Below the pieces are notes generated by a model that ran no database searches, was not told the DNA's origin, and worked only from the letters and a program-made list of their open reading frames with translations. Made by a program: the position numbers and the translations under genes. Shown in pieces: positions 1 to 64,000 of a stretch of 64,000 nucleotides of DNA. The stretch lies in NCBI GenBank assembly GCA_030622135.1, contig JAUXGL010000001.1:601-64600 (forward strand). The letters are read 5' to 3'. Every line of letters starts with the position of its first letter. Within the stretch, counting starts at the first letter, position 1. This DNA comes from Deltaproteobacteria bacterium. GTDB taxonomy: Bacteria > Myxococcota > B64-G9.

Positions 1-360
1 GATGTCCGCGCCGTCGCCATCGGCGCAGTTGATGGTGGCATTGGCCAGCTCGGTTCCCCCTTCCAGGATGGTCACGTCGACGCTGGCCACCTGGGCGGAC
101 GTGCAGGTGCCGGCGCCGGAGAACGACCAGGTCAAGGAGATCGTGTAGCTGGAGGGTATGGCCACGCAGTGGATCAGATCGTCGGAGGTCTTGTAGCCGG
201 CATCGCAGTCGCAGATGGCCTCGCCCTCATATTCGGTGCAGGTGCCGTGCCCGTCGCAGGTAATCCCGTCGCAGGGGTCGTCTTCCTTGACGACACAGCC
301 CGAAAGTGCCAGGCCTGTCAGTATGCCTATGAGAAGTAAGCTTTTGAAATTTCCGATCAT
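1..360 (-). CDS. Secreted lipoprotein with EGF-like Cys-rich region (C-terminus truncated by window edge)
   Basis: Minus-strand ATG at 360..358 preceded by GGAGG; translates MIGNFKSLLLIGILTGLALSGC (signal peptide with lipobox) then CDGITCDGHGTCTEYEGEAICDCDAGY. High GC3. Not in ORF track because it runs off the window. Confidence 0.5.
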   Translation of the reverse strand, partial: MIGNFKSLLLIGILTGLALSGCVVKEDDPCDGITCDGHGTCTEYEGEAICDCDAGYKTSDDLIHCVAIPSSYTISLTWSFSGAGTCTSAQVASVDVTILEGGTELANATINCADGDGADI

Positions 361-439
361 CTTTCTTCCTCCTTGACTTTAGGTTTTCGTGTGGTCGAAT
401 GGATTTGACGAAAACGCGTTTAGGTATATTCTAGCGGTT

Positions 440-3400
440 TCAACCCCCGCCGCCGTTGAAAGTTCCCCTCACGGTGGTGCTTTCACTGAGGTTGGCTCCG
501 GCATTCGGGGACTCGCGATAGTCGATTTTCAGGGTGACCGATCCGGATTCCGCTCCGTCTGTGTCGGCGGCGGTGTTCTCCAGCCAGAAGCCGCCTTGCC
601 ACCCGTTCTGGAAACCGTTCACCACGGGTATTACATAGCAAATATTGTCCGTGTCGGTGCACGGGAGCTGGGTTCGCCGGTTTCTGACCTTCCTCAGCTC
701 CATGGTTGTGCCCAGTGAATCGACAACCTTCCAGGGCAAGGAGGGCATGGCATCCGTCACCTTGCCTTTTCCGTTCACGCTGGCGCTTATCTGACAAGTC
801 TGGTTCAGGGGGTTCAGGTTGTGGTCCTTGGCCGCGTACCAGAACAACTGTGAGCCCTCGTAAGGGATGTCGAACGTTTCCGGGCACAGGATACTGTGGG
901 TTTCTCCACCTCCGATACAGGAGCCGCCCCACGACAAGTGTCCCGTCCAGACCATCTTGGTCTGGGTCCAGATCAGGGTGTCCCCGTCCCAGATGCCGTT
1001 GGGCCCATCGTAGTCATTGCTGTTGTTGGCGTCCATGTACTGTTCATCCGGATCGCGTTGCCCGTCGTCGTCCTTGTCTATAAACGGCTCGCCCAGGTCG
1101 ACGAAGGGCTCGCTGGGCTCGGTGGGGTCCAGCTGGCCGTTCTGGTTATCATCCACGCCGGCGTCGATTTTCTTTCCACCGGTTGCACAGTTGTTCCCGG
1201 TAGGTTCGTCGGTGACATTCACGATGGCGTCGAACCGGTCCAGGCCGTCTTGAAAGTGGCAAACGTACTCGCTTTTTAAAACCTCGCCGAGTTCCAGGAC
1301 CCCGCTGTCGTCCGTGTCCACGCCGCTTTGCAACAGAAACCCGCCGGCGGTGCAGTTGGCCCCGGTGGGCTCACTGGTTACCGTTACCAGTGCATCGTGG
1401 CCGGCCTGGTTGCAGGTGTAATCGGTGAAGTCCGCCTCGGAAGGGTCCATTACGCCGTTTTGATTCGTGTCGGTGTAATCGAATTCTCCGTTCCCGTTCT
1501 GATCGGTGAACTGTTCTTCTCCCGAGGTGGCGGCAATGATTGTCAGCAGACCGTCACGGGGATTGCCGTCGCCGATAAAGGGCTCTCCGGCCATGGGCGC
1601 GACGTTCTTCGGCCGCGGATTGCCGGTACGAATGGTCACTGTCGCCATTCCCATGTCGCCTTGGCTCTCGGATGTCGGAGCCTCGCCGGTGATATTGCCG
1701 GCCTCGGTCCTGAAGTGGACGTTGGTGGTAAAGCCTATCTTGTTGGAGTACCGATCGGCGAGGCTGATGGTGCAGCCGGTCTCGACGAAGTCCAGAATCA
1801 GTCCGCCGATGTTGAACTTCTCGCAGGCGAAGGTGAGGTACTCCGCGTTAGGCTTGGCGCCCACGATGGCGATGGAGGGAGAGTCCGCGTCTTTTTCCAC
1901 CGTGCCCACGGTTGCGGCGGCGTTGACCGTGACCGTGGTCGCCTGGTTTCCCGCGATGAGGGTGGTGGTTACTTGACCCTGGTCGTCGGTGTGGTCGGTC
2001 CACGGATCCAGGCTGACTCCCGGCGCGAATGATAGTGTGAACACCACCTCGGCGCCTGCCGGGAAGGGCTGATCTTTCACGTCCAGGAGTTCGAACGTGA
2101 TGGTGCTGGTGTCGTCCCGGCCCGAGCCTCTCACTCCCAGCTTGATGGGATCGGCCGATACGAATCTCAAGGTTCCGAGAGCGCGAACATTGATTTCGGT
2201 CCCGCCGTAGCCGCTTTGGCCGCCGATATCTACCTGGGCCTGTATGCTGGCTTTTCCGTGGGAGGTGCCGCCGATGAAGGTGGCCGTGGCCATGCCGTTG
2301 TCGTTGGTGACGGCCTGGTAGGCGTTGGTGCCGGATTCCTGGAACCGGCCCAGGTCGGTCGAGAAGTTCACCAGCTCACCCGCTCCCGCTCTGGTTCCTC
2401 CGGTGAGATAGACCTCGGCGGTCAGGTTCGACGCGCTCACGTCGTCGGCCAGTACCTCGGTTGGGGATGCGGCCAGATCGATCGTAGGCCGGTCCAGTTT
2501 GGTGAATCTGACGTCCACGTCCGAGGCGTAATTCTCACCGTCGTTACAGAGAAAAGTGGCCTCGATATTCGCGGTGACGTTGACCTCCAGATCCGCGCTT
2601 ATCAAGGTTGCGACGGCTACAGAGTTTGTAGGATTGACCTGGCAGGCATCCGATCCGCTTTCTTCGAACGTTCCGGCGCTGGTGGTGAAAGTCACGTCGG
2701 TGCTGTCCGGCATGGTCCCACCGTCGTCCGCGGTGAGCGTTGCGGTGATGGTGCTGGTGGACAGGCCGTTCGCTGTTATGGCTTCGGGATTGGCCGTCAG
2801 GGCGATGGCGCACTGGGAAGGCGAGAACTCCACCGTGGTCTCGGACTGGTGGTTTTCACCTCCGCAGGTTACGGCGGCGGTTATTGTCGCGGTGACGCCC
2901 TGAGCGAGGTCCTCGCTTTGCAACTGGGCAGTGGCTACGCTGCCCACACTCGTGGCCACGTGGGTGTTCCCGCCTCCGACGAATGTCCCCGCGGTTGTGG
3001 AGAAGGTCACCGAGGTGTTGTCCGGCACCGATCCGCCGTCGACCGCGGTAAGCGTCGCCGCGATCTTGCTTGTCGATGTGCCGTCTGCGGAAATAACAGC
3101 GGGATCGGCGCTAACCACGATATCGCATTGGGAGGCGAAGAATTCGATTTCGACCGAAACGGCGTGCAGGTTGTACTTTTCGCAGAAGGCGGAGATCGTG
3201 GCCGTGCCGGTTTCCGTGCTTCTGACTTCGTCGCTCACCCCGTACGGGCTGGAAGCCAGCCCGATGGTAGTTTCGTCGTTGCTGAAATATCCCACACCGT
3301 CGGTGATGCTCAACTCGATGAGTGTTCCGTTGGGGAGGGGATCGCAGTTTTCATCCTGGCCGCGGGCGGACACCTTGACGGCAGCCTTTCCGTTGGCCAG

Positions 3401-3544
3401 AACCTTGGCCGGAGAGGGATTGGTGGTCAATATCAGTTCGGCCCCTTCGCCCGGTTTGCAACCTCCGTCCGAGCCGCTGCATCCGGCTGAAAGCAGGGCC
3501 AGCGGCGCGGCCAGTGCCAGGTAAATGGCAAACATTCTTTTCAT
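440..3544 (-). CDS. Giant surface lipoprotein: tandem bacterial Ig-like (Big) domains plus C-terminal thrombospondin-type-3-like Ca-binding Asp-rich repeats
   Basis: 1034 aa; N-term MKRMFAIYLALAAPLALLSAGC (lipobox). Repeated ~90-aa Thr/Ala-rich Ig-like units (TATITAAV..., TANPEAITANG...). DxDxDG-like motifs (DKDDDGQRDPDE, DDNQNGQLDPTEP). AAGGAG RBS 8 nt upstream. Confidence 0.8.
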   Translation of the reverse strand: MKRMFAIYLALAAPLALLSAGCSGSDGGCKPGEGAELILTTNPSPAKVLANGKAAVKVSARGQDENCDPLPNGTLIELSITDGVGYFSNDETTIGLASSPYGVSDEVRSTETGTATISAFCEKYNLHAVSVEIEFFASQCDIVVSADPAVISADGTSTSKIAATLTAVDGGSVPDNTSVTFSTTAGTFVGGGNTHVATSVGSVATAQLQSEDLAQGVTATITAAVTCGGENHQSETTVEFSPSQCAIALTANPEAITANGLSTSTITATLTADDGGTMPDSTDVTFTTSAGTFEESGSDACQVNPTNSVAVATLISADLEVNVTANIEATFLCNDGENYASDVDVRFTKLDRPTIDLAASPTEVLADDVSASNLTAEVYLTGGTRAGAGELVNFSTDLGRFQESGTNAYQAVTNDNGMATATFIGGTSHGKASIQAQVDIGGQSGYGGTEINVRALGTLRFVSADPIKLGVRGSGRDDTSTITFELLDVKDQPFPAGAEVVFTLSFAPGVSLDPWTDHTDDQGQVTTTLIAGNQATTVTVNAAATVGTVEKDADSPSIAIVGAKPNAEYLTFACEKFNIGGLILDFVETGCTISLADRYSNKIGFTTNVHFRTEAGNITGEAPTSESQGDMGMATVTIRTGNPRPKNVAPMAGEPFIGDGNPRDGLLTIIAATSGEEQFTDQNGNGEFDYTDTNQNGVMDPSEADFTDYTCNQAGHDALVTVTSEPTGANCTAGGFLLQSGVDTDDSGVLELGEVLKSEYVCHFQDGLDRFDAIVNVTDEPTGNNCATGGKKIDAGVDDNQNGQLDPTEPSEPFVDLGEPFIDKDDDGQRDPDEQYMDANNSNDYDGPNGIWDGDTLIWTQTKMVWTGHLSWGGSCIGGGETHSILCPETFDIPYEGSQLFWYAAKDHNLNPLNQTCQISASVNGKGKVTDAMPSLPWKVVDSLGTTMELRKVRNRRTQLPCTDTDNICYVIPVVNGFQNGWQGGFWLENTAADTDGAESGSVTLKIDYRESPNAGANLSESTTVRGTFNGGGG

Positions 3545-3701
3545 GGCGATACTCCTTGCATGAAGAAACCGCTAAAAGATGGTCGATGGTCAATGCTAGA
3601 TACTCCTATACAAAGGGATTTTATGTCAACCTGCCAGTTGAATAATTGGTTCCGGCTCGTCCGGGTCAGGAAGAACCATGATGTGGAGACGAGGTCCTGG
3701 C

Positions 3702-6110
3702 TTATTCGAACGTTCCGCTCACCGTTATGGTCTGAGTCTTGTGGACGCCGCCGCCGGGGGTTTGGTTGTAGGTGATGTCGAGCGTGATCGTTCCCGTCTC
3801 CGATGGGGTGGTGTCGGTGAGCGGGGCGCCCTTGACCGTAAACCAGCCGCAGAAACCGCCTCCGCAGTCTTCCCAGTAGCGCGTTGGGTTTACGAAGCCC
3901 CCCAGGGTGTCCGGGGCCTGCCAGGGTAGCGGCGGATCGGATACGTCCGCGGATCCCTTGCCGTCCACGGAGAAGTCGATCTGGAGTGTGGAGTTGAGGG
4001 GATTCAGGTTGGCGTCCTTGATCTCCCAGTAGAAATTCATTTCATCCCCCCGGGGGATGAGGAAGGTTTCCGGGCAGAGGGTGTTGTAGTGGTTCTGGGT
4101 GAGGCAATCTCCGGGACCGGCGAGCGCGGCGGCCTCGGTCGTCCAGAGGATGTAGGCGACGTTCCAGATGAGAGTGTCGCTGTCCCAGACTCCGTTGGGC
4201 CCGTCGTACAGCCGGTTGTCATTGGCGTCGCAGAACGGCTCGTCGGGGTCGCGCATGCCGTTGTCGTTCTCGTCGACGTAGGGCTCGCTCAGGTCGACGT
4301 AGGGCTCGCCGAGGTCGTAGTCGCCGCTGTCGTTGACGTCGTCGAACTCTTCCTCGCCGGTGGTCGCTACGAGGATCGTTACGATGCCGTCGCGGGGATT
4401 GTGGTTGTCGATGCAAGGCTCGCTCGGAAGGGGAGGAACGTCCTTCGGCCGGGGGTCGCCGGTTTGGACGCACACCGTTGCAATTCCCATATCGCTGGCG
4501 CCCTCCGAGGTTATGGCGCTGGCACCGATGGAACCCGCTTCGGTCCGGAAGATCACGTTGGTCGCGAAGCCGATCTTGTTGGAGTAGCGGTCGGCCAAGC
4601 CGATGATGCACTGGGTTTCCACGAGGTCGAGGACGAACCCGCCGACGTTGAAACGCTTGCAGAAAAAGGTCATATACTTGGCGTTGGGCTTGGCTCCCAC
4701 CACCGCGATGGGCGGGGAGACCGCTTGTAGCGTCTCGGTGCCCACGTGAGCGCTGGCGGTCACCGTCACCGTCGTGGCCGCCCGGCCCGAGTTCAGAGTG
4801 GCCGCCACCATGCCGTCGTTGTCCGTGCAGTCGTTGGGCGAGTCCAGGGTGACGCCCGGGGCATCGGACAGGGTGAACTCCACCGGCGCGCCGGAGGAGA
4901 AGGGCAGGCCCTCGGTGTCCTTGACCAGGAATGTGACCAGGCTGGATTCGTTCTTTCCCGACCCCTTGGCGCCCAGCTTATCCGGTACCGCGGAGATGAA
5001 TTCGATGCAGCCGAGTTGTCTCACGCTGATGTCGATTTTGTCGGAGGCGGCCATATTCTGGATGAGGATGGAGGCCTGCACCGGGGCGACGCCTGCCCGG
5101 TCGCCTCCGATGAAGGTGGCGCTAGCCGTTCCGCTGTCGTTGGTGTAGGCGACGTAGATGGGCCCGGCGGACTCCTGGAACCATCCCAGCTTGGTTGAGA
5201 AGGTCACCTTCTTTCCCGCTTCGGCCCGGGCATCTCCCGGTAGGAAGACCTCGGCGGTCAGGTCCACGGTGGACACGTTGTCGGCCGGCACCTCGTTGGA
5301 GGACGCCCGCAGGTACACCGCCGGCGCGTTCGATTCGCCCAGGGTGACGATCACCTGCTCGGAGTATAGCTTGGTGTCGTTGCAGGTGAAGGCGGCGGTG
5401 ACGGTCGCCCGGACGGTTTCCTGGATATCCTCGCTCCGCAGCGTGGCGGTGACCGTGCTGTTGTCGACCGTCGTGTCGTAGTTCTGTCCGCCGCTCTCGG
5501 TGAACTCGCCCCGGGTCGTTTTGAAGCTCACCGGGGTTTTGTCGAGCACGGATCCGCCGGTATCGGCGGTGAGCGTGGCGGTGATCACCGAGACGGAAGC
5601 GCCGTCGGCGGGGATGAGCGCGGGTTCGGCCAAGAGCTCGATCGCGCACTGGCCCGGCCGGCCGGGCTCGATGAACTCGATGTCGACGGGGGAGGCGGTC
5701 AGGTTGTGGGTTTGGCTGAAGGCGGACACCTTGGCCGTGCCGACCACGGTGCCGCGCACGTTCGTGCTCGCGCCGGAGTCACTACTGGTGTTGACGACTA
5801 TGGTGGTGCCGTCGTGGGAGAAGTAGCCGACCCCGGCCGGATCGTCAGAGGAATTGGCCGGATCCTGGTCGGTGATGCGGAACTCGATGGGGGTTCCGTT
5901 GGCGAAAGGCTTGCAGTTTTCGTCCCGTCCCAGGGCCACTATCTTGATGACGTCATTTCCGTTGGCCTGGGCTTCACCCGTGGCCGGGTTGGTGGTCAGC
6001 GTCAGCTCGGCTCCTTCGCCGGCCTTGCAGTCGCTGTCGCCGATGTTGCAGCCGGCGGAGAGCAGGGCAAAAAGAAACAACGCAAGGCATATCCAAGATA
6101 CCCTTTTCAT
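3702..6110 (-). CDS. Paralogous giant Big-domain surface lipoprotein with Ca-binding Asp-rich repeats
   Basis: ORF-track ORF 3702..6140; preferred start is ATG at 6110 (MKRVSWICLALFLFALLSAGC lipobox) with AAGGAG RBS. Same architecture and many identical motifs as 440..3544 (GEGAELTLTTNP, IAVVGAKPNA.Y.TF.C..FN.GG..LD.VET.C.I.LADRYSNKIGF.TNV.FRTEAG). Confidence 0.8.
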   Translation of the reverse strand: MKRVSWICLALFLFALLSAGCNIGDSDCKAGEGAELTLTTNPATGEAQANGNDVIKIVALGRDENCKPFANGTPIEFRITDQDPANSSDDPAGVGYFSHDGTTIVVNTSSDSGASTNVRGTVVGTAKVSAFSQTHNLTASPVDIEFIEPGRPGQCAIELLAEPALIPADGASVSVITATLTADTGGSVLDKTPVSFKTTRGEFTESGGQNYDTTVDNSTVTATLRSEDIQETVRATVTAAFTCNDTKLYSEQVIVTLGESNAPAVYLRASSNEVPADNVSTVDLTAEVFLPGDARAEAGKKVTFSTKLGWFQESAGPIYVAYTNDSGTASATFIGGDRAGVAPVQASILIQNMAASDKIDISVRQLGCIEFISAVPDKLGAKGSGKNESSLVTFLVKDTEGLPFSSGAPVEFTLSDAPGVTLDSPNDCTDNDGMVAATLNSGRAATTVTVTASAHVGTETLQAVSPPIAVVGAKPNAKYMTFFCKRFNVGGFVLDLVETQCIIGLADRYSNKIGFATNVIFRTEAGSIGASAITSEGASDMGIATVCVQTGDPRPKDVPPLPSEPCIDNHNPRDGIVTILVATTGEEEFDDVNDSGDYDLGEPYVDLSEPYVDENDNGMRDPDEPFCDANDNRLYDGPNGVWDSDTLIWNVAYILWTTEAAALAGPGDCLTQNHYNTLCPETFLIPRGDEMNFYWEIKDANLNPLNSTLQIDFSVDGKGSADVSDPPLPWQAPDTLGGFVNPTRYWEDCGGGFCGWFTVKGAPLTDTTPSETGTITLDITYNQTPGGGVHKTQTITVSGTFE

Positions 6111-6273
6111 GGTGATACTCCTTGCGTGAAGAAACCGCACGCAACGCTAAATACTCCTACGGAAAGGCGTTTTCTGTCAAGGATCCTGGATTCATGGATC
6201 TCCCAGGGAATCTTGCACAACTTTTCAAGGTGTGTGATAGTGATGCCCGTTATCTCTCGAAAGGGAGGCAAAC

Positions 6274-7011
6274 ATGGCAAATAGCCTGGTCCTGGCGCTT
6301 TGTGCCCAGACCTCCAGCGATAGCTTCATGATAGGGCTGATCAAGTGGATCAACCCGATTTTAGAACCCGTGGTGGTAGTGGTCCTGGTCCTGCTCTTAG
6401 TCATGTCGGCGGCCTGCTGGGGCATCATTTACTACAAGTGGCGGACTCTGCGGCACGCCCAGGAGCAGTCCATCGAGTTTCTGGAGACTTTCTGGAGCTC
6501 CAAGCGGCTGGACGCCATCTACAGCGCATCGGAACAGCTGCAAAAGAGCCCCATCAGCCTGGTATTCCGGGCCGGCTACGTTGAGCTGGGCAAGCTGAAG
6601 AAGACCCAGGCGGAGGGCGAGCTCGGCGGGGCCATGTACGATGCCATGGGCGGCATCGAGAACGTCCAGCGATCCCTGCGCCGGGCCAGCCTCTCCGAGT
6701 TGACCACCATGGAGGGCCTGGTGCCGTTTCTGGCCACCACCGGCTCCTCGGCCCCCTTCATCGGCCTGTTCGGGACCGTGGTGGGCATCATGAAGGCCTT
6801 CGTGGAGATCCGGCCGGGAACCGCCACGCTGGAGGCGGTGGGCCCGGGCATCTCCCACGCCCTGATCGCCACCGCCGTGGGGCTGTTCGCGGCCATCCCC
6901 GCGGTGATGGCTTACAACTACTTCATCCGCAGGATCAAGGTGCTCTACAGCGAGATGGACGTCTTTTCCTCGGACTTCCTCAATATCGTCAAAAGGCACT
7001 TCCTCAAGTAG
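6274..7011 (+). CDS. MotA/TolQ/ExbB family proton-channel protein
   Basis: 245 aa; three TM segments; signature GLVPFLATTGSSAPFIGLFGTVVGIMKAF typical of TolQ/ExbB. Confidence 0.85.
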   Translation: MANSLVLALCAQTSSDSFMIGLIKWINPILEPVVVVVLVLLLVMSAACWGIIYYKWRTLRHAQEQSIEFLETFWSSKRLDAIYSASEQLQKSPISLVFRAGYVELGKLKKTQAEGELGGAMYDAMGGIENVQRSLRRASLSELTTMEGLVPFLATTGSSAPFIGLFGTVVGIMKAFVEIRPGTATLEAVGPGISHALIATAVGLFAAIPAVMAYNYFIRRIKVLYSEMDVFSSDFLNIVKRHFLK

Positions 7012-7032
7012 CCCAGAAGAAGAGGCGCGACC

Positions 7033-7461
7033 ATGGGCATGACCGGGGCTTCCGATTTATCCGATCCCACCATGAGCGAGATCAACGTCACGCCGTTGGT
7101 GGACGTGATGCTGGTGCTGCTGATCATCTTCATGATCACCGCCCCGCTGATGCAGCAGGGCGTGGAAGTGGATCTTCCCCAGACCCAGGCGGAGATATTG
7201 GACACGAAGGACCAGGATCTTTTCCTGTTGTCGCTCACCAAGGACCGGAAAATCTACATCGGCAAGACCGAGATACCCCGAGAGAAACTGGAGACGTTAC
7301 TCGAGTTCAACGATAAGCTGAAGAAAGACAAGAAGCTGGATTTTGCCGCGGATCGTTCTCTCGACTACGGTTTCGTAGTCGACATAATGGCGGCGCTGAG
7401 GAGGGCGGGCATCCAGCAGGTGGGCATGCTCACCGAGCCTCCGCCGCCCGAGAAGAAATAA
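7033..7461 (+). CDS. ExbD/TolR family biopolymer transport protein
   Basis: 142 aa; N-terminal INVTPLVDVMLVLLIIFMITAPLM single TM typical of ExbD/TolR; 21 bp after previous gene. Confidence 0.85.
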   Translation: MGMTGASDLSDPTMSEINVTPLVDVMLVLLIIFMITAPLMQQGVEVDLPQTQAEILDTKDQDLFLLSLTKDRKIYIGKTEIPREKLETLLEFNDKLKKDKKLDFAADRSLDYGFVVDIMAALRRAGIQQVGMLTEPPPPEKK

Positions 7462-7497
7462 AAGAACTTTTTTCGGTGTTAATACGTTGGTAGAGGC

Positions 7498-8214
7498 ATG
7501 GACACCCGCGAACAGTACGCCTATCTAAAACCCCAGCCCATGGTGTGGATCTCCATCCTGTGCTCGGCCGTGGCCCACGCGGGGTTGATCGTGCTGTTGA
7601 TCGCCGGGGGCCTGGTCAAGGATTCCGGCACCCGGGATCGTGTCAAGATCACCGCTCTGCTTAAGAAGGGCAAGCCCCGGCCCAAGGACTGGCTTCCCCG
7701 CAAGCCCGCCGCCGCCCCGGCCTCGCCGGCCAACGCTCGTCCGCCCAAGGACGCCAAGAAGACGGATCGTAAGGCCGCCCGCAAGACCTCCTCCCGGGTG
7801 GATTATTCCAGGGACATGAATTCGGCCCTCAGCGGCCTGGCCCAGGAGGGCGGCAAGGACGAGGAGGCGGAGGGCTCCCCCGACGGCGTGGACGAGGGAA
7901 CCGCGCTGATCGCCCAGAAGGGCAACGAGTACATGACCCGGGTGTATTCGGCCGTCAAGGGGCAGTACTCGGTGCCCGAGATTATAACCGAGCGCGAGCG
8001 CATGTTTCTCAACGCCACCGTGGTTATCACCATCGACGCCCGTGGCCGGATTGAGAATCTGACCTTCGAAAAACGCTCGGGCAACCAGGTTTTCGGCTCG
8101 GCCATCGAGGCCGCCATTCGTCGGGCCGCTCCCTTTCCGTCTCCGCCCCCCGAACTGGTTGACAAGTATGCCTCGGAAGGCATAGGTATCGACTTCGATG
8201 CCCGCGGACTGTGA
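7498..8214 (+). CDS. TonB/TolA-like energy-transducer protein (N-terminal TM, Pro/Lys-rich linker, TonB-C-like domain)
   Basis: 238 aa; TM VWISILCSAVAHAGLIVLLIAGG; linker KPRPKDWLPRKPAAAPASPANARPPKD; C-terminal beta-rich domain ending PFPSPPPEL. Third gene of TolQ-TolR-like cluster. Confidence 0.6.
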   Translation: MDTREQYAYLKPQPMVWISILCSAVAHAGLIVLLIAGGLVKDSGTRDRVKITALLKKGKPRPKDWLPRKPAAAPASPANARPPKDAKKTDRKAARKTSSRVDYSRDMNSALSGLAQEGGKDEEAEGSPDGVDEGTALIAQKGNEYMTRVYSAVKGQYSVPEIITERERMFLNATVVITIDARGRIENLTFEKRSGNQVFGSAIEAAIRRAAPFPSPPPELVDKYASEGIGIDFDARGL

Positions 8215-8247
8215 GTTGGGAACATCCGTCTGCGTTGAATGGCTAAG

Positions 8248-8265
8248 CCGACAGCATGTTGTCGG
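8248..8265 (+). terminator. Possible stem-loop (CCGACA-gcatgt-TGTCGG) downstream of TonB-like gene; no U-tract
   Basis: Perfect 6-bp inverted repeat with 6-nt loop 34 nt after stop codon; lacks T-rich tail, so weak. Confidence 0.25.
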
Positions 8266-8463
8266 TGGCTCTCCATGAGCAATCCGCGCTGTAGAGGTTT
8301 TCAGTGATCACCGGAGAGATCGCAGAAACACCTCCTCCACGCTCCTCGGGCTAGGTCATATACAATGCTGCCCTGCTGACAGCGCGGAATGCTCGCGAAG
8401 AACTTGGATTGACACTGCCGTGTTCGGAATCTTATCATCAAGACCGGGAGGGAAAGGGGGGGA

Positions 8464-9033
8464 GTGAAAGAGAGCGTGGTGAATCCCCGATCTCCGTATT
8501 TACGGCTTGACGGTTTCTCCAAGGATGCGTGGGAGCTCGACGCGGAGTCCTTCGCCGCACGGTATGGGAGTGCCTTTCTACTGCACTACGGGTCTTTAGG
8601 GAAAGACAAGGAGATCGAAGATGTCGATCTGGGAGATACGCTGGTGCGGGAGTACACCGACGAGGTCGTGGAACCCCGAACCGATCCCCGGACGAACTTC
8701 CTGGTGTTCCCGGTCCGTTATAAAGCCAAAGGCAGGTTTGACCAGGCCATCTGGGTTGGCCGGGGTCGCCAGAATGACATCATCATCCCGGACGCATCCA
8801 TCTCGACCATGCACGCCTTCATCCGCAAAAACGATGCTGGCAATTTCCACCTGCAGGACATGATGTCGAAGAACGGATCCTTTGTTTACGACCAGCGGGT
8901 TCCAGCGCTGGGGACCGGTGAACCGTTGCCGTTTGGGACGGGCGACCGGATCCGCTTCGGGACGGTGAAGCTGACATTTCTGGGCGTGGCCGAGTTCATC
9001 AGCCTGGTCAACCAGCTGCTCGATGGAGGCTAG
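8464..9033 (+). CDS. FHA-domain protein
   Basis: GTG start at 8464 with G-rich RBS; C-terminal FHA motifs (WVGRGRQNDIIIPDASISTMHAFIRKN...SKNGSFVYDQRV). Confidence 0.7.
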   Translation: MKESVVNPRSPYLRLDGFSKDAWELDAESFAARYGSAFLLHYGSLGKDKEIEDVDLGDTLVREYTDEVVEPRTDPRTNFLVFPVRYKAKGRFDQAIWVGRGRQNDIIIPDASISTMHAFIRKNDAGNFHLQDMMSKNGSFVYDQRVPALGTGEPLPFGTGDRIRFGTVKLTFLGVAEFISLVNQLLDGG

Positions 9034-10181
9034 CGCCGCTTATCTTTTTTCTGGTAGAACCGGGTCAGTATGATGCCGGCGAAGAAGCCGCCGATGTGGG
9101 CACTGAGTGCGACTCCGGAGCAGGTGCCCACCGAGCCGACCACCAGGAAGGCCAGCAACTGCCAGCCGATCCAGACGCCCAGGTACAGCCAGGTGGGAAC
9201 GTGCAAGACCGTCTGGATAACGAAAGTGGGGATGGTGGCGGAGGGGTACCGGACCAAAAATGCGCCCATGATTCCGGAGATGGCTCCGCTGGCGCCGACC
9301 GCGGGGATCTCCCCGCCCAGGTTGAACAGGAAGAAGATCAGGCCGGCTGTCAATCCCAGAAGCAGGTAGGTGCCCAAGAACTTCCAGCGCCCGAAGGCGT
9401 CCTCGATGGCGCGGGCGAATATCCACAAGAAGAACATGTTTCCCAGAAGATGCAGGGCGCCGCCGTGGATAAACATGTGGGTAAAAAAGGTGTAGATCCC
9501 CTGGCCTTCGGCGATCCGCGCGGGCGTCAAGCCGAAGCGCTCGAAGGTGGCTTGGGGAGTGTCGGGGCCGGCGATCTGATAGACGTAGATCAATATATTG
9601 ACGAGTACCAGAATGACGGACACCAGGGGGAATCGCCGTATGCCCACGCTGGTTCCGAGCGGCAGGATGATCTTGGGCAGAAAGAGCGAGCCGAGCATGA
9701 CCCGCTGGCTCGATTGGCGGCCCAGGGTGGCCAGGTCCTTTAGCGACTCGCGTTTCTTAACCGTCTGGGCGATGGCTTCCCCCAGCTTTTGCATGCGCTG
9801 CGATTCCCCGGGGTCGTGCAGATATCGAACCAGCGCGGAAAGCTCGCCCCCGTCGGCCCACTGGCCCCGGCACTGGGGGCAGCGGTCCAGCTCGATGTTG
9901 GAGACTCTCCCGAAGATTTCCGCAAGCATGGTTTTTTGGCACCGGGGGCACACGATCTCGCGGTGGGGGGTCGGCTGGGTGGGTGCCCCGGCCTGGGGAT
10001 CCAGCCGGGTCACCGACTGCGGCTGGGCCATGGCCTCGCGCATGACGTCGTCCAGCTCGCTGCGGTCGAACCAGATCCCGCCGCATTTTGGGCAAACGTC
10101 CACCTCGATCCCCTGGAAGGCGACCCTATCCAGGTTGGTTCCGTCCACCGGGCAAATTAGCTGGCCGATCGTGTCTGCCAT
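9030..10181 (-). CDS. Rhomboid-family intramembrane serine protease with N-terminal Zn-ribbon domains
   Basis: 383 aa; two CxxC...CxxC Zn-ribbon units (CPVDG...CPKCGGIWFD; CPRCQ...CPQCRGQWAD); C-terminal 6-TM rhomboid core with GASGAISGIMGA (GxSG) and SAHIGGF (catalytic His). Confidence 0.8.
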   Translation of the reverse strand: MADTIGQLICPVDGTNLDRVAFQGIEVDVCPKCGGIWFDRSELDDVMREAMAQPQSVTRLDPQAGAPTQPTPHREIVCPRCQKTMLAEIFGRVSNIELDRCPQCRGQWADGGELSALVRYLHDPGESQRMQKLGEAIAQTVKKRESLKDLATLGRQSSQRVMLGSLFLPKIILPLGTSVGIRRFPLVSVILVLVNILIYVYQIAGPDTPQATFERFGLTPARIAEGQGIYTFFTHMFIHGGALHLLGNMFFLWIFARAIEDAFGRWKFLGTYLLLGLTAGLIFFLFNLGGEIPAVGASGAISGIMGAFLVRYPSATIPTFVIQTVLHVPTWLYLGVWIGWQLLAFLVVGSVGTCSGVALSAHIGGFFAGIILTRFYQKKDKRR

Positions 10182-10218
10182 CGTGGTCGGGAAGAATACC
10201 AGATATTCCCCGAGGCGG

Positions 10219-10890
10219 CTACTTGAGCTCGACGCCGGTGCGCCTTCGTTCGCGGCGGCCCTCGTAGCCGGCCTTGCGCCAGTCGCGGGGTTCGCGGATC
10301 TCGTCCATGAGGTGGAGCCGGCCCTGGGCCTTCAGCCGGTCGTAGATGCGCAGCCAGGCGCAGGGGATCTCCGGGTCGATCTCGCAGTGGCCGTCCCGGG
10401 CGCCGCCGCAGGGGCCGTTCTGCAGGCTCTTGGCGCACAGAGTGATGGGGCAGATGCTCGCGGTGACGGTCAGCATGCAGTCGCCGCAGCCCTTGCACTT
10501 CTCGCGCCAGACGCCCGGCTCGTCGGCGCCGCCCATGAAGGTGGTGGAGAGCGCCGGGATGACCGGCAGGGGGTCGAAGACGTCGGCGACCATCTGGACG
10601 CCGACACCGCAGGCCAGCGACAGGATTGCGTCGGTGCCCTCGGGGATTTCCAGGTACTCTTTGAGTAGATCGTTTTCGCATTGGCGCTCGATGGTCAAAA
10701 CGATGAACCCGGGGGGTGGGCCTTCGAAATGCATGGGGTGGGAAAGGTCCCGAGCCAGGTCGTGAGCCTCGGCGTCGCCGCCGGCCCGGCAGACGGTAAC
10801 GCAGCCGCCGCAGCCCAGGACCAGCACCTGCCGGAATCCCTCGATGGAGGCGGCGATTTCCGCGATCGGTTTGAGATCGCCGACGATCAT
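10219..10890 (-). CDS. MetV-like (MTHFR C-terminal-domain-like) Cys-rich Fe-S/Zn protein
   Basis: Preferred start ATG 10890 (GGGAGG RBS 6 nt upstream) overlapping the upstream stop as ATGA. Cys clusters LGCGGCVTVC and CKGCGDC...LQNGPCGG...GHCEID...CAW match my memory of the MTHFR_C/MetV family signature; assignment from memory only. Confidence 0.5.
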   Translation of the reverse strand: MIVGDLKPIAEIAASIEGFRQVLVLGCGGCVTVCRAGGDAEAHDLARDLSHPMHFEGPPPGFIVLTIERQCENDLLKEYLEIPEGTDAILSLACGVGVQMVADVFDPLPVIPALSTTFMGGADEPGVWREKCKGCGDCMLTVTASICPITLCAKSLQNGPCGGARDGHCEIDPEIPCAWLRIYDRLKAQGRLHLMDEIREPRDWRKAGYEGRRERRRTGVELK

Positions 10891-11252
10891 GGCGTTTGCC
10901 TCCCGGCCTGGTGGCGCGCCCGGTGGCGTGGGCACAGAGGCTCGGCCAGGTCGACGAGCTTTTCATCCAGGGCTCCGGGCAGGCCATCGGTGAAAACCGG
11001 CTGGCCGCAGACCCGGCAGCGGATCAGCTTGAGGGTGACCACCTCGTCCCAGCGGTTTTCCAGCAGGTGCTGAAACTCCACGGCGCCCTGGGGGCAGATT
11101 CTCCAGCAGGTCAGGCAGCGTGCGCAGCGAGCCATGTTGTGAAGCAGCGCGCGGCTTTCTCCCTCGTCGCGGAAATCCAGTGCCCGGGCGGGGCAGTTCT
11201 GCACGCAGGCCAGGCAGCCGTTGCACTTTTCGTTGACCTGGAAGTAGCTCAT
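10887..11252 (-). CDS. 4Fe-4S ferredoxin-domain protein
   Basis: ORF-track ORF 10887..11546 starts with low-complexity junk; preferred start ATG 11252 (MSYFQVNEKCNGCLACVQNCP...CARCLTCWRICP = two CxxCxxCxxxCP motifs). Start overlaps IclR stop (ATGA). Confidence 0.6.
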   Translation of the reverse strand: MSYFQVNEKCNGCLACVQNCPARALDFRDEGESRALLHNMARCARCLTCWRICPQGAVEFQHLLENRWDEVVTLKLIRCRVCGQPVFTDGLPGALDEKLVDLAEPLCPRHRARHQAGRQTP

Positions 11253-12016
11253 GTCTTTCGCTCCAGCATGCTCCGGCCGATGGCGCCGGCCGTGCGTTTG
11301 GTCTCTTTCGCAATCCGCCGCATGTGCTCGGTGCTCATGCTGGGAGTGAATCCAACCACCCAGATGGCCGAGATCCGGCTGCCCCCGTTGGCAATCGGAG
11401 CGGCGACCGCGCGGACGCCCGAGATGTATTCCTCGTCGTCTAGGGCATAACCTTCGAGGCGCGCCCGTTCGACTTCCTGTAGAAACCGGGTTGCGTTCGT
11501 GATGGTGTTGGCGGTGAACCGGCGAAGTTTCTTGGCGCGGATCCACCGGCCGGCTTGGTCCGCGGGAAGCGAAGCCAAAAACACCTTGCCGATGGCGCCG
11601 GCGAGCAGCGGGATCCTCGTGCCGACCGGAGCGGTGATCTTCAGATCCTTGGTGGACTCGACTATGTCGAGAATGGTGACGGTGTTGCCGGAGCGGGTAC
11701 CCAGAAAGACCGACTCCTGGGTTTCTCTCATCAGCTCCTGTATGAAGGGACGGGCCAAGTCCTTCAGATCGATCTGGGCTTCGACTGCGCGTCCCAACTC
11801 GAAGAGGGTCGGTCCCAGCGAGTACCGCTTGGTTCCTTCGTCGCGAGAGACGGCACCCACGTCATCGAGAGCCGAGACGATCCCGAAGACAGTGCTCTTG
11901 CCGATGGGAAGCTGCCGGGCCAGGTCGCTTACCGTCATGCCCGCGTCGCTCTTAGACAACAACTTGAGTATCGAAAAGGCCTTCTTGACTATGGGGGCTT
12001 TATATTTGGTGCCCAT
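11249..12016 (-). CDS. IclR-family transcriptional regulator
   Basis: Preferred start ATG 12016 (MGTKYKAPIVKKAFSILKLL...): N-terminal wHTH (MTVSDLARQLPIGKSTVFGIV) and C-terminal IclR effector domain (GVRAVAAPI). ORF-track extension to 12451 looks like non-coding read-through. Confidence 0.85.
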   Translation of the reverse strand: MGTKYKAPIVKKAFSILKLLSKSDAGMTVSDLARQLPIGKSTVFGIVSALDDVGAVSRDEGTKRYSLGPTLFELGRAVEAQIDLKDLARPFIQELMRETQESVFLGTRSGNTVTILDIVESTKDLKITAPVGTRIPLLAGAIGKVFLASLPADQAGRWIRAKKLRRFTANTITNATRFLQEVERARLEGYALDDEEYISGVRAVAAPIANGGSRISAIWVVGFTPSMSTEHMRRIAKETKRTAGAIGRSMLERKT

Positions 12017-12128
12017 TGTTCGGTATAGTGAACAAACTCCCTCCCGGTAACATATCCCAACTGGCCCATTTGTCAACATTATTATTGACATAAGGGTGTC
12101 GGGTGCTATGCTCCCGGGTGTTAGTTGT

Positions 12129-12140
12129 TCACTATAGTGA
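12129..12140. promoter_or_regulatory. Perfect 12-bp palindrome TCACTATAGTGA in the divergent IclR / AOR-operon intergenic region; related half-site TATAGTGAACAA at 12024-12035
   Basis: Read directly: ttgtTCACTATAGTGAcc at 12125-12142 and, inverted, ggTATAGTGAACAAac at 12022-12037. Candidate operator for the adjacent IclR regulator. Confidence 0.45.
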
Positions 12141-12172
12141 CCCAATGATCCTAATGACCCAAGGAGCAGGGC

Positions 12173-12433
12173 ATGCCCGTAGACGACAAGAAGCAGTCGA
12201 CCGCCGAGGATCTGCGCAAGACCCGAACGTACGGAAAGTTCCGCTGTCACAATCCCAGTTGCATGGGGCGGCTCCAACCCGAGGCTTTGCAGCAGCAGGT
12301 CAAGTGCCCCGAGTGCGGGATGGAGTTTCGGGTCCACTGGATCCGTCCGGACTTCCCCCGCATCCGCGGTCCGGTCTGGGAGGTCAACCGGAAGCTGGCC
12401 GATGAGGCTTTTTTGAAACTGGAGGAGAAGTAA
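12173..12433 (+). CDS. Small Zn-ribbon protein (CxxC...CxxC), hypothetical
   Basis: 86 aa; CHNPSC...CPEC; ends 1 nt before the AOR start, so probably cotranscribed. Confidence 0.5.
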   Translation: MPVDDKKQSTAEDLRKTRTYGKFRCHNPSCMGRLQPEALQQQVKCPECGMEFRVHWIRPDFPRIRGPVWEVNRKLADEAFLKLEEK

Positions 12434-12434
12434 A

Positions 12435-14375
12435 ATGGCACTCAATCGCAAGATCGCCTATATCGACCTGACTAGCGGCAAGATCGAGATAAAGTCTATT
12501 CCCCTGGAGGTTCGGAGGAAGTTCATCGGCGGCCGGGGTCTGGACGCCTACCTGCTTTACAACCATGCCAAAAAAGGCTGCGATCCCCTGGGGCCGGACA
12601 ACCCGCTGATCATCTCCGGCGGGATTCTGACCGCCACGCTGGCGTCGGCCACCGCGCGCACGCACATCATGGCCAAGTCGCCCCTGACCGGGCTTCTGGG
12701 CTCGTCCAACATGGGCGGCTTCTTCGCGCCCGAGCTGGCCTGGGCCGGCTTCCACCACCTGGTCATTCGGGGCCAGGCCGAAAAGCCGGTATACCTGTTT
12801 GTACACGACGGCGAGATCGAGATCCGCGACGCCCAGGATCTGTGGGGCCAGACCACCACCGAGACCCAGTGGTCCATCCGCGAGGAGCTCGCGGACGAGG
12901 AGGTCAAGAGCCTGGTGATCGGCCCGGCGGGGGAGAACCTGGTGCGTTTTGCCAACGTGATGACCGGGATCAAGAACTCCGGCGGGCGCACGGGCATGGG
13001 CTGTGTTCTGGGTTCTAAGAACCTCAAGGCGGTGGCCGTCCGGGGATCCCAGGACATCCAGATTGCCCACCCGGTGGAGGCCCTGGAGTACAACAAGCGC
13101 TTCATCGACCAGATTACCTCCTCCAAGGTCAACCAGACCCAGGGGGCCCTGGGCACGCCCTTTATCTGGGGGGCCACCAACTCCTGGGGCGGGATCCGCA
13201 CACGCAACTTCCAGTACAATCAGCTCGAGTACGCCGACGACGTGGAGCCCGAGCGCATCGACGAGATCGCCGAGGAGACCATCGGCCCCTACCACATGAC
13301 CGGCTGCTTCGCCTGTCAGGTGCACTGCCGGGCCCAGTACAAGATCCCCTCGGGGCCCTACGCCGGCAAGTACGACGAGGGGCCCGAGTACACCTCCCAG
13401 GGTGCCTTCGCCGGCGAGCCGGATTGCAAGAGCGCCGAGACGGTGCTTACGGGCAACCACCTGGTCAACCAGTACGGCGTGGACAACCTGGAGATCGGCA
13501 GCATCATCTCCTGGGCCATGGAACTGTACGAGCTGGGGATTTTAACCCGGGAGCAGACCGACGGTCTGGACCTGCGCTTCGGAAACGACCAGGCCTTGCT
13601 GGAAATGGTCCACCGCATTTGCACCCGCAAGGGCTGGCTCGGCGACACCCTGGCCGACGGGGGCGTCCCTGCCTCCGAGAAGATCGGCAAGAACTCCTTC
13701 GACTATCTCATCCAGGTCAAGGGGATGTCCAACCTCCACTCCGACGAGCGGGCCACCCCCGCGCTGGCCTTGAACATCGCCACGTCCTCGCGGGGTTCCG
13801 ACCACCTGCGCAGCCGACCGGCCATCGACCTCTATCACCTGCCCGAGAAGGTTCTGAGAAAAATCTACTCGAGTCCGGTTGCCTATGACGGACCGTTGAG
13901 CTCCGAGCACACCTCTTACCAGGGCAAGGCCTGGCAGGTCTTCTGGCAGGAGAACTGCTACATGGCGGTGGACTGCCTGGGCATCTGCAAGTACCACACG
14001 CTCTTTCTGGGGACGACGCTTCCCAATTTCGAGGACTGGCCCAAGGTCATCTATTACAACACCGGCCTGGAGTTTACCCCCCGGGAGATCTGGGATGTGG
14101 CCGAGCGCGGCAACATGATCGAGCGCCTGTTCAACCTGCGCGAGGGGCTCACCCGCGACGATCTGAAAAAGGGCGACACGCTCAACCACCGCTACTTCGA
14201 CGAGCCCTGCCGGCGCGGCGCTCCCGACGTGGTGGGCCGGAAGATCGACCGGGACAAGTTCACGAAAATGATCGACGAGTTCTACCAACACAAGGGGCTG
14301 GATCCTAAGGGCGATCCCAAGCCGGAGACGCTTTTGCGCCTGGGCCTCGAGAACGAACCGTCCCATCTGGTGTGA
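12435..14375 (+). CDS. aor: Aldehyde:ferredoxin oxidoreductase (tungsten/molybdopterin AOR family)
   Basis: 646 aa; N-term MALNRKIAYIDLTSGKIEIKSIPLEVRRKFIGGRGLDAYLLYNH is the classic AFOR_N start; Cys ligands for the 4Fe-4S cluster (CFACQVHC); C-terminal AFOR_C-like region. Confidence 0.9.
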   Translation: MALNRKIAYIDLTSGKIEIKSIPLEVRRKFIGGRGLDAYLLYNHAKKGCDPLGPDNPLIISGGILTATLASATARTHIMAKSPLTGLLGSSNMGGFFAPELAWAGFHHLVIRGQAEKPVYLFVHDGEIEIRDAQDLWGQTTTETQWSIREELADEEVKSLVIGPAGENLVRFANVMTGIKNSGGRTGMGCVLGSKNLKAVAVRGSQDIQIAHPVEALEYNKRFIDQITSSKVNQTQGALGTPFIWGATNSWGGIRTRNFQYNQLEYADDVEPERIDEIAEETIGPYHMTGCFACQVHCRAQYKIPSGPYAGKYDEGPEYTSQGAFAGEPDCKSAETVLTGNHLVNQYGVDNLEIGSIISWAMELYELGILTREQTDGLDLRFGNDQALLEMVHRICTRKGWLGDTLADGGVPASEKIGKNSFDYLIQVKGMSNLHSDERATPALALNIATSSRGSDHLRSRPAIDLYHLPEKVLRKIYSSPVAYDGPLSSEHTSYQGKAWQVFWQENCYMAVDCLGICKYHTLFLGTTLPNFEDWPKVIYYNTGLEFTPREIWDVAERGNMIERLFNLREGLTRDDLKKGDTLNHRYFDEPCRRGAPDVVGRKIDRDKFTKMIDEFYQHKGLDPKGDPKPETLLRLGLENEPSHLV

Positions 14376-14386
14376 GGAGACACGTC

Positions 14387-14884
14387 ATGGCACAAAAGAT
14401 CCTGAAGATCGAGCACGAAAAATGCACCGGCTGCCGGCTCTGCGAGCTGGTATGTGCCGTGTGGCACCACCACGTCTCCAATCCCGCCCGGAGCCGGATC
14501 CGCATCGTCAAGTGGGAGTCCGAGGGAGTCTACGTTCCCATGGCCTGCCAGCAGTGCGAGGACGCCCCCTGCGCGGCCGCCTGTCCGGCCAAGGCGCTTT
14601 CACGCAACCAGGAGACGGGCCGCGTGGAGCTGGATTACGACAAGTGTATCGGCTGCCGCACCTGTGTCTCCGTCTGTCCCTTCGGCGCCATGCACTTCGT
14701 CCCCATCGACCGCAAGGTTATAAAATGCGACCTGTGCGACGGCGATCCCCAGTGCGTGCGCTTCTGCGAGGTCAAGGCCATCGAATTCGTCGACGAAGGC
14801 GATCTGGGTCGGCACAAGGGCCGCGAGGCCGCCCGGCGCATCCACTCAGCCGACAAGAAGGCCGCCGAATTGCAATCGGGATGA
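14387..14884 (+). CDS. Poly-ferredoxin-like 4Fe-4S protein (AOR electron-transfer partner)
   Basis: Preferred ATG 14387 (MAQKILKIEHEKCTGCRLCELVC...) with GAGGAG RBS 7 nt upstream; four CxxCxxCxxxCP-type motifs; stop overlaps next gene start (ATGA). Confidence 0.8.
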   Translation: MAQKILKIEHEKCTGCRLCELVCAVWHHHVSNPARSRIRIVKWESEGVYVPMACQQCEDAPCAAACPAKALSRNQETGRVELDYDKCIGCRTCVSVCPFGAMHFVPIDRKVIKCDLCDGDPQCVRFCEVKAIEFVDEGDLGRHKGREAARRIHSADKKAAELQSG

Positions 14885-15168
14885 AGGTCACCGTCGAATT
14901 CTTGAGCTTGCCGAACGTCGCCAAGATGATCGGCGGCAAGTCGGTAGCCCACGATTTCACCGGGGGGACCATCCAGGAGCTCGTCGGGGAAGTAGCCGCG
15001 AAGTACGGCAAGCCGGTCCGCGAGTTCCTCCTGGACGAATCCGGCCGGCTGGACGCCGGCTTCCGCGTGGTCCTGAACAAGCAGGAATGGTTGAACCACG
15101 ACCAGTTGGACCGGGCGGTGCAAGACGGAGATATCGTCACCATCGCCATGCTGGTCGGCGGGGGATGA
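14881..15168 (+). CDS. MoaD/ThiS-family small sulfur-carrier-like protein (C-terminal GG)
   Basis: 95 aa MKVTVEFLSLPN...DGDIVTIAMLVGGG: beta-grasp length, terminal Gly-Gly; translationally coupled to upstream ferredoxin (ATGA). Confidence 0.7.
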   Translation: MKVTVEFLSLPNVAKMIGGKSVAHDFTGGTIQELVGEVAAKYGKPVREFLLDESGRLDAGFRVVLNKQEWLNHDQLDRAVQDGDIVTIAMLVGGG

Positions 15169-15305
15169 GCCCCGACCCTGCATGGATAGCAGACGAAAGC
15201 AACGAGGAAATCGCGTGACACATGGAGAAATTAAAATTGACTTTAAGATGACCGAGGTGTCACTTTAACTCATAATCCATGGTCGGCTTTGGTGGGAATA
15301 TGTAA

Positions 15306-15920
15306 TTGGATGAGGATAAAAGAGGGATTGCCTCCATGTGTAGCAATAAAAACCTTGAGGGGATCGAGGAAGCACTTTCCTTGAACCGGTTGGTCATGGA
15401 ACTCGCGAAGAGAGGCGAGAAATTCTTCCGGCAAACCCACCCCAACGCGTTCTTCCTGGTTGTATCCTGCCCGCGAGACGGTGTACTTCGAAACGATTCC
15501 GGTATCAGGGCGGACTCCGATTTCTTAAGACTCAAGACCGAGCTGACCACAGGCGGTACTCCTCCTCCGGCGGGAAGTCCGGCCGGAGAATGGGCCATCG
15601 AGCTGGTCAAGACGGACCGGAACGTGTACAAGTCCAAGATTACCATTGGCCGGGCGCATAACAACGACATCGTCATCCGTATAAACAAGATATCCAAGCT
15701 GCATAGCGTCTTCAATCAGGAGAGAGACGGCAGTTACTCACTAGTTGACATGGGCTCGGTCAACGGCACCACGGTCAACGACGTAAAACTGGAAAAAAAC
15801 AAACCGGTCGAGATCAAAAACGGGGATATGATCACATTCTGGCGATACCAGTTCCAGTTCGTTGAACCTGAACCTTTCCTACAGCTTCTTCGCGATCTGT
15901 CCAGCAAGACAAGCCAATAA
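15306..15920 (+). CDS. FHA-domain protein in a low-GC islet
   Basis: 204 aa; C-terminal FHA (ITIGRAHNNDIVIRINKISKLHSVFNQERDGSYSLVDMGSVNGTTVN); local GC markedly lower than neighbours; start uncertain (ATG 15306 or downstream ATG). Confidence 0.6.
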   Translation: MDEDKRGIASMCSNKNLEGIEEALSLNRLVMELAKRGEKFFRQTHPNAFFLVVSCPRDGVLRNDSGIRADSDFLRLKTELTTGGTPPPAGSPAGEWAIELVKTDRNVYKSKITIGRAHNNDIVIRINKISKLHSVFNQERDGSYSLVDMGSVNGTTVNDVKLEKNKPVEIKNGDMITFWRYQFQFVEPEPFLQLLRDLSSKTSQ

Positions 15921-16066
15921 CCGCCATTGCATTCGCGGCCTGAGCCAACACGTCGATACAGCTGAGCGTATTATTGCTTTTTCGTGGGCTCGATCGCTCG
16001 TCCGAGAACAGCGTTACGCAACTTATTGTAGGGTGTGGAAAATCCCTATAGGGTCGGTTGTTTATT

Positions 16067-18130
16067 TCATTCTCGTCGTTTCAACATCCGACGACACAAT
16101 CCCAACAGGACGGCCAGGAGACCAGTTGAGAGCGGGTTTGTCGACGCGCTGCCATACAAACCGTTGTGGCACCCGCAGCCGCCACTAATGGCCGCCTCGG
16201 CATCCGCTGCACCGCCTCCGTCCTCGAAGTTTTCGGCGTTCGTGCCGGCGTCAAAGCCCCCATCATATCCGTCGTCGTATCCGCCGTCCGGGCCCGGGCA
16301 GGATTCCCTGGCCACGACCTTGACATTGTCGAAGGACGCGCCGTCGTTTCCCCACACATACAGCGCCACTGTTCCGTTTTGCAGACCATCATCCAGGACA
16401 GCTCCCGAGAATATGTCCGTGCTATCGAGCGTCACGGTATACCGGTTATCGACGACTTCTACGCGTAGCACCATGTCGGCGTTCTGGATATACCCTCCCG
16501 AGACCGCAGCCAGCGTCGTCTCCACACCGTCTGTTATTCTGAAGAGCTTGCGGAAGTTACGCTGTCGGTCGATGTCCACCTTGTAGTAGTTGGCCTCATC
16601 CTGGTACCGAAACAACACTCCCATGCCGTCGTCGTCGGTGGTTTGCATATGGACTGAAAAAACGTAATCGTCCCAGGAAAAGGCGGCCGCATCGCTCCAG
16701 TAGGCGAAGCTTCCCTGGCGATTCTCCGTGGCCGCTGTGTCCGGGCCGCAGATGTTCGAACTCTGCGCCAGCCGGCCGTCTGACCCGTGCCAGTCAGAAG
16801 GTGCCGAGATGGTACCCCGGTCCACCACCGTCCAGCCATCAAAGTCACCATCATCGAAATCATCGATTAAGAGCGCAGGTTCTGACATGAACATTGCCTC
16901 AGTGCCGGGCTCTATTACATTCGGAGGTGAAGCGCGATCGGTGACGTCGTTTACTGTCAGTACGTAGGTAACGCACTCGGTCAGTTGCGACGTGGTCAAG
17001 GATACCGTTCTCGGGTCCATTTCCAGAAAAGCAGCCAAGACCGTCACATCGCCACTGATGTTGTAGTTTGTGACCGTGGTTGAGTTGATTTCTTCCACTG
17101 GTTCGCTGAAGCGAACCTGGACATGGTTGTCGTCGACCACCAAGACCGAATCGATAGTAGGTGGCTGGCGGTCGTCGAAAATACCCAGGTTGTAGTATTC
17201 GAACCGGTGTTGAGGATCGGTGTTGTACTGAGCCAGATAGGGTGAATAGCTACTCGCCTCCAACCGGTCTTCCGCAGGATAAAAACGAATGATTCTCAAG
17301 AAGCTGTTGCCACCGTTAGCAATCATCTGGTAGTTGCACAGCATTTGATAGACAAGATTTCCTTTTACACCGGTATCCACCCGCCGTCCCTGCCCGTCGT
17401 TGAGCACGTGCCCGTTGAACACGAAGGCAGTGTTCGAATGGTTCTTCAAAAACTCTTCCCACATGTCGTCGCCGTTGTTCTCCCTGCCGTAGTCCGTCGG
17501 CACCCAGTTTTGTCCCAATCCGCTTTGGTGATGCAGATCGTCGCTATATACGTGGGTGTGGGTGACAACCATCAACCGGTGCCGGGGGTGATTCCGCGCA
17601 ACCTGGTTGGCCCACTCCAGAACCGTATCCCGCGGCCCGAATTCCAATGCAAAGACCAGCCAGTCGACAGAACCGGCATGGAACCGGTGATAGCAATTGT
17701 CCATTTTACCCGGCTCGAAAACATCTCCGAATGTGGGCAGGTTCTCGAACTTGCTAACCGGGAAGGTTTGGTTGAACTTCGTCGTGTCGTAGGGAGCGGA
17801 ACCCAGTCCGTCGTGGTTGCCCACCGCCAGAACGTAAGGCACGACCCCGTCCAAGAGGTCCAGGCTCGTCTTGGCGTTGGCCCAGCCGGGATCATCGTTG
17901 TCGTTGGTGATGTCGCCTTCGTGCAGGACGAAGGCGATGTTCAAGGAATCCTTATTATCCACAATCCACTGAGTTTGGATGTCAAAAAGCTCCGGCCAGC
18001 CCGCAAGGCCCGGCGTGGTGTACTTCTGGGTGTCCGGGAGCAGGATGATGCTGAACGGTTCCTGGGCCGACGCTTCCTGCGGCGCGAGAAGCCAGAAAAG
18101 CAGAATGACAATTTTCCCTCTTGAGTTCAC
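16067..18130 (-). CDS. Secreted calcineurin-like metallophosphoesterase with C-terminal lectin/hydrolase-like domain and MYXO-CTERM-like sorting tail
   Basis: 687 aa; signal peptide MNSRGKIVILLFWLLAPQEASA; metallophosphoesterase motifs (GDITND, GNHD, VVTHTH, GHV.ND); C-terminus GGCGCHNGLYGSASTNPLSTGLLAVLLGLCRRMLKRRE (Cys motif + hydrophobic helix + basic end). Confidence 0.75.
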   Translation of the reverse strand: MNSRGKIVILLFWLLAPQEASAQEPFSIILLPDTQKYTTPGLAGWPELFDIQTQWIVDNKDSLNIAFVLHEGDITNDNDDPGWANAKTSLDLLDGVVPYVLAVGNHDGLGSAPYDTTKFNQTFPVSKFENLPTFGDVFEPGKMDNCYHRFHAGSVDWLVFALEFGPRDTVLEWANQVARNHPRHRLMVVTHTHVYSDDLHHQSGLGQNWVPTDYGRENNGDDMWEEFLKNHSNTAFVFNGHVLNDGQGRRVDTGVKGNLVYQMLCNYQMIANGGNSFLRIIRFYPAEDRLEASSYSPYLAQYNTDPQHRFEYYNLGIFDDRQPPTIDSVLVVDDNHVQVRFSEPVEEINSTTVTNYNISGDVTVLAAFLEMDPRTVSLTTSQLTECVTYVLTVNDVTDRASPPNVIEPGTEAMFMSEPALLIDDFDDGDFDGWTVVDRGTISAPSDWHGSDGRLAQSSNICGPDTAATENRQGSFAYWSDAAAFSWDDYVFSVHMQTTDDDGMGVLFRYQDEANYYKVDIDRQRNFRKLFRITDGVETTLAAVSGGYIQNADMVLRVEVVDNRYTVTLDSTDIFSGAVLDDGLQNGTVALYVWGNDGASFDNVKVVARESCPGPDGGYDDGYDGGFDAGTNAENFEDGGGAADAEAAISGGCGCHNGLYGSASTNPLSTGLLAVLLGLCRRMLKRRE

Positions 18131-18318
18131 GAGCCGCGATCCTGACCTTTGCTACTGACAATCGGGGTTTGGCGAGATCTCCGTAAAATGAGACGATAGC
18201 ACAAACCCGGGTTTTTGGTGTATAAATCGGCTTCTTTGCCGATCCCGCAAGTGTCCGTTTTTGTGCCGTCCGATGCCCCGGGCGTTTCACCTGGTTTTCT
18301 TACTGCTGGGATTGCTGC

Positions 18319-19533
18319 TCAGTTTTCGATTCCGAAAAAGATAGGGAAGGGGATGGCCAGGGTGTTCTCGTCGACCGCCACCGTTTCGGTGCCGCGGTAG
18401 AGGAGGACGCCCATCCGGAAGCGGTTCTGGAGGGCTTCCCGGCAGGATCGCAGCCCGGCCAGATCTCCGGGCGCGAGTTCCTTTTTCCACAACATGTCGA
18501 TGCCCACCACCCGGTACTCGCGCTCGAGGAGAAAGTCTACCTCGCGTCCGGTGCGGGTGCGAAAGGACCACAGGTAGGTGTGCCAGGGAGCCACCGAGAG
18601 GATCTTGCGGATCTCCATGGCTGCCCAGGTTTTCACCAGCTTGTCGTCCTGGTTCGCCGGAGAGATTAGGCCGGCCAGCCCCGTGTCGGTGAGGTAGACC
18701 TTGGTGGTCCGGGCCAGGCGTTTTGTCGAATTCTTCTGGTAGGGCTCGAGCATGAACGCGTGGTGGGTCCGGGTCAGGATATCGAGGTAACGCCGCAGCG
18801 AGGTGTTGGCCAGACTCACTTCCCGGCCAAGCTCCAGGGCGTTGAGAACACAACCGGTGTGCCGGCCCAGGGCCGCCAGCAGGCGGTTGAACCCGGGTGG
18901 ATTGTCGAGGTTCGCGACCTGGGGCACTATCCGTTCTAAAAGATCTTGCCGGTAGGCTTCGAACCATGCGCGGCGCCTGGAGGGGGTTTTCAAGGCAGAC
19001 AACTCCGGCAACCCGCCCGCCAGGATCTGCCGCCGGATCTCGGAAGACCGGTCCCGGCAGGTGGCTGGAATCCGCGAAAGAACGTCCTTGGTCGAGGTGG
19101 CCTCGTAGAGATGTTCGATGACTGAGGAGGAAGGCTTCTCCGCCTGCTCCGCCCACGACAACCCCAGTAACTCAAAAACGGCCACACTTCCGCCCATGTC
19201 CTCCGGTATGTCGGTTAATCCGCCAGTCTCGACCGACGCAGTCAGCAGGGCCGAGCCCGGTCTATTCACCCGCGCTTTTATGGCCGCGACCAGGCCGGGG
19301 GCTCGCTGCGCCTCCAATATGGTAACCGCCTGGCCGGCGTTGACGAGGAAGCGGTGCGGGTTTGAAAGGGCCTCATCCAGCGTCGCCCGGTGATCGAGCG
19401 ACAAAGTTTTCCGCTTCCGGTCGAGGGAGCCGGCCAGCTGGGTCTTGCCGGCGCCTCGTGCGCCCAGCAGAAAAACAAGGGGAAAACGAGAAAGAGCGTC
19501 CTTGAGGATCGGCCGCAGATGTCTGGAAATCAT
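18319..19533 (-). CDS. AAA-domain ATPase with DUF4143-like C-terminal region
   Basis: 404 aa; Walker A GARGAGKTQ near N-terminus; overall AAA_14 + DUF4143-like layout judged from memory. Confidence 0.65.
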   Translation of the reverse strand: MISRHLRPILKDALSRFPLVFLLGARGAGKTQLAGSLDRKRKTLSLDHRATLDEALSNPHRFLVNAGQAVTILEAQRAPGLVAAIKARVNRPGSALLTASVETGGLTDIPEDMGGSVAVFELLGLSWAEQAEKPSSSVIEHLYEATSTKDVLSRIPATCRDRSSEIRRQILAGGLPELSALKTPSRRRAWFEAYRQDLLERIVPQVANLDNPPGFNRLLAALGRHTGCVLNALELGREVSLANTSLRRYLDILTRTHHAFMLEPYQKNSTKRLARTTKVYLTDTGLAGLISPANQDDKLVKTWAAMEIRKILSVAPWHTYLWSFRTRTGREVDFLLEREYRVVGIDMLWKKELAPGDLAGLRSCREALQNRFRMGVLLYRGTETVAVDENTLAIPFPIFFGIEN

Positions 19534-19547
19534 GGTGTATATTTGAC

Positions 19548-19571
19548 TATCAAGCGGTCAAATTGTCAAAA
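19548..19571. promoter_or_regulatory. Operator-like motif TTGAC-N9-GTCAAATTGT (copy 1)
   Basis: TTGACtatcaagcgGTCAAATTGT read directly; second near-identical unit at 19711-19734. Confidence 0.4.
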
Positions 19572-19710
19572 TGAAAATCGGGTCCGCCGGAATCGCTCTT
19601 CTGTACTGCTGACCCCGAAAATCTTCGCGGCCCGCAAAGATTTTCTGAGTACTGCGCGGGTCATTAGGTTGCGGCGGAGCCGCGCTGTGTAATTTCTTCA
19701 AGGTAGATGC

Positions 19711-19734
19711 TTGACCGCGTGATGGTCAAATTGT
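19711..19734. promoter_or_regulatory. Operator-like motif TTGAC-N9-GTCAAATTGT (copy 2), ~110 bp upstream of thiolase operon
   Basis: TTGACcgcgtgatgGTCAAATTGT; same inverted-repeat arms and 3' extension as copy 1. Confidence 0.4.
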
Positions 19735-19842
19735 TATGAGATTCCTTTCTGCGCGGTTTCGCTTGACACCCCACGGGGCCATAGTCTATTTCTCGAACGC
19801 TTATCCTTATTTTTTCCTGCCTTTTTGAAAAGGAGATGGGAG

Positions 19843-21051
19843 ATGCAGTTCCAAGACGCCTTTATTCCCTACGGTTGTTACTGGTCCACGCCGTTTTCCA
19901 AGTGGCAGATGAGTTTCCAGACTCTCCAGCCGATTCCGTTTGCCGCCGAGATTGCCAAGCGCGCGCTCGAGGAGCGCAGCGTTCCGCTGGATGTCTTCGA
20001 CGGCGCGTGCCTGGGCCTGACCATCCCCTCCCATAGCTGTTTCTACGGGGGGCCCTGGCTGACCGGCCTGATCGGTCTGAAGGACGTTCCCGCGCCCATG
20101 TTGTCGCAGGCTTGTGCCACCGGCGTGCGTTGCATCGCCTACGCGGCCCAGGAAGTGACGAGCAAGAGCGCGGGCGTCTTTTTGGCGGTCACCGCCGACA
20201 AGTGCTCGAACGGACCCCACTTGGTCTACCCAAACCCGGAGGGCCAGGGCGGGACCCTGGACGCGGAGGACTGGGTGCTGGACAACTTCGGATTCGATCC
20301 CATCGGGCGCAAGGCCATGATCCAGACCGCCGAGAACGTGGCCAAGGAGCACGGCATCGAGCGCTCCATCCAGGACGAGGTGGCCCTGATGCGCTACGAG
20401 CAGTACAAAAACGCGCTCAAGGACGACCGGGCTTTCCAGAAGCGCTACATGATCCAGCCGATCGAGGTGAAGGACCAGCGGGGCCGCAAGGTCCTGGCCA
20501 CGCTGAGCACCGACGAGGGGATCTTCCCCACCACCACCGCGGGCTTGGCCAAGCTGAGGCCGGTGGTGGAAGGCGGCACGGTCACTTTCGGGACGCAGAC
20601 CTTCCCGGCCGACGGCAACGCCGGCCTGGTGGTCGCAACCCGGGAGAAGGCCAAGCAGCTCTCGAGGGATCCCAAGGTGGAGATCCAGGTGGTGGCCCAC
20701 GCCCAGGCCCGGGTGAAGCCGGCCTTCATGCCCATGGCCAACGGACCGGCGGTGAAACTGGTGCTGGAGCGCGCCGGTATCGGCGTCGGGGACATCAAGG
20801 CCATGACCTCCCACACCCCCTTTGCCGTCAACGACATCTTTTTATCCAAGGAGTACGGCATCGACCTCAAAGACATGAACCGTTACGGTTGCTCGCTGAT
20901 CTGGGGTCATCCGCAGGGCCCCACCGGCATGCGCGGGATCATCGAGCTGATCGAGGAGCTTACCATCCTGGGCGGCGGCTGGGGCCTGTTTACCGGCTGC
21001 GCCGCCGGGGATAGCTCCGCCGCCATGGTCATAAAGGTTGACGTGAGCTAG
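19843..21051 (+). CDS. Thiolase-family acetyl-CoA C-acyltransferase
   Basis: Preferred ATG 19843 (AAGGAG RBS 7 nt upstream; ORF track used an in-frame upstream TTG). Thiolase N and C domains; glycine-rich C-terminal motif GHPQGPTGMRG. Confidence 0.8.
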   Translation: MQFQDAFIPYGCYWSTPFSKWQMSFQTLQPIPFAAEIAKRALEERSVPLDVFDGACLGLTIPSHSCFYGGPWLTGLIGLKDVPAPMLSQACATGVRCIAYAAQEVTSKSAGVFLAVTADKCSNGPHLVYPNPEGQGGTLDAEDWVLDNFGFDPIGRKAMIQTAENVAKEHGIERSIQDEVALMRYEQYKNALKDDRAFQKRYMIQPIEVKDQRGRKVLATLSTDEGIFPTTTAGLAKLRPVVEGGTVTFGTQTFPADGNAGLVVATREKAKQLSRDPKVEIQVVAHAQARVKPAFMPMANGPAVKLVLERAGIGVGDIKAMTSHTPFAVNDIFLSKEYGIDLKDMNRYGCSLIWGHPQGPTGMRGIIELIEELTILGGGWGLFTGCAAGDSSAAMVIKVDVS

Positions 21052-21114
21052 TGCCCGTCTTAAAACTCCACTTTTCGAGGACGGCGTCGCGCCACACTTC
21101 TTAGGGAGCCCGAC

Positions 21115-21864
21115 ATGGATATCGGATTGAAAAATAAGGTGGTCTTGGTAACCGGCGGGAGCCGGGGGATTGGCGCCTCCATCTCACTGGAACTGGGTCG
21201 GCTGGGTGCCGACGTGGCCATGACCTGCCGCAGTCGGGTGGACGACGCCAACAAGGTCGCGGACAAGATCAAGGAAATGGGCAGCCGCGCCATGGTGATC
21301 CAGACGGACGCGTCCGTGTTCGTCGAGGCCGAGAAGACCGTAGACAGCGTATTGGCTGAGTTCGGGGATCTGCATGCCCTGGTGTGCAATGCCGGGGTCA
21401 CCTGGGACGGGGTGATCTGGAAGATGTCCGAGAAGCAGTGGGACACGGTGATCGACACGAACTTGAAGGGCTACTTCACTTACAACCGGGCGGCGGCCAA
21501 GATCTTCAAGGAGAAGAAGTACGGCAAGATCGTCAATCTCTCCTCCATAAACGGCCTGCGCGGCAAGTTCGCCCAGACCAACTACTCGGCTTCCAAGGGT
21601 GGGATCATCGCCATGAGCAAGGCCCTGGCCAAGGAGCTGGGCCGGTTCAACGTCAACGTAAACGTGGTGGCTCCCGGAATGGTCAAGACCGAGATGGCCG
21701 CGAACATACCGCCGGAGTTTTTAAACATCGCGGTGAATGAGACGGTGCTGGGAAGAATCGCCGAGTCGGCGGAGGTTGCCTGGGTGGTGGCTTTTCTTTG
21801 TTCGGATATGTCTCGGCACGTCACCGGCGAGGTCGTCAAAGTCGACGGCGGCCAGTACATCTGA
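21115..21864 (+). CDS. SDR-family oxidoreductase (FabG-like 3-oxoacyl/3-hydroxyacyl reductase)
   Basis: TGGSRGIG Rossmann motif, NAG, YSASKGG catalytic Tyr-x3-Lys. Confidence 0.85.
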   Translation: MDIGLKNKVVLVTGGSRGIGASISLELGRLGADVAMTCRSRVDDANKVADKIKEMGSRAMVIQTDASVFVEAEKTVDSVLAEFGDLHALVCNAGVTWDGVIWKMSEKQWDTVIDTNLKGYFTYNRAAAKIFKEKKYGKIVNLSSINGLRGKFAQTNYSASKGGIIAMSKALAKELGRFNVNVNVVAPGMVKTEMAANIPPEFLNIAVNETVLGRIAESAEVAWVVAFLCSDMSRHVTGEVVKVDGGQYI

Positions 21865-21878
21865 GAAGGGGACGCAAG

Positions 21879-23036
21879 ATGTCACGAATCGGAATCATTG
21901 GAATCGGGCATGGGAAGTTCGGGAGGCGCAGCGATGCCTCGGTGCAGGAGTTGGCCTTCGAGTCGTTTGCCGAGGCGCTTTCTGATGCGAAGATAGAGCG
22001 TAAGGACATCGATGCCACGGTGATCGGGGCGGTGCCGGAGTATCACAAGCAGCGGTCGCTGGCGGGGGCCATCCAGGAGTACCTGGAGATGACCCCCAAG
22101 CCCACCTGGCTGACCGAGGTGGCCTGTGCCTCGGGGTCGGCGGCCATCCGCACCGCTTGGATGGGGATCAAGTCGGGCCTGCACAAGGTGGTGTCGGTGA
22201 TAGGCTGCCAGAAGATGACCGAGCTGCAAACCCCGGAGATCCTGGCGCTCATGGGCCGGGTGGGTGAGGTGCAGTGGGAGTCGATTTTCGGTACCACCTT
22301 CCCGGGCTACTACGCCATGTTCGCCAACCGGCACATGCACGAGTTCGGCACCACCAAGGAGATGCTGGCCGCGGTGGCGGTGAAAAATCACTTCTACGGG
22401 GCCATGAACAAAAAGGCCATGTTCCAGAAGGAAGTGACCCTGGAAAAGTGCCTGGCCTCCGATCCGGTGGCCTCGCCCTTCGGGATCTTCGACTGCTGCG
22501 CCAACGCCGACGGGGCCGCCGCGGTCATCCTGGCCGAGGAGGAACGGGCCCGAGCCATTGCCGGGGACCGGGTCGTTTGGCTGGATGGGTTGGGCTGTGC
22601 CACCACCACCATGTCGGTTCTGCGCCGCCCCAGCCTTACGGGGATTTCCTCGGCCACCGAGGCGTCGAAGCAGGCCTACGAGATGGCCGGGGTGGGGCCC
22701 GCTGACATCAAGGTGGCCGACGTGCACGACTGCTTCACCATCGCCGAGATCATGGCCTACGAAGACCTGGGTTTTTGCAAGAAGGGACAGGGCGGCCACT
22801 TCATCGCCGAAAAGCAGTCCTACCTCGGTGGCCGGACGCCGGTGAACGTGGACGGGGGCCTGAAGTCCAAGGGACATCCCATCGGCACCACCGGCGTTTC
22901 CATGACCGTGGAGGTCGTAAAGCAACTGCGCGGCGACTGCGGGGAGCGTCAGGTCAAGGATGCCGACGTGGCGCTTACCCACAACGTCGGCGGGATCGGG
23001 CAGTACTGTTTCGTTCACATCTACAAAAAGGAGTAG
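21879..23036 (+). CDS. SCP-x/non-condensing thiolase-like protein (DUF35 partner type)
   Basis: Preferred ATG 21879 (MSRIGIIGIGHGKFGRRSD...), 15 nt after SDR stop; thiolase fold with the catalytic Cys region (CASGSAAIR), typical of SCP2-type thiolases paired with DUF35 proteins. Confidence 0.8.
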   Translation: MSRIGIIGIGHGKFGRRSDASVQELAFESFAEALSDAKIERKDIDATVIGAVPEYHKQRSLAGAIQEYLEMTPKPTWLTEVACASGSAAIRTAWMGIKSGLHKVVSVIGCQKMTELQTPEILALMGRVGEVQWESIFGTTFPGYYAMFANRHMHEFGTTKEMLAAVAVKNHFYGAMNKKAMFQKEVTLEKCLASDPVASPFGIFDCCANADGAAAVILAEEERARAIAGDRVVWLDGLGCATTTMSVLRRPSLTGISSATEASKQAYEMAGVGPADIKVADVHDCFTIAEIMAYEDLGFCKKGQGGHFIAEKQSYLGGRTPVNVDGGLKSKGHPIGTTGVSMTVEVVKQLRGDCGERQVKDADVALTHNVGGIGQYCFVHIYKKE

Positions 23037-23040
23037 GGCC

Positions 23041-23505
23041 GTGTTCGAGTGGTTTGGAAAGATCAATTTCACTCCCCATACCCGGGTGACCGAGTTTGCC
23101 GATCACCTCAAGGACGGTTACCTGATGGGCTCGAAGTGCCGGAAATGCGGCTTCGAGACTTATCCCCCGCGGGCCGACTGTCCCAAGTGCCTCAGCCCCG
23201 ACTTCGAGTTTAATGAAATCAGCGGCCAGGGCACCTTGCTAACCCACACGCAGATCACCGCCGCTCCTACCGGGTTCCAGGACATCGGTACCTACCGGGT
23301 AGGGCTTTTGGATCTGAAGGAGGGCGGCCGGCTGCTGGCCTGGATCGGCGAGAGCATCGGGGAGGACGAGGTGAAGATCGGCATGCAGCTCCAGGTGGTT
23401 CCGCGGATCTTCGAGGACACCCCGGACATCAAGGTTTATTACACCCTGGAGAAACCCGGGACGACCTGGAATAAGGCACCCAAGCCCGGCGCTGCAACCC
23501 CGTAG
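23041..23505 (+). CDS. DUF35 OB-fold/Zn-ribbon protein (BbsA/ChsH2-C-like thiolase partner)
   Basis: GTG 23041 with GGAG 7 nt upstream, 4 nt after thiolase stop; Zn ribbon CRKCG...CPKC followed by an OB-fold region. Confidence 0.7.
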   Translation: MFEWFGKINFTPHTRVTEFADHLKDGYLMGSKCRKCGFETYPPRADCPKCLSPDFEFNEISGQGTLLTHTQITAAPTGFQDIGTYRVGLLDLKEGGRLLAWIGESIGEDEVKIGMQLQVVPRIFEDTPDIKVYYTLEKPGTTWNKAPKPGAATP

Positions 23506-23581
23506 GGGCCGCTGAGTAGCACAGTTGGTTGAACCGGTTTTAAATTCCGTGCACCCAAGCAGGGTTAGCTGAGGTGAAGCC

Positions 23582-24340
23582 ATGACCATCGAAATGGAGA
23601 AAAAGAACGACGTCGCCTACATCACCCTGAGTTCCCCGCCGGTGAACATCATGACCGGCGAGACGATGAACGCCATTACCCAGGCGCTCTTGGAGATCGC
23701 CGGGGACCAGTCCCTAAAGGCAGTGGCTTTCAAGGCCGAGGGCAAGGCCTTCTCGGCCGGCGCCGACGTAAAAGAGCACCACCCGGACAAGGCCGCGGGG
23801 ATGATCGGCGCCTTCTCCCGGATGTTCACCGCCCTGGGTAACTGCGAGCTGCCGGTGGTCATGGCCGTTGGGGGCGCCGCCCTGGGCGCCGGCTTCGAGC
23901 TGGTCATGCTGGCGGATGTGCTCATCGCCAGTGACAGCGCCACCTTCGGTCAGCCGGAGATTCGCCTGGCCTTCTTCGCGCCCCTGGGGGTGGCTTACCT
24001 GCCCAAGTTGGTGGGCCCCAACCGGGCCATGGAGATCACCTGCTCGGGCCGGACGTACTCGGCGGAGAAGATGTACGAGTACGGCCTGGTTACCCGGGTG
24101 GTCAAGCCCGAGGAGATCGAGTCGGTCATGGAGGCTTACCTGGACGATATCCGCAAGGCCTCGCCCGCGGTCATACGCCTGAATACGCGGGTGCTGAAGA
24201 AAGTGCGCGATATGCCCTACGAGGAGGCCCACCAGCAGGCCGAAAAGACATTCCTGGAGGAGCTGATGAACCTCGATGATGTTCTCGAAGGGGTCAACTC
24301 TTTTTACGAGAAACGCAAGCCGGACTGGAAAAACAAGTAG
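23582..24340 (+). CDS. Enoyl-CoA hydratase/isomerase (crotonase) family protein
   Basis: 252 aa; crotonase-fold oxyanion-hole motifs (FSAGADV, AVGGAALGAGFELV). Confidence 0.85.
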   Translation: MTIEMEKKNDVAYITLSSPPVNIMTGETMNAITQALLEIAGDQSLKAVAFKAEGKAFSAGADVKEHHPDKAAGMIGAFSRMFTALGNCELPVVMAVGGAALGAGFELVMLADVLIASDSATFGQPEIRLAFFAPLGVAYLPKLVGPNRAMEITCSGRTYSAEKMYEYGLVTRVVKPEEIESVMEAYLDDIRKASPAVIRLNTRVLKKVRDMPYEEAHQQAEKTFLEELMNLDDVLEGVNSFYEKRKPDWKNK

Positions 24341-24349
24341 GGGGCGTCA

Positions 24350-25294
24350 ATGCGAATACTGGTGGTTGGTGCCGGAGCACTCGGGGGGTTGGTGGGCGCG
24401 CAGTTGACCGAAGCGGGGGAGGACGTCCTGCTCCTGGAGATCGATGAGAAGCGCGCGGACTTGCTCAACCGGGAAGGCCTCTACATAACCGAGGAAGGCA
24501 AGGGCGAGCGGAAGATCTCCGTGAGAGTCATCACCACCATGGAGGGAATCGATCCGGTCGATCTGGTCTTCGTCTCGGTGAAGACCTACCAGACCGAGGT
24601 GGCCGTCAAAGGGGTTCTGCCGGTGATTGGGGACGACACCCGGGTGTTGTCCATGCAGAACGGCATCGGCAACACCGACGTGATGGTCGGGATTCTGGGC
24701 AGGGAAAAGGTGCTCTCGGGAATAACCTACCACAGCATCCAGCACACCGGCCCCAACAAGCTGCGCTACCGGGTGGGGATCAAGCCCATCCAGATCGCTT
24801 CGTGTGAGGGCAAGTCCGGCCCCGATGTGGAGAAGATCGGCGAGGTGTTTCGCAAGGCCGGTCTGAAAACCGACGTGGTCCGCAACATCGATCACGTGAT
24901 CTGGCAGAAGCTGTTGCATAACGCCGTGGTCAACCCGGTGTCGGCCCTCACCGGCCAAAACTGCAATCAGCTGCTCGAAGACCAGGATCTCCAGGCGCTC
25001 ATGCGCGAAGTCTGCATGGAGATAATCGCGGTCATGCGGGCCCGTGGCGTGCCCATCATCAATAAAGATGACCCCTACGCGCCGGTGATCGACTCGCAAA
25101 AGGCCCTGGGAGAGAACCGGCCCTCCATGTGGCAGGATCTGGACCGGGGGCTGAAGACCGAAGTGGACGCCCTAAACGGCGCCATCGTGGCGGAGGCCGA
25201 GCGCCACGGGCTCAAGGCCCCGCTGAACTGGATGCTGGTTCGCCTGGTGCACTCGGCCGAGCGCCGGAACCAGAACAAGGAGAGTGGAGAATGA
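24350..25294 (+). CDS. Ketopantoate-reductase (PanE/ApbA) family NAD(P)-dependent oxidoreductase
   Basis: N-terminal MRILVVGAGALGG Rossmann; ApbA N and C domains. Confidence 0.75.
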   Translation: MRILVVGAGALGGLVGAQLTEAGEDVLLLEIDEKRADLLNREGLYITEEGKGERKISVRVITTMEGIDPVDLVFVSVKTYQTEVAVKGVLPVIGDDTRVLSMQNGIGNTDVMVGILGREKVLSGITYHSIQHTGPNKLRYRVGIKPIQIASCEGKSGPDVEKIGEVFRKAGLKTDVVRNIDHVIWQKLLHNAVVNPVSALTGQNCNQLLEDQDLQALMREVCMEIIAVMRARGVPIINKDDPYAPVIDSQKALGENRPSMWQDLDRGLKTEVDALNGAIVAEAERHGLKAPLNWMLVRLVHSAERRNQNKESGE

Positions 25295-26352
25295 CGACGA
25301 TAACCGGTTGGATGATGAAGGAGCCCCAAAAGCCGTTCGAAAAGGAATCCTTCGAGGCCCCCGTTCTAAAGGAGGGCGAGGTTTTGGTGGAGGTGGCCGG
25401 CTGCGGGGTCTGCCACACCGATATCTCGTTTTCTTACCTGGGCGTCAAGACCCGCAAGGAGCCGCCGCTGGTCCTGGGTCACGAGATCTCCGGCAAGGTT
25501 GTGGAGATCGCGGGCGGCGCGGACGCGTCCTTGCAGGGCAAGAACGTCCTGGTTCCCGCGGTGCTGCCCTGCGGCGTCTGCTCCATGTGCAGAAACGACC
25601 GCCGGCGGATCTGCACGGCGCAGATCATGCCCGGCAACGATTGCCACGGTGGCTTCGCCACCCACGTGGTTGTCCCGGCCAAGTTTATCTGCCCGATTCC
25701 CGACGAGGTTCTCAAGAGCCACGAGCTCTGGGAGCTGTCCATCGTCTCCGATGCCGTGACCACTCCCTTCCAGGCGGTCAAGTGCTCCCGGTTGAACGCG
25801 GGCGATCTGGCCATTTGCATCGGCGTGGGCGGGATCGGCGTCCACGGCGTCCAGGTAGCCAAGGGCGCCGGCGCCAAGGTCATTGCCCTGGACGTCGACG
25901 ACCAAAAGCTGGAGGTGGCCCGGCAGGCCGGAGCGGATGAAGTCATCAACATAAAGGGGCTGTCCGGCAAGGAGATCAAGGGCAAGGTGAAGGCGGTCGG
26001 AAAGAGCCTGGGCGCGCCCAAGGCGTTGTGGAAGATCTTCGAGACCTCCGGCACCCGGTCGGGGCAGCAGACCGCCTTCGGCCTGATGGGCTTTGGCGCC
26101 ACCCTGGCCATCGTCGGGTTCACCATGGACAAGGTGGAGGTTCGGCTCTCCAACCTGATGGCCTTCGACGCCGAGATGTTCGGCATCTGGGGCTGCGACC
26201 CGGTACTCTACCCCGAGTGCCTCGACTGGCTGGCCAAGGGCAAGATCCAGGTCAAGCCCTACGTGGAGAAGCACTCCCTCGACGAGATCAACGAAGTCTT
26301 CGAAGCCGCCCACCACGGTAAGCTGCAAAGACGCGCCGTGCTGGTCCCGTAG
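25291..26352 (+). CDS. Zn-dependent alcohol dehydrogenase (MDR family)
   Basis: Preferred ATG 25291 overlapping upstream stop (ATGA); GHEISG, catalytic Zn Cys (CGVCHTD), structural Zn CxxCxxC, GVGGIG NAD motif. Confidence 0.85.
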   Translation: MTTITGWMMKEPQKPFEKESFEAPVLKEGEVLVEVAGCGVCHTDISFSYLGVKTRKEPPLVLGHEISGKVVEIAGGADASLQGKNVLVPAVLPCGVCSMCRNDRRRICTAQIMPGNDCHGGFATHVVVPAKFICPIPDEVLKSHELWELSIVSDAVTTPFQAVKCSRLNAGDLAICIGVGGIGVHGVQVAKGAGAKVIALDVDDQKLEVARQAGADEVINIKGLSGKEIKGKVKAVGKSLGAPKALWKIFETSGTRSGQQTAFGLMGFGATLAIVGFTMDKVEVRLSNLMAFDAEMFGIWGCDPVLYPECLDWLAKGKIQVKPYVEKHSLDEINEVFEAAHHGKLQRRAVLVP

Positions 26353-26528
26353 GCGTCTGCGGCCATGCCAGGTTTCTTTTTCGAGCGGCAGTGGTTCTGA
26401 CCCATCCCCTCCAATCAAGCCTTTAAAATAATGAGACAAGCCCGGGCCCGACCGGGTCCTCCATGCGGGCACTTCACACGGCTCCGGCCGTGCAAGTACT
26501 CGTTGTTGAGAGGAAAGGAGGGACTTCA

Positions 26529-27980
26529 ATGGCCCAGAGACTTGTCCCGTTCGCGCTCTTGTTGGTTGCCCTGACCCCCGCCTGCCAGGACTACGTCTAC
26601 GAAGAGCTCCGCGGCACGGTGATCCGGGAGGTGCGGACGTTCGAAGATGTCGATGTCGCCGCGGAGGCGGACATTCTCTTCGTGATAGACAACTCCGGTT
26701 CCATGGCGGGTGAGCAGCGTCAACTTGCCGAGTCGTTTAAAATATTAACCGATGGTTTGGAGAAGAAGTTTGGAGACAAGTATCACATTGCCATCGTCAC
26801 AACCGGCATGGAGTCGGATTACTGCCCCACGGGCGAAAACGGTCGTTTCCAGGATCGAATCTGCAGGAACGTGGGGACGGACACGCTTCCCGAATACGTT
26901 TGCGAAACCCCGGAGCCGGGTGTCGATTGCCGCGTGGTGGATAGCAGCAACAGGTCGGTGTGTCTATACAACTCCGGCGAACAGAAAGGAACCTTGTTTG
27001 TGGGGGTTACGGGATGTGGTTTCGAGAGAGGGTTTGCTCCACTCCATGATGCACTTGTGAAACTTCGAGACTCGTACAATAAGGATTTCCTGCGAAAAGA
27101 CGCAACTCTGGTCGTGGTCGTCATCTCGGACGAGGACGACTGCGGTGGTGTGGGCGACGTGTACGAGTTTTCCAATGACGGCGGAAACGTCTGCTACTTT
27201 GCCGCCAAGGGTGTTGGACCCGAAGGGGAGACCTTCTACGTTGACCAGGGTGGTCGGCAGTGGCCTTACGAGCTCACTTCGGTGCAGCACTACTACGATT
27301 TCCTCATCGATGATGTGAAGGGCGGCAATAATGGAAAGGTCAAGTTCGCCGCCATTGTCGGTGTCAAAGACATAAACGATCCGTCGACAACCACCATCGA
27401 ATACCAGCAATACCAAGTGGGGGATCGATACCGCTGGGAAGTCGTGGACGCCTGTACCACGCCGAACTGCACGGGGGAACATTGCTCTGCCAAGCCCGGC
27501 ACCCGGTACATCGAGATGGCTAAGAAGTTCGGCAAGAACGGTTTTCTCGACACCATCTGTCAGGATGACTTTTCACACACCTTGGAGGAACTGGTCAAGT
27601 TCATTCCTTGCACTCGTGCGTTCAAACTGAAAGAGCCCCCTCTCGACCCCGCGCTGGCGGCCATTCTGATCGACGGCGAGGAGGTTCCACCTTATACGTG
27701 TTCGATCGAGGGACGCTTGGAGGTTTGCGAGGGAGAGGGATCTGCTTGTCCGCAGGGCAGCGAGTGTGTGCAGACCTGGGTGTACTGCGACCCGGACGAT
27801 CCCGATCCGCATCCCGAGTGTTTGTGCGATGCCAACGACGACCGGCCCTACCCGGAATGCGCTCCCCTCAATTTCACCGGCGCCACGGGCGGCATCATCG
27901 TATTTGCGGATCACTACGATCCCTGCAAGCTCATCGACGAGGGTGTGATCCACATCGAGTTTATTTACGTGATTCCGTAG
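26529..27980 (+). CDS. Secreted (lipo)protein with von Willebrand factor A (MIDAS DxSGS) domain
   Basis: Preferred ATG 26529 (GGAGG RBS); signal MAQRLVPFALLLVALTPAC; LFVIDNSGSMAGEQ MIDAS motif; Cys-rich C-terminal part. Confidence 0.7.
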   Translation: MAQRLVPFALLLVALTPACQDYVYEELRGTVIREVRTFEDVDVAAEADILFVIDNSGSMAGEQRQLAESFKILTDGLEKKFGDKYHIAIVTTGMESDYCPTGENGRFQDRICRNVGTDTLPEYVCETPEPGVDCRVVDSSNRSVCLYNSGEQKGTLFVGVTGCGFERGFAPLHDALVKLRDSYNKDFLRKDATLVVVVISDEDDCGGVGDVYEFSNDGGNVCYFAAKGVGPEGETFYVDQGGRQWPYELTSVQHYYDFLIDDVKGGNNGKVKFAAIVGVKDINDPSTTTIEYQQYQVGDRYRWEVVDACTTPNCTGEHCSAKPGTRYIEMAKKFGKNGFLDTICQDDFSHTLEELVKFIPCTRAFKLKEPPLDPALAAILIDGEEVPPYTCSIEGRLEVCEGEGSACPQGSECVQTWVYCDPDDPDPHPECLCDANDDRPYPECAPLNFTGATGGIIVFADHYDPCKLIDEGVIHIEFIYVIP

Positions 27981-28088
27981 AGAGGCTTTCCTTGCTTCCC
28001 GCGCGTTGTGCTAAATGGCGCCGCTCCGGTCAGTACCGAGTCCGAGGACCTTTCGTAGTTGCCCGAGAATGGCCTGCAGGTCCTTAGA

Positions 28089-30116
28089 TTATTTGTGAAT
28101 GAACGGGGCGGGGGAACGGGGGCCTTTGGTTAGGAAGTTTTGGATGCCGATCTTGGTGTCCTCGGTTTTTACGCATTCTCCGAACATTTCGGATTCGAAG
28201 TGGAGACCCTCCTCCAGGGGCTTGCGGCAGCCTTCGATTATGGTGCGGCAAAGAATTCGGTCGATGGCTTGGCTCAGGTGGCCCAGCTCCAGGTTGGGGA
28301 GCTTGTCGGGGGTTTCGATTGGGTCCTTGGATATGCCTTTGAGCTCGACCTGGCCTGAGGCGGCTTTGCCGGCGAGCTCGATGGCGTAGTCGATCAGCTT
28401 GTCGCCGTCCACCTCCTCGGAAAAGAGGCCCAGCTTGACGCCTTGCTCGGAGGAGATGGGCTTGCCGGTGCGGAGCAGCTCCTGGGCTTTCTGAAGGCCG
28501 ATCCAGCGGGGAAGGCGCTGGGTGCCGCCTGCGCCGGGGATTATGCCCAGGTTTACCTCGGGCTGACCGGCGGCCATTTTCATGCCTTTCTTGACCAGGA
28601 TGGTGGAGCAGCACATGGCCAGCTCGATGCCGCCGCCCAAAGCCAGGCCGTTCAGCGCGGCGATTACCGGCTTGCCCAGGTTTTCAACGGCCAGGCCGGC
28701 TTCCTTGGAACGTTCGCCGCTGTCGATGCCCTCCTGGGGGGTCTTGATCCCGGCCAGGAAGTTGATGTCGGCGCCGGAGACGAAGGCTTTGGTGCCGTAG
28801 CCGGAGAGGACCACCGCCTCGATCTTGGAGTCGTTCTTGATCTCGGAGAAGACTTGCTTCAACTGGGCAAAGACTTCGGGGTTGAGGGCGTTTAGTACTT
28901 TCGGGCGGCGGATGCGCACCCAGGCGACGTCGCCCACATCGTGGCGGCGGACGTGCATGATCTCGAAGGGCTGGTCGGCGGCGGCCTGCTTCTTTATGCA
29001 TTCGGGGACCGGGAAGCTGTCGTGGGTCTTGCTATAATCCTCGACCAGCTTGAGGGATTCTTTCGCCCCGAGCTTGTTCATGAGCCGGAAGGGTGGCTGG
29101 ATGTCCAACGCGATCTCCAGGGCCATCTCCAGGTCGGCTACGCTTACGATCCCCGAGTCGATGATCATCCCGGCCAGGCCGAAGTAGGCGCCCAGCAGCG
29201 TATCGGCGATCCTCTTCTCCTGGTCCGCTTGAAGCTCGACTTTTTCGCCGCGGCCGGCCACCTCCCACGGCTTTCCGGACGCAACCGCGTCCTTGAGCAG
29301 TTGGGGGGAGCGGAACCAGGGGATGTTGTAGCGTTGGCCCTCCATCTCGAGCCCGTGGTCGGTCAGCGGGTTGCCGCCGGTTAGGTTCATGGCGGTGAAG
29401 GAGCCGACGGCCAGGCCCAGCGTGCGGGTTCCCACCGCGTCGACCTCCTTGACTGTCCCCAGGCCTTCCTCTACGGCCAGAGCGTTGGCCAGAAACAGGC
29501 CCTCGAAGATGGGGTCGACGGCGTAGCCGTAGCGGCTGCCCACCCGGATGGGCACCTTGCCGATGCGCTCATACAGGCTCATCATGCTGTGGGTGAGCTT
29601 GGGGTCGGTGTCCTTGCCGGGGACTATCTCGATCATGGGGTTGCGCTCGGCCGGGAAGAAGTAGTGGGTTACCATGGTGCGGTTTTTCTTCGAGAGCGGC
29701 TCGAAGATGACCTCCGGCTCCAGGTGGGACGAGTTGGAGGTCAGAATCGCCGTTTCCGGACAGAGCTTCTCCACCTGCAAAAAGATCTTCCGCTTGAGGT
29801 TTAGATCCTCGGAGGCTGCCTCCACCACCAGGTCGGCGCCGCGGAGTTGCTCGTAGTCGCTGGTGAAGATGGTGTTCTCGATCATGGCCGCGCCCATCTC
29901 CGGCCTAAACGCCCCGGCCTTGACTCCCTTCTCCACCTTCTTCTTGAGCTTGGCCGCGCCTTTTTCAAGCGCCTCCGCCACCACGTCCACCACCACCACG
30001 TTGACGCCGTAGGGGTGGAAGACCTTGGTGAAGTGCAGGGCGATGTCCGGTCCGATCTGGCCGGAGCCGATGACGCCGATCTTCTTGATGGTAAGTCCCC
30101 GGAATTCGAAAGCCAT
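28089..30116 (-). CDS. Bifunctional 3-hydroxyacyl-CoA dehydrogenase / enoyl-CoA hydratase (HCDH N-terminal, crotonase C-terminal)
   Basis: 675 aa; N-term IGVIGSGQIGPDIA NAD-binding plus 3HCDH C domain; C-terminal crotonase fold (GGGIELAMCC). Confidence 0.85.
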   Translation of the reverse strand: MAFEFRGLTIKKIGVIGSGQIGPDIALHFTKVFHPYGVNVVVVDVVAEALEKGAAKLKKKVEKGVKAGAFRPEMGAAMIENTIFTSDYEQLRGADLVVEAASEDLNLKRKIFLQVEKLCPETAILTSNSSHLEPEVIFEPLSKKNRTMVTHYFFPAERNPMIEIVPGKDTDPKLTHSMMSLYERIGKVPIRVGSRYGYAVDPIFEGLFLANALAVEEGLGTVKEVDAVGTRTLGLAVGSFTAMNLTGGNPLTDHGLEMEGQRYNIPWFRSPQLLKDAVASGKPWEVAGRGEKVELQADQEKRIADTLLGAYFGLAGMIIDSGIVSVADLEMALEIALDIQPPFRLMNKLGAKESLKLVEDYSKTHDSFPVPECIKKQAAADQPFEIMHVRRHDVGDVAWVRIRRPKVLNALNPEVFAQLKQVFSEIKNDSKIEAVVLSGYGTKAFVSGADINFLAGIKTPQEGIDSGERSKEAGLAVENLGKPVIAALNGLALGGGIELAMCCSTILVKKGMKMAAGQPEVNLGIIPGAGGTQRLPRWIGLQKAQELLRTGKPISSEQGVKLGLFSEEVDGDKLIDYAIELAGKAASGQVELKGISKDPIETPDKLPNLELGHLSQAIDRILCRTIIEGCRKPLEEGLHFESEMFGECVKTEDTKIGIQNFLTKGPRSPAPFIHK

Positions 30117-30195
30117 GTCAAACCTCCATCGTTATGGGTCCAGAGTACGGAAAGTGAACCTGGCGGTTCGGCTGGTACCTCGGGGGGGGGAGATC

Positions 30196-31164
30196 TCAGA
30201 CCAAACCATTGCGTTTGCGGTAACGGATCTCGACCCGCTCGGCTTCGCCGCGCTCAAGGCCGATGCCTTCCGCAAACCGGAAGGCTTCTGCCTGCGCCGC
30301 GCTGTCCAGCTTGCCGTCCGGGTAGACGTGATCCATGGCCTGATCGATGACGAACTGCTGCGCAAAGCGCTTGAGCTCCGCCGTGCGCGCATCACCGATC
30401 TGAAATCCCTGGGCCAGTTCGGCCAGCCGGCGGGTTTCCGCCTCGGCCAGGTCCTTGTCGGCGCAAGCCAGGCCCCAGGCTATCATCAACATGGTATCGC
30501 GCACGCCGCCGCCGCTCGTCTCGGCAAGTTCGGCGGGAGACAGCGGCGGCTTTTTGGCCAGCTCGTCTATGCTGCCCAGATCGGACGAGATGAATCCGGC
30601 CAGAAACTCCTTTTCCTCGTCCGTCAGGTTACAGTCGGCCCGGGCTACCTCCACCAGCATTCGCGCCAGCACACTCCGATCATAGGTCTGGCCGACCGGC
30701 CGGTCGTTCAATAGTTTCGCAAAATTGGTCAGCACGTCGGCGGCCGCCTGCGCCGACACCCAGGTGCTCCGACTGCCGTCCCAGGCGAATTGTGCCGACA
30801 CGTTCTGGAAGGCCTGCACCACGGTGGCCTGCTTCTCGTCTTCGGAGTAGACCTGGTCGCCCTTGCTCATGGCTCTGGAAACCGCCAACTCGGCCACGAC
30901 GTCAGCTGCCTGCCCGGCGATTCCGTAACCCAGGGCACTGCTCACCAGGCGGGAGATTCCGTAGCGGATTCGCCGGGAGATGCTGTGCTTCACCGAGCGC
31001 TTAGCGGTATTGCCCAGACCACGGCCCTTCTGGATTTCGGCCTGGGCCTCAACGAGGGTGCCCGATACCGGACACTTGAACACGCAGCGCATGATACTGC
31101 CTTCCTGGTTAGCCGACTCGATCAACGCCTTGATGTTTTCGTACGTCGCTTCCGTCATGGGCAC
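30196..31164 (-). CDS. Hypothetical protein with tandem TerB-like helical domains
   Basis: 322 aa; two or three repeats resembling TerB/DjlA-N (LARMLVEVARADCNLTDEEKEFLAGFI; LMIAWGLACADKDLAEAETRRLAELAQ). Assignment by motif memory only. Confidence 0.45.
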   Translation of the reverse strand: MPMTEATYENIKALIESANQEGSIMRCVFKCPVSGTLVEAQAEIQKGRGLGNTAKRSVKHSISRRIRYGISRLVSSALGYGIAGQAADVVAELAVSRAMSKGDQVYSEDEKQATVVQAFQNVSAQFAWDGSRSTWVSAQAAADVLTNFAKLLNDRPVGQTYDRSVLARMLVEVARADCNLTDEEKEFLAGFISSDLGSIDELAKKPPLSPAELAETSGGGVRDTMLMIAWGLACADKDLAEAETRRLAELAQGFQIGDARTAELKRFAQQFVIDQAMDHVYPDGKLDSAAQAEAFRFAEGIGLERGEAERVEIRYRKRNGLV

Positions 31165-31336
31165 ACCTCTTTAGATTGGAATGTTTGGCGCTCACTTCGA
31201 GCTTACCCGACACTGTGTAAGAAATGGTGCCCGGTTGTCAAGACCGGTCAGCGCTGTCAGCGTTGGGTGGGGTTGACATCTTTCCTGAATGCTATAGGGT
31301 GTCCGTCACTCTCAATACGACAATCAGGAGATCGCC

Positions 31337-33886
31337 GTGAACCAGAGGATGATATTCCTGTTTTTGGTTGGCGTGCCCGTCTGTCTGTTTCCTCTGGCTG
31401 TGGTCGCGCAGAATTGCCCCAACCCCGTCACCATCGCCTGCGGGGACACGCCCTCCGGCAGCAACCAAAACGGTAACGACGGTCACGACAACTACGGCTG
31501 TGCGGAGTTCTCCTGGGATTTGACCGCGGCGGAGATTTATTACCGGCTCACCATTACCGAGGAGGAATTCCTCTGGATCAACCTGGAGCCGACCTCGGTG
31601 TGGGATCTGGCCCTGATTGTTCTTTCGGAGAGCGGAGGCGACTGCGGCGCGGTCCCCGTACTCTGCGTGGACGACATGCTTGACGATGATCCGGAATTTA
31701 CCTTTGTTACGCTACCGGCCGGGACCTACTACATCGTGGTGGATGGTTATAACGATGGTTACGGCACCTACGATTTGACCGTGATTTGCGAGGAGTGTAC
31801 CGACGCGGACGGGGACACCTATCCCGGCCTGGGGGTGAGCACCTGCTTTTCGGGCAACGACTGCTGTGACACCGGCGCCGAGGTTTCTTCGGGTTGCACC
31901 GTCGGAAACGCCGCAGACATCCATCCCGGAGCCCAGGAGATATGCGGCAACGGCATCGACAACGACTGCAGCGGCCATGACGATCCTTGCCCGAGCTGCG
32001 GTGCCGACGAGAATATCGCCTGCGCCGACACCAAAACGGTGGATACGACCGGCGGGGCGTCGAACTTGAGTGACTACTGCCACGGGTTGGGCGCCCACTC
32101 CGGAACCGACTGGAGCGGCCCCGAGCACATCTTTTCGTTTACGCCTACGAGCGACGCCGGGGTGGTCTTTGCGATCGACTCGACCGCCGCGCTGGACATG
32201 TTTGCCCTTCCCGACTATGGCGATCCCGCTGTCTGTAACATGGACACATGTCTTTCCATCGGGGGGAGCGGCTCGGGTTTCGCTCTCGGGAACGACCCGG
32301 TGGTCTTCTACGCCGAGACGGGGGAGACCTACTTTATTTCCGTGGATGGCAACGAGGGCGCGGCCGGTTCGTTTAACTACGACGTGGAGTGCCGGACCGA
32401 GTTTTGCGTTTCCGATGCCGACATCGCGTGCAAGCATCGCGTGTCCGGCGACACCACCGGTAAGGACAACAACGTGAGCGTGTACAAAGGCTGGGGCCGG
32501 GAGTTTCCGGCACCCGAGTATGTGTACGCGCTGAAGACCGACCTGGACGCCGACGTGGTTGTCAATCTGGACATGGAGACGGGCATCGACCTGGCCATTT
32601 TCGTGATCGAGGACAGCGGAGATGGTTGCAGCCCCGGCGATGTCCTGGCCTCCAGCGACATCGACAACGTGCGCGACAACGATTGGACCGAGTACGTTTC
32701 GTTCTCCAGCATCGGCGGGGTCGACTACTACGTGGTGGTGGATGGGCGGCCGGCCGTCGGTTATGGCGCCTTCGACCTGGACGTGACCTGCTCGGTCGAG
32801 TGCGGGGAGGGGTTCGACGACTGCGGGTTCGGTTTTTGCTTGGACGTAAGCAGCGACGTCGACAACTGCGGCGCGTGCGACAACGTCTGTGATCTGCCCG
32901 GCGTCGACCAGCACGAGTGCTTGGCCGGCGCCTGCACGGTGGTTTCCTGTGACGTCGACTACGACGACTGCGATGCAACCGACGCCAACGGTTGCGAGGC
33001 CGATCTGCTCGCCGACCGCGCCCACTGCGGCGTTTGCAACAACGGCTGCGGCGCCGACCAGATCTGCGCCGCCGGTGTCTGCCAGGACTGCGGGTTGGGC
33101 GAGATCGTTTGCGGCAACACCTGCATCGATACCGACACCGATCCGGATCACTGCGGCGTCTGCGACAACGTCTGCGACCTGCCCAATGTCGACCAGCACG
33201 GCTGCGTATCCGGCGCCTGCACGGTGGTTAGCTGCGACGCGGACTTCGATGACTGCGACTCGGACGTTTCCAACGGCTGCGAGGTGGACCTGCTTACCAG
33301 CGACGTTCACTGCGGCGGTTGCAACCAGGCCTGCGACACCGCGCAGGGGGAGGACTGCTGCGGTGGAACCTGTGCGGATCTGGATTCCAGCACCGTCCAC
33401 TGCGGCGCCTGCAACAACGCCTGCGCGGCCGGCAAGTCGTGCTGCGACGGCACCTGCGCCGATCTGAACGACGACGTTGGCCACTGTGGCGCCTGCGGCA
33501 ACGCCTGCGCGACCGGCGAGGCGTGCTGTGACGGCACCTGCGCCGATCTGAACGACGACGACGGCCATTGCGGCGCCTGCGGAAATGCCTGCGTGGCCGG
33601 ACCGGGTTGCCTGAACGGGACTTGCTGCGCCGATGCGGATTCGGATGACCACTATGACCAGGGCTGCGGCGGAGACGACTGCGATGACACCGTCGCAGCG
33701 ATCCACCCGGGCGCCGAGGAGATCTGCAACAAAGTCGACGACGACTGTAACGGAACCATCGACGACGGGGACGTCTGCAAGCGCGATGGGGGCTGCGGAT
33801 GCATGGCGATCGACGGCACCCCGGCATCCGGTTTGTTCCTGCTCCTTCTAGTCATCGGCCTGGTACGTTTCCGCGGGAGCCGATGA
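31337..33886 (+). CDS. Large secreted protein: signal peptide, pre-peptidase-C-terminal (PPC)-like domains, Cys-rich CxxCxNxC repeat arrays, MYXO-CTERM-like tail
   Basis: 849 aa; signal MNQRMIFLFLVGVPVCLFPLAVVAQ; PPC-like YY..VDGY..G.G.YDL.V units; MopE-like metal-binding motifs (DADGDTYPG..., CDDTVAAIHPGAEEICNKVDDDCNG); about 8 repeats HCGxCxNxC; C-terminus GGCGCMAIDGTPASGLFLLLLVIGLVRFRGSR. Confidence 0.75.
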   Translation: MNQRMIFLFLVGVPVCLFPLAVVAQNCPNPVTIACGDTPSGSNQNGNDGHDNYGCAEFSWDLTAAEIYYRLTITEEEFLWINLEPTSVWDLALIVLSESGGDCGAVPVLCVDDMLDDDPEFTFVTLPAGTYYIVVDGYNDGYGTYDLTVICEECTDADGDTYPGLGVSTCFSGNDCCDTGAEVSSGCTVGNAADIHPGAQEICGNGIDNDCSGHDDPCPSCGADENIACADTKTVDTTGGASNLSDYCHGLGAHSGTDWSGPEHIFSFTPTSDAGVVFAIDSTAALDMFALPDYGDPAVCNMDTCLSIGGSGSGFALGNDPVVFYAETGETYFISVDGNEGAAGSFNYDVECRTEFCVSDADIACKHRVSGDTTGKDNNVSVYKGWGREFPAPEYVYALKTDLDADVVVNLDMETGIDLAIFVIEDSGDGCSPGDVLASSDIDNVRDNDWTEYVSFSSIGGVDYYVVVDGRPAVGYGAFDLDVTCSVECGEGFDDCGFGFCLDVSSDVDNCGACDNVCDLPGVDQHECLAGACTVVSCDVDYDDCDATDANGCEADLLADRAHCGVCNNGCGADQICAAGVCQDCGLGEIVCGNTCIDTDTDPDHCGVCDNVCDLPNVDQHGCVSGACTVVSCDADFDDCDSDVSNGCEVDLLTSDVHCGGCNQACDTAQGEDCCGGTCADLDSSTVHCGACNNACAAGKSCCDGTCADLNDDVGHCGACGNACATGEACCDGTCADLNDDDGHCGACGNACVAGPGCLNGTCCADADSDDHYDQGCGGDDCDDTVAAIHPGAEEICNKVDDDCNGTIDDGDVCKRDGGCGCMAIDGTPASGLFLLLLVIGLVRFRGSR

Positions 33887-34642
33887 AGCCGCCGGGAAAC
33901 CGCTTATTGCTCATAGTCGGGGCGATTCTATTTTTGCTTTCGGCCCAGGCTCGAGGGGCCAAGAAGCGCACTTTAATTGCTCGGAGCGGCTGACCCTGTG
34001 TCGAGGCGGAGGTTCTCTCCCGTTGGAATGTATATTGTAATCTGGGTATGCACTGGTGATATTAGAACAAAATGGGAGGCGCCAGATGTGCCGCGGGCGG
34101 GGGGGGATACCCACTGACGCACAAGCTAATGCCTCCCAGTCAAGTACTAGAGCAACATCCGTGCCAAAAACCGTGCATACGTTGTTTTTTTTTCCTCTTT
34201 TAAAACAATGCATTGTGAAGGGGGAGGACACTGATCGGGGTTATGTTTACGGTAGTTATGTGGTATTAATCCCTTTTATTCTTGTAGGTTTTGTATTGAT
34301 TTTTTTTATAAACATTCGGTGGCCTATGGTAACATGGCCATAGTTCAGGGTTTTATAGTGCTGCCTATACAGGCACAATTGTAAAGTTAGACAAATAAGC
34401 AATAGGGTGCAAAAACCATGTTTTTATGGCTCTACTCGAAAACATTCATGATAACAATTAATTGCGGTGTGGCATTTTGACACTAGCCGGAAAACCGCCG
34501 TTTTTACAATAGGTTGCATTTCCACCCGAGACTTCGTTTGTAACGGGAACTACAAGGAGAATGCAATTGTCGACGAGGGGCTTCGCGCCGTGGTTGACAG
34601 ACATAACCCCGCGCGGTACAGAAACTCTCCGCGGAGGAGAAT

Positions 34643-35884
34643 ATGAGCGAAAAGAAACTGGAACAGAAGAAGATAGCCTCGGTGAAGACATTCAAGAAGA
34701 TCATGGCGGATCACTTCCTGCAGATCGACGCGGCCGCGAGGGATCCCGGGCGTAAGGTGGCTTGGTGTACCAGCGTGGGGCCGGCGGAGCTTTTGCAGGG
34801 GTTTGGGTTCGAGGTGTACTACCCGGAGAACCACGCGGCTATTCTTGGGTCCACCCGGACGGCCACGGACTATATACCCTACGCCAACGCCGCCGGGTAT
34901 TCCCCGGAGATCTGCTCCTACCTGACCGCCGACGTGGGTGCATACATGCAGGGCTTCACTCCGTTGACCAAGGTCTACGGGATCGAGAAGATCCCCAAGC
35001 CCGACGTGCTGGTCTACAACACCAACCAGTGCCGCGACGTCCAGGACTGGTTCATGTGGTATTCCCGCGAGTGGAAGGTTCCCTGCGTGGGTATCGAGAC
35101 CCATCGCGGCGTGGGCGCGGTAACCAAGGTGCACATCGATTCCATAGCCGGGCAGCTCCAAGACCTCGCCGGCAAGCTCGAGAAGATCGCCGGGCACCCG
35201 CTGGACATGGATCGGTTCAAGCAATCGGTGGAGCTGTCGCGCCGGTGTTCGGAGCTTTGGGACAAGGTGCTCCGCGCCGGTACGGCGGTGCCTTCCGCCA
35301 TCACTTTCTTCGACGGCACCATCCACATGGGTCCCGCGGTGGTCCTGCGCGGACTCCAGGTGGCGGTGGACTACTACCAGGAACTGTTGGTCGAGATGGA
35401 AGCGCGGGTGCAGAACAAGGTGGCCGCGGTCGCAGGGGAGAAGCACCGTCTTTACTGGGAAGGCATGCCTGTCTGGGGCAAGCTCAGAAACCTGTCCATG
35501 CAGTTTCTCGAGCTGCAGACCTGCGTGGTGGCGTCCACCTACTGCAACTCCTGGATTTTCAATCAGCTGGATCCCGACGAGCCCTTCGAGTCCATGGCCC
35601 GCGCCTACACCGAGCTGTTCATCGTCAGAAGCGATGCGGTCAAGGAGGACTACATTGCCCGGATGTGCGCGGACTACCGAGTCGACGGTTTCTTTTACCA
35701 CAACGCCCGCACCTGCCCGAACAATTCCAACTCCAGCTACGGAATGCCCCAGCGCCTGACCGAGCGGACCGGGAAGCCACACCTGGTCATCGACGGGGAT
35801 CTCAACGACCTGCGCTGTTACTCGGAGGAACAGGCCAAGACCAACATCGAGGCCTTTGTCGAGCAACTCGCCCAGGCAACATGA
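34643..35884 (+). CDS. 2-hydroxyacyl-CoA dehydratase / benzoyl-CoA-reductase-subunit family protein (HgdB/BcrB-like)
   Basis: 413 aa; family hallmarks including conserved Cys (WCTSVGP, ICSY, CNSW, CPNNSNS) and overall length and conservation pattern of HgdB/HadC/BcrB-type subunits. Confidence 0.7.
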   Translation: MSEKKLEQKKIASVKTFKKIMADHFLQIDAAARDPGRKVAWCTSVGPAELLQGFGFEVYYPENHAAILGSTRTATDYIPYANAAGYSPEICSYLTADVGAYMQGFTPLTKVYGIEKIPKPDVLVYNTNQCRDVQDWFMWYSREWKVPCVGIETHRGVGAVTKVHIDSIAGQLQDLAGKLEKIAGHPLDMDRFKQSVELSRRCSELWDKVLRAGTAVPSAITFFDGTIHMGPAVVLRGLQVAVDYYQELLVEMEARVQNKVAAVAGEKHRLYWEGMPVWGKLRNLSMQFLELQTCVVASTYCNSWIFNQLDPDEPFESMARAYTELFIVRSDAVKEDYIARMCADYRVDGFFYHNARTCPNNSNSSYGMPQRLTERTGKPHLVIDGDLNDLRCYSEEQAKTNIEAFVEQLAQAT

Positions 35885-36660
35885 AACTGTTCTGCGGCAT
35901 CGACGTTGGCTCGGCCGCCACCAAGGCCGTCCTGATCACCGGGTCTCTCGAGGTGCAGGGGCGGGGGCTGTGTCCCTCGGGAGCCGACTTCTCGGCCGCG
36001 GCCCGGCAGGTGTTCGACGCGGCCCTGGCCGGGGTCGGCGCCGGGGAGGCCGACGTAGAGGCGATCGTCTCCACCGGCTACGGCCGCACCAACGTGGATT
36101 TCGCCACCGCCAGGCGGACCGAGATCGACTGTCACGCTCGGGGTGCCTATCATCACTTCAAAAGGGCCATCACCGTAGTCGACATCGGTGGCCAGGACAA
36201 CAAGATCATCCAGCTCGATGCCGCGGGCAAGTGTCTCAAGTTCGCCATGAACCGCAAGTGCGCGGCCGGTACCGGCGCCTTTTTAGAGGAGATGGCCCTG
36301 CGGCTGAACGTCCCCATCGACAAGCTCTCGAAGATGGCCGAAAACAGCGCGGCCCCGGGTGTATCCATCGGCTCCTACTGCACGGTCTTCGCCATGACCG
36401 AGATTCTCTCCAAGGTGCGCGCGGGAGTGAAGACCGAGGACCTGGCCCGGGCGGCCCTGGTCTCGGTGGCCAAGCGCCTCCTGGAGACCCAGGCCATCGT
36501 CACGGACATCGTGGCCACCGGCGGCGTGGTGGCTCATAACCCGGTTCTGCGGGACATCCTCAAGGAGATTTTGAAGACCGAGGTTCATATCCCTCCGCAT
36601 CCCCAGCACATCGGAGCCTTCGGCGCCGCCCTGGTGGCCGCATCGGAGCAGAAGGAGTAA
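35881..36660 (+). CDS. Acyl-CoA dehydratase activase (HgdC/BcrAD/BadFG ATPase family)
   Basis: 259 aa MKLFCGIDVGSAATKAV (ASKHA phosphate-1 motif), cluster-bridging Cys pair, ATGA-coupled to upstream gene. Confidence 0.8.
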   Translation: MKLFCGIDVGSAATKAVLITGSLEVQGRGLCPSGADFSAAARQVFDAALAGVGAGEADVEAIVSTGYGRTNVDFATARRTEIDCHARGAYHHFKRAITVVDIGGQDNKIIQLDAAGKCLKFAMNRKCAAGTGAFLEEMALRLNVPIDKLSKMAENSAAPGVSIGSYCTVFAMTEILSKVRAGVKTEDLARAALVSVAKRLLETQAIVTDIVATGGVVAHNPVLRDILKEILKTEVHIPPHPQHIGAFGAALVAASEQKE

Positions 36661-36663
36661 AAG

Positions 36664-38769
36664 ATGGCAGACCTGAACAACCTCTTCCGCCCCCGGGGTA
36701 TCGCCATCATCGGCGCGTCCAATCGCCCGTTCACCATCGGCCACCGCATCATGGCAAATCTACAGACCTACGGTTTCAAGGGCCCCATCACCCCGGTCAA
36801 CCCCAAGGGTGGGGAGATCCTGGGCGTTCCGGTGGCCAGGTCCATAAAGGAAGTGCAGAACGACGTCGACCTGGCCCACGTCATCGTGCGCAACACCCTG
36901 GTGGCCCCGACCCTGCGCGACTGCGCCGAGAAGGGCGTGAAGGTGTGCATAATCAACACCTCCGGCTTCAAGGAGCTCAACCAGGAAGGCGCGAAGATGG
37001 AGCGGGAGATCGTCGAGATCGCCCGTGAGCTGGGCATTCGCCTCTTGGGCCCCAACTGCCAGGGGGTGATGAACACCGACTTGGAGGTGAACCTGTACTC
37101 CAACTTCACCTTCGCCAAGATGACCCCGGGCCACGTGTCCATGGTCTGTCAGGGTGGTGGTGTCGCCGAGGTAATCAACAACTACTTTGGCATGAACCAC
37201 ATCGGCCAGCGCATGTACGCTTCCCCGGGAAACGCCTGTGATATCTCCATCCCCGAGATCCTCGAGTTCTACGGCGACGATCCCGGGACCCACGTCATCG
37301 TCCTGCACCTGGAGAGCTTTGCCGATCCCCAGGAGTTTTTAGACAAGGTCCCCGCCATCACCGCCAAGAAACCCGTTCTGGCGCTCAAGTCCGGCACCAC
37401 CCCGGAGGGTGCCCGGGCGGTCTCCTCGCACACCGGTGGCCTGATGGAGCAGGACACCGTCACCGATGTGCTGTTCGACAAGTGCGGCGTCTTGCGTTTC
37501 GCCAATCTCGGCGAGCTTTGTGACACCGCCGCCGCCTTCGCCACCCAGCCGGTCCCCAGGGGCGACCGCGTGGGCATGGTTACCAACGCCGGTTCCCCCG
37601 CCATCATCGTCACCGATGGGGCGGTCAAGGCCGGCCTGAAGGTCCCCGACCTGAGCGAGTCCTCCAAGGAGTTTTTGCGGGAGAAGCTCTCGGCTATCGC
37701 CTCCATCGCCAACCCCATAGATATGATGGCCACCGCCGCGGAGGCCGAGTTCGGCGCCTCGCTCAAGATCCTGGTGGAAGACGCCAATCTCGATTCGGTG
37801 GTGGTTTGCTTCATGACCCCCTTCTTCGTCGACACTCTGGGCATTGCCAAGGCGGTGGAGACCTACGCGGCCCAGACCGACCGCACCCTGATTGCCGTGG
37901 CCATGACCGATCCCGGCGGAAAGGCGGAGTGGAGAGAGACGGTGGAGAAGGTCAGAAAGGCCGGCCTTCCGGTCTACTATTTCCCCGAGGACGCCGCCCG
38001 GGTGCTTTATCACATGAACCGTTTCCGCGCCCTCAGGGACCGCCCGCGCGAGGCCCCGCCCAGGCTGGCCGTGGACAAGAACGCGGCCCGGGGCCTGATC
38101 CAGGGCGCCCAGCGGAGCCCCGATGGTTTCATCTCCCCGGAGGACGCCGGCGCCATCCTGAAGGCCTACGGCATCAACATGGTCGCCGAGCACCGCGGCG
38201 GTACTTTCAACGACCTGAAGGCGGCCGCGGCCAAGATAGGCTACCCGGTGGTCCTGAAGGCCGAGGCTCCAACCCTGGTTCACAAGACCGAGTCTTTCGC
38301 GGTCATCTTAAACATCAAGGACGAGGCCGAGCTGAAAAAAGCCTTCGACGACCTCTATGCCCGCTTGAGGGGCGTCCTGGACTTGTCCTACCTGTTGCAG
38401 AACCAGCTAATCGGTGGCCTGGAGGTCATCGTCGGCGGCGCCCGGGCCTCCAAGTTAGGCTCCATGATCATGTTCGGCCTCGGCGGCGTGAACGTGGAGA
38501 TATTCAAGGACGTGGTCTTCAAGCTGGCTCCCCTCTGCCGTTCCGAGGCCGAGGAGATGCTTGCGGAGATCAGGTCGTCCACCCTGCTGGACGGCTTCCG
38601 CGGCCAGCCGGCGGTCGACCGCGGCGCCCTGGTCGAAATCCTGTTGAAAGTCTCCGTTCTGTTGCACGACCACCCCGAGATCGAGGAGCTTGACCTGAAC
38701 CCGGTCATGGCCTTTCCCGAAGGCCGCTCGTCCGTGGTGGTCGATGCGAGGATCAAACTGGGCAAATAG
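36664..38769 (+). CDS. ADP-forming acyl-CoA synthetase (NDP-forming; fused alpha/beta, CoA-binding + ATP-grasp)
   Basis: 701 aa; N-term RGIAIIGASNRP CoA-binding, catalytic His region, C-terminal ATP-grasp; starts 3 nt after activase stop. Confidence 0.8.
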   Translation: MADLNNLFRPRGIAIIGASNRPFTIGHRIMANLQTYGFKGPITPVNPKGGEILGVPVARSIKEVQNDVDLAHVIVRNTLVAPTLRDCAEKGVKVCIINTSGFKELNQEGAKMEREIVEIARELGIRLLGPNCQGVMNTDLEVNLYSNFTFAKMTPGHVSMVCQGGGVAEVINNYFGMNHIGQRMYASPGNACDISIPEILEFYGDDPGTHVIVLHLESFADPQEFLDKVPAITAKKPVLALKSGTTPEGARAVSSHTGGLMEQDTVTDVLFDKCGVLRFANLGELCDTAAAFATQPVPRGDRVGMVTNAGSPAIIVTDGAVKAGLKVPDLSESSKEFLREKLSAIASIANPIDMMATAAEAEFGASLKILVEDANLDSVVVCFMTPFFVDTLGIAKAVETYAAQTDRTLIAVAMTDPGGKAEWRETVEKVRKAGLPVYYFPEDAARVLYHMNRFRALRDRPREAPPRLAVDKNAARGLIQGAQRSPDGFISPEDAGAILKAYGINMVAEHRGGTFNDLKAAAAKIGYPVVLKAEAPTLVHKTESFAVILNIKDEAELKKAFDDLYARLRGVLDLSYLLQNQLIGGLEVIVGGARASKLGSMIMFGLGGVNVEIFKDVVFKLAPLCRSEAEEMLAEIRSSTLLDGFRGQPAVDRGALVEILLKVSVLLHDHPEIEELDLNPVMAFPEGRSSVVVDARIKLGK

Positions 38770-38776
38770 AGGTGTT

Positions 38777-40321
38777 ATGGCGAACTGGCTGAACCTGGGC
38801 GAGATGCTGAGACAAAACGCTCACAAGTACCCCGAGACGATCTGTCTCATGGACCGCGAAAGGTCTTTCACCTTTCCCCAGTCCAACCGGCGCGCCTGCC
38901 GCCTGGCCCACGGTTTAATGTCTTTAGGGTTGAAGAAGGGCGACCGGGTCTCTTGCCTTTTGGAGAACTGCATCGAGTTCGTGGAAATCTACCTGGCCTG
39001 CGCCAAGGTCGGCATCGTGGTGAACCCGATCAACTTCCGCGTTTCCCCGCGGGACGCTCTTTTCATCGCCAACCACGCCGAGGCCCAGGCCTTCATCGTC
39101 CACGACATCTTCACCGACACCGTCGACGGCATCCGCCGGGACTTGATTGTTCCCCAGGATCGCTGCGTGGTCGTGGGTAAGGAAAAAGACGGCTACATTC
39201 CCTACGAAACCCTGATCGACCCAGGCGACTCCTCCGAACCCCAGGTGGAACTGAAACCGTCGGACCCCTGGATCCTCCTCTACACCTCCGGCACCACCGG
39301 TCGCCCCAAGGGGGTGATGAGGTCTCACGAGTCTTACGTGGCGTTTTATTTAATCAACGCGATAGACTTCGATTTTCGCCCCGGCGACCGCGTACTGAAC
39401 ATGATGCCCCTGTGTCATGTCAACACAACCTTCTTTACCTTCACCTTCACTTACATCGGCGGCACGACCTACGTGGCCCCCGCCATGGGCTTCGACCCCA
39501 AGAAGATGTTGCAGATCGTCGGGGACGCCGGGATCAACTTCATATCTCTCATTCCCACCCACTACGCCCTGATTTTGGCCGTACCCGAGGAAGAGAGAGC
39601 GAAATACGACGTCTCCAGCATCAAGAAGCTCCTGTGCTCCTCGGCCCCCGCGAGGATCGAGCACAAGCATGGCATCATGAAGTACATGCAGGGCGTCCAA
39701 CTCTACGAAGGCTACGGCTCGACCGAGGCCGGCATCGTGACCACGTTGATGCCCGACGAGCAGCTGACCAAGCCCGGCTCAATCGGCAAGGAGTCTTTGG
39801 GCACCGACCGCGTAAAGATCCTCGACGAGGAAAAACAAGAGCTCCCCCGCGGCCAGATCGGCGAACTGTACTCCCGCGGCCCCATGATGTTCGACGGCTA
39901 CTACAAGGACCCCGAAAAAACCACCAAGTCATTCGCCGGCGAATGGTTCTCCGCCGGCGACATGGCCTACCAGGATGAGGACGGCTATTTCTTCTTAGTC
40001 GATCGCAAGCACAACATGATAATCACCGGCGGCGAGCACGTCTTTCCCTCCGAAGTCGAGAACGTACTCTGCCAGCACGAAACGGTCCTAGACGCCGCCG
40101 TAATCGGCGTCCCCCATGACAAATGGGGCGAATCGGTCCACGCCGTAGTGATATTAAAGGAAGGCTGCTCCTGCCGCGACCAGGATCTGATGGACTTCTG
40201 CCGCGACCGCTTAGCCGGTTTCAAGCGCCCCAAGACCGTCCAATTCATCGCCCTTGACGAAATGCCCCGCACCGCCACCGGCAAGATCCTCCACCGCATC
40301 CTGCGCGAACGCTGTTCTTAA
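38777..40321 (+). CDS. AMP-dependent acyl-CoA synthetase/ligase
   Basis: Preferred ATG 38777; AMP-binding motif LYTSGTTGRPKGV, YGSTE, C-terminal GKI lysine region. Confidence 0.85.
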   Translation: MANWLNLGEMLRQNAHKYPETICLMDRERSFTFPQSNRRACRLAHGLMSLGLKKGDRVSCLLENCIEFVEIYLACAKVGIVVNPINFRVSPRDALFIANHAEAQAFIVHDIFTDTVDGIRRDLIVPQDRCVVVGKEKDGYIPYETLIDPGDSSEPQVELKPSDPWILLYTSGTTGRPKGVMRSHESYVAFYLINAIDFDFRPGDRVLNMMPLCHVNTTFFTFTFTYIGGTTYVAPAMGFDPKKMLQIVGDAGINFISLIPTHYALILAVPEEERAKYDVSSIKKLLCSSAPARIEHKHGIMKYMQGVQLYEGYGSTEAGIVTTLMPDEQLTKPGSIGKESLGTDRVKILDEEKQELPRGQIGELYSRGPMMFDGYYKDPEKTTKSFAGEWFSAGDMAYQDEDGYFFLVDRKHNMIITGGEHVFPSEVENVLCQHETVLDAAVIGVPHDKWGESVHAVVILKEGCSCRDQDLMDFCRDRLAGFKRPKTVQFIALDEMPRTATGKILHRILRERCS

Positions 40322-40493
40322 GGGGTTAGAATGGGAGCTACCGCCGTGCCCTGACACCCGTTTTTGGGCCGTCGACAATGACCTCGATGATCAAGATTGC
40401 GTGCGTGCCGGGTGAGCATGGTGAAAGAATAGCATTTTCTAAGACTGCATGGTAGGAATGACGCTATTGGTAATATAAGCAAGGAGGTTATTC

Positions 40494-41795
40494 ATGCGAC
40501 GGAAAATGTTCGTACTGGCTATGTTGTTGGCACTTGGATTCGTCTTTGGATGCAGCTCCGGCGGCGGCCCGGTGAAGCTCGAGAACATCTGCGAGGAGAT
40601 GAAGGCGGCCATGTGTAGTTACCTCAAGAGATGCGATATCGAGTGGTTTCTCCAGGTCGCGACACATGAGACCTGCGACCAGATGATAAAATGCGACGAT
40701 GATGATATGGAGTTCGATGAGATGACCAAGGCGGTGGAGGCGGGGAGGATGGCATACGACGCGGACCTGGCCGGCAAGTGCCTGCGGCTCATTCGCACGG
40801 CCGAGTGTGCCGATGTCGAGGGGATCTTCGAGAACATGTCGGAAGAGTGCGAGAATGTCTTCTCCGGCCTGGTCGCCCAGGACGGAGATTGCTATCAGGA
40901 GGAAGAGTGCGCCGGGGGCCTCTACTGTGACGAGACCGTGTCGGAGTGCCCGGGCCAGTGTCAGCCGTACCAAGGCCTCGGGGATACATGCGACGACAGC
41001 AGCGAATGCGATCCGGATGCCGCCGACTGCAATTGGCAGGAAGGCGTCTGTGTGGAACTGGTCGGCACGGGGGAGAACTGCGATTACGTCGACTGCGCGG
41101 CGGGGCTGGTGTGCGACCACAACAGCAAACCGGCGGTCTGCCTTGCTCCGGCTCCGGAGGGGTCCGACTGCACGTCCTCCCGCGGTTGTCTGGGTGGGCT
41201 GCAGTGCGTGGACGGGAAATGCGCCGGCCCGGCGGGCGCGGGACAGGAATGCAACATCGGCGAGGGTTTCGAGAGATTCATGGGATTCATGTTTGCCTGC
41301 GAGCTGGGCTACTACTGCGACGCGGATGTTTTCCTGCAGCAGAGCAGCGGCACTTGCCAGTCCAAGAAGGCCTCGGGATCGGAATGCATCCTTTTCCACG
41401 AATGCAACTCCGGCCTGCTGTGCATCGGCATGCAGATAAACGAGCAGACCTTCAAGGTCATTCCGGGATCGTGCGGAAAGCCGCTCGAGGCGGGGGCGTC
41501 GTGCAACCCCGATTTCGAGTTTCCCGAATGCGACTGGGATCTCTACTGCGACGGGCATACCTCGGTCTGCACCGTCTTCCCGGGCATCGGCGATCCTTGC
41601 GTCTACGGAAATGACCCCGGGTGTTTCGGCGGCGATCTCTACTGCGATTCTTTGGCGTTGGGCGTACCCGGAGTCTGCCAGCAGAAGAAGCCGGACGGCT
41701 CCGACTGCACGACCTACGAGGAGTGCCAAAGCCACAACTGCGACATCGACGGCACCGATACCTGCCTGCCGGATGAGCGCTGTACCGCGCCGTAA
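40494..41795 (+). CDS. Cys-rich secreted lipoprotein, hypothetical
   Basis: Signal + lipobox MRRKMFVLAMLLALGFVFGC; about 50 Cys in recurring CxxGLxCD/ GxCQ patterns. Confidence 0.6.
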   Translation: MRRKMFVLAMLLALGFVFGCSSGGGPVKLENICEEMKAAMCSYLKRCDIEWFLQVATHETCDQMIKCDDDDMEFDEMTKAVEAGRMAYDADLAGKCLRLIRTAECADVEGIFENMSEECENVFSGLVAQDGDCYQEEECAGGLYCDETVSECPGQCQPYQGLGDTCDDSSECDPDAADCNWQEGVCVELVGTGENCDYVDCAAGLVCDHNSKPAVCLAPAPEGSDCTSSRGCLGGLQCVDGKCAGPAGAGQECNIGEGFERFMGFMFACELGYYCDADVFLQQSSGTCQSKKASGSECILFHECNSGLLCIGMQINEQTFKVIPGSCGKPLEAGASCNPDFEFPECDWDLYCDGHTSVCTVFPGIGDPCVYGNDPGCFGGDLYCDSLALGVPGVCQQKKPDGSDCTTYEECQSHNCDIDGTDTCLPDERCTAP

Positions 41796-41816
41796 AACCA
41801 ACCGGGGGAGAACGCC

Positions 41817-42839
41817 GTGAAGAAGCCCATCCGAGTGCTGGTCGTGGACGACTCGATAATCTGCCGCGAGGCGATCGCCATCTTGTTGAACCAGGCTCCG
41901 GACATCGACGTGGTGGGCAAGGCCGCCGACGGGCGAGAGGCCATCGACCTCAACCGGCAACTGAGGCCGGACATCATTACCATGGACGCCAAGATGCCCG
42001 GGGTGGACGGGTTCGCCGCTATCTCCGAGATCATGGCCAGCCAGCCGGTTCCCATTGTTATGGTGACTGGTTATCTAACCGCCGAGGGCGCCGGCATGAC
42101 CTTGAAGGCCCTGGCCCTGGGCGCATTGGACATCATGGAGAAGCCCGAGTTCGATGGCTCGCTGGCCTCCACGCTCCGCGAGAAGGTGAGACTGCTGGCC
42201 GGCGTCCCGGTATACAAGCGCGAACCCAAGAAGCAGCGGGAATACACGGTTATGACCACCAACGTGGAGGGCCGGGCGTCCAAGATCGTCGGCATCGTCT
42301 CTTCCACCGGCGGTCCCAAGGCGCTCTTGGAGATCCTGGCCCCCCTGCCCAAGAAGTTCAAGAGCTGCATCTTGGTTACCCAGCGCCTTCCCAAGGGATT
42401 CTCCACCGGTTTTGCCGAGTGGCTCAACGCCGAGGTGTCCCTGGAGGTTCGCGAGGCCAAGGACGGCGATCGCATCGAGCCGGGCAAGGTTCTAGTGGCC
42501 CCCAGCGGTTGCCACCTGGTCCTGCGATCGCGTGATCGGATCGCCCTGTCCGACGAACCGATGGTCGACGGCCACCGGCCCTCCGGTTCCATGATGTTCA
42601 AGTCCATCGCCCGCCGTTGCGCCAGAGACTCCATCGGAATCGTTCTCTCCGGTATCGGCGTGGACGGCGCCTCCGGCCTGCGCGAGCTGAGACAATCCGG
42701 CGGCTTCTGTCTGGCCCAGAACGAAACCAGCAGCCTCTTCTTCGACATGCCCAAGGCCGCCATCGAAGCCGGCGCCGTAAACGAGATCCTCGACATCGGA
42801 GAAATAGCCGGCTTTCTCCTCATCTGCGCCGAATCCTGA
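41817..42839 (+). CDS. cheB: Chemotaxis response regulator protein-glutamate methylesterase CheB
   Basis: GTG start; REC domain (VVDDS...D...MPGVDG) + CheB methylesterase (GIVSSTGGPKAL). No other che genes nearby. Confidence 0.85.
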   Translation: MKKPIRVLVVDDSIICREAIAILLNQAPDIDVVGKAADGREAIDLNRQLRPDIITMDAKMPGVDGFAAISEIMASQPVPIVMVTGYLTAEGAGMTLKALALGALDIMEKPEFDGSLASTLREKVRLLAGVPVYKREPKKQREYTVMTTNVEGRASKIVGIVSSTGGPKALLEILAPLPKKFKSCILVTQRLPKGFSTGFAEWLNAEVSLEVREAKDGDRIEPGKVLVAPSGCHLVLRSRDRIALSDEPMVDGHRPSGSMMFKSIARRCARDSIGIVLSGIGVDGASGLRELRQSGGFCLAQNETSSLFFDMPKAAIEAGAVNEILDIGEIAGFLLICAES

Positions 42840-42910
42840 TTTCCACCAATTATCGGCGACGTGCGGGCCGAGCCGCTCTTGCGGTGACTACTACGCCCGC
42901 ACCTAAGGTC

Positions 42911-43585
42911 TCACCGGCCCAGGGGTTTGTAGAATTCCATGCCGCCGCGGTGGCGCAGGATGCTCCGGACCAGGCCCTGGAAATCTTCCTCCGAGTCCGC
43001 TACGTTTATATCCGAGGTATCAACCACCAGAAGCGGTGTATCGGAGTAGTGGAAGAAGTAGTCGTTGTAGGTGGAAGCCAGGCGCTTGAGGTAGTCGGGA
43101 TCGAAGTTTTGCTCGAACGCTCGCCCGCGCCGCTTTATCCGGTCCAGCAGCATCTCGATGCGGGCCTGCAGGTAGACCACCAGGTCGGGTTTGAGCACCC
43201 GCGTGTCCAGGATCTGAAAGACCTGATCGTAGAGCAGCATTTCGTTGTCGGAGAGGGTTAGCTGGGCGAATATCCGGTCCTTGGAGAAAATGTAGTCGCT
43301 GAAGATGTACCGGTGGAACAGGTCGGGCTGCCAGAGATCTTGCTGCTGGCGGTATCGGCTCAACAGAAAGAAGAGCTGGGTCTGGAAGGCTAACTTTTCC
43401 TGGTTTTGGTAGAAGTCGGGAAGAAAGGGGTTTTCCTCCACCACCTCCACCACCGTCTTGGCGGGGAAGTGATCGGCCAGTCGCTGAACCAGCGTGGTTT
43501 TTCCCACCCCGATGGGACCTTCTACCGCGATGTAGGTAGGTCGGGCGGTGGTCTCCGGAGTGGCTTTCTGCCTGGCTTTTTTCAT
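42911..43585 (-). CDS. Deoxynucleoside kinase (dNK family)
   Basis: 224 aa; P-loop VEGPIGVGKTT, ERS-like and Arg-rich LID typical of dAK/dGK/dCK. Confidence 0.8.
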   Translation of the reverse strand: MKKARQKATPETTARPTYIAVEGPIGVGKTTLVQRLADHFPAKTVVEVVEENPFLPDFYQNQEKLAFQTQLFFLLSRYRQQQDLWQPDLFHRYIFSDYIFSKDRIFAQLTLSDNEMLLYDQVFQILDTRVLKPDLVVYLQARIEMLLDRIKRRGRAFEQNFDPDYLKRLASTYNDYFFHYSDTPLLVVDTSDINVADSEEDFQGLVRSILRHRGGMEFYKPLGR

Positions 43586-44226
43586 AGCTTCTCGAGTTTT
43601 TTCTCGATCAGGTGAATGAAGGTCTGCTTGCCGTCCGGGGAGCGGATGTCGAGCTTCTCCACGTTAACGCGGGTCACCGGGATGGAGTACTTCTTCTTAC
43701 AGACCTGTCCGAAGGTCGAATAATAAGCGTTCAGGCCGGTGATGAACTGCTTGTCGATGCTGCGTTCTTCCTCTCGCCCGCGGGTGCGGATCCGCTTGAG
43801 CAGCGTTTCGACGTTATCGACCTCGAGAATGACGATCAGATCGGGTTGCCTGATGTCGCGGTTGAGCTGGTCGAAATACTCGAAGTACAGGTCCAGCTCT
43901 CGGTTGTCCATGAATCCCAGGCCGTGCAGGTATTTGGCGAAGATCTCCGGATCTTCGTACAGGGTGCGATCCTGGATGCAGTTTTTGGGCACTCGGCGAA
44001 TGAGTTTGTGATGTTCCACTCGTTTGATTAGGAACTCCAGTTGCAGGGTGAACGACCAGCGCTGCATGTCGGCGTAGTAGTCCTTCAAGAATCGGTTGTC
44101 GATGACCGGTTCGTCGAATAACTCGAAGCCCAGGTTTTGGCTCACCAGCTTCGCGGCGGTGGTCTTGCCGCATCCGATGTTGCCAGCCATGGAGATAAAG
44201 AGCTTGTCGTGCAAGGGATGGTCCAA
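43582..44226 (-). CDS. Deoxynucleoside kinase (dNK family), tandem paralog
   Basis: 214 aa; P-loop MAGNIGCGKTT; 4-nt overlap with downstream paralog. Confidence 0.8.
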   Translation of the reverse strand: MDHPLHDKLFISMAGNIGCGKTTAAKLVSQNLGFELFDEPVIDNRFLKDYYADMQRWSFTLQLEFLIKRVEHHKLIRRVPKNCIQDRTLYEDPEIFAKYLHGLGFMDNRELDLYFEYFDQLNRDIRQPDLIVILEVDNVETLLKRIRTRGREEERSIDKQFITGLNAYYSTFGQVCKKKYSIPVTRVNVEKLDIRSPDGKQTFIHLIEKKLEKL

Positions 44227-44417
44227 TAAAATCTCGCCCGGCCATTATATACACCCGAACAGGGAAATCAATATCGCCCTCAGCCCATAATCTCCCAGCC
44301 CATTTCCGGTCGATCCCAACACCCTTTTCGGGCATTACCGGTGAATTGGGGTGGGTCCTAGAGAAGTTGCATCCTCCCGAGGGATTGCCTATAATTTCTT
44401 GGGATTACGTGTAGTTG

Positions 44418-46778
44418 ATGAAGGTGGTGAGGGTGGCGAACGAATCAGACGATCGTCGGGGGCATTTGCGTGTTCCCGTGAACTTGCTGGTGCGGGTCAA
44501 GTACGAGCAGGTGGGTGAATTCATGGTTCACTTTGCCACCAACATCAGCTCGGGCGGGGTATTTCTCCAGAGCCGGAAGCCCTACAAGAAGGGAACCCGT
44601 CTACGCTTCGAGATTCGGCTGAAGGGCGGGCAGACGATCCTGCGGGGCGAGGGGGCGGTGGCCTGGTGCCGTGGACCTTCCGAGGGGGAGGATAAGCCCC
44701 AGGTGCCGGGTATGGGGGTGAAGTTTGTCGCCCTGGACGATGCATCGAAGGTCCTGGTCAGAAAGATCCTCGAGATCAAGGCGGGCAAGAAGGCAACGGC
44801 GAAACCAAAACCAAAACCAAAACCAAAACCTGCCCCAGTGGACGTAGACATCGACATAGACATCGACGTGGGGGCAGAGGTTCCCGCACCCGAACAGAGT
44901 CCGACCGTCGAGGTGGGCAACGGTTTGGAGGTAGAGGCGCGGACGGGTATCGAGGTGGATATCGACGTGGATGTGGACGTCGAGGAGCCCGACGATTTCG
45001 ACGTGGACATCTCGGTGGACGACTTCGTGGATCCTGCCGAGGATCAGGTAAAGGCTGCCCGGTCGCCCACCGGGGGGGGATCCTCGCGCGTCATCGGGAT
45101 CGACCTGGGCACCACCAACTCCTGCGCTGCGGTGGTGATCGACGGAAAGCCCAAGGTGATTCCCTCCCGCAAGGGATACCGCACCATTCCCTCCATCGTG
45201 GCCTACGCCGACGACGGCCGCTTACTGGTGGGGCATTCGGCCAAGGCGCAGATGGAGTTGAACCCGCGAAACACCGTTTATAGCTCCAAGCGCCTGATCG
45301 GCCGCTCCTTCGATTCCCAGGCCGTGCAGCAGATGAAAAGCCGGTTCCACTACGAGATTATCGAGGGGCCCAAGCACGAGGCGGCCGTCCGGGTGGCGGG
45401 AAGGACCTTCAGTCTGCAGCAGGTGGCCGCGTTCATCCTGACCGAGATCCGCGACATCGCGCGTGACCTGCTCCAGGAAGAGGTAAACCGGGCGGTGATC
45501 ACCGTGCCGGCCTACTTCAACGAAAATCAGCGCGAGGCCGTGCGCGAGGCGGGCATCCTGGCCGGCCTCCAGGTGGAGCGTATCATTAACGAGCCGACGG
45601 CGGCGGCACTGGCCTTCGGGTACGACCGCGGCCTGGATCAGAGGATACTGGTGTACGACCTCGGTGGCGGGACCTTCGACGCCACCGTGCTCGAGCTGTG
45701 CGGCAACGTATACGAGGTGGTGTCCACCGGCGGCGACACCTTTTTAGGCGGAGTGGATTTCGACAATCAGCTGGTCGACTACCTGCTAGACGCTTTCTGT
45801 CGGGACATGGGTACGGTTCCCCAGTTGGACCGCTCTGCGGTGCAGCGGCTGCGCGACGCCGCCGAGCAGGCCAAGTGTGCCCTGAGCGAGAAGGAAGAAA
45901 CCATCGTCAGGATCCCCTTCTTCGCCGCAATCGATAACACCCCCAAGGACCTGGAGGTGCGCGTCACCCGGGTGCTTCTGGAGGACATGGTCACTCCCCT
46001 GGTGGAGCGGACCATGTTGGTGGCCACCAACGTGCTCGAGCAGGCCAAGCTGCGGCCCAAGCAGATCAACAACGTGCTGCTGGTCGGCGGACAGAGCCGC
46101 ATGCCGCTAATCTGGCGCCGGATCAAGGAGCTGTTCGACCGGGATCCCCACAAGGGTGTTCATCCCGACGAGGCGGTGGCCATCGGGGCGGCCTTGCTGG
46201 CCAATTCCCAGGGCAAGATCGACAGTGTGGTTCTTATAGATGTCCTGCCGGTGAGCATCGGAATCGGAATCCCCGGCGGGCGCTTCATGCGGGTGCTCGA
46301 GGGCGGGACCGCCCTGCCCACCACCAAGACCTACACGATCCGGACGTTCAAGGACGACCAGGACACGCTGGAACTAGCCGTTTTTCAGGGAGAAAGCGAC
46401 CGGGTGGTGGACAACGAGTACCTGGGGACGATGACCATATCCGGCATCACCAAGGCCCCCAAGGGTGCTGTGCAACTGGAGATCACCTTTTCCCTCGACC
46501 AGGAATGCCTGTTGAAAGTATCTTCCCGGGAACTTCAGTCGGGAAAGATCACCGAGACCCAGATGGGCGTCAAAGATACAGAGGACATCATTCGCAAGAA
46601 GCTCAAGATCCCCGAGAGCGAGATCAGCATGCGGAAGTACGGAGTCCCCCGATCGTTACGCCAGGCCGATAAAAAGCAACCGGTTGTTAGGAAGCAGCCG
46701 GGAGAAAAGGAGACAGAGGGGGAAAACTCCAAGGAAAAAGGAGGGCTTCTGGGTAAGCTGTTCGGGCGCAAGAAATAG
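44418..46778 (+). CDS. PilZ-domain / Hsp70 (DnaK-like) fusion protein with low-complexity KP and DVDID linker
   Basis: N-terminal PilZ-like ([14 protein letters not shown]...ISSGGVFL, RxxxR...D/NxSxGG). Linker (KP)n and (DID/DVD)n. From [12 protein letters not shown] onward, Hsp70 NBD motifs (DLGGGTFD) and an SBD-like region. Confidence 0.8.
44803..45010 (+). repeat. Coding microsatellite-like repeats (aaacca)n and (gacatc/gacgtg)n inside the PilZ-Hsp70 linker
   Basis: aaaccaaaaccaaaaccaaaacc and gacatcgacatagacatcgac / gtggatatcgacgtggatgtggacgtc seen directly. Confidence 0.7.
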
Positions 46779-46867
46779 GCAATCAGGTTGAATGCGGAGG
46801 GGTGTCAAGCTGGTCCAAGTAGAGAAAAGGTGGTACTGAAATATTGGAGGAGTAAGGAGGTACAGGC

Positions 46868-47488
46868 ATGGTGCAGAAAACGACAATTGTAGTGGGTGTG
46901 GCCGTTGCGCTGATGTTGCTGGCCGCCGCCCCTCCCGGGGCCGTGGATGTGTATCTCAACGGGGTGCAGATAACCGGCGCGAAGGACCAGGTGATCGACA
47001 AGGCCAAGGTTACCCTCGACAAGAACGGAAATGTGCACATCTCCGCCCCGGACTACAAGGTGCGCGAGGTGGGCGCGTCGGGTGTGGGTACCAGCCCACC
47101 GCCGGCCGCGCCGACGACCGTGGCGAACCTGAGGCACAAGTATTTCGTGGTTACCGAGGTGACTCGCTTGGGCATGACCGGCTACACCATCCAGATCATG
47201 GTCAACAACAAGTTCCTCAAGGCGCTTCCCGACACCATCTCCCAGCACGTGCTGGAGCTGAATAACTACCTCAACGAGGGCACCAATACGATCAGCTTCC
47301 GGGCCATCCGCCACCAAGGTAAATCCGCCCAGAGCATCCTGGCCTCGGACTCGTTCTCCGTCGTTCTGGGCGAGGGCAAGGGTAGGGAGGGCGGCACCCT
47401 GACCATCGACAACGTCCTGGCCGAGTTCAAGGTCACCGCCATCGATCGCGGAGAGAAGGCCAAGACGTTCACGATCAAGGCCAAATAG
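46868..47488 (+). CDS. Secreted hypothetical protein
   Basis: Signal MVQKTTIVVGVAVALMLLAAAPPGA; no recognisable domain. Confidence 0.5.
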   Translation: MVQKTTIVVGVAVALMLLAAAPPGAVDVYLNGVQITGAKDQVIDKAKVTLDKNGNVHISAPDYKVREVGASGVGTSPPPAAPTTVANLRHKYFVVTEVTRLGMTGYTIQIMVNNKFLKALPDTISQHVLELNNYLNEGTNTISFRAIRHQGKSAQSILASDSFSVVLGEGKGREGGTLTIDNVLAEFKVTAIDRGEKAKTFTIKAK

Positions 47489-47560
47489 GTTTAGTCCCCC
47501 AGTTTTCCTTGCCATGGTAGGTGCGTGCGAGTATCCTCCCGCCGGAAGGGAGGATGTCCC

Positions 47561-48760
47561 ATGCCGTCTTCGGAAGAAATCATCGAAATTACCGAGAAGT
47601 ACGGAGCTCGCAACTACAAGCCCCTGCCGGTGGTCATCTCCAGGGCCGAGGGGGCCTGGGTGTGGGACTGCGAGGGAAAGAAGTACCTGGATTTCCTCTC
47701 CGCCTACTCGGCGGTCAATCAGGGACACCGGCACCCGGTTATTGTCGGGGCCATGAAGGAGCAACTCGATCGGGTCACACTGACCTCGCGCGCCTTCCAC
47801 AACGATCAGTTGGGGCCGTTCTTGGAAGAGATCTGCAAACTATCCGGCATGGAGATGGCTCTACCCATGAACACCGGTGCCGAGGCGGTGGAGACGGCAG
47901 TGAAGATGGCGCGCAAGTGGGGATACACCAGTAAGAAGGTGGCCGAAAACCAGGCGGAGATTGTTTGCTGCACCGACAACTTCCACGGTCGCACCACCAC
48001 GGTGGTTTCCTTTTCCTCGGATGAGCAGTACAAGGAGGGCTTTGGTCCCTACACTCCGGGATTCAAGCTGATCCCCTTCGGTGATGTCGAGGCGTTCGAG
48101 AAATCCATTGGGCCCAACACGGTGGCGTTCTTGGTGGAGCCGATCCAGGGCGAGGCCGGCGTGGTGGTGCCTCCCGACGGCTACCTCAAGCGGGTAAGGG
48201 ACATCTGCACCAAGAACAACATCTTGTTGATGCTCGACGAGATCCAGACCGGCCTGGGACGGACCGGTCGGATGTTCTGCTTCGAGCACGAAGGAATCCG
48301 CCCGGACGTGCTCATGCTGGGCAAGGCCATCTCCGGCGGCCTGCTTCCGGTCAGCGTGGTCCTGGCCTCCCGGGAGGCACTCTCCGTATTTCGCCCCGGC
48401 GATCACGGCAGCACCTTCGGCGGCTGCCCCATCGGTTGCGCCGTGGCCCGGGCCGCCTTGAGGGTGATCGTGGAAGATAAGCTGCCGCAACGCTCCGCCG
48501 AGTTGGGGGCCGCATTTTCGAAGAAGCTCGAAACCCTGGTGGGAGCAAAGGTCGAGCTGGTCCGCGGCCGGGGCCTCTTTCTGGCCGTGGTGTTGAAAAA
48601 GGCTGCCGGGCCCGCCCGGGCCTATTGCGAGCAATTGCTGGAGAAGGGTCTCCTCTGCAAGGAGACCCATGAGAATATAATCCGTTTCGCTCCCCCGCTG
48701 GTGATCGATCAAAAAGACCTCGACTGGGCCTTCGAGCGGATAAAGGAAGTGTTGGGGTAG
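47561..48760 (+). CDS. rocD: Ornithine aminotransferase (class-III PLP aminotransferase)
   Basis: Preferred ATG 47561 (GGGAGG RBS); MPSSEEIIEITEKYGARNYKPLPVV is an OAT-type N-terminus; PLP Lys region DEIQTGLGRTG...LGKAISGG. Confidence 0.85.
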   Translation: MPSSEEIIEITEKYGARNYKPLPVVISRAEGAWVWDCEGKKYLDFLSAYSAVNQGHRHPVIVGAMKEQLDRVTLTSRAFHNDQLGPFLEEICKLSGMEMALPMNTGAEAVETAVKMARKWGYTSKKVAENQAEIVCCTDNFHGRTTTVVSFSSDEQYKEGFGPYTPGFKLIPFGDVEAFEKSIGPNTVAFLVEPIQGEAGVVVPPDGYLKRVRDICTKNNILLMLDEIQTGLGRTGRMFCFEHEGIRPDVLMLGKAISGGLLPVSVVLASREALSVFRPGDHGSTFGGCPIGCAVARAALRVIVEDKLPQRSAELGAAFSKKLETLVGAKVELVRGRGLFLAVVLKKAAGPARAYCEQLLEKGLLCKETHENIIRFAPPLVIDQKDLDWAFERIKEVLG

Positions 48761-48761
48761 A

Positions 48762-49193
48762 TTATTGGCAGTCGCCGAGGTAGGGGATGGTCAGGACACC
48801 GTAGTCGTTGAAGCCCGCGTAGACCTCCATATCCCAGTAGCCCTCGTGGGTGATGAGCCCGTTGCGGCAGATGGCGGTCAGTTGCAGTTCGTAGGCGCCC
48901 GGGTAGAAGTTGTCGATGAGCGGGCACATATCTTCGCAGGAGCGGTTTTCGGCGCGGAATTCCAGGTTGCCCCAGGCGTCGTAGATGTACACGTCCATGC
49001 GTGAGATCTCGGCGTCGTAGCAGGAGTCGGTGGCGCTGCCGTCCCACCGCTCGAAGGACCAACAGAACGCGATATCGCCCAGGTCCGCTCCGCAGAGGTC
49101 TCCGACGCAGTGCGGGTTCTCGTGGCCGGTTATGATGCAGGCCGGCGACAGCAGAAGCATGACCGGCAGAATGGCGATGGTTATGGCTTTCAT
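48762..49193 (-). CDS. Small Cys-containing lipoprotein, hypothetical
   Basis: Preferred start MKAITIAILPVMLLLSPAC; the longer ORF-track N-terminus is unlikely to be real. Confidence 0.5.
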   Translation of the reverse strand: MKAITIAILPVMLLLSPACIITGHENPHCVGDLCGADLGDIAFCWSFERWDGSATDSCYDAEISRMDVYIYDAWGNLEFRAENRSCEDMCPLIDNFYPGAYELQLTAICRNGLITHEGYWDMEVYAGFNDYGVLTIPYLGDCQ

Positions 49194-49448
49194 TTTCGTT
49201 CCTCCTTCGGTTCTAACTACAGCAAGTCCCATGCCAACTCTGTTTTCCTTTCTAACGGGTCATGAAAAAAAGGAAACTGTGGTTCCCGCGCTGCTCCGCC
49301 GCGGCGGAGTTGCCAGATTTTTCATGCGATCTTCCAGTTTGGAACATCGGGAGGAGCCGTTTTGTGGCCCCCCAGGATCTTTCACCCAGACTTGACCGGC
49401 CCGTTTTATAGGCAGTACACTGCTTGCAAAGTCATTGAGGAGGTTGCC

Positions 49449-51176
49449 ATGCGCACGCTGTTCTTGGGAGTTCTTGTATCGGGGTTAGCACTTGCCGGCT
49501 GTCCCGCCGGGCCGGGAGCGGTTAAAAAGGAAGAAAAGATGGAGACGAAAGTGGAGAGTACTGCCGAGGTGGAGGCTAAGCTGAATGCGTTTATAGAAAA
49601 GCACGTGGCCCGGGTGGCTCCTTTGCAGAAAGAGCTGAACCTGGCGTCTTGGGATGCCTCTACAACCGGAAAGAAGGAATCCTACGAGCTGTCCAGCCTA
49701 AAAGAGCTGGAGATTATGAAGGTGTACTCCGATCCGGAAGCGTTCAAGCTAATCAAAGAGATCAAAGCCGGTGGCCAGGTCAAGGATCCCCTATTAAAGC
49801 GCCAGCTGACCGTTTTGTACCTGGGCTTCGAGGAAAACCAGGTTCCGGCGGAGCTTTCGGAGAAGATGGTCAAGCTCTCCACCGAGATTAAGAAGACCTT
49901 CAACGACTACCGCGGGACCGTGGGGGGCCGGCAGGTCACCGACAACGACATCTACGACATTCTCAAGTCGTCGACGGATTCAAAAAAGCGCCGGGAATGC
50001 TGGGAGGCCTACAAGCAGAGGGGCGCCCTGGTGCGGGACCGGTTGATCGAGTTGGTACGCCTTCGCAACCAGGCGGCCAAACAACTGGGGTACCGGAACT
50101 ACTACGAGATGCACCTGACGCTCATCGAGCAGGACCCGGCGAAAATCCGCTCCATCTTCGACGAGCTGGCCCGGCAGACCGACGGGCCGTTTAAAAAACT
50201 CATGGAGCGGATTAACCGGAAGTTGGCGGCCCGGTACGGTATTGAGCCTGAGCAGTTGAGGCCCTGGCATTACGAGGACCCCTTTTTCCAGGAGGTACCC
50301 ACCATCGGCAAGGTGGATCTTGATTCGATGTTTTCAAAAAGCGATCCCCGGGTTCTGGTCAACGGTTTCTTCAAGGGGATCGATCTGGATCCCGCCGACA
50401 TCCTGGACCGCTCCGACCTCTACGAAAAGAAGGGCAAGATGTCCCACGCCTTCTGCATCCACATCGATCGGAAGGGCGACGTGCGCATCCTGTCCAACTT
50501 GAGAAACAGCGAAAGATGGACTGCCACCCTCATGCACGAGATGGGCCACGCGGTATACGACAAGTACATCGACCGGAATCTACCCTGGCTGCTGCGCGAG
50601 CCCTCCCACAGCTTCACTACCGAGGCGATAGCCGAGCTCTTTGGTCGCCTGACCCGGAGCCCCGGCTGGCTCGTAAAAACGCTTAAGATTCCCGAAGAGA
50701 AGATCGGGAAGGTGGCCGAAGACATTCGCTTGCAGTTGCGCATGAACATGTTGATCATGGCTCGTTGGACCATGGTCGTGGTCAACTTCGAGCGCGAGTT
50801 GTATGCGAATCCCGAGCAGGATCTCAACCAGCTATGGTGGGACCTGAAGAAGCGCTACCAGTTGCTCACCCCGCCTGAAAGTCGCAGCGCTCCTGACTGG
50901 GCCTCCAAGATCCACTTCGCCGTCTGGCCGGCCTACTACCACAATTACATACTCGGTGAGCTGATGGCCAGCCAGCTGCTCGATCATGTCGCCAAAGAGA
51001 TCGTAAAGACCGACGATCCCGCCGGGATCGACGGAGTCGGCCAGGTCGAGCTGGGCCGCTACCTGAAGGAGAAGATCTTCAAGCCGGGCAAGAGCCTGCG
51101 TTGGGACCAGCTACTCATCCAGGCCACCGGCGAATCGCTCAACCCAAAGTACTTTTCCGAACAATTCGTGAAGTAG
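49449..51176 (+). CDS. M2-like (ACE-type) zinc metallopeptidase lipoprotein
   Basis: Preferred ATG 49449 (GAGGAGG RBS); lipobox LALAGC; HEMGH zinc motif in ACE-like context (LMHEMGHAVYDKY) and downstream Glu (EAIAELF). Confidence 0.7.
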   Translation: MRTLFLGVLVSGLALAGCPAGPGAVKKEEKMETKVESTAEVEAKLNAFIEKHVARVAPLQKELNLASWDASTTGKKESYELSSLKELEIMKVYSDPEAFKLIKEIKAGGQVKDPLLKRQLTVLYLGFEENQVPAELSEKMVKLSTEIKKTFNDYRGTVGGRQVTDNDIYDILKSSTDSKKRRECWEAYKQRGALVRDRLIELVRLRNQAAKQLGYRNYYEMHLTLIEQDPAKIRSIFDELARQTDGPFKKLMERINRKLAARYGIEPEQLRPWHYEDPFFQEVPTIGKVDLDSMFSKSDPRVLVNGFFKGIDLDPADILDRSDLYEKKGKMSHAFCIHIDRKGDVRILSNLRNSERWTATLMHEMGHAVYDKYIDRNLPWLLREPSHSFTTEAIAELFGRLTRSPGWLVKTLKIPEEKIGKVAEDIRLQLRMNMLIMARWTMVVVNFERELYANPEQDLNQLWWDLKKRYQLLTPPESRSAPDWASKIHFAVWPAYYHNYILGELMASQLLDHVAKEIVKTDDPAGIDGVGQVELGRYLKEKIFKPGKSLRWDQLLIQATGESLNPKYFSEQFVK

Positions 51177-51240
51177 GCTACGGGTCATCCCGCCACTCGA
51201 CCCTGATGTGGTTTCCGTTCTTGTCTTTGTAGACCCGACC
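51174..51240. repeat. Left copy of 67-bp imperfect direct repeat (duplicate of M50 protease gene 3' end)
   Basis: 62/67 identity with 53521..53587. The five mismatches fall mostly at codon third positions of the protease reading frame. Confidence 0.85.
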
Positions 51241-51271
51241 CCATTTTTCGACCTTGAATATGCGCACGGAT

Positions 51272-52252
51272 CTATATCCCCAGAATGCGGCCGATCGCCT
51301 TGGCTAGATCGGTAAACTCCTTGCGAGCCCTGGCCACAGCCTGAATCTGTCCACCACCGATTCCGTCGGCCTGCTTGAGATCGAAGATTGGCTTGCGAGC
51401 TTGCTGTGCGAGCGGCACCAGGCTCGCGAAGTGTTTCAGCAATGCGATGCAATGGGGGTCCCTGTCCACGCTCGCTGGCCAGCGTTTCTCTGGTGTCTGG
51501 AGCACCTCATGGTGGAACACTGATGGGATCTGGCTCGCCCAACGCTGGTACCCGCGCACAGGTCTGTCCGACCGTGCAAGGTGCTGCTGTACGATGTACC
51601 CTCTTGGCAGGAACTCATGCGCAACCGGGCGTGGATCAGTCCGCTCGGCGGCGCGCTGCCAGTCTTTGCGCCAATCCCTCATCACAGGTCCCACGTTCCG
51701 GAGCCCCTGGAGGCTGAACAAATCCGGAGCGACCGGCAGGATAACCACGTCTGCGGCCAGGAGCGCTGCCCGGTTGAGCGCCCCCAGGTTGGGTCCGACG
51801 TCGAGCAGCAGCACATCGGCTTCGACCTTCTCCGCGGCGATGTCCGCAAGCCGCTGCAGGGCAGTAGCCACGTGGAGAGCCTTCTCATTGTCAGATTGAT
51901 GGATCTGCCCCCAGCTCTCCGCCAAAGGCTGCTCGAACCGGCCCAGCGCCAAGTCTCCAGGAAGAACCCAAAAATCATCGGCGATCTGGACCGGGGCTGG
52001 ATCCACGATGTCGCCCTTGCCGCGGCGGACCAGATCGATACACCGGGCCACGGTCGTCCCTCTAGGATCTTCAGACTCCCAGAGATCGACGAGACTCTCT
52101 TCGCTGAGACAGATGGCGGACAAGTTGCACTGGGGATCGTAGTCCAAGGCGATCGTCTTGAATCCCTGGCGAGCAAGTATGTGAGCGATGTTGAAGGTCA
52201 GGGTGGTCTTTCCCACTCCGCCCTTGTTGTTGAACAGGACAAGCGATTTCAA
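51272..52252 (-). CDS. ParA/MinD-like P-loop ATPase with C-terminal extension
   Basis: 326 aa; deviant Walker A NNKGGVGKTT; 4-nt overlap with upstream AlbA_2 gene. Confidence 0.75.
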   Translation of the reverse strand: MKSLVLFNNKGGVGKTTLTFNIAHILARQGFKTIALDYDPQCNLSAICLSEESLVDLWESEDPRGTTVARCIDLVRRGKGDIVDPAPVQIADDFWVLPGDLALGRFEQPLAESWGQIHQSDNEKALHVATALQRLADIAAEKVEADVLLLDVGPNLGALNRAALLAADVVILPVAPDLFSLQGLRNVGPVMRDWRKDWQRAAERTDPRPVAHEFLPRGYIVQQHLARSDRPVRGYQRWASQIPSVFHHEVLQTPEKRWPASVDRDPHCIALLKHFASLVPLAQQARKPIFDLKQADGIGGGQIQAVARARKEFTDLAKAIGRILGI

Positions 52253-53442
52253 GTATGACTCCGAATTGTGATGACCGTGTAGCCATCCGTCCTCACTTCG
52301 AACGGCGGGTTGCCATTTTTTTCTAGAAGTCGGCGCACCCGTTGGATGCCGCGACCCAGGCGCTCGACATATCCCAACTCGACCAGCAGGTTGGTGATGG
52401 TCGGATTCCGGTAGTCGGCCTGATCCCCGAATTCACCCTCCTTGGCCTGGCCATACGGACCACCCGGGTTGTAGAACTCGATCCGATCCTTGAACCAATT
52501 AATTCTGCCGGGCGCGTTCGTCCCCTCGTACAGCCTGTGCTGGACCTGGTTCCGCGCAAGCTCCCTCAGAGCCTCGACCGGATACTCCGGCGGGTACGGG
52601 GTTCGGATTCCCTGCTCCTTGGCCACCACCTGCGAGTTGTTGGCATTCAACTGAGCCCAGATGGTCTCCAGTTGGTCACACAGGTCTCCGGTGATGGTGC
52701 GTCGGCTTGTCACGGTCGAATCGACATCGACGCCATCGTAGCGCGCGAACTCCACGAGCGCCCCTGGCAGGTAGGTCAATGGATCCACACCGTACACGAG
52801 GACCGCGGCAGTGGTGGGCACCCAGATTCCGTCCACCAAGCGGGCCAGGTTCTTCTGCCCAAGCCATTTCTCGAACTCGGGGAAGGTCTGGTCATCCTCG
52901 TCCGAGTGCCGGGCGACATCGTACCGCTCCCGGAGTTTGCGCAGCGCCAGGGCGCCCAGGTCTGACCCGCGATGCGGCCTGATATCGAAGGGTTGACGAC
53001 CCTCGGGACGTCGTTCGTTTAATCGGACTCGATCTGCCTCGGTGGCTCGTTGGGTCGAGGTGCCCACTCGCACCCAGGGAACACCATTGACCTCGACCAC
53101 GGGCGGAACGGGATATGGCTGGACGCGGACCACGAGTATTTCACAACCAGCGATGTCGGCCTTCTGCACCCCGAACGAAGGGTTGGGGAGAATCTTCGTA
53201 GATTTCAACCTGTTGACAACTCTCTGGATGGCTTCGTCGGAGGCATCCGTCCCGACAGGTTCGCCCCTCTTGTTCACTCCGATGAGAATGACACCCGGAC
53301 GCCCACTGTCGCCGAGGTCGTTGGAGAAAGCGCATGCGGACCTGACCACGTCGTCGCTATCCGATTCTTTCCACTCAGACCATTCGCTCTCGCCAGCCAA
53401 GGCTTCTTTAACTATGGCCAGTATTTCGCCCGCTCCAGACAT
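52249..53442 (-). CDS. Schlafen-like AlbA_2 + HATPase_c_4 (RecG-C-terminal-like) putative DNA-binding ATPase
   Basis: 397 aa; N-terminal AlbA_2-like (EWKES...SACAFSNDLGDSGRPGVILIGV); C-terminal GHKL-like segment (ALRELARNQVQHRLYEG...RIEFYNPGG). Confidence 0.7.
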   Translation of the reverse strand: MSGAGEILAIVKEALAGESEWSEWKESDSDDVVRSACAFSNDLGDSGRPGVILIGVNKRGEPVGTDASDEAIQRVVNRLKSTKILPNPSFGVQKADIAGCEILVVRVQPYPVPPVVEVNGVPWVRVGTSTQRATEADRVRLNERRPEGRQPFDIRPHRGSDLGALALRKLRERYDVARHSDEDDQTFPEFEKWLGQKNLARLVDGIWVPTTAAVLVYGVDPLTYLPGALVEFARYDGVDVDSTVTSRRTITGDLCDQLETIWAQLNANNSQVVAKEQGIRTPYPPEYPVEALRELARNQVQHRLYEGTNAPGRINWFKDRIEFYNPGGPYGQAKEGEFGDQADYRNPTITNLLVELGYVERLGRGIQRVRRLLEKNGNPPFEVRTDGYTVITIRSHT

Positions 53443-53520
53443 ACAGGAATTGAACCAGTTTTTTCAACTTCGAGCAAGGATCTAGACATTGGTACCCCGT
53501 TTCTTAGGCTCCCGTTGGGG

Positions 53521-53587
53521 TAGGCTACGGGTCGTCCTGCCACTCGACTCTGATGTGGTTTCCGTTCTTGTCTTTGTAGACTCGACG
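53521..53587. repeat. Right copy of 67-bp direct repeat = authentic 3' end of M50 protease gene
   Basis: Encodes ...VYKDKNGNHIRVEWQDDP* on the minus strand. Confidence 0.85.
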
Positions 53588-54364
53588 GGTCCCTTGTGGG
53601 GGCGCCGGTTGGTCGGGGTCGAGGATTTCCCAGTCGGTGCCGGGAACCCGGAAGCCCGCCGACTCGGCGAAGCGCCGGAAAGGATCGAGCACCGGGCGGG
53701 TGTGCCGCGGGGCGTCCTGGTAGCCGGGATCGCCCAGGTACTGCCGGGCCCGGGCGGCGCCTTCCTCGGCGAAGGCCAAAAACAGCAGGAAAGCGGCCAG
53801 CACCAGGAACCACCCGGAGTAGATCACCCCGAAGACGGCCAGGGCCATGGCCAGCCAGCGAGCCACGCGGGCCGCCACGGTGGTGGCTCGGTAGAAGCCC
53901 ATCTTTCGGGCCAGGTAGGCCCGAAGGATTCTCCCTCCGTCCATGGGCAGGGCGGGTAGCAGATTGAAGGCGCCCAGCATCAGGTTGATCTTGGCGAGGA
54001 GCCAGAGCGTGTAGTTGCCGGTGAGCCAGGCGGCGACGCCGATGGCAACCGCCAGGATCAGGCTTACCGCCGGGCCCGCGGCGGCCATGAGGATCTCGTC
54101 GCGAGTGGTCTTCGGCGCGGACGTCATTCGGGCCATTCCCCCGAAGGGATACAGGGAGATGTCCATGATTTTCATTCCCAGCGAACGGGCCGCCAGGGCA
54201 TGTCCAAGCTCGTGCAGAATTACCGAGATGAATACGGCGATCGTTACAACCAGGCCGTACACTCCGCCTCCGGTGAAAAGCACTATCGCCAGGAATATCA
54301 GTAGGCTAATGTGCACCCGGATGGGGAATCCAAAGATACTGCCCATGTAGTACGACCAACGCAT
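53525..54364 (-). CDS. Site-2 protease family (M50) zinc metalloprotease
   Basis: 279 aa; HELGHAL zinc motif in TM helix, multiple TMs, LDGG motif. Confidence 0.8.
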   Translation of the reverse strand: MRWSYYMGSIFGFPIRVHISLLIFLAIVLFTGGGVYGLVVTIAVFISVILHELGHALAARSLGMKIMDISLYPFGGMARMTSAPKTTRDEILMAAAGPAVSLILAVAIGVAAWLTGNYTLWLLAKINLMLGAFNLLPALPMDGGRILRAYLARKMGFYRATTVAARVARWLAMALAVFGVIYSGWFLVLAAFLLFLAFAEEGAARARQYLGDPGYQDAPRHTRPVLDPFRRFAESAGFRVPGTDWEILDPDQPAPPQGTRRVYKDKNGNHIRVEWQDDP

Positions 54365-54505
54365 CTTTTCTCCTGCCCCTATAATGTAAGGCCTGGGGGT
54401 AGGATTTCAAGGGCTATTGGAGGGACAACGTCGTTTGTTTTTCATCTTGCTTGTCCCATTTGGACATGTTAGACAAAACGACTCTTTGTTTGCGGGAGAT
54501 CTTGC

Positions 54506-55951
54506 GTGGACGAGTCAGAGCGGGACCAGCCGGAAAGCGATATAGACGAGGCGGAGCGGGCCGAATTCCTGGCGGCCATGCAGCAGGAGATCGAGGTTGC
54601 TCATGCCGGGAGCGGTGAGATTGTCACCGGCGCCATTATTTCCATCGGCTCGGATTTTGCCTTCATCGATCTGGGCACCAAGAGCGAGGGGGTCATCTCG
54701 GTCGAGGAGATCCGGGAGGAGGACGGCTCGCTTCCCGCCGTGGGGGCCGAAGTAGAGGCCTGTGTTCTTTCCTCCGGGCCCGATGGCCTGATTCTTTCCA
54801 AGCGTCTGGCCAAGGGGATCCGTGACCGGGAATTCCTGCAGGAGGCGGCCCGCAACCGCATCCCCGTCGAGGGGAGGGTGGTGGGAAGAAATAAGGGCGG
54901 ATTCGAAGTGGATGTGGCCGGGTTGCGGGCCTTCTGTCCCGTGGGGCAGATCGAGCTGCGCTTTTGCGAAGATCCCGACGTGCATCTGAACCAGAAGCAT
55001 GCCTTCCTGATTACCAAGTACGACGACAGCGGGCGCCGGCCGGACGTGGTGGTTTCCCGCAAAGAGCTTCTGCAGGCCGAGGCGGACAAACTGGCCGAAG
55101 AGCTGCGCGAGACCCTGAAAGAGGGCGATGTGGTTGCCGGAACGGTACGGGCCATCAAGGACTTCGGTGCCTTCGTGGATCTGGGAGGGCTGGAGGGGCT
55201 GCTGCATGTCTCCGAGTTGTCGCACCAGCACGTCGACGATCCCAAGGAGATGTTGAAGGTGGGCGAGGAAATCCATGTGCAGGTGCTGTCCATCAAGCCG
55301 GGAGACCGGATCTCGCTGAGTCTCAAGAGGCTGGAGGCCGACCCCTGGGACGATGCCATGCTCTCCTTTCCGGAGGGGAGCCGGGTCCGCGGCAAGGTGG
55401 TGCGACTGCAACCCTTCGGTGCGTTCGTGGAACTGGTGCCGGGAGTGGACGGACTGATTCACGTCTCGAACTTTAACTCGCCCGAACGGGTGGGACATCC
55501 CCGGGAGGTACTCGAGCAGGGCCAGGAAGTGGATGTCGAGGTGCTGTCCGTTGATCCCCAGAACCGCAGGATCGGCCTGGCCCGGGTGCCCTCCGACGGA
55601 GAGTTCGGCTCCATTCCCGTGGTGGGAGCGGTGCTGGAAGGCAAGGTGGACAAGGCGGTCAACTTCGGGGTGTTTGTAACCCTGGGGCCCGGTCGCAAGG
55701 GCCTGGTTCCTAACATAGAAATGGGCACATCCAAGGGAGCGGACCACCGCAAGCAGTTCCCGCCGGGCACGCCCATGAAGGTCAAGGTGCTGGAGGTGAC
55801 CGACAACGGCCGGAAAATCCGGCTCAGCCTCAAGGCGGCCCGGGAGGCGCAGGAAAGGGCCGAGTTCGAAGGATATGTTCAACAGGACGCCAAGGATTCC
55901 TCCGGTGGTTTCGGTACCCTGGGGGATATCTTGAAAAAGAAGATCACCTAG
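54506..55951 (+). CDS. S1 RNA-binding-domain protein (ribosomal protein S1-like, several S1 repeats)
   Basis: GTG start; at least five S1-like repeats (G.V..I..FGAFV.L..G..GL.H.SE). Confidence 0.8.
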   Translation: MDESERDQPESDIDEAERAEFLAAMQQEIEVAHAGSGEIVTGAIISIGSDFAFIDLGTKSEGVISVEEIREEDGSLPAVGAEVEACVLSSGPDGLILSKRLAKGIRDREFLQEAARNRIPVEGRVVGRNKGGFEVDVAGLRAFCPVGQIELRFCEDPDVHLNQKHAFLITKYDDSGRRPDVVVSRKELLQAEADKLAEELRETLKEGDVVAGTVRAIKDFGAFVDLGGLEGLLHVSELSHQHVDDPKEMLKVGEEIHVQVLSIKPGDRISLSLKRLEADPWDDAMLSFPEGSRVRGKVVRLQPFGAFVELVPGVDGLIHVSNFNSPERVGHPREVLEQGQEVDVEVLSVDPQNRRIGLARVPSDGEFGSIPVVGAVLEGKVDKAVNFGVFVTLGPGRKGLVPNIEMGTSKGADHRKQFPPGTPMKVKVLEVTDNGRKIRLSLKAAREAQERAEFEGYVQQDAKDSSGGFGTLGDILKKKIT

Positions 55952-55998
55952 CGTAGGTCTCAGGCAGACGCTGTGTCTAACCACACAGGGGAGACAAC

Positions 55999-56496
55999 AT
56001 GGTAAACCCGAAGATACAGATCAAGACCAACTTGGGCGACATCGAGGTGGAGCTGGATGCGGGGAAAGCTCCCCTTAGCACGGCGAACTACCTGCAGTAT
56101 GTAAAAGACCGGCACTACGCCGGCACCGTGTTTCACCGGGTGATCCCCGGCTTTATGGCTCAGGGCGGTGGTTTCGACAAGAGCTTCAACCAGAAGCCCA
56201 CCCGTGACCCCATCAAAAACGAAGCCGAGAACGGCCTGAAGAACCTGCGCGGCACCCTGGCCATGGCCAGGACCAACGAGGTGAACTCGGCCACCTCCCA
56301 GTTTTTCATCAACCTGGCCGACAACTCCTTTTTGGACAACGGATCGCGCGACTTCGGCTACGCCGTTTTCGGCAAGGTGACCGGGGGCATGGACGTGGTC
56401 GACAAGATTGCAGAGACGCCCACCGGTTCCAAGGGCTCTTTCTCCAAGGACTGTCCTCAATCAGACGTTGTCATAGAGTCGGTTGAGACCCTGTAA
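55999..56496 (+). CDS. ppiB: Peptidyl-prolyl cis-trans isomerase, cyclophilin type (cytoplasmic)
   Basis: 165 aa; [27 protein letters not shown] cyclophilin signatures. Confidence 0.9.
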
Positions 56497-56510
56497 GCAA
56501 GGAGACGATC

Positions 56511-57095
56511 ATGAAAAGGCTCGCTATCGTTATCGCGCTGACCGCATCCGTCCTGTTTGCCGGCACCGCCCTGGGCGCCGACAATAAGGCCGCCAAGAAG
56601 GGCAATCCCGCGGTGGTGATCAAGACCAGCATGGGGACCATCGAGGCGGTTCTTTACAAGGACAAGGCTCCCATCTCGGTAGAGAACTTCCTCAAGTACG
56701 TAGAGGACACGCACTACGACGGTACCATCTTCCACCGGGTCATCCCCAACTTCATGATTCAGGGTGGCGGCTTCAATGCCAAGTTCAGTCAGAAGAAGAC
56801 CCGCGACCCCATCAAGAACGAGGCCAAGAACGGCCTGAAGAACGAGCGCGGCACCTTTGCCATGGCCCGCACCAGCCAGGTCGATTCGGCTACCTGCCAG
56901 TTCTTCATCAACCTAAAGCACAATAAATCCCTCGACAACGACGCCCGCGGCTTCGGCTACGCCGTTTTCGGCAAGGTGACCCGGGGCATGGACGTGGTCG
57001 ACAAGATTGCCAAGGTCCAGACCGGCGCCAAGGGCTCTTTCTCCCGCGACTGCCCCAAGGAAGACATCACCATCGAGTCCGTCCGCGTAAAGTAG
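56511..57095 (+). CDS. ppiA: Peptidyl-prolyl cis-trans isomerase, cyclophilin type (secreted)
   Basis: 194 aa; signal peptide [23 protein letters not shown]; cyclophilin signatures. Confidence 0.9.
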
Positions 57096-57236
57096 GCCCT
57101 TGGTGAGGGCACATCGATAACAGGTATTCGATATTGCGCTTGTTGGTCTGACCTACGCCGCAAACGGCGCGGAAGCTGACCCTGGGGCCACCGGCCCGGC
57201 CAGCCAAGAGCCCGCTTCCGGCAGACGACGGCTTCT

Positions 57237-57548
57237 TTGCCGATCCCGTCCGAGTTCGACTGCATGGATGAGCCGCCCGTGGTCGAGGAGAAAACTCGGG
57301 ACAAAAGCAAAGAGGTCTGGCAACCCAGGAGCCTCCCGGACCTGCTTGAACATTTCGAAGTGTTTGAATTGTCTCACAACAAAGTTGAATCGTTACCAGC
57401 CTCCGAGGCTAACGTATCATCCCAAGAGGCAATTGGAAAATCATGTAAAAGAATTTGGCCTTTTGTGGCAACAATGATTTCAGCTGTCTTGGGTATCCTA
57501 GGAATTTTAGTTTGTTGTTTAATCAATTTGTTAAGATACCAATCATAA
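57237..57548 (+). CDS. Possible small C-terminally membrane-anchored protein spanning the GC-rich to AT-rich junction (doubtful)
   Basis: 103 aa; first ~20 codons have host-like high GC3, the rest lies in AT-rich DNA; C-terminal TM WPFVATMISAVLGILGILVCCLINLL. May be a disrupted host ORF fused to island DNA. Confidence 0.25.
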   Translation: MPIPSEFDCMDEPPVVEEKTRDKSKEVWQPRSLPDLLEHFEVFELSHNKVESLPASEANVSSQEAIGKSCKRIWPFVATMISAVLGILGILVCCLINLLRYQS

Positions 57549-57998
57549 CCTACATTTCGCAAGTCACGGAGGGTGTTCTGGGGAGAATTTCCTCGTACTA
57601 TGATAGAGGGTCCATCAGGCGTAGACTGACGGGTCCATGTCGAGGAGACGGAGGAGTTGTTTTTGTATACCAGAGAGCTCGATAGGAAACGTGGCCATCT
57701 CTTTTCCTCTTTCGAAATCATACCAGCAGACGTCGCTGAACTGAATGTCATTTCGAGGAGCGCAGCACGGTGTCGTTGACCCCTAGGTTCGGTCGAGGAT
57801 GCCGGCAGGGGCGGAGTGTGCCTGGATTCACGTCTTTTCTCGTAGTCGTGCCTGAGATTGTCGTCGCTGGGCTTGATTCATAAGGTTGAATCGTGGTCTG
57901 TTTCCAAATTGGAACTCGATGGAAGGAGTGACTCGGAGGAAAAGGTCCTTTATTACACCTATCCCTTACGCCACGATTATCTGACGAAGGGGTTGACC

Positions 57999-58649
57999 AT
58001 GAAGAAAAAGCGCAAACTAAACATTCTTGTGTCTTCGGTAGTGTATGGGTACGAAGACCTGCTGGAGAGCGTGTATTCGCTCCTGGAGACCTTCGGATAC
58101 AAAGTGCTCATGTCGCATAAGGGCACCGTGCCGATCGATCCGGACATCTCGGCAATGACCAGTTGCCTGGAAGCGGTCAAGAGGTGCGACCTATTCCTTG
58201 GCATCATTCTGCCACGATATGGATCAGGGAAAGAGCAGAAAGGCGGTCTGTCCATAACCCATCGCGAAGCACTGCACGCCATCAAAATGAACAAACCCCG
58301 CTGGTTTCTTGTCCATGAGCACGTTGCCATCGCCCGCCAGCTTCTTGATCCGTACCGCGACGAGACGAAGAAGCCAGAGTTCAAACTCAAACGTGGCACC
58401 ACTTTCAAGTCGACGTCGATCCTTTCCGATTTGCGCGTCCTTGAATTGTATGAAGCCGCCATGCGGCATAACGTGCCCGAGATCGCACACCGCAAAGGGA
58501 ACTGGGTGCAGTCCTACGGGCCGGACGACGATGCGCGTCTCTTCGCCACGGCGCAGTTCCGTCGCCACAGGGAATTGGCTGAGAAGTACCTGCCCAAGCT
58601 GGAAGACACGGGAGCGATTCGGGATCGGGTAGAGGGATGCAAATCATGA
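57999..58649 (+). CDS. DUF4062/TIR-like small protein (candidate defence effector or sensor)
   Basis: Preferred ATG 57999 (MKKKRKLNILVSSVVYGYEDLLESVYSLLETFGYKV...). Pattern hydrophobic-ISS...DL.E.R/ES...L, flavodoxin-like size, resembles DUF4062 as remembered. Overlaps the next gene by 13 nt. Confidence 0.55.
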   Translation: MKKKRKLNILVSSVVYGYEDLLESVYSLLETFGYKVLMSHKGTVPIDPDISAMTSCLEAVKRCDLFLGIILPRYGSGKEQKGGLSITHREALHAIKMNKPRWFLVHEHVAIARQLLDPYRDETKKPEFKLKRGTTFKSTSILSDLRVLELYEAAMRHNVPEIAHRKGNWVQSYGPDDDARLFATAQFRRHRELAEKYLPKLEDTGAIRDRVEGCKS

Positions 58650-60028
58650 GATCTGACGTCCTCCATGTGATCGAGAACGGGGAGTCCGAGACCGCTGAGT
58701 TCAAGAGTTCTCGCAGTTCGTTCGAGGCACTTGCACGAGCCGTCTGCGGGATGCTCAACCAGCAGGGAGGTGTACTTCTTTGGGGTGTCGATGATACCGG
58801 GCAGCTGACGGGCGTGGAAGATGCCGAGGCCCAAGCAGAGGACCTGACGCACTTTCTGATGCGTCACATGAACCCACGCCCCTTGCTTTCCGTCTCGGTG
58901 CATGAGGCCAAGGGCAAGCCGATCATCATGGTTGATGTGCCCTCGGGTTCGGACAAACCATACTCGCTGGGCCGGCAGATTTTGGTCCGCATCGGGAGCA
59001 GAACGATGCGCGCCGGTGTGGACGAAAGTGCGGCTTTGGTGGAGCAGAGCGCGATAGAGCTGGAACGCTGGGAGCGTGAACCCATGCCCGGCTTTGCGGT
59101 GGAAGACTGCGATGTTGATGAGCTTGAGAAAGCAAGATCCGAGATCGCGCAAGCAGGGCGATTCGGAATCGATGCTCCTGCGAGTGACGAAGAACTGTTG
59201 CAACGTCTCTATCTGTGGCGCAACGGACAGGTCACGAATGCCGGTGTTGTCCTTTTCGCATCTCAACCGCGCATGTGGGTGCCTAACGTCTTCGTGCGTG
59301 TTGTGTCCTACGCTGAAGGCAAGGCTGGGCCCATCGCCAACGATGTGATCGTGGATGGTCCAGCCGTCCGATCTCTGCGTGAGGTCGTGACAATCATTCA
59401 GCAACGCACCGGTTTCTCCGGTAGGTTCGTGAAGGGCAAACTGAAACGCGAAGATCGGCCTGCGTATTCCGTGTTCGCCCTGAGGGAGGGACTGGTGAAT
59501 GCCATCACTCACCGGTCTTACGAGGTCATAGGCGGCAGTGTGTGCGTGGAGATATTCCCAGATCGTCTCGTCATCCGCAATCCGGGCAGACTGCCGGACG
59601 GGTGGACAGCACAAGACCTGCGACGCGTGCACGGGTCGCATCCATTCAACCCGGACATTGCCCAAGTGTTTCTCCTGCGCGGGCTGATGGAACAGCTTGG
59701 GATGGGGACACAGAAACTGATGGCCGCGTGCAAGGAACTGGGCGCCAAACTGCCGGTTTGGCGCGTCGAACAGGGCACTGTGGCACTGACGATCTTCCAG
59801 GCACCCGAACCGGAGGCGGCAGACGTGCTGACAGGGCGTCAGGCCGAATTCGTTGGCTCGCTGATGGCTGGAGCTGAGTTCAGAGCTGCCGATTATTTGA
59901 GCGCTACCGGTATGAGTGAGCGCCAGGGGCGGCGTGACCTGGCTGAACTGGAGAAACGGGGGATCATCGAACGCCACGGCAAGGGACGGGCCACGGTGTA
60001 TAGACGGACTGACGGGGGTCGCTCATGA
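58637..60028 (+). CDS. Schlafen-like AlbA_2 + HATPase_c_4 + C-terminal wHTH protein (RecG-C-like putative regulator/ATPase)
   Basis: 463 aa; AlbA_2-like (ETAEFKSS...LARAVCGMLNQQGGVLLWGVDDTGQLTGV), GHKL-like (NAITHRSYEV...VCVEIFPDRLVIRNPGRLPDG), wHTH (DYLSATGMSERQGRRDLAELEKRGIIERHGKGRATVYRR). Same layout as 52249..53442. Confidence 0.7.
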   Translation: MQIMRSDVLHVIENGESETAEFKSSRSSFEALARAVCGMLNQQGGVLLWGVDDTGQLTGVEDAEAQAEDLTHFLMRHMNPRPLLSVSVHEAKGKPIIMVDVPSGSDKPYSLGRQILVRIGSRTMRAGVDESAALVEQSAIELERWEREPMPGFAVEDCDVDELEKARSEIAQAGRFGIDAPASDEELLQRLYLWRNGQVTNAGVVLFASQPRMWVPNVFVRVVSYAEGKAGPIANDVIVDGPAVRSLREVVTIIQQRTGFSGRFVKGKLKREDRPAYSVFALREGLVNAITHRSYEVIGGSVCVEIFPDRLVIRNPGRLPDGWTAQDLRRVHGSHPFNPDIAQVFLLRGLMEQLGMGTQKLMAACKELGAKLPVWRVEQGTVALTIFQAPEPEAADVLTGRQAEFVGSLMAGAEFRAADYLSATGMSERQGRRDLAELEKRGIIERHGKGRATVYRRTDGGRS

Positions 60029-60324
60029 TGCCAGTCCGGCCAAATCCGGCCAGAATCGGCCACCCCCTGAATGTCCACCTTAGCCGGTGTTGTAACCCAT
60101 TTCCGAGGTGTGCTGCGTGCCCCGCAATTTGTTACAGTGCACGCAGTTACGGCGACTGCGTCGCGAAACCAACAGAATTCGGCCAAATCCGGCCACATTC
60201 GGCCACGTTCGGTTTACGCACGAAGGGCAGATCGCGAACGCAACGAGAATCTGACCCGGATTACACCGATGACACGACTTGGCGCCTCCATTGACGAGGG
60301 CCGTCTGAACGGCTGGTTGGGCTA

Positions 60325-61029
60325 CTACCGGCTGGACGCTTGGCGAATAGCTTGCGGTTGAGCGGGGATGCGGGCGATGACCAGGGCCAGGGTTTCGTCT
60401 TCGGACAGGCGCCAGAAGATGTCCGGCCGGGCGCCGTCTCTGGATTTCACCACGGCTTTCTTCCAGGTGCGGGAACCGGTCGGATCTAGGGAGAGGACGT
60501 TGACGCTCTTGGTGCTCTGGTGGAATCCGGTTCTCTGGGCCTTGAGCACGGCTTCCTTGATGCACCAGATCACCGTGCCGGCTTTGTGCTTCCAGTCGTC
60601 GGGGAACTGCTCGATCAGCTCGCGCTCCTGGTCGGTGTAGAAGTCCTCGTAGAAGTTCCGCGACCGGTCCGCCACCACCTCGATGTCCGCGCCGACGGTT
60701 CCCTCCTGGTCGGGGCAAACGGCGCACAGGGCCCGTTCGCCGGAATGAGAGATGGAGAGCGAGACCGGGAGGTGGGTTCCCTCGATGGTCAGGGGTTGCG
60801 GCCAGCCGTCCGGCGCCCGTTTGATGTGGATGAGTTTTTGCGGGGGCAGGTCTAGGGCCAGGTCGCCGGCGGTTCGTTCCAGCAGGGTCTTGGCGGCGGC
60901 TCTTCCCAGCAGCCACTGGCGGTAGCGTCCCGGATGGCGGTAGCGCCGGCCTTCGTGGACCTCAAAGAGGCATAAAAACTCTTGATCGTTCAGCCCGGGC
61001 CCGGGTCTGGCCAGCAGCCAGCGGATCAT
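60325..61029 (-). CDS. 4'-phosphopantetheinyl transferase (Sfp/PfaE-type)
   Basis: 234 aa; GADIEVV and [10 protein letters not shown] PPTase motifs; 4-nt overlap with the upstream PKS gene. Confidence 0.75.
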
Positions 61030-64000
61030 TGGTCTTCTTCTTCGGGTTCCAGCCCGGAGCGAACATCGTTCGGAAGCGCATTGGGCATTGGCGATGTGCG
61101 GTAGCCGTCGAGCTCCACCAGAACGAAGCCACGCTCGTCTACCACCTGGATTCCGTATTGGCCGTGATTGCCGCCGTTCTGCGGAACCACATGGGCGGTA
61201 ACCTTACCGCGATCGCCCTCGGGGACGCGATTGATCTTCATCTTGCGGACTCCGGCGGGAAGACCGAGCTTGTTGCTGGAGGAGGCCTCCATGATCCCGG
61301 CCGCCTGGAAGGCCAACTCGGTGAACATGGGGGCCGCGGAGAGGTTGCCCGGCTTGGCCAACGGGGGCAGCTCCGTTCCGGAACGCATCCAGCCGGACAT
61401 TTTACCGTTACCGTTCGCGGTCACCTTATCGAGCACCTGGAAGCTGGGGCCGTGGAAGTACGCTCGGTAGATGGCTTCCCGGCTGATACGGCGGGTGTCT
61501 CCATTTCCGGGTGGGTCCATCCGTACCTCGGGCATGTCCACGTCCAGGCGTACCTTGGCACGAAAATGGCGGGTGGTCTGCTGCTTTCCGCCATGCAGGT
61601 TGCGAGTGGTCTCCATGGTTGCCAGAAACAGCCGGCCCTTTCCGTCCCAGGTGGGCAGCATGCGCACGGTGGCCGTGCGGGGCTCGTCTCGGTAGAACTT
61701 CAAGGGTGCGTCGAAGGACAGATCCTCGATGGCCACCACGGTCAGGTCCGGGCGCATCAGGCCGGCGGCCTCGGCGAAGGTCTCGATGGCCATCACCCCG
61801 GGCAACACCGGTAGCCCGTCGATGCGATGATCGTCCAGGTAACGGTCGCGTGACGGATCGAAGCCGACCCGGAGGCGCAGCCCGTCCGCCAGGGTCCAGT
61901 CCAGCACCTCGCCGAGTAGCGGAAAGCGTTTCGGGTTGTCGGTGAGCCGGCTGCGTATGATCTGCATGTCTACGCCTTCCAGTCTCAGGCTCTCGGCCAG
62001 TAGGCCCAGGGAGCGCGCCACCACCAGCTCTCCCGAGTGTCCGCTCGAGAACACCCGGCGCACGGACGTCGCGCCCTCCCGCTGGGGGATCAGGTTGATG
62101 CCGACGGCGTCCAGTTGCTTGGGCACCGACCCCCGCGTGGCCATACCCACGCCGTCCCAGCCGCTGAATGCCAGGGTGAACACCTGCAGGTCGGGGCGAG
62201 TGCGCTTCAGGTAGGTCGTGGTCTTGGCCATCAGATCGTTGGCGGCCGAGTAGTCGGTCTGCCCGGCGTTGCCGAAGCGACCGGCGACGGACCCGAAGAG
62301 CATGATCCCCTTGACCGGTACGTTCCGGGTGGCGCGGAGCAGGGAATGGAGCCCGTACACCTTGACGCCCAGGATGAGATCGAAAGATTCCCGGGTCTTC
62401 TTGGCGATGCCCTGGCTGTGCTCCAGCCCGGCCGCGTGCAGGATCAGATCGATCCGCCCGTGGGCATCTTTGATCTTTTGCACGGCCCGGGCGGTGGCTT
62501 CCGCATCCGTCACGTCGAAGGCCAGGGAATGAGCTTCGCCGCCCTGTTTTCTCACGTTCTCCAGGTTCGAAAGCGCCGCGGCCTTCCGTTCGACCTGTCG
62601 CAGCGCCTTCTCCACCTGGACCGGCGTGACCCGTTCACCCTGTTGTTTCATACGCTCGATGAGCGTCGCTTTCAGGGCATCCCGGTTTTCGCGCAGGGCC
62701 AAAACGTCCGGGTCGTCCTGTGGGGGAGCCGGAACCAGATCGGCCAGGTAGTAAGTGCCGCCGAGATGTCCGGCCAGATCGCCGGCGATCTGACCGGTGA
62801 TGTCGCCGGCCCCGCCGGTGATCAGGACCACCGGATTCTTTTCCAGTGGGGCCTGTTCGTCGGGAACAAACTCGCTTAGCCCCACGCCCCAGCGACGGAT
62901 CCCCCGCCGGCCCACTTCCACGACTCCGCCGTCGCGCTCCGCCTCTTCGACTAATGTGGTTGCGATTGTGCTCGCATTCACGTCTTCGGGCAGATCGACC
63001 ACCTTGCAAAGCGTCCGGGGCCACTCGCGGGAAAGTGCTTTGACCAGCCCGGTGGTTGCGCCGGACGCCGGATCCAGAGACCCTCCGCCCGGACGTAGTC
63101 CCAGGTGTCCACCCATCCGGGTGGCACACACGAAGAAGCCGCCTTCCGTATTCGAAAGATGCTCGTCAAGTACCTGGGCTACCCTGAAGGGCATACGTGC
63201 CCGTCGATCGATAGCGCTCTTGAATGCCTGGGTATCCTCGGTGTCCGGCGGCACCGCATCGGAGAGCGCCGAAAGGATCCAGACCCCTTTCGGCGGCCCG
63301 GCCTGGCATGCTTGCCTGATTCTCTCGGCCACGGCGTCCGGATCGCCGGAGTCATCAATCCGCAGCGGATCCCCGCCCCGCACCCGCAGCGCTTCTTCGA
63401 TCGCCGCGGCCGCACCGTTAAAATCACCGATGATGAACGACCGGCCGGCGGGATTCACTCCGGTGGGCAAACACTCCCGGGCCCGCGGCCTCCCCACCAA
63501 CACCGGTGCCAGATACCGCATCGATTCCGACTCCGTCGCCACACTGTCCAGCGGTTCGATCGTCGGCGCGCCTTCTTCCGGCTCTTTTGGGTCTTCTTTT
63601 GCGGGTGTCGTTCCCATCTTGTCTTGTGCAAACTGGATGACATGATTGAGCGTAGGATATTCCGACAGTTTCAGGTCGTCCTGCTTGGGGATGTTGAAGG
63701 CCGCTCGCACCTCCGAGAACATCTCGGCCTGCTTGACCGTGTCGATGCCCAGATCCGCTTCCAGATCCAGATCGAGGTCGAGCATATCCGTAGGATAACC
63801 GGTCTTATCGGAGACAATGGCCAGGACCTTGTCCTTGATCGCTCCTATATCTGCTTTGGGGCGATCGGCTTCAACCCGGTCGCTTTGTTGTTTGCTTTGT
63901 TGTTTGCCGTCCTGTTTTTTAGGGCCTTCCTCGCCGGCTTGAGGGTGAACCTGAACGTTGACGGTCTCTTTCTCAGGCTCTTTTGCGGGCGCGTCCGGCG
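61026..64000 (-). CDS. PfaA-like PKS/PUFA-synthase C-terminal part: ACP - ketoreductase - PKS-type dehydratase (N-terminus beyond window)
   Basis: Reading frame is open to the window end. ACP motif [14 protein letters not shown]; KR ([16 protein letters not shown]); DH ([11 protein letters not shown] HxxxGxxxxP, HGPSFQ). Confidence 0.75.

Follow-up and report, generated by a model that had tools for sequence, protein, structure and literature searches.

The 64-kb window (the whole stretch of DNA that was analysed) is metabolic and housekeeping in content, and carries two genes, A1 and A2, each encoding a Schlafen-like nuclease domain followed by a GHKL-type ATPase and each beside a different small partner gene (P1 and P2; Table 1). 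The question is whether these pairs are members of one modular family, and what such modules might do. The two proteins agree in their Pfam domains and in domain order (A1: SLFN_AlbA_2 at residues 18-133, 54 bits, and HATPase_c_4, PF13749, at 313-390, 58 bits; A2: the same families at 16-125, 73 bits, and 299-386, 64 bits), and BLASTP aligns them over 373 residues at 25% identity (E=4e-14). Judged from this alignment, they are homologous along their whole length yet clearly divergent, as an earlier note on this DNA had proposed. The four genes separating the pairs are housekeeping genes by their Pfam matches (M50 peptidase, ribosomal protein S1 and two cyclophilins).

Table 1. Features of the two gene pairs and their borders, in window coordinates.
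Feature	Positions	Strand	Description
Direct-repeat copy 2	51173-51239	.	Remnant duplicate of the last 20 codons and stop of the M50 peptidase gene; downstream edge
P1	51272-52252	-	326 aa, TTG start; ParA/MinD-class P-loop ATPase
A1	52249-53442	-	397 aa; Schlafen nuclease domain and GHKL ATPase ("Schlatpase"), without HTH
Direct-repeat copy 1	53520-53586	.	Working 3' end of the M50 peptidase gene; upstream edge of cassette 1
M50 peptidase gene	53525-54364	-	
P2	57999-58649 (ORF 57858-58649)	+	216 aa; small DUF4062 (NIR, TIR-like NADase family) protein
A2	58646-60028 (ORF from 58637, alternative start)	+	460 aa; Schlafen, GHKL ATPase and C-terminal winged HTH
Array 1	60033-60063	+	Three tandem copies GTCCGGCCAA ATCCGGCCAG AATCGGCCAC, period ~10 bp; begins 5 nt past the A2 stop
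Inter-array spacer	60064-60169	.	106 nt
Array 2	60170-60213	+	Three to four copies AATTCGGCCA AATCCGGCCAC ATTCGGCCAC GTTCGG; orientation and motif as in array 1
Module 1	51240-53519		A1 and P1 (cassette 1)
Module 2	~57300-60213		P2, A2 and cis element

The earlier note held this domain pair to be undescribed, which papers of 2025-26 have overtaken (PMC13056530; 10.64898/2026.05.29.728809; PMC12839542; PMC13462974). According to the available text of these sources, no architecture is commoner among prokaryotic Schlafens than SLFN+HisKinase(-HTH); the role of Schlafens in defence and the Ex4(E/D)xK motif are published, and the HisKinase-type Schlafens tried in E. coli did not protect against the phages of the test panel (Perez Taboada et al. 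2026, PMC13056530). Under the name "Schlatpase" supradomain, the pair is described as a defence effector that is reportedly exchanged between pAgo, NACHT and RM systems; its GHKL part undergoes ATP-driven tetramerisation and has an E/N Mg-ATP pair (10.64898/2026.05.29.728809), and the class has also been connected with BREX, RM and type I CRISPR (PMC12839542, PMC13462974). A1 and A2 share with it both domains, their order, the Ex4(E/D)xK motif and the GHKL E...N Mg-ATP motif, and A2 likewise has the short C-terminal HTH of the SLFN-HisKinase-HTH form, its relatives being associated with defence islands. In contrast to the Schlatpases described in those texts, which are single-gene or fused effectors or accessories of BREX, RM and CRISPR, A1 and A2 have dedicated partners. 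A2 also belongs to the same three-domain class as the Schlafen-minimal HisK-wHTH "backup effectors" associated with BREX, RM and CRISPR (PMC12839542; PMC13462974), but the gene constantly found beside members of its subfamily is DUF4062 rather than a core gene of BREX or RM. Pairing with ParA, pairing with DUF4062 and downstream arrays are not mentioned in the searchable text of the Schlafen papers, neither pairing was found in PADLOC, and Schlafen goes unmentioned in the DUF4062/NIR papers (10.64898/2026.05.01.722283; 10.64898/2026.06.25.731849; 10.64898/2026.09.04.749371).

In the first pair, the stop of A1 overlaps the TTG start of P1 by 4 nt (TTGA). The Ex4ExK motif of A1 (E18/E23/K25) is invariant in 30/30 family members, and the GHKL residues E294/N298/H302/R303 are conserved, as are NPG and GxG. 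Across many phyla, identity within the A1 family is 52-71%; for the A1 and P1 families together it is 50-70%, unusually high for defence genes. P1 matches AAA_31 (87 bits) and CbiA (53 bits), and shares with ParA/Soj/MinD the deviant Walker A, KGGVGKT (residues 10-16), and a fold-level signature; both this motif and D151 hardly vary among 38 homologues. It scores under all curated ParA/MinD cut-offs of NCBIfam, and its best solved relative in a PDB sequence search is the uncharacterised 3pg5, followed by Soj/ParA, with ParF also among the matches. Unlike those proteins, P1 is without a ParB or centromere partner, is coupled to an RNase-ATPase, and has a C-terminal extension of ~130 aa, for which no family match was found.

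The second pair is joined in the same way, the stop of P2 overlapping the start of A2 by 4 nt (ATGA). The most likely start of P2 is ATG 57999, since its homologues are 202-231 aa long and a Shine-Dalgarno-like motif (AAGGGG) lies upstream; that of A2 is most likely ATG 58646, because an identical database protein (P0121) also has 460 aa. P2 contains DUF4062 (Pfam, 56 bits) and a conserved C-terminal region of ~110 aa, and its homologues are 68-81% identical. Residues S85/T87/E90 are invariant among 13/13 locus homologues; in a 44-sequence alignment S85 and E90 are invariant, and T87 is listed as neither invariant nor near-invariant. E90 would be the catalytic-type Glu. The best Foldseek matches of a low-confidence model of P2 are nucleoside 2-deoxyribosyltransferase, DNPH1, TIR-STING, plant TIRs and SARM1. 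DUF4062 is now known as a TIR-like NADase effector in Swarozyc, Evangelion, Vulcan, Vesta and Avs2-NIR (10.64898/2026.05.01.722283; 10.64898/2026.06.25.731849; 10.64898/2026.09.04.749371). P2 resembles these systems in its small size, in its N-terminal DUF4062 core with C-terminal auxiliary region, in an invariant Glu within an S-x-T-x-x-E context, and in occurring in defence islands and on a plasmid. It differs in that the auxiliary region, diversified there, is highly conserved in P2, and in that the P2-A2 locus has cognate repeat arrays. Swarozyc, Evangelion and Vulcan have no partner gene; Vesta is, like P2-A2, a two-gene operon with the small NIR protein first, but its partner is an alkaline phosphatase, while that of P2 is a Schlafen-GHKL-wHTH protein.

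A2 has a third domain, a C-terminal winged helix-turn-helix (helices 397-437 and a two-strand wing in an AlphaFold model of mean pLDDT 83.6), which went unmentioned in the earlier note. The best fold match of A2 is 3LMM (DIP2311), then SLFN12/11, the SAMD9 tRNase domain, histidine and BCK kinases, and wHTH proteins. Its nuclease motif (E13/E18/K20) is intact in the window copy and relaxed in the family (E13 in 28/28, E/D18 in 21/28 and K20 in 21/28).

Both partnerships are kept well beyond this genome. In 45/55 GTDB species genomes the gene immediately after the A1 homologue is ParA-like, the carriers including Acidobacteriota, Planctomycetota, Myxococcota, Chromatiales and others, and a DUF4062 gene lies directly upstream of the A2 homologue in all informative loci at an identity of at least 34%. 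In the reverse direction, three of three P2 homologues, picked for not matching the A2 match list, adjoin an A2-type gene. The distances of the partners co-vary (Mantel r=0.77 for A1-P1, n=38, and 0.93 for P2-A2, n=13), the observed values being reached by 0/999 permutations, and the 4-nt overlaps of both pairs are kept across phyla. P1 and P2 are each better conserved than their own Schlatpase partner, and this is easier to reconcile with an internal protein-protein interface than with a fast-evolving phage sensor. Distant relatives of A1 and A2 adjoin other genes: a Ppl-like ABC ATPase (~900 aa, directly upstream), UvrD/PD-(D/E)XK, type I RM, DUF1156 with a methylase, and BREX-type genes. 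These neighbourhoods support a single family, divided into subfamilies that have each retained a partner of their own, coupled to them in translation. The earlier idea of a conserved AlbA_2-GHKL component with interchangeable partners is partly supported.

Downstream of A2 there are two direct-repeat arrays, a new finding, previously unnoticed, and such arrays occur with a 10-11-bp period on the coding strand at 13/13 P2-A2 loci examined. The motif varies among loci, is the same in both arrays of one locus and is rare elsewhere in the locus. In the window, 4/10 exact matches to WTYCGGCCA fall inside 60044-60205, and the core [CT]CGGCCA has 6 copies in ~170 nt vs 6 other forward-strand matches in 12 kb (52000-64000). 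The array-to-array distance is ~100-150 bp across loci; in alignment the spacer roughly keeps its length but not its sequence. The wing of the wHTH differs between loci with CCGGCC repeats and loci with CCGGAC repeats. From this small sample of co-variation and from their co-location, we infer that the wHTH binds the arrays. An extension to distant Schlatpase-HTH genes is at most suggested, arrays accompanying 14/50 of the long and 2/18 of the short proteins (p=0.2).

An operator would normally precede its operon, but the arrays follow it. They begin 2-40 nt past the A2 stop, or within the last codons (L073, L151). Since they invariably share the coding strand and leave no space for a terminator, they must be transcribed, and a role at the RNA level is possible. 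They might then serve as a decoy or antitoxin-like RNA in the 3'-UTR of the P2-A2 transcript, which the Schlafen domain, being of a type that binds and cuts RNA, would bind or cleave, or they might flank a small transcript. We regard this as somewhat unlikely. The strict period equals one helical turn of DNA, and pairing is not conserved, since the CAGGAC, CTGGTC and GGGCTCA variants no longer contain the GGCC/CCGG palindromes. The spacer has no match in Rfam and no consistent structure when folded on either strand (z from -2.1 to +0.95), and arrays are absent from the A1-P1 loci examined, where the Schlatpase is without an HTH.

The explanation we favour, and hold to be fairly probable, is that these are two independent, horizontally acquired Schlatpase modules, most likely abortive-infection-type anti-phage systems. 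In module 1, A1, with its strictly conserved triad, would be the effector, and P1 an ATP-dependent dimerising switch, probably DNA-associated, that senses the trigger or gates A1. In module 2, A2 oligomers may be parked through the wHTH on both cognate arrays, keeping the co-translated P2 inactive. An infection cue would release or rearrange A2, and its ATP-driven oligomerisation would cluster the TIR-like domains of P2 and so deplete NAD+; an A2 with a complete Schlafen triad, like the window copy, might also cleave tRNA. The logic of an NTPase sensor or switch with a nuclease effector is that of Gabija, PARIS, Septu, Lamassu, OLD and Ppl, but the NTPase in those systems is of ABC/SMC type, while P1 is of the SIMIBI-class ParA type, and the nuclease here is a Schlafen RNase with its own GHKL ATPase.

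Pair 1 demonstrably occupies an accessory segment bounded by 67-nt direct repeats (94% identical, spacing 2347 in a repeat search). Between them lie 2280 bp, of which 77 nt and 32 nt are non-coding; this 2.3-kb cassette contains no integrase, and the repeats that flank it are a duplication of its target. Imperfect direct duplications flank modules in the window and at six further loci (L007, L018, L022, L032, L033, L065), at L007 enclosing P2, A2 and arrays as a single unit, so that the modules look like mobile cassettes. The earlier note placed each pair in a distinct accessory segment. For pair 1 the repeats bear this out. The closeness of the two pairs, however, is not conserved: 0/56 A1-family loci have a DUF4062 partner.

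The earlier note's suggestion of a defence-like pattern fits one pair better than the other. Defence genes abound around P2-A2 (type I MTase, PglX, GajB, type IIG enzymes, GmrSD, integrase), some loci lying next to PglX-like or type I/IIG RM genes, and a Hymenobacter plasmid carries the pair beside tra genes. The window as a whole does not form a defence island: it has no BREX, RM or CRISPR genes, and PADLOC has no model for its P2 and matches A1 and A2 only with pAgo-associated models. For A1-P1 the association is weak, with few PADLOC matches nearby. Module 1 could accordingly be non-immune, serving RNA turnover or nucleoid-associated regulation with a ParA-type positioning ATPase, and only module 2 defence. 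The A1 family is absent from PLSDB plasmids, scans of viral contigs with its alignment (as with that of P2) gave no match, Acidobacteriota copies of A1-P1 recur beside PspA/AAA genes, and 30% of prokaryotic Schlafen genes are without defence neighbours in the available text of PMC13056530; the high conservation across phyla points the same way. Against this, the distribution of A1-P1 is patchy across phyla and does not follow taxonomy, several loci including that in the window are cassette-type insertions with target duplications, and the nuclease triad, which is typical of immune tRNases, is invariant. A non-immune module 1 is considered unlikely.

It is decidedly unlikely that the pairs do not sense phage but stabilise their own cassettes as toxin-antitoxin or addiction modules, with A1 (RNase) and P2 (NADase) as toxins, P1 and A2 as neutralising or autoregulating partners, and the arrays as the A2 operator. 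The modules are indeed two-gene, translationally coupled and integrase-less among housekeeping genes, A2 has a DNA-binding domain beside cognate-looking repeats, like type II antitoxins, and TA genes (PIN, HicB, BrnT, RES, PemK) are frequent neighbours. However, the supposed antitoxins are not small labile proteins but large enzymes in which ATPase motifs are conserved, and the arrays are not at the promoter. One whole Acidobacteriota/Thermoanaerobaculia clade keeps A1 with an intact nuclease triad and no P1, and P1 is therefore not an obligatory antitoxin. TA and abortive-infection roles are, moreover, not mutually exclusive.

That the genes are chance neighbours, P2 (of Swarozyc/Evangelion type) and A2 being self-sufficient single-gene systems clustered as defence genes and P1 an unrelated ParA, is highly improbable: published DUF4062 (Swarozyc, Evangelion, Vulcan) and Schlafen systems do act as single genes, P2 shares the layout of the former and the clade just mentioned dispenses with P1, but linkage is near-obligate both ways, and the retained overlaps, the co-varying distances, the repeats that enclose P2, A2 and arrays together at L007 and the better conservation of P1 and P2 all count against it.

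A1 and A2, the Schlafen-like proteins of pair 1 and pair 2, each carry an SLFN_AlbA_2 domain (PF04326) followed by a GHKL ATPase domain (PF13749, HATPase_c_4), all above the Pfam gathering thresholds, and the two share 25% identity across an alignment of 373 residues (E=4e-14), which bears out the observation in the earlier note of two divergent proteins with a shared domain order. The A1 family (length about 395 aa) shows 52–71% identity across many phyla, and the A2 family (about 460 aa) 51–66% identity. A2 probably starts at the ATG at 58646, in agreement with an identical 460-aa database protein, and ends in a winged helix-turn-helix (wHTH) in the AlphaFold model (mean pLDDT 83.6). Structurally this model comes closest to 3LMM; next come human SLFN11/12, the SAMD9 tRNase domain and histidine/BCK kinases. 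The nuclease motif of A1, ESEWSEWK (E18/E23/K25), corresponds to the published Ex4(E/D)xK and is invariant in 30/30 A1-family sequences. In A2 the motif is ESETAEFK (E13/E18/K20), with all three residues present in the window copy; within its subfamily E13 is invariant, while the second acid and the Lys are each kept in 21/28. The E and N of the GHKL N-box (E294/N298 in A1, E281/N285 in A2) are invariant or almost so, as are the H-R after the N-box, the N-P/S-G motif and the GxG lid in both families. Going by the motif rather than by a direct alignment, the N-box residues would be the counterparts of E314/N318 in RzAgo. By domains and motifs, A1 and A2 are members of the prokaryotic Schlafen or Schlatpase class, with tRNA cleavage and phage protection as putative functions.

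The domain pair was taken in the earlier note to be undescribed, a view superseded by the literature, where SLFN+GHKL proteins are well described (PMC13056530; 10.64898/2026.05.29.728809). According to Perez Taboada et al. (PMC13056530), SLFN-HisKinase (34%) and SLFN-HisKinase-HTH (19%) are the commonest of 55 prokaryotic Schlafen architectures, and 70% of prokaryotic Schlafens lie near defence genes; phage-triggered tRNA cleavage was demonstrated there for other architectures, and the HisKinase representatives were tested without protection. The SLFN-pAgo preprint (10.64898/2026.05.29.728809) names the SLFN+PF13749 unit 'Schlatpase' and puts it at 58.6% of 103,533 prokaryotic SLFN proteins.

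Coordinates of features in the window and, where an L number is given, in homologous loci fetched from other genomes or metagenomes
Feature	Position	Strand or placement	Remarks
A1	52249-53442	minus	397 aa; SLFN_AlbA_2 then HATPase_c_4 (Pfam)
P1	51272-52252	minus; directly after A1	ParA/MinD-class ATPase (AAA_31, CbiA)
P2	57999-58649	plus; directly before A2	216 aa (homologues 202-231 aa); start probably ATG 57999
A2	ORF 58637-60028	plus	SLFN_AlbA_2 then HATPase_c_4 (Pfam)
Array 1	60033-60063	coding strand	three tandem units of about 10 bp (GTCCGGCCAA ATCCGGCCAG AATCGGCCAC), 5 nt after A2 stop
Spacer between arrays			106 nt
Array 2	60170-60213	coding strand	three to four more units
Flanking duplication, L007	4832-4996/7599-7761		
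Flanking duplication, L022	5629-5754/8453-8578		
Flanking duplication, L032	1376-1449/4292-4365		
Flanking duplication, L065	5615-5910/7200-7495		
About 900-aa protein, L081	1063-3894	directly before distant Schlafen-GHKL gene	
About 900-aa protein, L111	3287-5992	directly before distant Schlafen-GHKL gene	
About 900-aa protein, L116	169-2868	directly before distant Schlafen-GHKL gene	
About 900-aa protein, L120	2436-5162	directly before distant Schlafen-GHKL gene	
About 900-aa protein, L138	3035-5866	directly before distant Schlafen-GHKL gene	

In pair 1, the A1 stop and the TTG start of its ParA-like partner P1 overlap by 4 nt in the junction sequence. The deviant Walker A motif of P1 (KGGVGKT, residues 10–16) is near-invariant in 38 homologues, and D151 is kept. 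Against NCBIfam, P1 scores 65 bits with ParA_partition (cut-off 180), and every other model is also under its cut-off. A scan of one genome per GTDB species with the A1 family alignment gave 56 loci, 55 of them with downstream DNA; in 45 of these 55 the A1 homologue is followed, at a distance of 0–30 nt, by a P1-related ParA-like gene (43–73% identity), and the 4-nt overlap is also found in independent gene calls for Thiocapsa and one Acidobacteriota genome. Named strains with an A1-P1 pair include Sorangium cellulosum So ce26, Corallococcus sicarius CA040B, Thiocapsa sp. KS1, Halochromatium roseum DSM 18859 and Thiorhodococcus mannitoliphagus DSM 18266. The loci lacking a ParA-like gene belong to one clade (Thermoanaerobaculia/Holophagales), apart from the two remotest matches; the solo members included in the family alignment (P0010, P0020) retain the nuclease residues. 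Partner and Schlatpase distances are correlated (Mantel r=0.77, n=38), with 0/999 permutations as high. ParABS partition systems share the deviant Walker A ATPase with P1, but they also have a ParB or centromere-binding gene and centromere repeats, whereas A1 is the sole conserved neighbour of P1 and no repeat array recurs in the flanks of the 45 A1-P1 loci. The top solved relative of P1 is the uncharacterised PDB entry 3PG5, which we take to be DIP2308 of Corynebacterium diphtheriae. As 3LMM, the top solved relative of A2, is DIP2311 of the same species (title confirmed), ParA-like and Schlatpase-like genes would then presumably be near each other in C. diphtheriae too.

In pair 2, the stop codon of P2 and the start codon of A2 overlap as ATGA. 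P2 matches DUF4062 (PF13271) at 56.0 bits against a cut-off of 24.7. Within its motif S85-I-T87-H-R-E90, S85 and E90 do not vary across 44 homologues, and in 13/13 locus homologues T87 is invariant as well; from the motif descriptions in the Evangelion and Swarozyc papers, E90 is assigned as the putative catalytic Glu. The structural model of P2 is of low confidence (mean pLDDT 64), and its top Foldseek matches, at TM-scores of only 0.3–0.56, are nucleoside 2-deoxyribosyltransferase, DNPH1, TIR-STING, plant TIRs and SARM1, as in the literature for DUF4062; no match was found among PDB sequences. Wherever an A2 homologue with 34% identity or more has upstream DNA, a P2-like DUF4062 gene (43–77% identity) lies directly before it; the cases come from metagenome loci, from three genome contexts and from a Hymenobacter plasmid. 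A cultivable host, Hymenobacter sp. YIM 151500-1, has a P2-A2 copy on plasmid NZ_CP110140 at about 84.2–87.1 kb. Conversely, 3/3 P2 homologues, selected because their contigs were off the A2 match list, overlap by 4 nt with a downstream Schlafen-GHKL gene. Partner and Schlatpase distances are correlated here as well (Mantel r=0.93, n=13; again 0/999 permutations as high), and in both pairs the partner is better conserved than the Schlatpase.

The arrangement of pair 2 differs from that of several known DUF4062 systems. Swarozyc and Evangelion are single-gene systems joining DUF4062 to AUX, whereas in the P2 subfamily a Schlatpase-wHTH gene invariably comes next, in most cases overlapping by 4 nt; Vesta combines a small NIR protein with an alkaline phosphatase, whereas the partner of P2 is an SLFN_AlbA_2 + HATPase_c_4 + wHTH protein. 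Type II toxin-antitoxin systems are also dissimilar to both pairs: they have a small, labile DNA-binding antitoxin that autoregulates at an upstream operator, whereas the partners here are ATPases of 326 and 460 aa, and the arrays of pair 2 lie downstream of the operon, with none upstream of P2.

The two-array layout at the 3' end of A2 is present in 13/13 distinct P2-A2 loci examined, each array having 2–3 direct repeats with a 10–11-bp period on the coding strand. Array 1 lies at the A2-type stop codon (within the last codons in L073 and L151), and array 2 starts 98–153 nt past array 1. The repeat motif is specific to the locus (CCGGCC, CCGGAC/TCGGAC, CAGGAC, CTGGTC, GGGCTCA), alike in both arrays of one locus, rare elsewhere in that locus and never clustered upstream of P2. 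Between the flanks of the window pair and those of other P2-A2 loci, the arrays are the sole DNA similarity, and the spacer cannot be aligned between loci. The wing of the A2 wHTH reads Y(R/H)R in 6/7 CCGGCC loci and YVRT or YERT in 4/4 CCGGAC loci, a small sample, and no recurring arrays occur at the 45 A1-P1 loci, where the Schlatpase is HTH-less. We infer that the arrays are candidate cognate DNA sites of the A2 wHTH. A role at the RNA level is also conceivable, because the arrays must be transcribed; spacer and arrays gave no Rfam match at E<=1, and the MFE z-scores of nine spacers on both strands (-2.1 to +0.95) show no consistent signal of structure. Unrelated 10–11-bp tandem repeats were found at the stop codon of distant Schlatpase-HTH genes for 14/50 long against 2/18 short proteins, a non-significant enrichment (p=0.2) that is only suggestive of a more general feature.

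Some smaller features of the array regions may be recorded. The A2-type frame reads through array 1 in L151 (about 7010–7036) and L073 (about 3040–3066), giving a C-terminal tail of translated repeats such as RSIRPNPAKSGQG. A single inverted copy of the locus repeat lies inside the spacer in L148 (D+68 from the A2-type stop), L150 (D+92) and L010 (D+63), and short GC hairpins precede array 2 by 10–25 nt in several loci (GCGACTGCGTCGC at about 60139–60151 in the window). A third gene after A2 (an 89-aa ORF at 60025–60294) was considered and set aside; beyond likeness to a 96-aa ORF in L148 it has no homologue, and since that likeness is one of translated DNA repeats the ORF is probably spurious. 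A promoter and terminator scan of 57000–60400 gave counts at the level of shuffled controls. Directly downstream of the arrays, on the opposite strand, are a 4'-phosphopantetheinyl transferase gene and a KR-DH polyketide-synthase-type gene (60325–63785), and the window has no plus-strand gene that the arrays could control.

The two copies of a 67-nt direct repeat, 94% identical to each other, form the exact boundaries of pair 1 (51173–51239 and 53520–53586). The latter copy is the functional 3' end of an M50 peptidase gene; the former is a remnant, abutting the stop codon of a convergent M2/M3-type peptidase gene. Apart from A1 and P1, the 2280 bp between them contain just 109 nt of non-coding DNA, and a recombinase is absent. 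Prior to insertion the M50 gene (minus) and the M2/M3-type gene (plus, 49362–51176) would have been convergent, with stop codons 1 nt apart (GTAGGCTAC, 51174–51180). Imperfect flanking duplications of 29–296 nt and 87–95% identity also bound the modules in seven other loci (L007, L018, L022, L032, L033, L065 and L067), and in L007 the 165-nt repeats enclose P2, A2 and both arrays. These duplications consist of host flank sequence, often the 3' end of a gene, with no recombinase inside, which suggests a homology-driven or otherwise unusual route of cassette insertion; the pattern would be consistent with Campbell-type integration, the integrating circle bringing with it a segment homologous to the target. 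No flanking direct repeats were found around pair 2 in the window. Upstream of P2 there is a stretch of low GC (57300–57700, 0.37–0.47 against about 0.60), probably the edge of an acquired segment. Its two ORFs have no homologue in any fetched locus, and a 125-aa minus-strand ORF there (57374–57751) has no Pfam match either.

None of the 56 A1-family loci has a P2 homologue, so the closeness of the two pairs in the window is not a conserved arrangement. More distant Schlafen-GHKL homologues (22–31% identity, metagenome scan) have other neighbours. In 10/51 cases there is an upstream ATPase of about 900 aa (AAA_21/SMC_N/AAA_23) that matches the PADLOC model 'Ppl' (E=1e-43 to 1e-54), and elsewhere the neighbours include UvrD-PD-(D/E)XK helicase-nuclease, ResIII, GmrSD, Eco57I-type enzymes, DUF1156 with a methylase, and type I HsdR/HsdS. 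As the immediate neighbours differ, the idea in the earlier note that a conserved core combines with interchangeable partner modules holds, resting on the ParA-like genes (45/55), DUF4062, and the Ppl-like and RM-type neighbours. Among the five proteins of about 900 aa listed in the table, four are of the PADLOC 'Ppl' kind (ABC-type ATPase) and one is a GajB/UvrD-Cas4-like helicase-nuclease; they are further candidate partner modules.

The neighbours at 12 P2-A2 loci matched 298 PADLOC families, among them type I methyltransferases (E down to 1e-289), PglX (1e-291), GajB (1e-148), type IIG enzymes and PrimPol, and Pfam gene calls there add GmrSD, SNF2/DEAD helicases, an integrase and many toxin-antitoxin genes. 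Far fewer families were matched at 17 A1-P1 loci, each once or twice; a few of these matches are to PtuA, MADS and type IV REase. Among PLSDB plasmids, 26 carry A2-type proteins and none an A1 relative. IMG/VR viral contigs were scanned with alignments for P2 and for A1 and contained no relatives of either. PADLOC v2 has no model for P2 and matched A1 and A2 only via pAgo-associated models. Two publications report that SLFN-HisK-wHTH proteins are found beside BREX in at least 1017 taxa, and also beside RM and type I CRISPR (PMC12839542, PMC13462974). This accessory adjoins BREX or RM core genes, whereas the window pairs do not, PADLOC having found no BREX or RM in the 42 remaining large ORFs of the window; some loci homologous to pair 2 do adjoin PglX or type I RM genes.

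Three 2026 preprints demonstrate that DUF4062 is a TIR-like NADase effector, in Swarozyc, Evangelion, Avs2-NIR, Vulcan and Vesta (10.64898/2026.05.01.722283; 10.64898/2026.06.25.731849; 10.64898/2026.09.04.749371). In their main text, the publications cited here do not mention Schlafen as a partner of DUF4062, a ParA-type protein as a partner of Schlafen, or repeat arrays downstream. As far as could be checked, the two specific near-obligate operons (A1-P1 and P2-A2), the double repeat array of the DUF4062 system and the duplication-flanked cassette structure are new. In the favoured mechanism, which draws on published properties of the parts, P1 would be a ParA-type switch that gates the A1 Schlatpase oligomer, and in module 2 the A2 oligomer would be parked on its own iterons and scaffold P2, a TIR-like NADase. 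A tentative overall reading, given somewhat less than even odds, is that P2, A2 and the double iteron array form an undescribed three-part immune module, in which a TIR-like NADase is under the control of an ATP-driven Schlafen oligomer anchored on cognate repeats at the 3' end of the gene encoding that oligomer, that Schlatpase with a ParA-type ATPase is a second undescribed system, and that both spread as integrase-less cassettes bounded by imperfect insertion-site duplications.

Schlafen-GHKL proteins make up over half of prokaryotic Schlafens, and the stand-alone proteins tested until now were inactive when expressed alone; to our knowledge, these stand-alone forms have no known trigger or regulator. 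Near-obligate, co-evolving partners in two subfamilies and cognate-looking repeats in one provide testable hypotheses for the control of Schlafen-GHKL proteins, and suggest that earlier single-gene tests may have missed a required component. The DUF4062/NIR NADase family gains a new sensor partner, one that combines Schlafen and TIR-like effector types common to eukaryotic immunity, and the cassettes point to recurrent integrase-less movement of small defence-type units.

Outside the two pairs, the genes of the window are metabolic or housekeeping ones. Between the pairs lie the genes for the M50 peptidase, ribosomal protein S1 and two cyclophilins. The sole PADLOC match outside pairs 1 and 2, a candidate, is one large ORF matching PDC-S01 (E=5.5e-85). 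The cyclophilin-type PPIase genes (55999–56496 and 56511–57095) are in tandem, offset by 599 bp and 71–80% identical in DNA sequence (repeat families D1, D2 and D5), the second having an N-terminal extension of about 30 aa. The 787-aa protein encoded at 44415–46778 is of the Hsp70/DnaK type and has a PilZ domain fused at its N-terminus.

What the first reader, a model, noticed from the sequence alone, without database searches (positions are those of the whole stretch)
57100..60320. AT-rich island carrying a DUF4062/TIR-like protein plus a Schlafen-like AlbA_2-HATPase_c_4-wHTH protein: candidate two-gene defence module
After the ppiA stop (57095) the GC content falls sharply. The segment holds only two convincing genes, with a 13-nt overlap. 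The first is a 217-aa protein whose N-terminus (NILVSSVVYGYEDLLESVYSLLETFGYKV) resembles the DUF4062/TIR-like fold, often found N-terminal to STAND NTPases and in anti-phage proteins. The second is a 463-aa Schlafen-like AlbA_2 + GHKL ATPase (HATPase_c_4) + wHTH protein. The island ends in an odd repeat-rich spacer (60031-60211) before host PKS genes resume. A possible host ORF at 57237 runs from GC-rich into AT-rich DNA, as if the island interrupted it. I know of no named defence system with this exact pairing. Schlafen-family and TIR-like domains are both established immune modules, so this is a plausible uncharacterised defence pair.
Basis: partly seen in the sequence, partly recalled or inferred. 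Interest (0 to 1): 0.8.

Follow-up and report, generated by a model that had tools for sequence, protein, structure and literature searches.

The report
NADase–Schlafen defence pair with repeats
The window carries a small TIR-like enzyme gene fused in an operon to a Schlafen-ATPase-DNA-binding gene, followed by a conserved repeat element. The two genes always travel together across at least nine bacterial phyla, often inside anti-phage defence islands, so this is very probably an unnamed anti-phage system built from two immune modules that are each already known.

Summary
Gene A (57999-58649, 216 aa) is a DUF4062/"NIR" TIR-like protein. Gene B (58646 or 58637-60028) is a Schlafen AlbA_2 + GHKL ATPase + wHTH protein ("Schlatpase-HTH").

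The pair is obligate:
- All 23 genome loci with an A homologue have B directly downstream.
- 35 of 36 metagenome genes of the B clade have A directly upstream, against 1 of 26 more distant Schlatpases.
- Pairing persists down to 34% A identity, on two plasmids, and as one natural A-B fusion protein.

Neighbours are often Lamassu, Druantia, type III and IIG RM, Azaca or GmrSD genes.

Three 2026 preprints show that DUF4062 domains are NAD+-depleting anti-phage effectors. None describes a Schlafen partner.

The "odd spacer" (60036-60205) is a conserved third part. It consists of two arrays of three 10-nt units flanking a variable core. The unit sequence changes with the B lineage, so the arrays are probably binding sites for B's wHTH.

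The "AT-rich island" is only partly true, and the "interrupted host ORF" is an orphan ORF.

Verdict: a new variant of known kinds. The defence function and the mechanism are inferred, not shown.

The parts
57999..58649 (+). Gene A: a 216-aa DUF4062/NIR TIR-like protein, the predicted NAD+ glycohydrolase effector. E90 is the putative catalytic Glu, within S85-I-T-H-R-E90.
   Evidence: - Pfam DUF4062, E=3e-15.
- AF2 model with pLDDT 94.8.
- Foldseek hits: DNPH1, BcmB, SPARTA TIR.
- Only G75, E90 and W169 are invariant among 66 homologues down to 32% identity.
- A homologues in other phyla are 63-81% identical.
58646..60028 (+). Gene B: a Schlafen AlbA_2 nuclease domain (E16-x4-E21-x-K23 in 463-aa numbering), a GHKL ATPase (HATPase_c_4) and a C-terminal winged HTH. 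An alternative start lies at 58637. B is the predicted sensor, scaffold and DNA-binding partner.
   Evidence: - Pfam SLFN_AlbA_2 E=5e-20 and HATPase_c_4 E=1.5e-17, plus weak HTH hits.
- PADLOC hits only the Schlafen-GHKL part of a pAgo model.
- The GHKL motifs are invariant: E284, N288, H292, R293, N315, G355, G357.
- The Schlafen motif is intact here but degenerate in several orthologues.
- The ATGA overlap with the stop of A is shown.
60036..60062 (+). Array 1: three 10-nt-phased units (CCGGCCA, CCGGCCA, TCGGCCA), beginning 8 nt after the stop codon of B.
   Evidence: The same array sits at the same position in 19 of 21 close loci.
60063..60178 (.). Variable core between the arrays. In the window it contains short inverted repeats. 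It has no conserved sequence across loci.
   Evidence: Sequences are. There is no consistent RNA structure on either strand and no Rfam hit.
60179..60216 (+). Array 2: three units (TCGGCCA, CCGGCCA, TCGGCCA) in the same orientation as array 1, plus a degenerate fourth unit.
   Evidence: In other loci the two arrays of one locus share their idiosyncratic variants, for example L008 and L018.
57096..57998 (.). Low-GC spacer upstream of gene A, containing orphan ORFs (57237-57548 on +, 57374-57751 on -). It is not part of the conserved module and its origin is unknown.
   Evidence: GC content is. The ORF has no homologue. Upstream regions of other loci are unrelated, and there gene A often follows the previous gene by 4-110 nt.

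Best explanation
This is a three-part mobile anti-phage module.

**Gene A** is a stand-alone DUF4062/NIR TIR-like enzyme. It has almost no sensor domain of its own. By homology with Swarozyc, Evangelion, Vulcan, Vesta and Avs2-NIR, it is most likely an NAD+ glycohydrolase that kills or arrests the infected cell (abortive infection). E90 would be the catalytic glutamate.

**Gene B** is translationally coupled to A and physically associated with it. It would act as the sensor and switch. Its GHKL ATPase would drive oligomerisation, as ATP binding does in the Schlafen-GHKL module of SLFN-pAgo. Its Schlafen/AlbA_2 domain would bind, and where the motif is intact cleave, nucleic acid such as tRNA. 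Its winged HTH would bind the two arrays of 10-nt repeats that lie just 3' of its own gene.

On infection, B would change oligomeric state and assemble A into an active NADase.

**Shown here**
- The domain identities and the fold of A.
- The invariant residues in A and in the ATPase of B.
- The obligate A-B linkage, and the natural A-B fusion.
- The conserved repeat element.
- The defence-island context.

**Inferred**
- NADase chemistry.
- Which protein senses and which one executes.
- Binding of B to the arrays.
- The defence phenotype itself.
For: **Linkage of A and B**
- 23 of 23 genome loci from Acidobacteriota, Planctomycetota, Verrucomicrobiota, Kiritimatiellota, Lentisphaerota, Fermentibacterota, Myxococcota and Bacteroidota have B directly after A.
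- Pairing also holds on a Hymenobacter plasmid and on Acinetobacter pC9_4.
- It holds at 34% and 43% A identity.
- 35 of 36 B-clade metagenome genes have A upstream, against 1 of 26 outside the clade.
- The overlap is ATGA or 8 nt.

**Physical association**
- P0184 is a natural DUF4062-AlbA_2-HATPase_c_4-HTH fusion protein.

**Gene A as the effector**
- It has a TIR/NDT-like fold, the same hit profile reported for PsAvs2 DUF4062.
- E90 is invariant. It sits in an S-x-T-x-x-E context like the 'acidic-SYT' catalytic Glu of Eva01.
- Published DUF4062 domains deplete NAD+ in a Glu-dependent way.
- A is 63-77% identical across phyla, while B in the same loci is 39-65% identical. That pattern fits a conserved effector and a faster-evolving sensor.

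**Gene B as a switch rather than the obligatory killer**
- The GHKL motifs are invariant.
- The Schlafen E-x4-E-x-K motif is lost or degenerate in L007, L017, L018, L014, L015 and the Hymenobacter plasmid, and absent in the Acinetobacter partner.

**Defence context**
- LmuA/LmuB at E=0, DruE at E=0, type III Mod at E=0, ZacA at 8e-133, DrmMI/IIG, GmrSD, TIR/SEFIR and TrwB/TrwC are immediate neighbours.

**Arrays**
- Conserved position and layout.
- Strong enrichment over controls (p=5e-20).
- Lineage-specific units that track the wHTH type.
Against: - No experiment exists for this pair or for any Schlatpase-HTH protein. Of seven bacterial Schlafens tested in the published screen, only two other architectures defended.
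- PADLOC and NCBIfam have no model for A.
- The fold also resembles CMP and dNMP N-glycosidases (MilB, DNPH1, BcmB), so the substrate could be a nucleotide other than NAD+.
- In the window, B's Schlafen catalytic motif is intact, so B could itself be an effector.
- The window locus is not in a defence island. Its neighbours are rpsA, two PPIases, a PPTase and a PKS.
- No homologue was found in the viral contig collection or in phage records.
- The arrays lie 3' of the operon, an odd place for an operator. They are missing in many distant pairs, especially those with a Fic-like_C tail.
- The covariation between the wHTH and the repeat unit is confounded by phylogeny.
Confidence: 0.6

Rival explanations
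1. Dual-effector or B-effector system. B is the main effector, a phage-activated tRNase as in Cash, RorSlfn5 and SLFN-pAgo. A is a second effector or an accessory that senses or produces a nucleotide signal, as TIR proteins do in Thoeris.
For: - The window's B has the full catalytic E-x4-E-x-K motif.
- Bacterial Schlafens are shown tRNases.
- TIR-like enzymes can make signalling nucleotides.
- The Swarozyc authors note that DUF4062 operons may do more than NADase chemistry.
Against: - The Schlafen motif is lost in several orthologous pairs, while A's Glu and B's ATPase motifs are never lost.
- B has no recognisable signal-binding domain such as SAVED, CARF or SLOG.
Confidence: 0.2
2. A toxin-antitoxin-like or addiction module of mobile elements. 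A is a toxic NADase or N-glycosidase. B neutralises it and represses transcription through its wHTH. The primary role is element maintenance, not phage defence.
For: - The unit is compact, translationally coupled and horizontally mobile, and occurs on plasmids and next to conjugation genes.
- B has a wHTH and cognate-looking repeats.
Against: - A 460-aa ATPase-nuclease is atypical for an antitoxin.
- The repeats are 3' of the operon, not at its promoter.
- Most loci are chromosomal defence islands, not plasmids.
- The A-B fusion protein is hard to reconcile with a labile antitoxin.
Confidence: 0.12
3. A housekeeping or nucleotide-sanitising function. A is a DNPH1/MilB-like nucleotide N-glycosidase that removes modified nucleotides, and B is its regulator. 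There is no immune role.
For: The top structural matches include DNPH1, BcmB and MilB. The window locus sits among housekeeping and PKS genes.
Against: - The distribution across phyla is patchy and HGT-like, with 63-81% identity.
- The flanks vary from locus to locus and are frequently defence genes.
- Three independent studies found NADase and defence activity for DUF4062.
Confidence: 0.05

Closest known systems
Vesta (VstA small NIR/DUF4062 protein + VstB alkaline phosphatase; bioRxiv 10.64898/2026.09.04.749371)
   Same: It is a two-gene operon in which a small DUF4062 protein is the Glu-dependent effector and is tightly linked to one partner gene.
   Different: The partner here is a Schlafen-GHKL-wHTH protein, not an alkaline phosphatase. 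A 3' repeat element is also present. VstB is dispensable for defence, whereas the fusion protein and the strict linkage suggest that B is integral.
Swarozyc and Evangelion (single-gene DUF4062 + AUX systems; 10.64898/2026.05.01.722283 and 10.64898/2026.06.25.731849)
   Same: They share the DUF4062 TIR-like core with a catalytic Glu, depletion of NAD+ leading to abortive infection, horizontal spread and defence-island context.
   Different: Those proteins carry their own sensor (AUX) domain and work alone. Gene A is essentially core plus a short helical tail and never occurs without B in its clade.
Schlatpase / pSlfn HisKinase-HTH proteins (10.64898/2026.05.29.728809; 10.1101/2025.07.24.666596; PMC12839542; PMC13462974)
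   Same: B has exactly this architecture: AlbA_2 + PF13749 GHKL + C-terminal HTH. It accounts for 19% of prokaryotic Schlafens and is often found next to BREX, RM and CRISPR.
   Different: Those proteins are described as stand-alone or loosely associated genes with no fixed partner. The B clade here is obligately paired with a DUF4062 gene. I found no description of 3' repeat arrays.
SLFN-pAgo (RzAgo)
   Same: It has the same Schlafen-GHKL supradomain. The best PADLOC hit of B is to this part of a pAgo model. ATP binding drives oligomerisation.
   Different: B has no Argonaute core. A wHTH takes its place, and the effector is supplied by a separate NADase-like gene.
SPARTA / TIR-APAZ short pAgo and Thoeris-type TIR systems
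   Same: The logic is the same: a nucleic-acid-binding sensor switches on a TIR-type NADase by oligomerisation. SPARTA TIR is a structural match of A.
   Different: The sensor is unrelated, and A belongs to DUF4062, which is distinct from canonical TIR.

Membership tests
DUF4062 / NIR TIR-like NADase domain family | Significant match to Pfam PF13271 | tested here: met
   E=3.2e-15, 56.5 bits against a cutoff of 24.7, covering profile positions 2-82 of 82.
DUF4062 / NIR TIR-like NADase domain family | TIR / nucleoside-deoxyribosyltransferase-like flavodoxin fold | tested here: met
DUF4062 / NIR TIR-like NADase domain family | Conserved catalytic glutamate (KpSwz E97, Eva01 E87, Vulcan E98, VstA E103, PsAvs2 E108) | tested here: met
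   E90 is one of only three invariant residues in 66 homologues. It lies at the start of helix 86-96 in an S-I-T-H-R-E context. Equivalence to the published residues is inferred from position and motif, not from a direct alignment.
DUF4062 / NIR TIR-like NADase domain family | NAD+ hydrolysis to ADPR + nicotinamide, and phage defence | not testable with these tools
   This needs biochemistry and plaque assays.
Vesta | Partner gene is an alkaline phosphatase (VstB) | tested here: not met
   The partner is AlbA_2 + HATPase_c_4 + wHTH.
Swarozyc / Evangelion / Vulcan (single-gene DUF4062 systems) | One polypeptide with a DUF4062 core plus its own sensor region (AUX or HEAT), functioning alone | tested here: not met
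   A is 216 aa. The model shows the core plus an insert and one C-terminal helix pair. In its clade, A is always followed by B.
Schlatpase / pSlfn HisKinase-HTH | AlbA_2 Schlafen domain followed by a PF13749 GHKL ATPase | tested here: met
   Pfam E=5e-20 and 1.5e-17. The N-box and G-boxes are invariant.
Schlatpase / pSlfn HisKinase-HTH | Schlafen catalytic motif E-x4-(E/D)-x-K | tested here: met
   The window's B has E16-SETA-E21-F-K23. The motif is not conserved in all orthologues.
Schlatpase / pSlfn HisKinase-HTH | C-terminal helix-turn-helix | tested here: inconclusive
   Only sub-threshold Pfam hits were found: HTH_DeoR, FaeA, DIP2311-like_C and PaaX at residues 405-459. The tail 'SERQxRRDLxxLExxGxIERxGKGxATxY' is conserved. 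No structure was predicted for B.
SLFN-pAgo | Argonaute MID-PIWI core fused to the Schlatpase | tested here: not met
   B is 460-463 aa. The PADLOC pAgo hit covers only profile positions 67-439 of 1121.

The most novel reading that the evidence does not exclude
The module would be a defence system that carries its own DNA docking site. The Schlafen-ATPase-wHTH protein is held on, or regulated through, two 3' arrays of 10-nt repeats that co-evolve with its winged helix. Release from this cis element, or re-oligomerisation on it, during infection would license the partner NADase. Possible cues are host DNA degradation, competition from phage DNA, or an ATP change.

Lineage-specific arrays also follow many Schlatpase-HTH genes that lack gene A. 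This could therefore be a general and so far undescribed property of the most common class of bacterial Schlafen proteins.
Probability: 0.2. Interest if true: 0.8.

Novelty: new variant of a known kind. Interest (0 to 1): 0.62.

Why it matters
DUF4062/NIR NADases and bacterial Schlafens were each recognised as immune modules only in 2025-2026. Both have human counterparts: TEP1, and SLFN11/SAMD9.

The largest class of bacterial Schlafens, Schlafen-GHKL-HTH, has no demonstrated function or trigger. An obligate pairing of one clade of that class with a minimal NADase gives a direct handle. It predicts an interaction, a read-out (NAD+ loss) and a DNA ligand (the arrays).

If confirmed, three things would follow:
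- A named two-gene system would be added to defence catalogues.
- It would show how a Schlafen-ATPase can act as a switch for a second effector.
- The role of the HTH could be explained.

Tried and rejected
1. **Structured RNA in the spacer.** There is no Rfam hit. Core folds on both strands are not consistently better than shuffles in 11 loci. Core sequences are unrelated. Rejected as a conserved RNA.
2. **tRNA or att site at the island edge.** No tRNA lies in the window. No flanking direct repeats bracket the module.
3. **Interrupted host ORF at 57237.** It is an orphan.
4. **First structure prediction.** The shallow, 70%-identical alignment gave pLDDT 54 and was unusable. It was redone with 66 diverse homologues.
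5. **Sequence search of A against PDB chains.** Nothing significant was found. B matched only 3lmm, an uncharacterised protein.
6. **Phage and viral carriage.** There was no hit in phage records or IMG/VR.
7. **Strict three-copy tandem-repeat detector.** It missed most arrays because the spacing alternates between 10 and 11 nt. I replaced it with a 7-mer-at-9-12-nt test with controls.
8. **Sigma-70 promoter scan.** It gave nothing above shuffles. Reading the cores by eye gave no consistent -35/-10, and the hosts span many phyla.
9. **Core as promoter for a downstream cargo gene.** Only about 10 of 18 loci have a co-directional gene after array 2, so this is not general.
10. **My own dinucleotide-shuffle script.** It timed out.
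Full report
**1. What is there**

Between the second peptidyl-prolyl isomerase gene (stop at 57095) and a minus-strand phosphopantetheinyl transferase (60325-61029) lie two plus-strand genes.

Gene A (57999-58649, 216 aa) matches Pfam DUF4062 over the whole profile, with E=3e-15.

Gene B (ORF 58637-60028) matches SLFN_AlbA_2 at residues 16-125 and HATPase_c_4 at residues 299-386. It also has sub-threshold winged-HTH hits at residues 405-459. PADLOC and NCBIfam have no model for A. PADLOC hits B only through the Schlafen-GHKL part of a pAgo model.

B most likely starts at ATG 58646.
- That start overlaps the TGA of A as ATGA.
- All orthologues start at this Met.
- A GAGGGA lies at the right distance for a ribosome-binding site.

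**2. The "island"**

GC content:

| Segment | GC | Percentile among window segments of that size |
|---|---|---|
| 57251-57750 | 46% | lowest 0.6% |
| Gene A | 54.8% | 7th |
| Gene B | 59.4% | 30th |
| Whole window | 60.4% | - |

Only the upstream spacer and gene A are compositionally unusual.

The ORF at 57237-57548 has no relative among 5.8 billion proteins except its own record. The idea of an interrupted host gene is therefore not supported.

The upstream spacer is not conserved in any other locus. Elsewhere gene A often follows the preceding gene by only 4-110 nt.

The window comes from JGI metagenome 3300040951, contig Ga0451374_12503. I could not test synteny with relatives.

**3. The pair is obligate**

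A has 629 close relatives, 68-81% identical, from unrelated phyla.

A scan of one genome per species found 23 loci, in Acidobacteriota, Planctomycetota including Kuenenia, Verrucomicrobiota, Kiritimatiellota, Victivallales, Fermentibacteraceae, Myxococcales and Flavobacteriales. In all 23, a B homologue (39-65% identical) starts at the stop of A.

The pairing persists in more distant cases:
- At 45% A identity on a Hymenobacter plasmid.
- At 40% on Acinetobacter plasmid pC9_4. There the partner is annotated "Fic family" but is a B homologue (E=4e-38) with a Fic-like_C tail.
- At 43% and 34% identity in metagenome contigs.

I also ran the reverse test. Of 80 metagenome Schlafen-GHKL genes fetched with a B profile:
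- 35 of 36 that belong to the B clade (HMM E<=1e-100) and have upstream sequence carry A directly upstream.
- Only 1 of 26 more distant ones does, and that one sits at the threshold.

An exhaustive search of 1.8 billion cluster representatives found 64 A-family clusters at E<=1e-30. These include:
- One natural A-B fusion, P0184: DUF4062 + AlbA_2 + HATPase_c_4 + HTH, 640 aa.
- Tandem A-A proteins.
- An A-TIR_2 fusion.

Fusion and translational coupling argue for a physical complex.

**4. Context**

Flanking genes differ from locus to locus, so the conserved unit is A, B and the 3' element. Immediate neighbours often belong to known defence systems:
- Lamassu LmuA/LmuB (E=2e-210 and E=0)
- Druantia DruE (E=0) with a UvrD/GajB-like helicase
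- type III Mod (E=0) and a Res-like helicase
- Azaca ZacA (8e-133)
- DrmMI/type IIG enzymes
- GmrSD
- a TIR/SEFIR protein
- a ZorD/DpdE-like helicase

One locus lies next to TrwB/TrwC conjugation genes. The window's own locus is not in such an island.

**5. Gene A**

With a deep alignment, the AF2 model is confident: pLDDT 94.8, pTM 0.89. The first attempt with a shallow alignment failed.

Structural matches:
- Foldseek ranks DNPH1, BcmB and SPARTA TIR.
- This is the same mixture that Le Mouellic et al. report for the DUF4062 domain of PsAvs2.

Among 66 homologues down to 32% identity, only G75, E90 and W169 are invariant. E90 begins helix 86-96 in an S-I-T-H-R-E context. That resembles the "acidic-SYT" catalytic Glu of Eva01 and lies at a position similar to E87-E108 of the characterised proteins.

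A has no separate sensor domain. After the core come an insert, one more strand (168-173, containing W169) and C-terminal helices.

**6. Gene B**

B has the "Schlatpase" supradomain plus an HTH.
- This is the commonest architecture of prokaryotic Schlafens: 58.6% carry the GHKL domain, and most are small with or without a C-terminal HTH. The HisKinase-HTH class is 19.2% of bacterial Schlafens.
- It is frequently found next to BREX, RM and CRISPR.
- In SLFN-pAgo, ATP binding to this GHKL domain drives tetramerisation and licenses tRNA cleavage.

Across the B family down to 24% identity, the ATPase N-box and G-boxes are invariant: E284, N288, H292, R293, N315, G355, G357.

The Schlafen catalytic motif E-x4-(E/D)-x-K is intact in the window (E16, E21, K23). 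In other orthologues it is not:
- The second acid is lost in L007, L017 and L018.
- The Lys is lost in L010, L014 and the Hymenobacter plasmid.
- L015's motif (GRNEKVEFR) is degenerate, with the first Glu apparently replaced.
- The whole N-terminal motif is missing in the Acinetobacter partner.

A's Glu is therefore never lost, but B's nuclease site sometimes is. For this reason I assign the effector role to A and the switch or sensor role to B. B may be a second effector where its motif is intact. This assignment is inference.

**7. The 3' element**

In the window, the element begins eight nucleotides after the stop of B.
- Three units come first (CCGGCCA, CCGGCCA, TCGGCCA at 60036, 60046 and 60056).
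- A 116-nt core follows.
- Three more units in the same orientation follow (60179, 60189, 60199), plus a degenerate fourth.

The same layout follows B in 19 of 21 close loci. It consists of three units at 10-11-nt steps, a 80-125-nt core, and three more units. The unit is CCGGCCA or, mainly in Planctomycetota, CCGGACA.

Within one locus the two arrays share private variants, for example CAGGACA in L008 and a 40-nt identity in L018.

More distant pairs keep arrays but with other units:
- GGGCTCA on the Hymenobacter plasmid
- CCGGAAG-type on the Acinetobacter plasmid
- GATGATACTAAT x3 in L029
- TTGCCGGAT x2 followed by TAAGGGGACA x3 after the fusion gene

A control-based test asked whether any 7-mer is repeated at 9-12 nt within 70 nt of the stop:

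| Set | Positive |
|---|---|
| Genome and plasmid pairs | 17 of 24 (p=5e-20) |
| Distant metagenome pairs | 6 of 33 |
| Schlafen-GHKL-HTH genes without A | 13 of 42 (p=1e-9) |
| Control windows | 3.3% |

Arrays accompany the "SERQARRDL...GKGxATxY" type tail. They are mostly absent with the Fic-like_C type tail.

Within the former type, the residue after the wing Tyr is Arg in 11 of 16 CCGGCCA loci and never Arg or Lys in 12 CCGGACA loci. This is suggestive but confounded by shared ancestry.

Several other observations bear on what the element is:
- The cores share no sequence, show no consistent RNA structure on either strand and match no Rfam family.
- In L010 the element is inverted and lies upstream of A.
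- L022 has arrays on both sides of the pair.
- Only about half of the loci have a co-directional gene after array 2.

The simplest reading is that these are cognate DNA sites for B's wHTH. Head-to-tail binding to 10-11-bp direct repeats is well known for winged-helix proteins such as OmpR and PhoB (my own knowledge). What the sites do is open. They could mediate regulation, tethering or nucleation.

**8. Literature and novelty**

Three 2026 preprints establish DUF4062 as a Glu-dependent NADase in anti-phage defence. The systems are Swarozyc, Evangelion, and Avs2-NIR, Vulcan and Vesta. Four papers establish bacterial Schlafens as defence nucleases and describe the Schlafen-GHKL-HTH class.

None of them contains the words Schlafen, AlbA or HATPase together with DUF4062, in either direction. 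That holds for the main texts and for the one supplement held as text. Figures were not readable, so a depiction in a tree or operon panel cannot be excluded.

I therefore rate this a new variant of known kinds: two known immune modules in a new obligate combination, with a previously unremarked cis element.

**9. Verdict**

Both the defence function and NADase chemistry are inferred from homology and context.

My confidence in the overall explanation is about 0.6. Interest is moderate to high (0.62).
- The kind of system is no longer surprising in 2026.
- The strict pairing, the natural fusion and the co-varying 3' arrays give the commonest and least understood class of bacterial Schlafens a testable mechanism.

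Noticed in passing
window 51272-53442 (- strand): A second Schlafen AlbA_2 + HATPase_c_4 protein (397 aa, no HTH) lies at 52249-53442. It overlaps by 4 nt a downstream ParA/CbiA-like P-loop ATPase (326 aa, 51272-52252). This may be another Schlafen-based two-gene unit, 5 kb from the finding.
   Followed up: partly
L075/L076, L095, L096, L100, L102, L079, L106, L082, L086 (just after the stop of the Schlafen-GHKL-HTH gene): Schlafen-GHKL-HTH genes that have no DUF4062 partner also carry lineage-specific tandem 9-12-nt repeats right after their stop codon. Examples are TGCGTCAACTT x3, TGCGGTGCAAA x3, TTGGCTC and TAATTGG. The rate is 13 of 42 against 3.3% in controls. This may be a general feature of the class.
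   Followed up: partly
P0184 / L030 4001-5923; P0122, P0126, P0144; P0252: Natural variants of gene A exist: an A-B fusion protein (640 aa), tandem A-A duplications in one polypeptide (also upstream of B in L069, L070 and L072), and an A + TIR_2 fusion.
   Followed up: partly
L010 5735-5880 and L022 1-30: In a Myxococcales MAG the repeat element is inverted and lies upstream of gene A, facing a minus-strand gene. In an Isosphaeraceae MAG, arrays flank the pair on both sides, with CCGGCCA upstream and CCGGACA downstream.
   Followed up: no
L004 543-8846; L003 142-9789: The A-B-element cassette sits between a Res-like helicase and a type III Mod methylase in L004. In L003 it sits between Lamassu LmuA/LmuB and a methylase. 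It looks as if it was inserted inside or appended to other defence operons.
   Followed up: no
L025 (Acinetobacter baumannii plasmid pC9_4) 1984-4351: On an 8.9-kb plasmid, the DUF4062 gene is preceded by an overlapping 166-aa gene with no Pfam hit. It is followed by a B homologue that RefSeq calls 'Fic family protein'. That protein lacks the Schlafen catalytic N-terminus and ends in a Fic-like_C domain, so the annotation is misleading.
   Followed up: partly
window 57251-57750: This 500-nt stretch has 46% GC in a 60% GC contig. It holds only orphan ORFs: 57237-57548 on the plus strand, with a C-terminal hydrophobic segment, and 57374-57751 on the minus strand. Its origin is unexplained.
   Followed up: partly
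window 60325-63785 (- strand): A 4'-phosphopantetheinyl transferase (ACPS) gene overlaps the end of a PKS-type KR/DH protein (919 aa), convergent with the module. This is host secondary-metabolism DNA.
   Followed up: no

Follow-up and report, generated by a model that had tools for sequence, protein, structure and literature searches.

The end of the window (the whole stretch of 64,000 nucleotides that was analyzed) probably encodes the last three domain types, an ACP, a ketoreductase (KR), and a dehydratase (DH), of a single giant iterative Type R synthase together with its coupled 4'-phosphopantetheinyl transferase (PPTase), in a system that would make a largely saturated lipid. Judged from its sequence, the locus fits the Type R secondary lipid synthase family, and its uncultured host is closest to organisms named Myxococcota. 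The features concerned are:

60325..61029, minus strand: Sfp-type (group II) 4'-phosphopantetheinyl transferase, 234 aa (PF01648; alignment A2; profile match to Sfp)
61026..61029, minus strand: ATGA start/stop overlap of 4 nt between the synthase gene and the PPTase gene (sequence and ORF coordinates)
61026..64000, minus strand: 3' part of a PfaA-like iterative type I synthase gene, 990 codons plus stop (translation, Pfam, NCBIfam, full-length relatives)
61077..61922, minus strand: PKS-type double-hotdog dehydratase (PF21089 and PF14765; motif positions)
61929..63533, minus strand: PKS-type ketoreductase with structural and catalytic subdomains, approximately aa 156-690 (PF08659 at aa 470-614; AF2 model; Foldseek matches to the PKS ketoreductases 5d2e and 2fr0)
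63630..63833, minus strand: last ACP of the tandem array (PF00550 at aa 56-123), with predicted attachment residue Thr87, codon ACG at 63738-63740 (DNA read directly)
63834..64000, minus strand: Pro/Ala/Lys/Gln-rich low-complexity linker between tandem ACPs, aa 1-55 of the fragment (pLDDT <50)

Domain organization of the synthase fragment

The translated frame at positions 61026-63998 (minus strand) runs without a stop as far as the window end and is still open there. The synthase gene is partial because the contig (JGI 3300040951, Ga0451374_12503, 88,862 bp) stops 63 nt past the window, inside tandem ACP repeats, in agreement with the first-pass annotation, which had called the gene partial and placed the rest of the cluster beyond the window. 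All four public contigs with an identical PPTase end in the ACP repeats and no upstream contig of the organism was recovered. When JGI metagenome contigs were searched for exact matches to 39 nt of the ACP DNA, only an unrelated contig (L009) came back. Synteny with relatives predicts that KS-AT-KS2 and additional ACPs are encoded in the 5' part that is missing.

Pfam placed PP-binding (aa 56-123), KR (470-614), PKS_DH_N (693-787), and PS-DH (833-974) domains on the fragment, all above the curated cut-offs; the PP-binding scores of the ACP are modest. The top NCBIfam match is PfaA (TIGR02813, 264 bits), at profile positions 1831-2342 of 2582, which correspond to the C-terminal part of PfaA. 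Both results bear out the earlier observation that the ACP-KR-DH order is that of the PfaA C-terminus. The synthase, the PPTase, and the acyl-CoA dehydrogenase-like (ACAD) protein of the relatives discussed below all score under the cut-offs of the NCBIfam models. The AlphaFold model of the fragment has a mean pLDDT of 80.9, and its top PDB matches are two-subdomain PKS ketoreductases, with a TM score of about 0.8 on the target. In the KR, TGGAGDITG (aa 394) is the NADPH motif and DYSAAN (aa 582-587) holds the catalytic Tyr; the DH carries the catalytic His in HxxxGxxxxP (aa 724) and the second motif ELAFQ (aa 894-898).

An identical ACP copy lies directly 5' of the linker in L001, giving at least two identical ACPs, and four ACPs were found in an 85%-identical fragment. 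Collapsed or frameshifted copies of the ACP repeat occur in L001 and L002. The window holds no tRNA genes and no Rfam families.

The PPTase gene and its coupling to the synthase

The synthase gene ends in GAC CAA TGA, and the ATG of the PPTase gene overlaps this end, so that the 4-nt overlap described in the first-pass annotation is confirmed as ATGA at 61026-61029. The protein has the features of Sfp-type enzymes, namely a length of about 230 aa, two lobes, and the motifs GxDxE and WxxKE(A/S)xxK. Its motifs are P1a DGWP, P1b' LSISHS, P2 GADIE, and P3; DGWP and LSISH are kept across the PPTase alignment (A2), in which GADIE, the P3 motif, and the residues D114, E116, K157, E158, and K162 are invariant. 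A PDB search with the single sequence gave no match, and only a profile of the PPTase with 14 orthologues reached Sfp (1qr0/4mrt), aligning both halves over Sfp residues 21-170 (E 1e-11).

In 78 of 83 related loci, the PPTase gene lies directly 3' of the synthase gene, and the gene arrangement indicates that the PPTase is dedicated and translationally coupled to the synthase. The likeness to pfaE proposed earlier holds in part: the enzyme is Sfp-type, dedicated, and encoded downstream, but it carries the P1b' motif LSISH and not the FNxSH of PfaE. A scan for promoters and terminators 3' of the PPTase gene found nothing above chance.

Relationship to Type R secondary lipid synthases

The window itself shows ACP-KR-DH, and the KS-AT-KS2-ACPn part of the Type R architecture is seen in its relatives, where one gene encodes KS-AT-KS2-ACPn-KR-DH and is followed by a PPTase gene: L010 (79% nucleotide identity over the aligned stretch, about 80% at the amino acid level), L005 (62% aa), L006 (47% aa), and P0121. 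In the closest relatives, an ACAD gene, the synthase, and the PPTase are all that lies between housekeeping genes in synteny with those of the window. This synteny suggests that the host of the window also possesses KS-AT-KS2 and the ACAD gene. The second KS appears to be intact: of 120 proteins, at least 107 retain the Cys and 118 retain both His motifs.

In Type R secondary lipid synthases as described, a single pfaA homologue carries tandem ACPs and an additional KS-like ("CLF") domain, and the PPTase encoded after it has the motifs P1a x(G/D)xP and P1b' hShxH, the latter in place of (F/S)NxSH; the organisms listed are Ca. Solibacter usitatus Ellin6076, Ca. Koribacter versatilis, Roseiflexus spp., and Elusimicrobium minutum (Shulse & Allen 2011, PMC3098273). 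At the present locus, the PPTase gene is directly downstream, both the P1a and P1b' motifs are found, and there is homology to listed organisms. A protein of Solibacter usitatus Ellin6076 (P0205, 2635 aa) and proteins of Roseiflexus are among the matches to a KS-AT-KS2 query, both with the Thr-ACP motif described below, and the Solibacter protein is a homologue of the N-terminal half of the relatives (49% identity to L005). Acetyl-CoA carboxylase genes, reported as an occasional insertion in Koribacter, are likewise inserted in L008 and L025. The C-terminal PKS-type DH, the Thr site, the intact triad of the "CLF" domain, and the flanking PfaD or ACAD genes, in contrast, are not described in PMC3098273, and the present instance differs in that its uncultured lineage has its relatives among Myxococcota-named MAGs and in being cut off by the contig end.

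Homologues are numerous: 7,337 proteins had E <= 1e-30 among 8,000 candidates scored, from MAGs or strains named Acidobacteriota, Chloroflexota, Myxococcota, Actinomycetota, and others. Cultured carriers include Solibacter usitatus, Longilinea arvoryzae, and Bellilinea caldifistulae. In the literature covered (mostly papers available without subscription), we found no later characterization of Type R and no product or role assigned since the 2011 catalogue.

Comparison with canonical Pfa synthases and other megasynthases

With PfaA and PfaE of Shewanella, Moritella, and Photobacterium (TIGR02813), the family shares the order KS-MAT-tandem ACP-KR-DH (PKS type), the iterative logic, and a dedicated Sfp-type PPTase. 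The first-pass annotation had placed the genes in a PUFA/polyene-type PKS locus. In its canonical form, this would make them the end of a pfaABCDE PUFA locus with pfaB, pfaC, and pfaD past the contig end and a polyunsaturated product, a reading that we regard as very improbable and largely refuted, even though PfaA is the best NCBIfam match and Pfa systems characteristically combine tandem ACPs with a neighboring PPTase. Apart from the one synthase gene, the 72 related loci searched (flanks of up to 10 kb) and the 61 kb of the window showed no KS or AT homologue, and so no pfaB or pfaC; the Pfam-annotated neighborhoods likewise had no such families. The second KS resides in the same protein in the relatives, and the closest of them have only the ACAD gene, the synthase, and the PPTase between the syntenic housekeeping genes. 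Because there is no pfaB/pfaC, there is no FabA-type dehydratase/isomerase to install cis double bonds, and indeed no gene for such an enzyme was found in five Pfam-annotated neighborhoods. Neither the window nor any of the 16 ACAD-type loci has a PfaD-type (FMN, NMO-fold) enoyl reductase, although PfaD homologues do occur in 50 other loci; the enoyl reductase in the clade of the window would be ACAD-like. The full-length relative P0121 scores just below the TIGR02813 cut-off (987.7 against 1010.1 bits). Finally, the ACPs read LG[IV]DTVKQAE here and LGIDSIKRVE in PfaA, and the PPTase has P1b' and not the P1b motif of PfaE.

Two other kinds of megasynthase were set aside. An unrelated modular type I PKS or NRPS upstream, which the first-pass annotation had named as the finding that would speak against a Pfa relationship, was not seen: the upstream part in the relatives is a PfaA-like KS-AT (988 against 1010 bits for P0121), with a single domain set, tandem ACPs, and no C or A domains. 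Enediyne PKSEs (such as SgcE and CalE8) are relatives of PUFA synthases and likewise iterative KS-AT-ACP-KR-DH enzymes with a close link to a PPTase. They have, however, a single ACP, no second KS, a PPTase domain fused at the C-terminus, and a polyene product made with a partner thioesterase, none of which applies here, where there are at least two identical ACPs, a separate PPTase ORF, and a KS2 in the relatives.

Threonine at the predicted ACP attachment site

The attachment motif of the family is LG[IV]DTVKQAE. Across 78 genomes, 190 of 190 sites have Thr, encoded by all four Thr codons and never by a Ser codon. The residue was also Thr at 185 of 185 sites in proteins retrieved with a query lacking the ACP, and in an unbiased search the Thr/KQAE class stood sharply apart from the Ser/KRVE class of PfaA. 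In alignments to PDB structures, the Thr falls on the phosphopantetheinyl Ser of DLGxDS. Since the conserved site is a Thr, the phosphopantetheine arm is probably attached to Thr in these ACPs. An invariant Ser in KLS[DE]YPTL was considered as an alternative site and is not favored because it is located at the xFxxPT loop of other carriers and not at the start of helix II.

To our knowledge, every carrier protein studied so far has an essential Ser, and Thr is no known phosphopantetheine acceptor. In the literature that we searched, largely freely accessible, neither GIDTVKQ, GVDTVKQ, nor DTVKQAE was found, nor any carrier protein with Thr for Ser. The Thr-ACPs could be domains that cannot be phosphopantetheinylated, with a structural or decoy role, with another carrier in use, or with the locus decaying. 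The S36T variant of E. coli ACP, which cannot be modified (PMC3340395), and the modest Pfam scores would agree with this, but we consider it highly unlikely given the strict conservation of Thr over so many genomes and all four codons, the one to six tandem ACP copies per protein, and the PPTase gene with intact catalytic residues that is attached in 78 of the 83 loci. No other carrier gene is conserved nearby. A dead locus was likewise discarded: all frames are intact, KS, AT, KR, and DH retain their catalytic motifs, and the Thr is invariant.

Proposed enoyl reduction and predicted product

Two genes flank the synthase operon of the relatives in alternative ways. A PfaD homologue directly follows the PPTase gene in 50 loci, mostly Chloroflexota-named, and an ACAD-like gene directly precedes the synthase gene in 16 loci, among them all close relatives for which upstream DNA is available. 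The two never occur together (0 loci), and in one protein (P0145) the ACAD is fused to the synthase. It appears that a trans enoyl reductase is supplied in two mutually exclusive ways, PfaD or ACAD, and the gene context suggests that the ACAD is the reductase partner of the synthase. Such a supply points to a reduced long acyl chain and not to a PUFA or polyene.

ACADs normally oxidize their substrates. The upstream ACAD of the relatives nevertheless resembles ETF-dependent enoyl-CoA reductases (Clostridium propionicum AcrC, Bcd-EtfAB, and CarC): among NCBIfam models it scores highest against the ETF-dependent acryloyl-CoA reductase AcrC (221 bits, below the cut-off), and it matches the structures of Bcd and CarC. 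EtfAB and an FeS/CCG oxidoreductase adjoin the ACAD gene in L007, L008, and L026, with ETF genes nearby in only 3 of the 16 ACAD loci. The ACAD differs from these reductases in scoring below all curated cut-offs, in a C-terminal extension of about 165 aa that gives it a VLCAD-like length, and in a substrate that would be ACP-bound; its gene lies outside the window. We found no relevant link between PfaD, ACAD, and enoyl reduction in the accessible, mostly subscription-free literature.

In the elongation cycle that we propose, the PPTase would convert the tandem ACPs to the holo form, with the arm probably on Thr, and the AT would load malonyl units. The two KS domains, both with a Cys-His-His triad, would extend the chain, and the KR and the PKS-type DH would yield a trans-2-enoyl-ACP, which a trans-acting flavoprotein would then reduce, ACAD-like in the clade of the window and a PfaD homologue in the Chloroflexota-named relatives. 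This cycle would end in a long, largely saturated acyl chain, that of a specialized lipid distinct from PUFAs and polyenes. The genes beside the cluster include no conserved thioesterase or other release enzyme.

In a less probable model, which we consider unlikely, the synthase would be iterative but non-reducing and would produce either a conjugated polyene or a 3-hydroxy/enoyl chain, following the logic of enediyne PKSEs or polyene pigments, with the ACAD in another role such as desaturation or tailoring. This model would account for a KR and a DH without an ER domain, for the order KS-AT-ACP-KR-DH-PPTase shared with enediyne PKSEs, and for the usual dehydrogenase activity of ACADs. The model sits poorly with the mutual exclusion of the ACAD and a PfaD-type enoyl reductase flanking the same operon and with the ACAD-synthase fusion; a dehydrogenase forming a 2-enoyl product would moreover duplicate the DH domain, and the tandem ACPs, second KS, and separate PPTase are unlike PKSE.

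A bolder reading takes in the family as a whole: its tandem carriers would be Thr-linked, with the arm provided by the co-transcribed PPTase, and an ACAD-type flavoprotein would have displaced PfaD as the trans enoyl reductase. We put this combined proposal forward tentatively, as having somewhat less than an even chance of being correct.

Implications for the family

From the gene context comes a model of the whole elongation cycle that can be tested and in which the trans enoyl reductase is interchangeable (PfaD or ACAD), and the cultured carriers make experiments feasible. Should the combined proposal be true, the ACAD would be a previously unrecognized kind of trans enoyl reductase for a megasynthase, and the Thr-linked carrier of the family, natural and conserved, would form a matched pair with its transferase, kept apart from the Ser-specific ACP machinery of the cell. 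The invariant Thr contradicts the textbook rule of Ser-modified carriers. If confirmed, it would represent a new post-translational linkage, would offer an orthogonal ACP/PPTase pair of use in engineering, and could account for the fact that these synthases are so rarely found without a PPTase of their own.

A PfaA-like synthase end and its phosphopantetheinyl transferase

The minus-strand frame from 63998 has a single stop on translation, the terminal codon at 61026-61028, and encodes four parts, followed by a phosphopantetheinyl transferase (PPTase).

Synthase fragment (61026-64000, minus strand) and adjoining gene
Minus strand, first part: low-complexity linker
Minus strand, aa 56-123: acyl carrier protein (ACP) domain, one copy (PF00550, above the Pfam cut-off)
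Minus strand: ketoreductase (KR; PF08659, above the Pfam cut-off)
Minus strand: PKS-type dehydratase (DH; PF21089 and PF14765, above the Pfam cut-offs)
60325-61029, minus strand: PPTase, 234 aa (PF01648)

The top NCBIfam match of the fragment is PfaA (TIGR02813, 264 bits), on the C-terminal part of the profile. The catalytic signatures of KR (TGGAGDITG and DYSAAN) and DH (10 residues) are kept, and the AlphaFold model (mean pLDDT 80.9) is matched by two-subdomain PKS ketoreductases in PDB. The PPTase ATG overlaps the synthase stop (ATGA), and a 15-sequence PPTase profile aligned both lobes of Sfp, with the GxDxE and WxxKEAxxK motifs kept. The Pfam domains, the ATGA overlap and the Sfp alignment thus bear out in all details the first-pass annotation of an ACP-KR-DH end overlapped by an Sfp-type PPTase.

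The window lies in JGI contig Ga0451374_12503, ending 63 nt short of the contig end. The same breakpoint occurs in all four contigs bearing an identical PPTase, and a second, identical ACP copy is found just upstream in L001, from another assembly of the same organism; we infer from these that tandem near-identical ACP repeats broke the assembly. A fragment with ACPs 85% identical to those of the window carries four in tandem. The far side of the gap was not found by DNA scan. The ACP repeat in L001 (1-400) and L002 (1-300; also the same organism) shows a frameshift or deletion relative to the window, probably repeat collapse in assembly and not biology. In the related loci L005 and L006, gene callers placed spurious antisense ORFs in the repeat regions, where runs of N mark gaps.

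Organization of the full locus in related genomes

In three related loci, KS-AT-KS2-ACPn-KR-DH is encoded in one reading frame followed by the PPTase: L010 (79% nucleotide identity to the window over the aligned stretch, about 80% amino acid), L005 (62% amino acid) and L006 (47% amino acid). L005 also shares two cyclophilins, an S1 protein and an M50 peptidase downstream. The full-length relative P0121 (2593 aa) shows this Pfam order too; its PfaA model score, 987.7 bits, is slightly below the 1010.1 cut-off. The upstream half of the window's synthase gene is predicted from this synteny. The nearest genomes are uncultured Myxococcota or "Deltaproteobacteria" MAGs (59-64% identity), with remoter copies in Terriglobales, in numerous Anaerolineae (the cultured Longilinea arvoryzae and Bellilinea caldifistulae among them) and elsewhere.

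Type-R-like synthases were also detected in L084 (4856-16565; 3081 aa) and L086, from two MAGs labelled Thermoplasmatota, which could reflect either mis-binning or acquisition by archaea through horizontal transfer. BioY and biotin carboxylase follow the synthase there, and PPTase, acyl-CoA-dehydrogenase-like (ACAD) and PfaD genes were not detected nearby.

A probable Type R synthase locus rather than a pfaABCDE cluster

No KS or AT homologue was found outside the single synthase gene in 72 related loci (up to 10 kb each side), and hence there is no pfaB or pfaC in them; FabA-type dehydratase was absent from five Pfam-annotated neighbourhoods. A canonical pfaABCDE locus is very unlikely given these absences from the searched neighbourhoods. 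Of the earlier proposal of a PUFA/polyene-type PKS locus, the PfaA-like ACP-KR-DH and PPTase part stands, and the PUFA/polyene part is dropped. Downstream of the PPTase, 61 kb of the window hold unrelated genes (beta-oxidation-like enzymes, aldehyde:ferredoxin oxidoreductase and 2-hydroxyacyl-CoA dehydratase).

The Type R secondary lipid synthase was defined as a single pfaA homologue, KS-MAT-CLF-ACP(3-6)-KR, with a downstream PPTase and at times acetyl-CoA carboxylase (ACC) genes; it occurs in Koribacter, Solibacter, Roseiflexus and Elusimicrobium and makes an uncharacterised product (Shulse & Allen 2011, PMC3098273). We assign the window locus to Type R because its homologues include Solibacter and Roseiflexus proteins, its PPTase has the P1a and P1b' motifs reported for Type R by Shulse & Allen, and ACC genes are found in the related loci L008 and L025. 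It is an unexceptional representative of a widespread, catalogued family of uncharacterised function; the characterised secondary lipids in a 2026 survey are few, and none is of Type R.

In KS2, the extra KS-like domain termed CLF by Shulse & Allen, at least 107 of 120 proteins retain the Cys and 118 of the 120 retain both His motifs. The domain resembles an active second KS more than a classical chain-length factor, a feature of Type R that is apparently undescribed in the literature we found.

Threonine at the ACP attachment site

In alignments to solved ACPs, the 11-residue ACP motif of the window has a Thr at exactly the position of the phosphopantetheinyl Ser in DLGxDS. Thr is present in all ACP motifs detected among the best 120 matches to the C-terminal query, at 185/185 ACP sites of proteins retrieved with a KS-AT-KS2 query lacking the ACP, and at 190/190 sites in 78 species-representative genomes. 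The codons at these 190 sites are ACG (85), ACC (63), ACT (25) and ACA (17), one substitution from Ser, which is never encoded. The Thr site therefore belongs to the whole family and not to the window alone.

With only the ACP as query, index-free HMMER over 1.84 billion representatives gave two clean classes, one with Thr and KQAE, the other, of canonical PfaA type, with Ser and KRVE or KKAQ. In proteins above 2300 aa, the KS2 signature is present in 29/30 of the Thr class versus 1/22 of the Ser class. Two exceptions to the Thr rule, P0338 (3234 aa; KS2 signature with Ser-type ACPs, LGIDSVKVAE) and the fragment P0340 (534 aa; two Thr-type ACPs and one Ser-type, LGVDSIKQAE), may be evolutionary intermediates.

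The PPTase adjoins the synthase in 78/83 loci, and the simplest reading would be that it attaches the arm to Thr. The S36T variant of E. coli ACP cannot be modified (PMC3340395). We found no report of the Thr motif, and its family-wide occurrence appears, as far as we found, to be undescribed.

Two alternative enoyl reductase partners

In Bellilinea, a convergent 568-aa PfaD homologue (PfaD_N, NMO and FabD_helical_ins domains) lies just after the PPTase. PfaD and ACAD genes were counted across 83 loci.

Enoyl reductase candidates in 83 loci
PfaD homologue immediately following the PPTase: 50
ACAD-like gene of about 550 aa immediately before the synthase: 16
Both: 0
Neither (most of these loci having truncated flanks): 17

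Of the Myxococcota- or Acidobacteriota-named loci, all those with sufficient upstream sequence have ACAD, among them every close relative of the window. P0145, an Anaerolineales MAG protein, carries ACAD (aa 2-529) as an in-frame N-terminal fusion to the KS-AT-KS2 synthase (aa 599-2136); the organism is named in a lineage with PfaD as the usual partner. Among families, ACAD best matches AcrC, an ETF-dependent acryloyl-CoA reductase, with a score under the cut-off, and it resembles MCAD, Bcd and CarC structures, with an additional C-terminal region like that of VLCAD. EtfAB and an FeS/CCG oxidoreductase are added in three loci.

Mutual exclusion and the fusion argue for non-orthologous displacement between PfaD and ACAD, and suggest that ACAD is the trans enoyl reductase of the window's clade. 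We are not aware, from the literature found, of a description of this displacement. A set of KS, AT, ACP, KR, DH and ER that lacks a FabA-type isomerase would be expected to make a long, reduced acyl chain. "Type R synthase with a trans ACAD-type reductase", the reductase being putative, should replace the PUFA or polyene reading.

Divergent genes conserved upstream of ACAD in the closest clade (L010 3836-7958; L005 1-2753; L012; L021) encode a 319-aa sigma-70-like protein, a zf-HC2 anti-sigma-like protein of about 90 aa and a TPR protein; this arrangement may reflect control of the cluster or synteny alone.

Other genes in the window

At 57858-60028 (plus strand), immediately downstream of the PPTase and on the other strand, a DUF4062 protein gene (263 aa) overlaps that of a 463-aa SLFN/AlbA_2 and HATPase_c_4 protein. 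A second AlbA_2/HATPase_c_4 protein (397 aa; 52249-53442, minus strand) is encoded beside a ParA-like ATPase. Both AlbA_2 proteins have weak partial PADLOC matches to pAgo-associated models (62 and 53 bits), and may represent a defence-related pair.

Two adjoining cyclophilin-type peptidyl-prolyl isomerase genes (55999-56496 and 56511-57095, plus strand; 165 and 194 aa) share about 79% nucleotide identity over about 360 nt, and the pair is kept beside the synthase locus in L005, the 62% identical relative.

The contig also carries an anaerobe-type gene set (12435-14375, 19825-26500, 28089-30116 and 34643-40321), none of it pfa-related: aldehyde:ferredoxin oxidoreductase with ferredoxins; two thiolases with SDR, enoyl-CoA hydratase and a ChsH2-like protein; a FadB-like fusion; 2-hydroxyacyl-CoA dehydratase (HGD-D) with a BcrAD activator; and ADP-forming acetyl-CoA synthetase.

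The family-wide Thr site, the apparently active second KS and the probable PfaD/ACAD displacement give this locus more interest than a routine PKS fragment.
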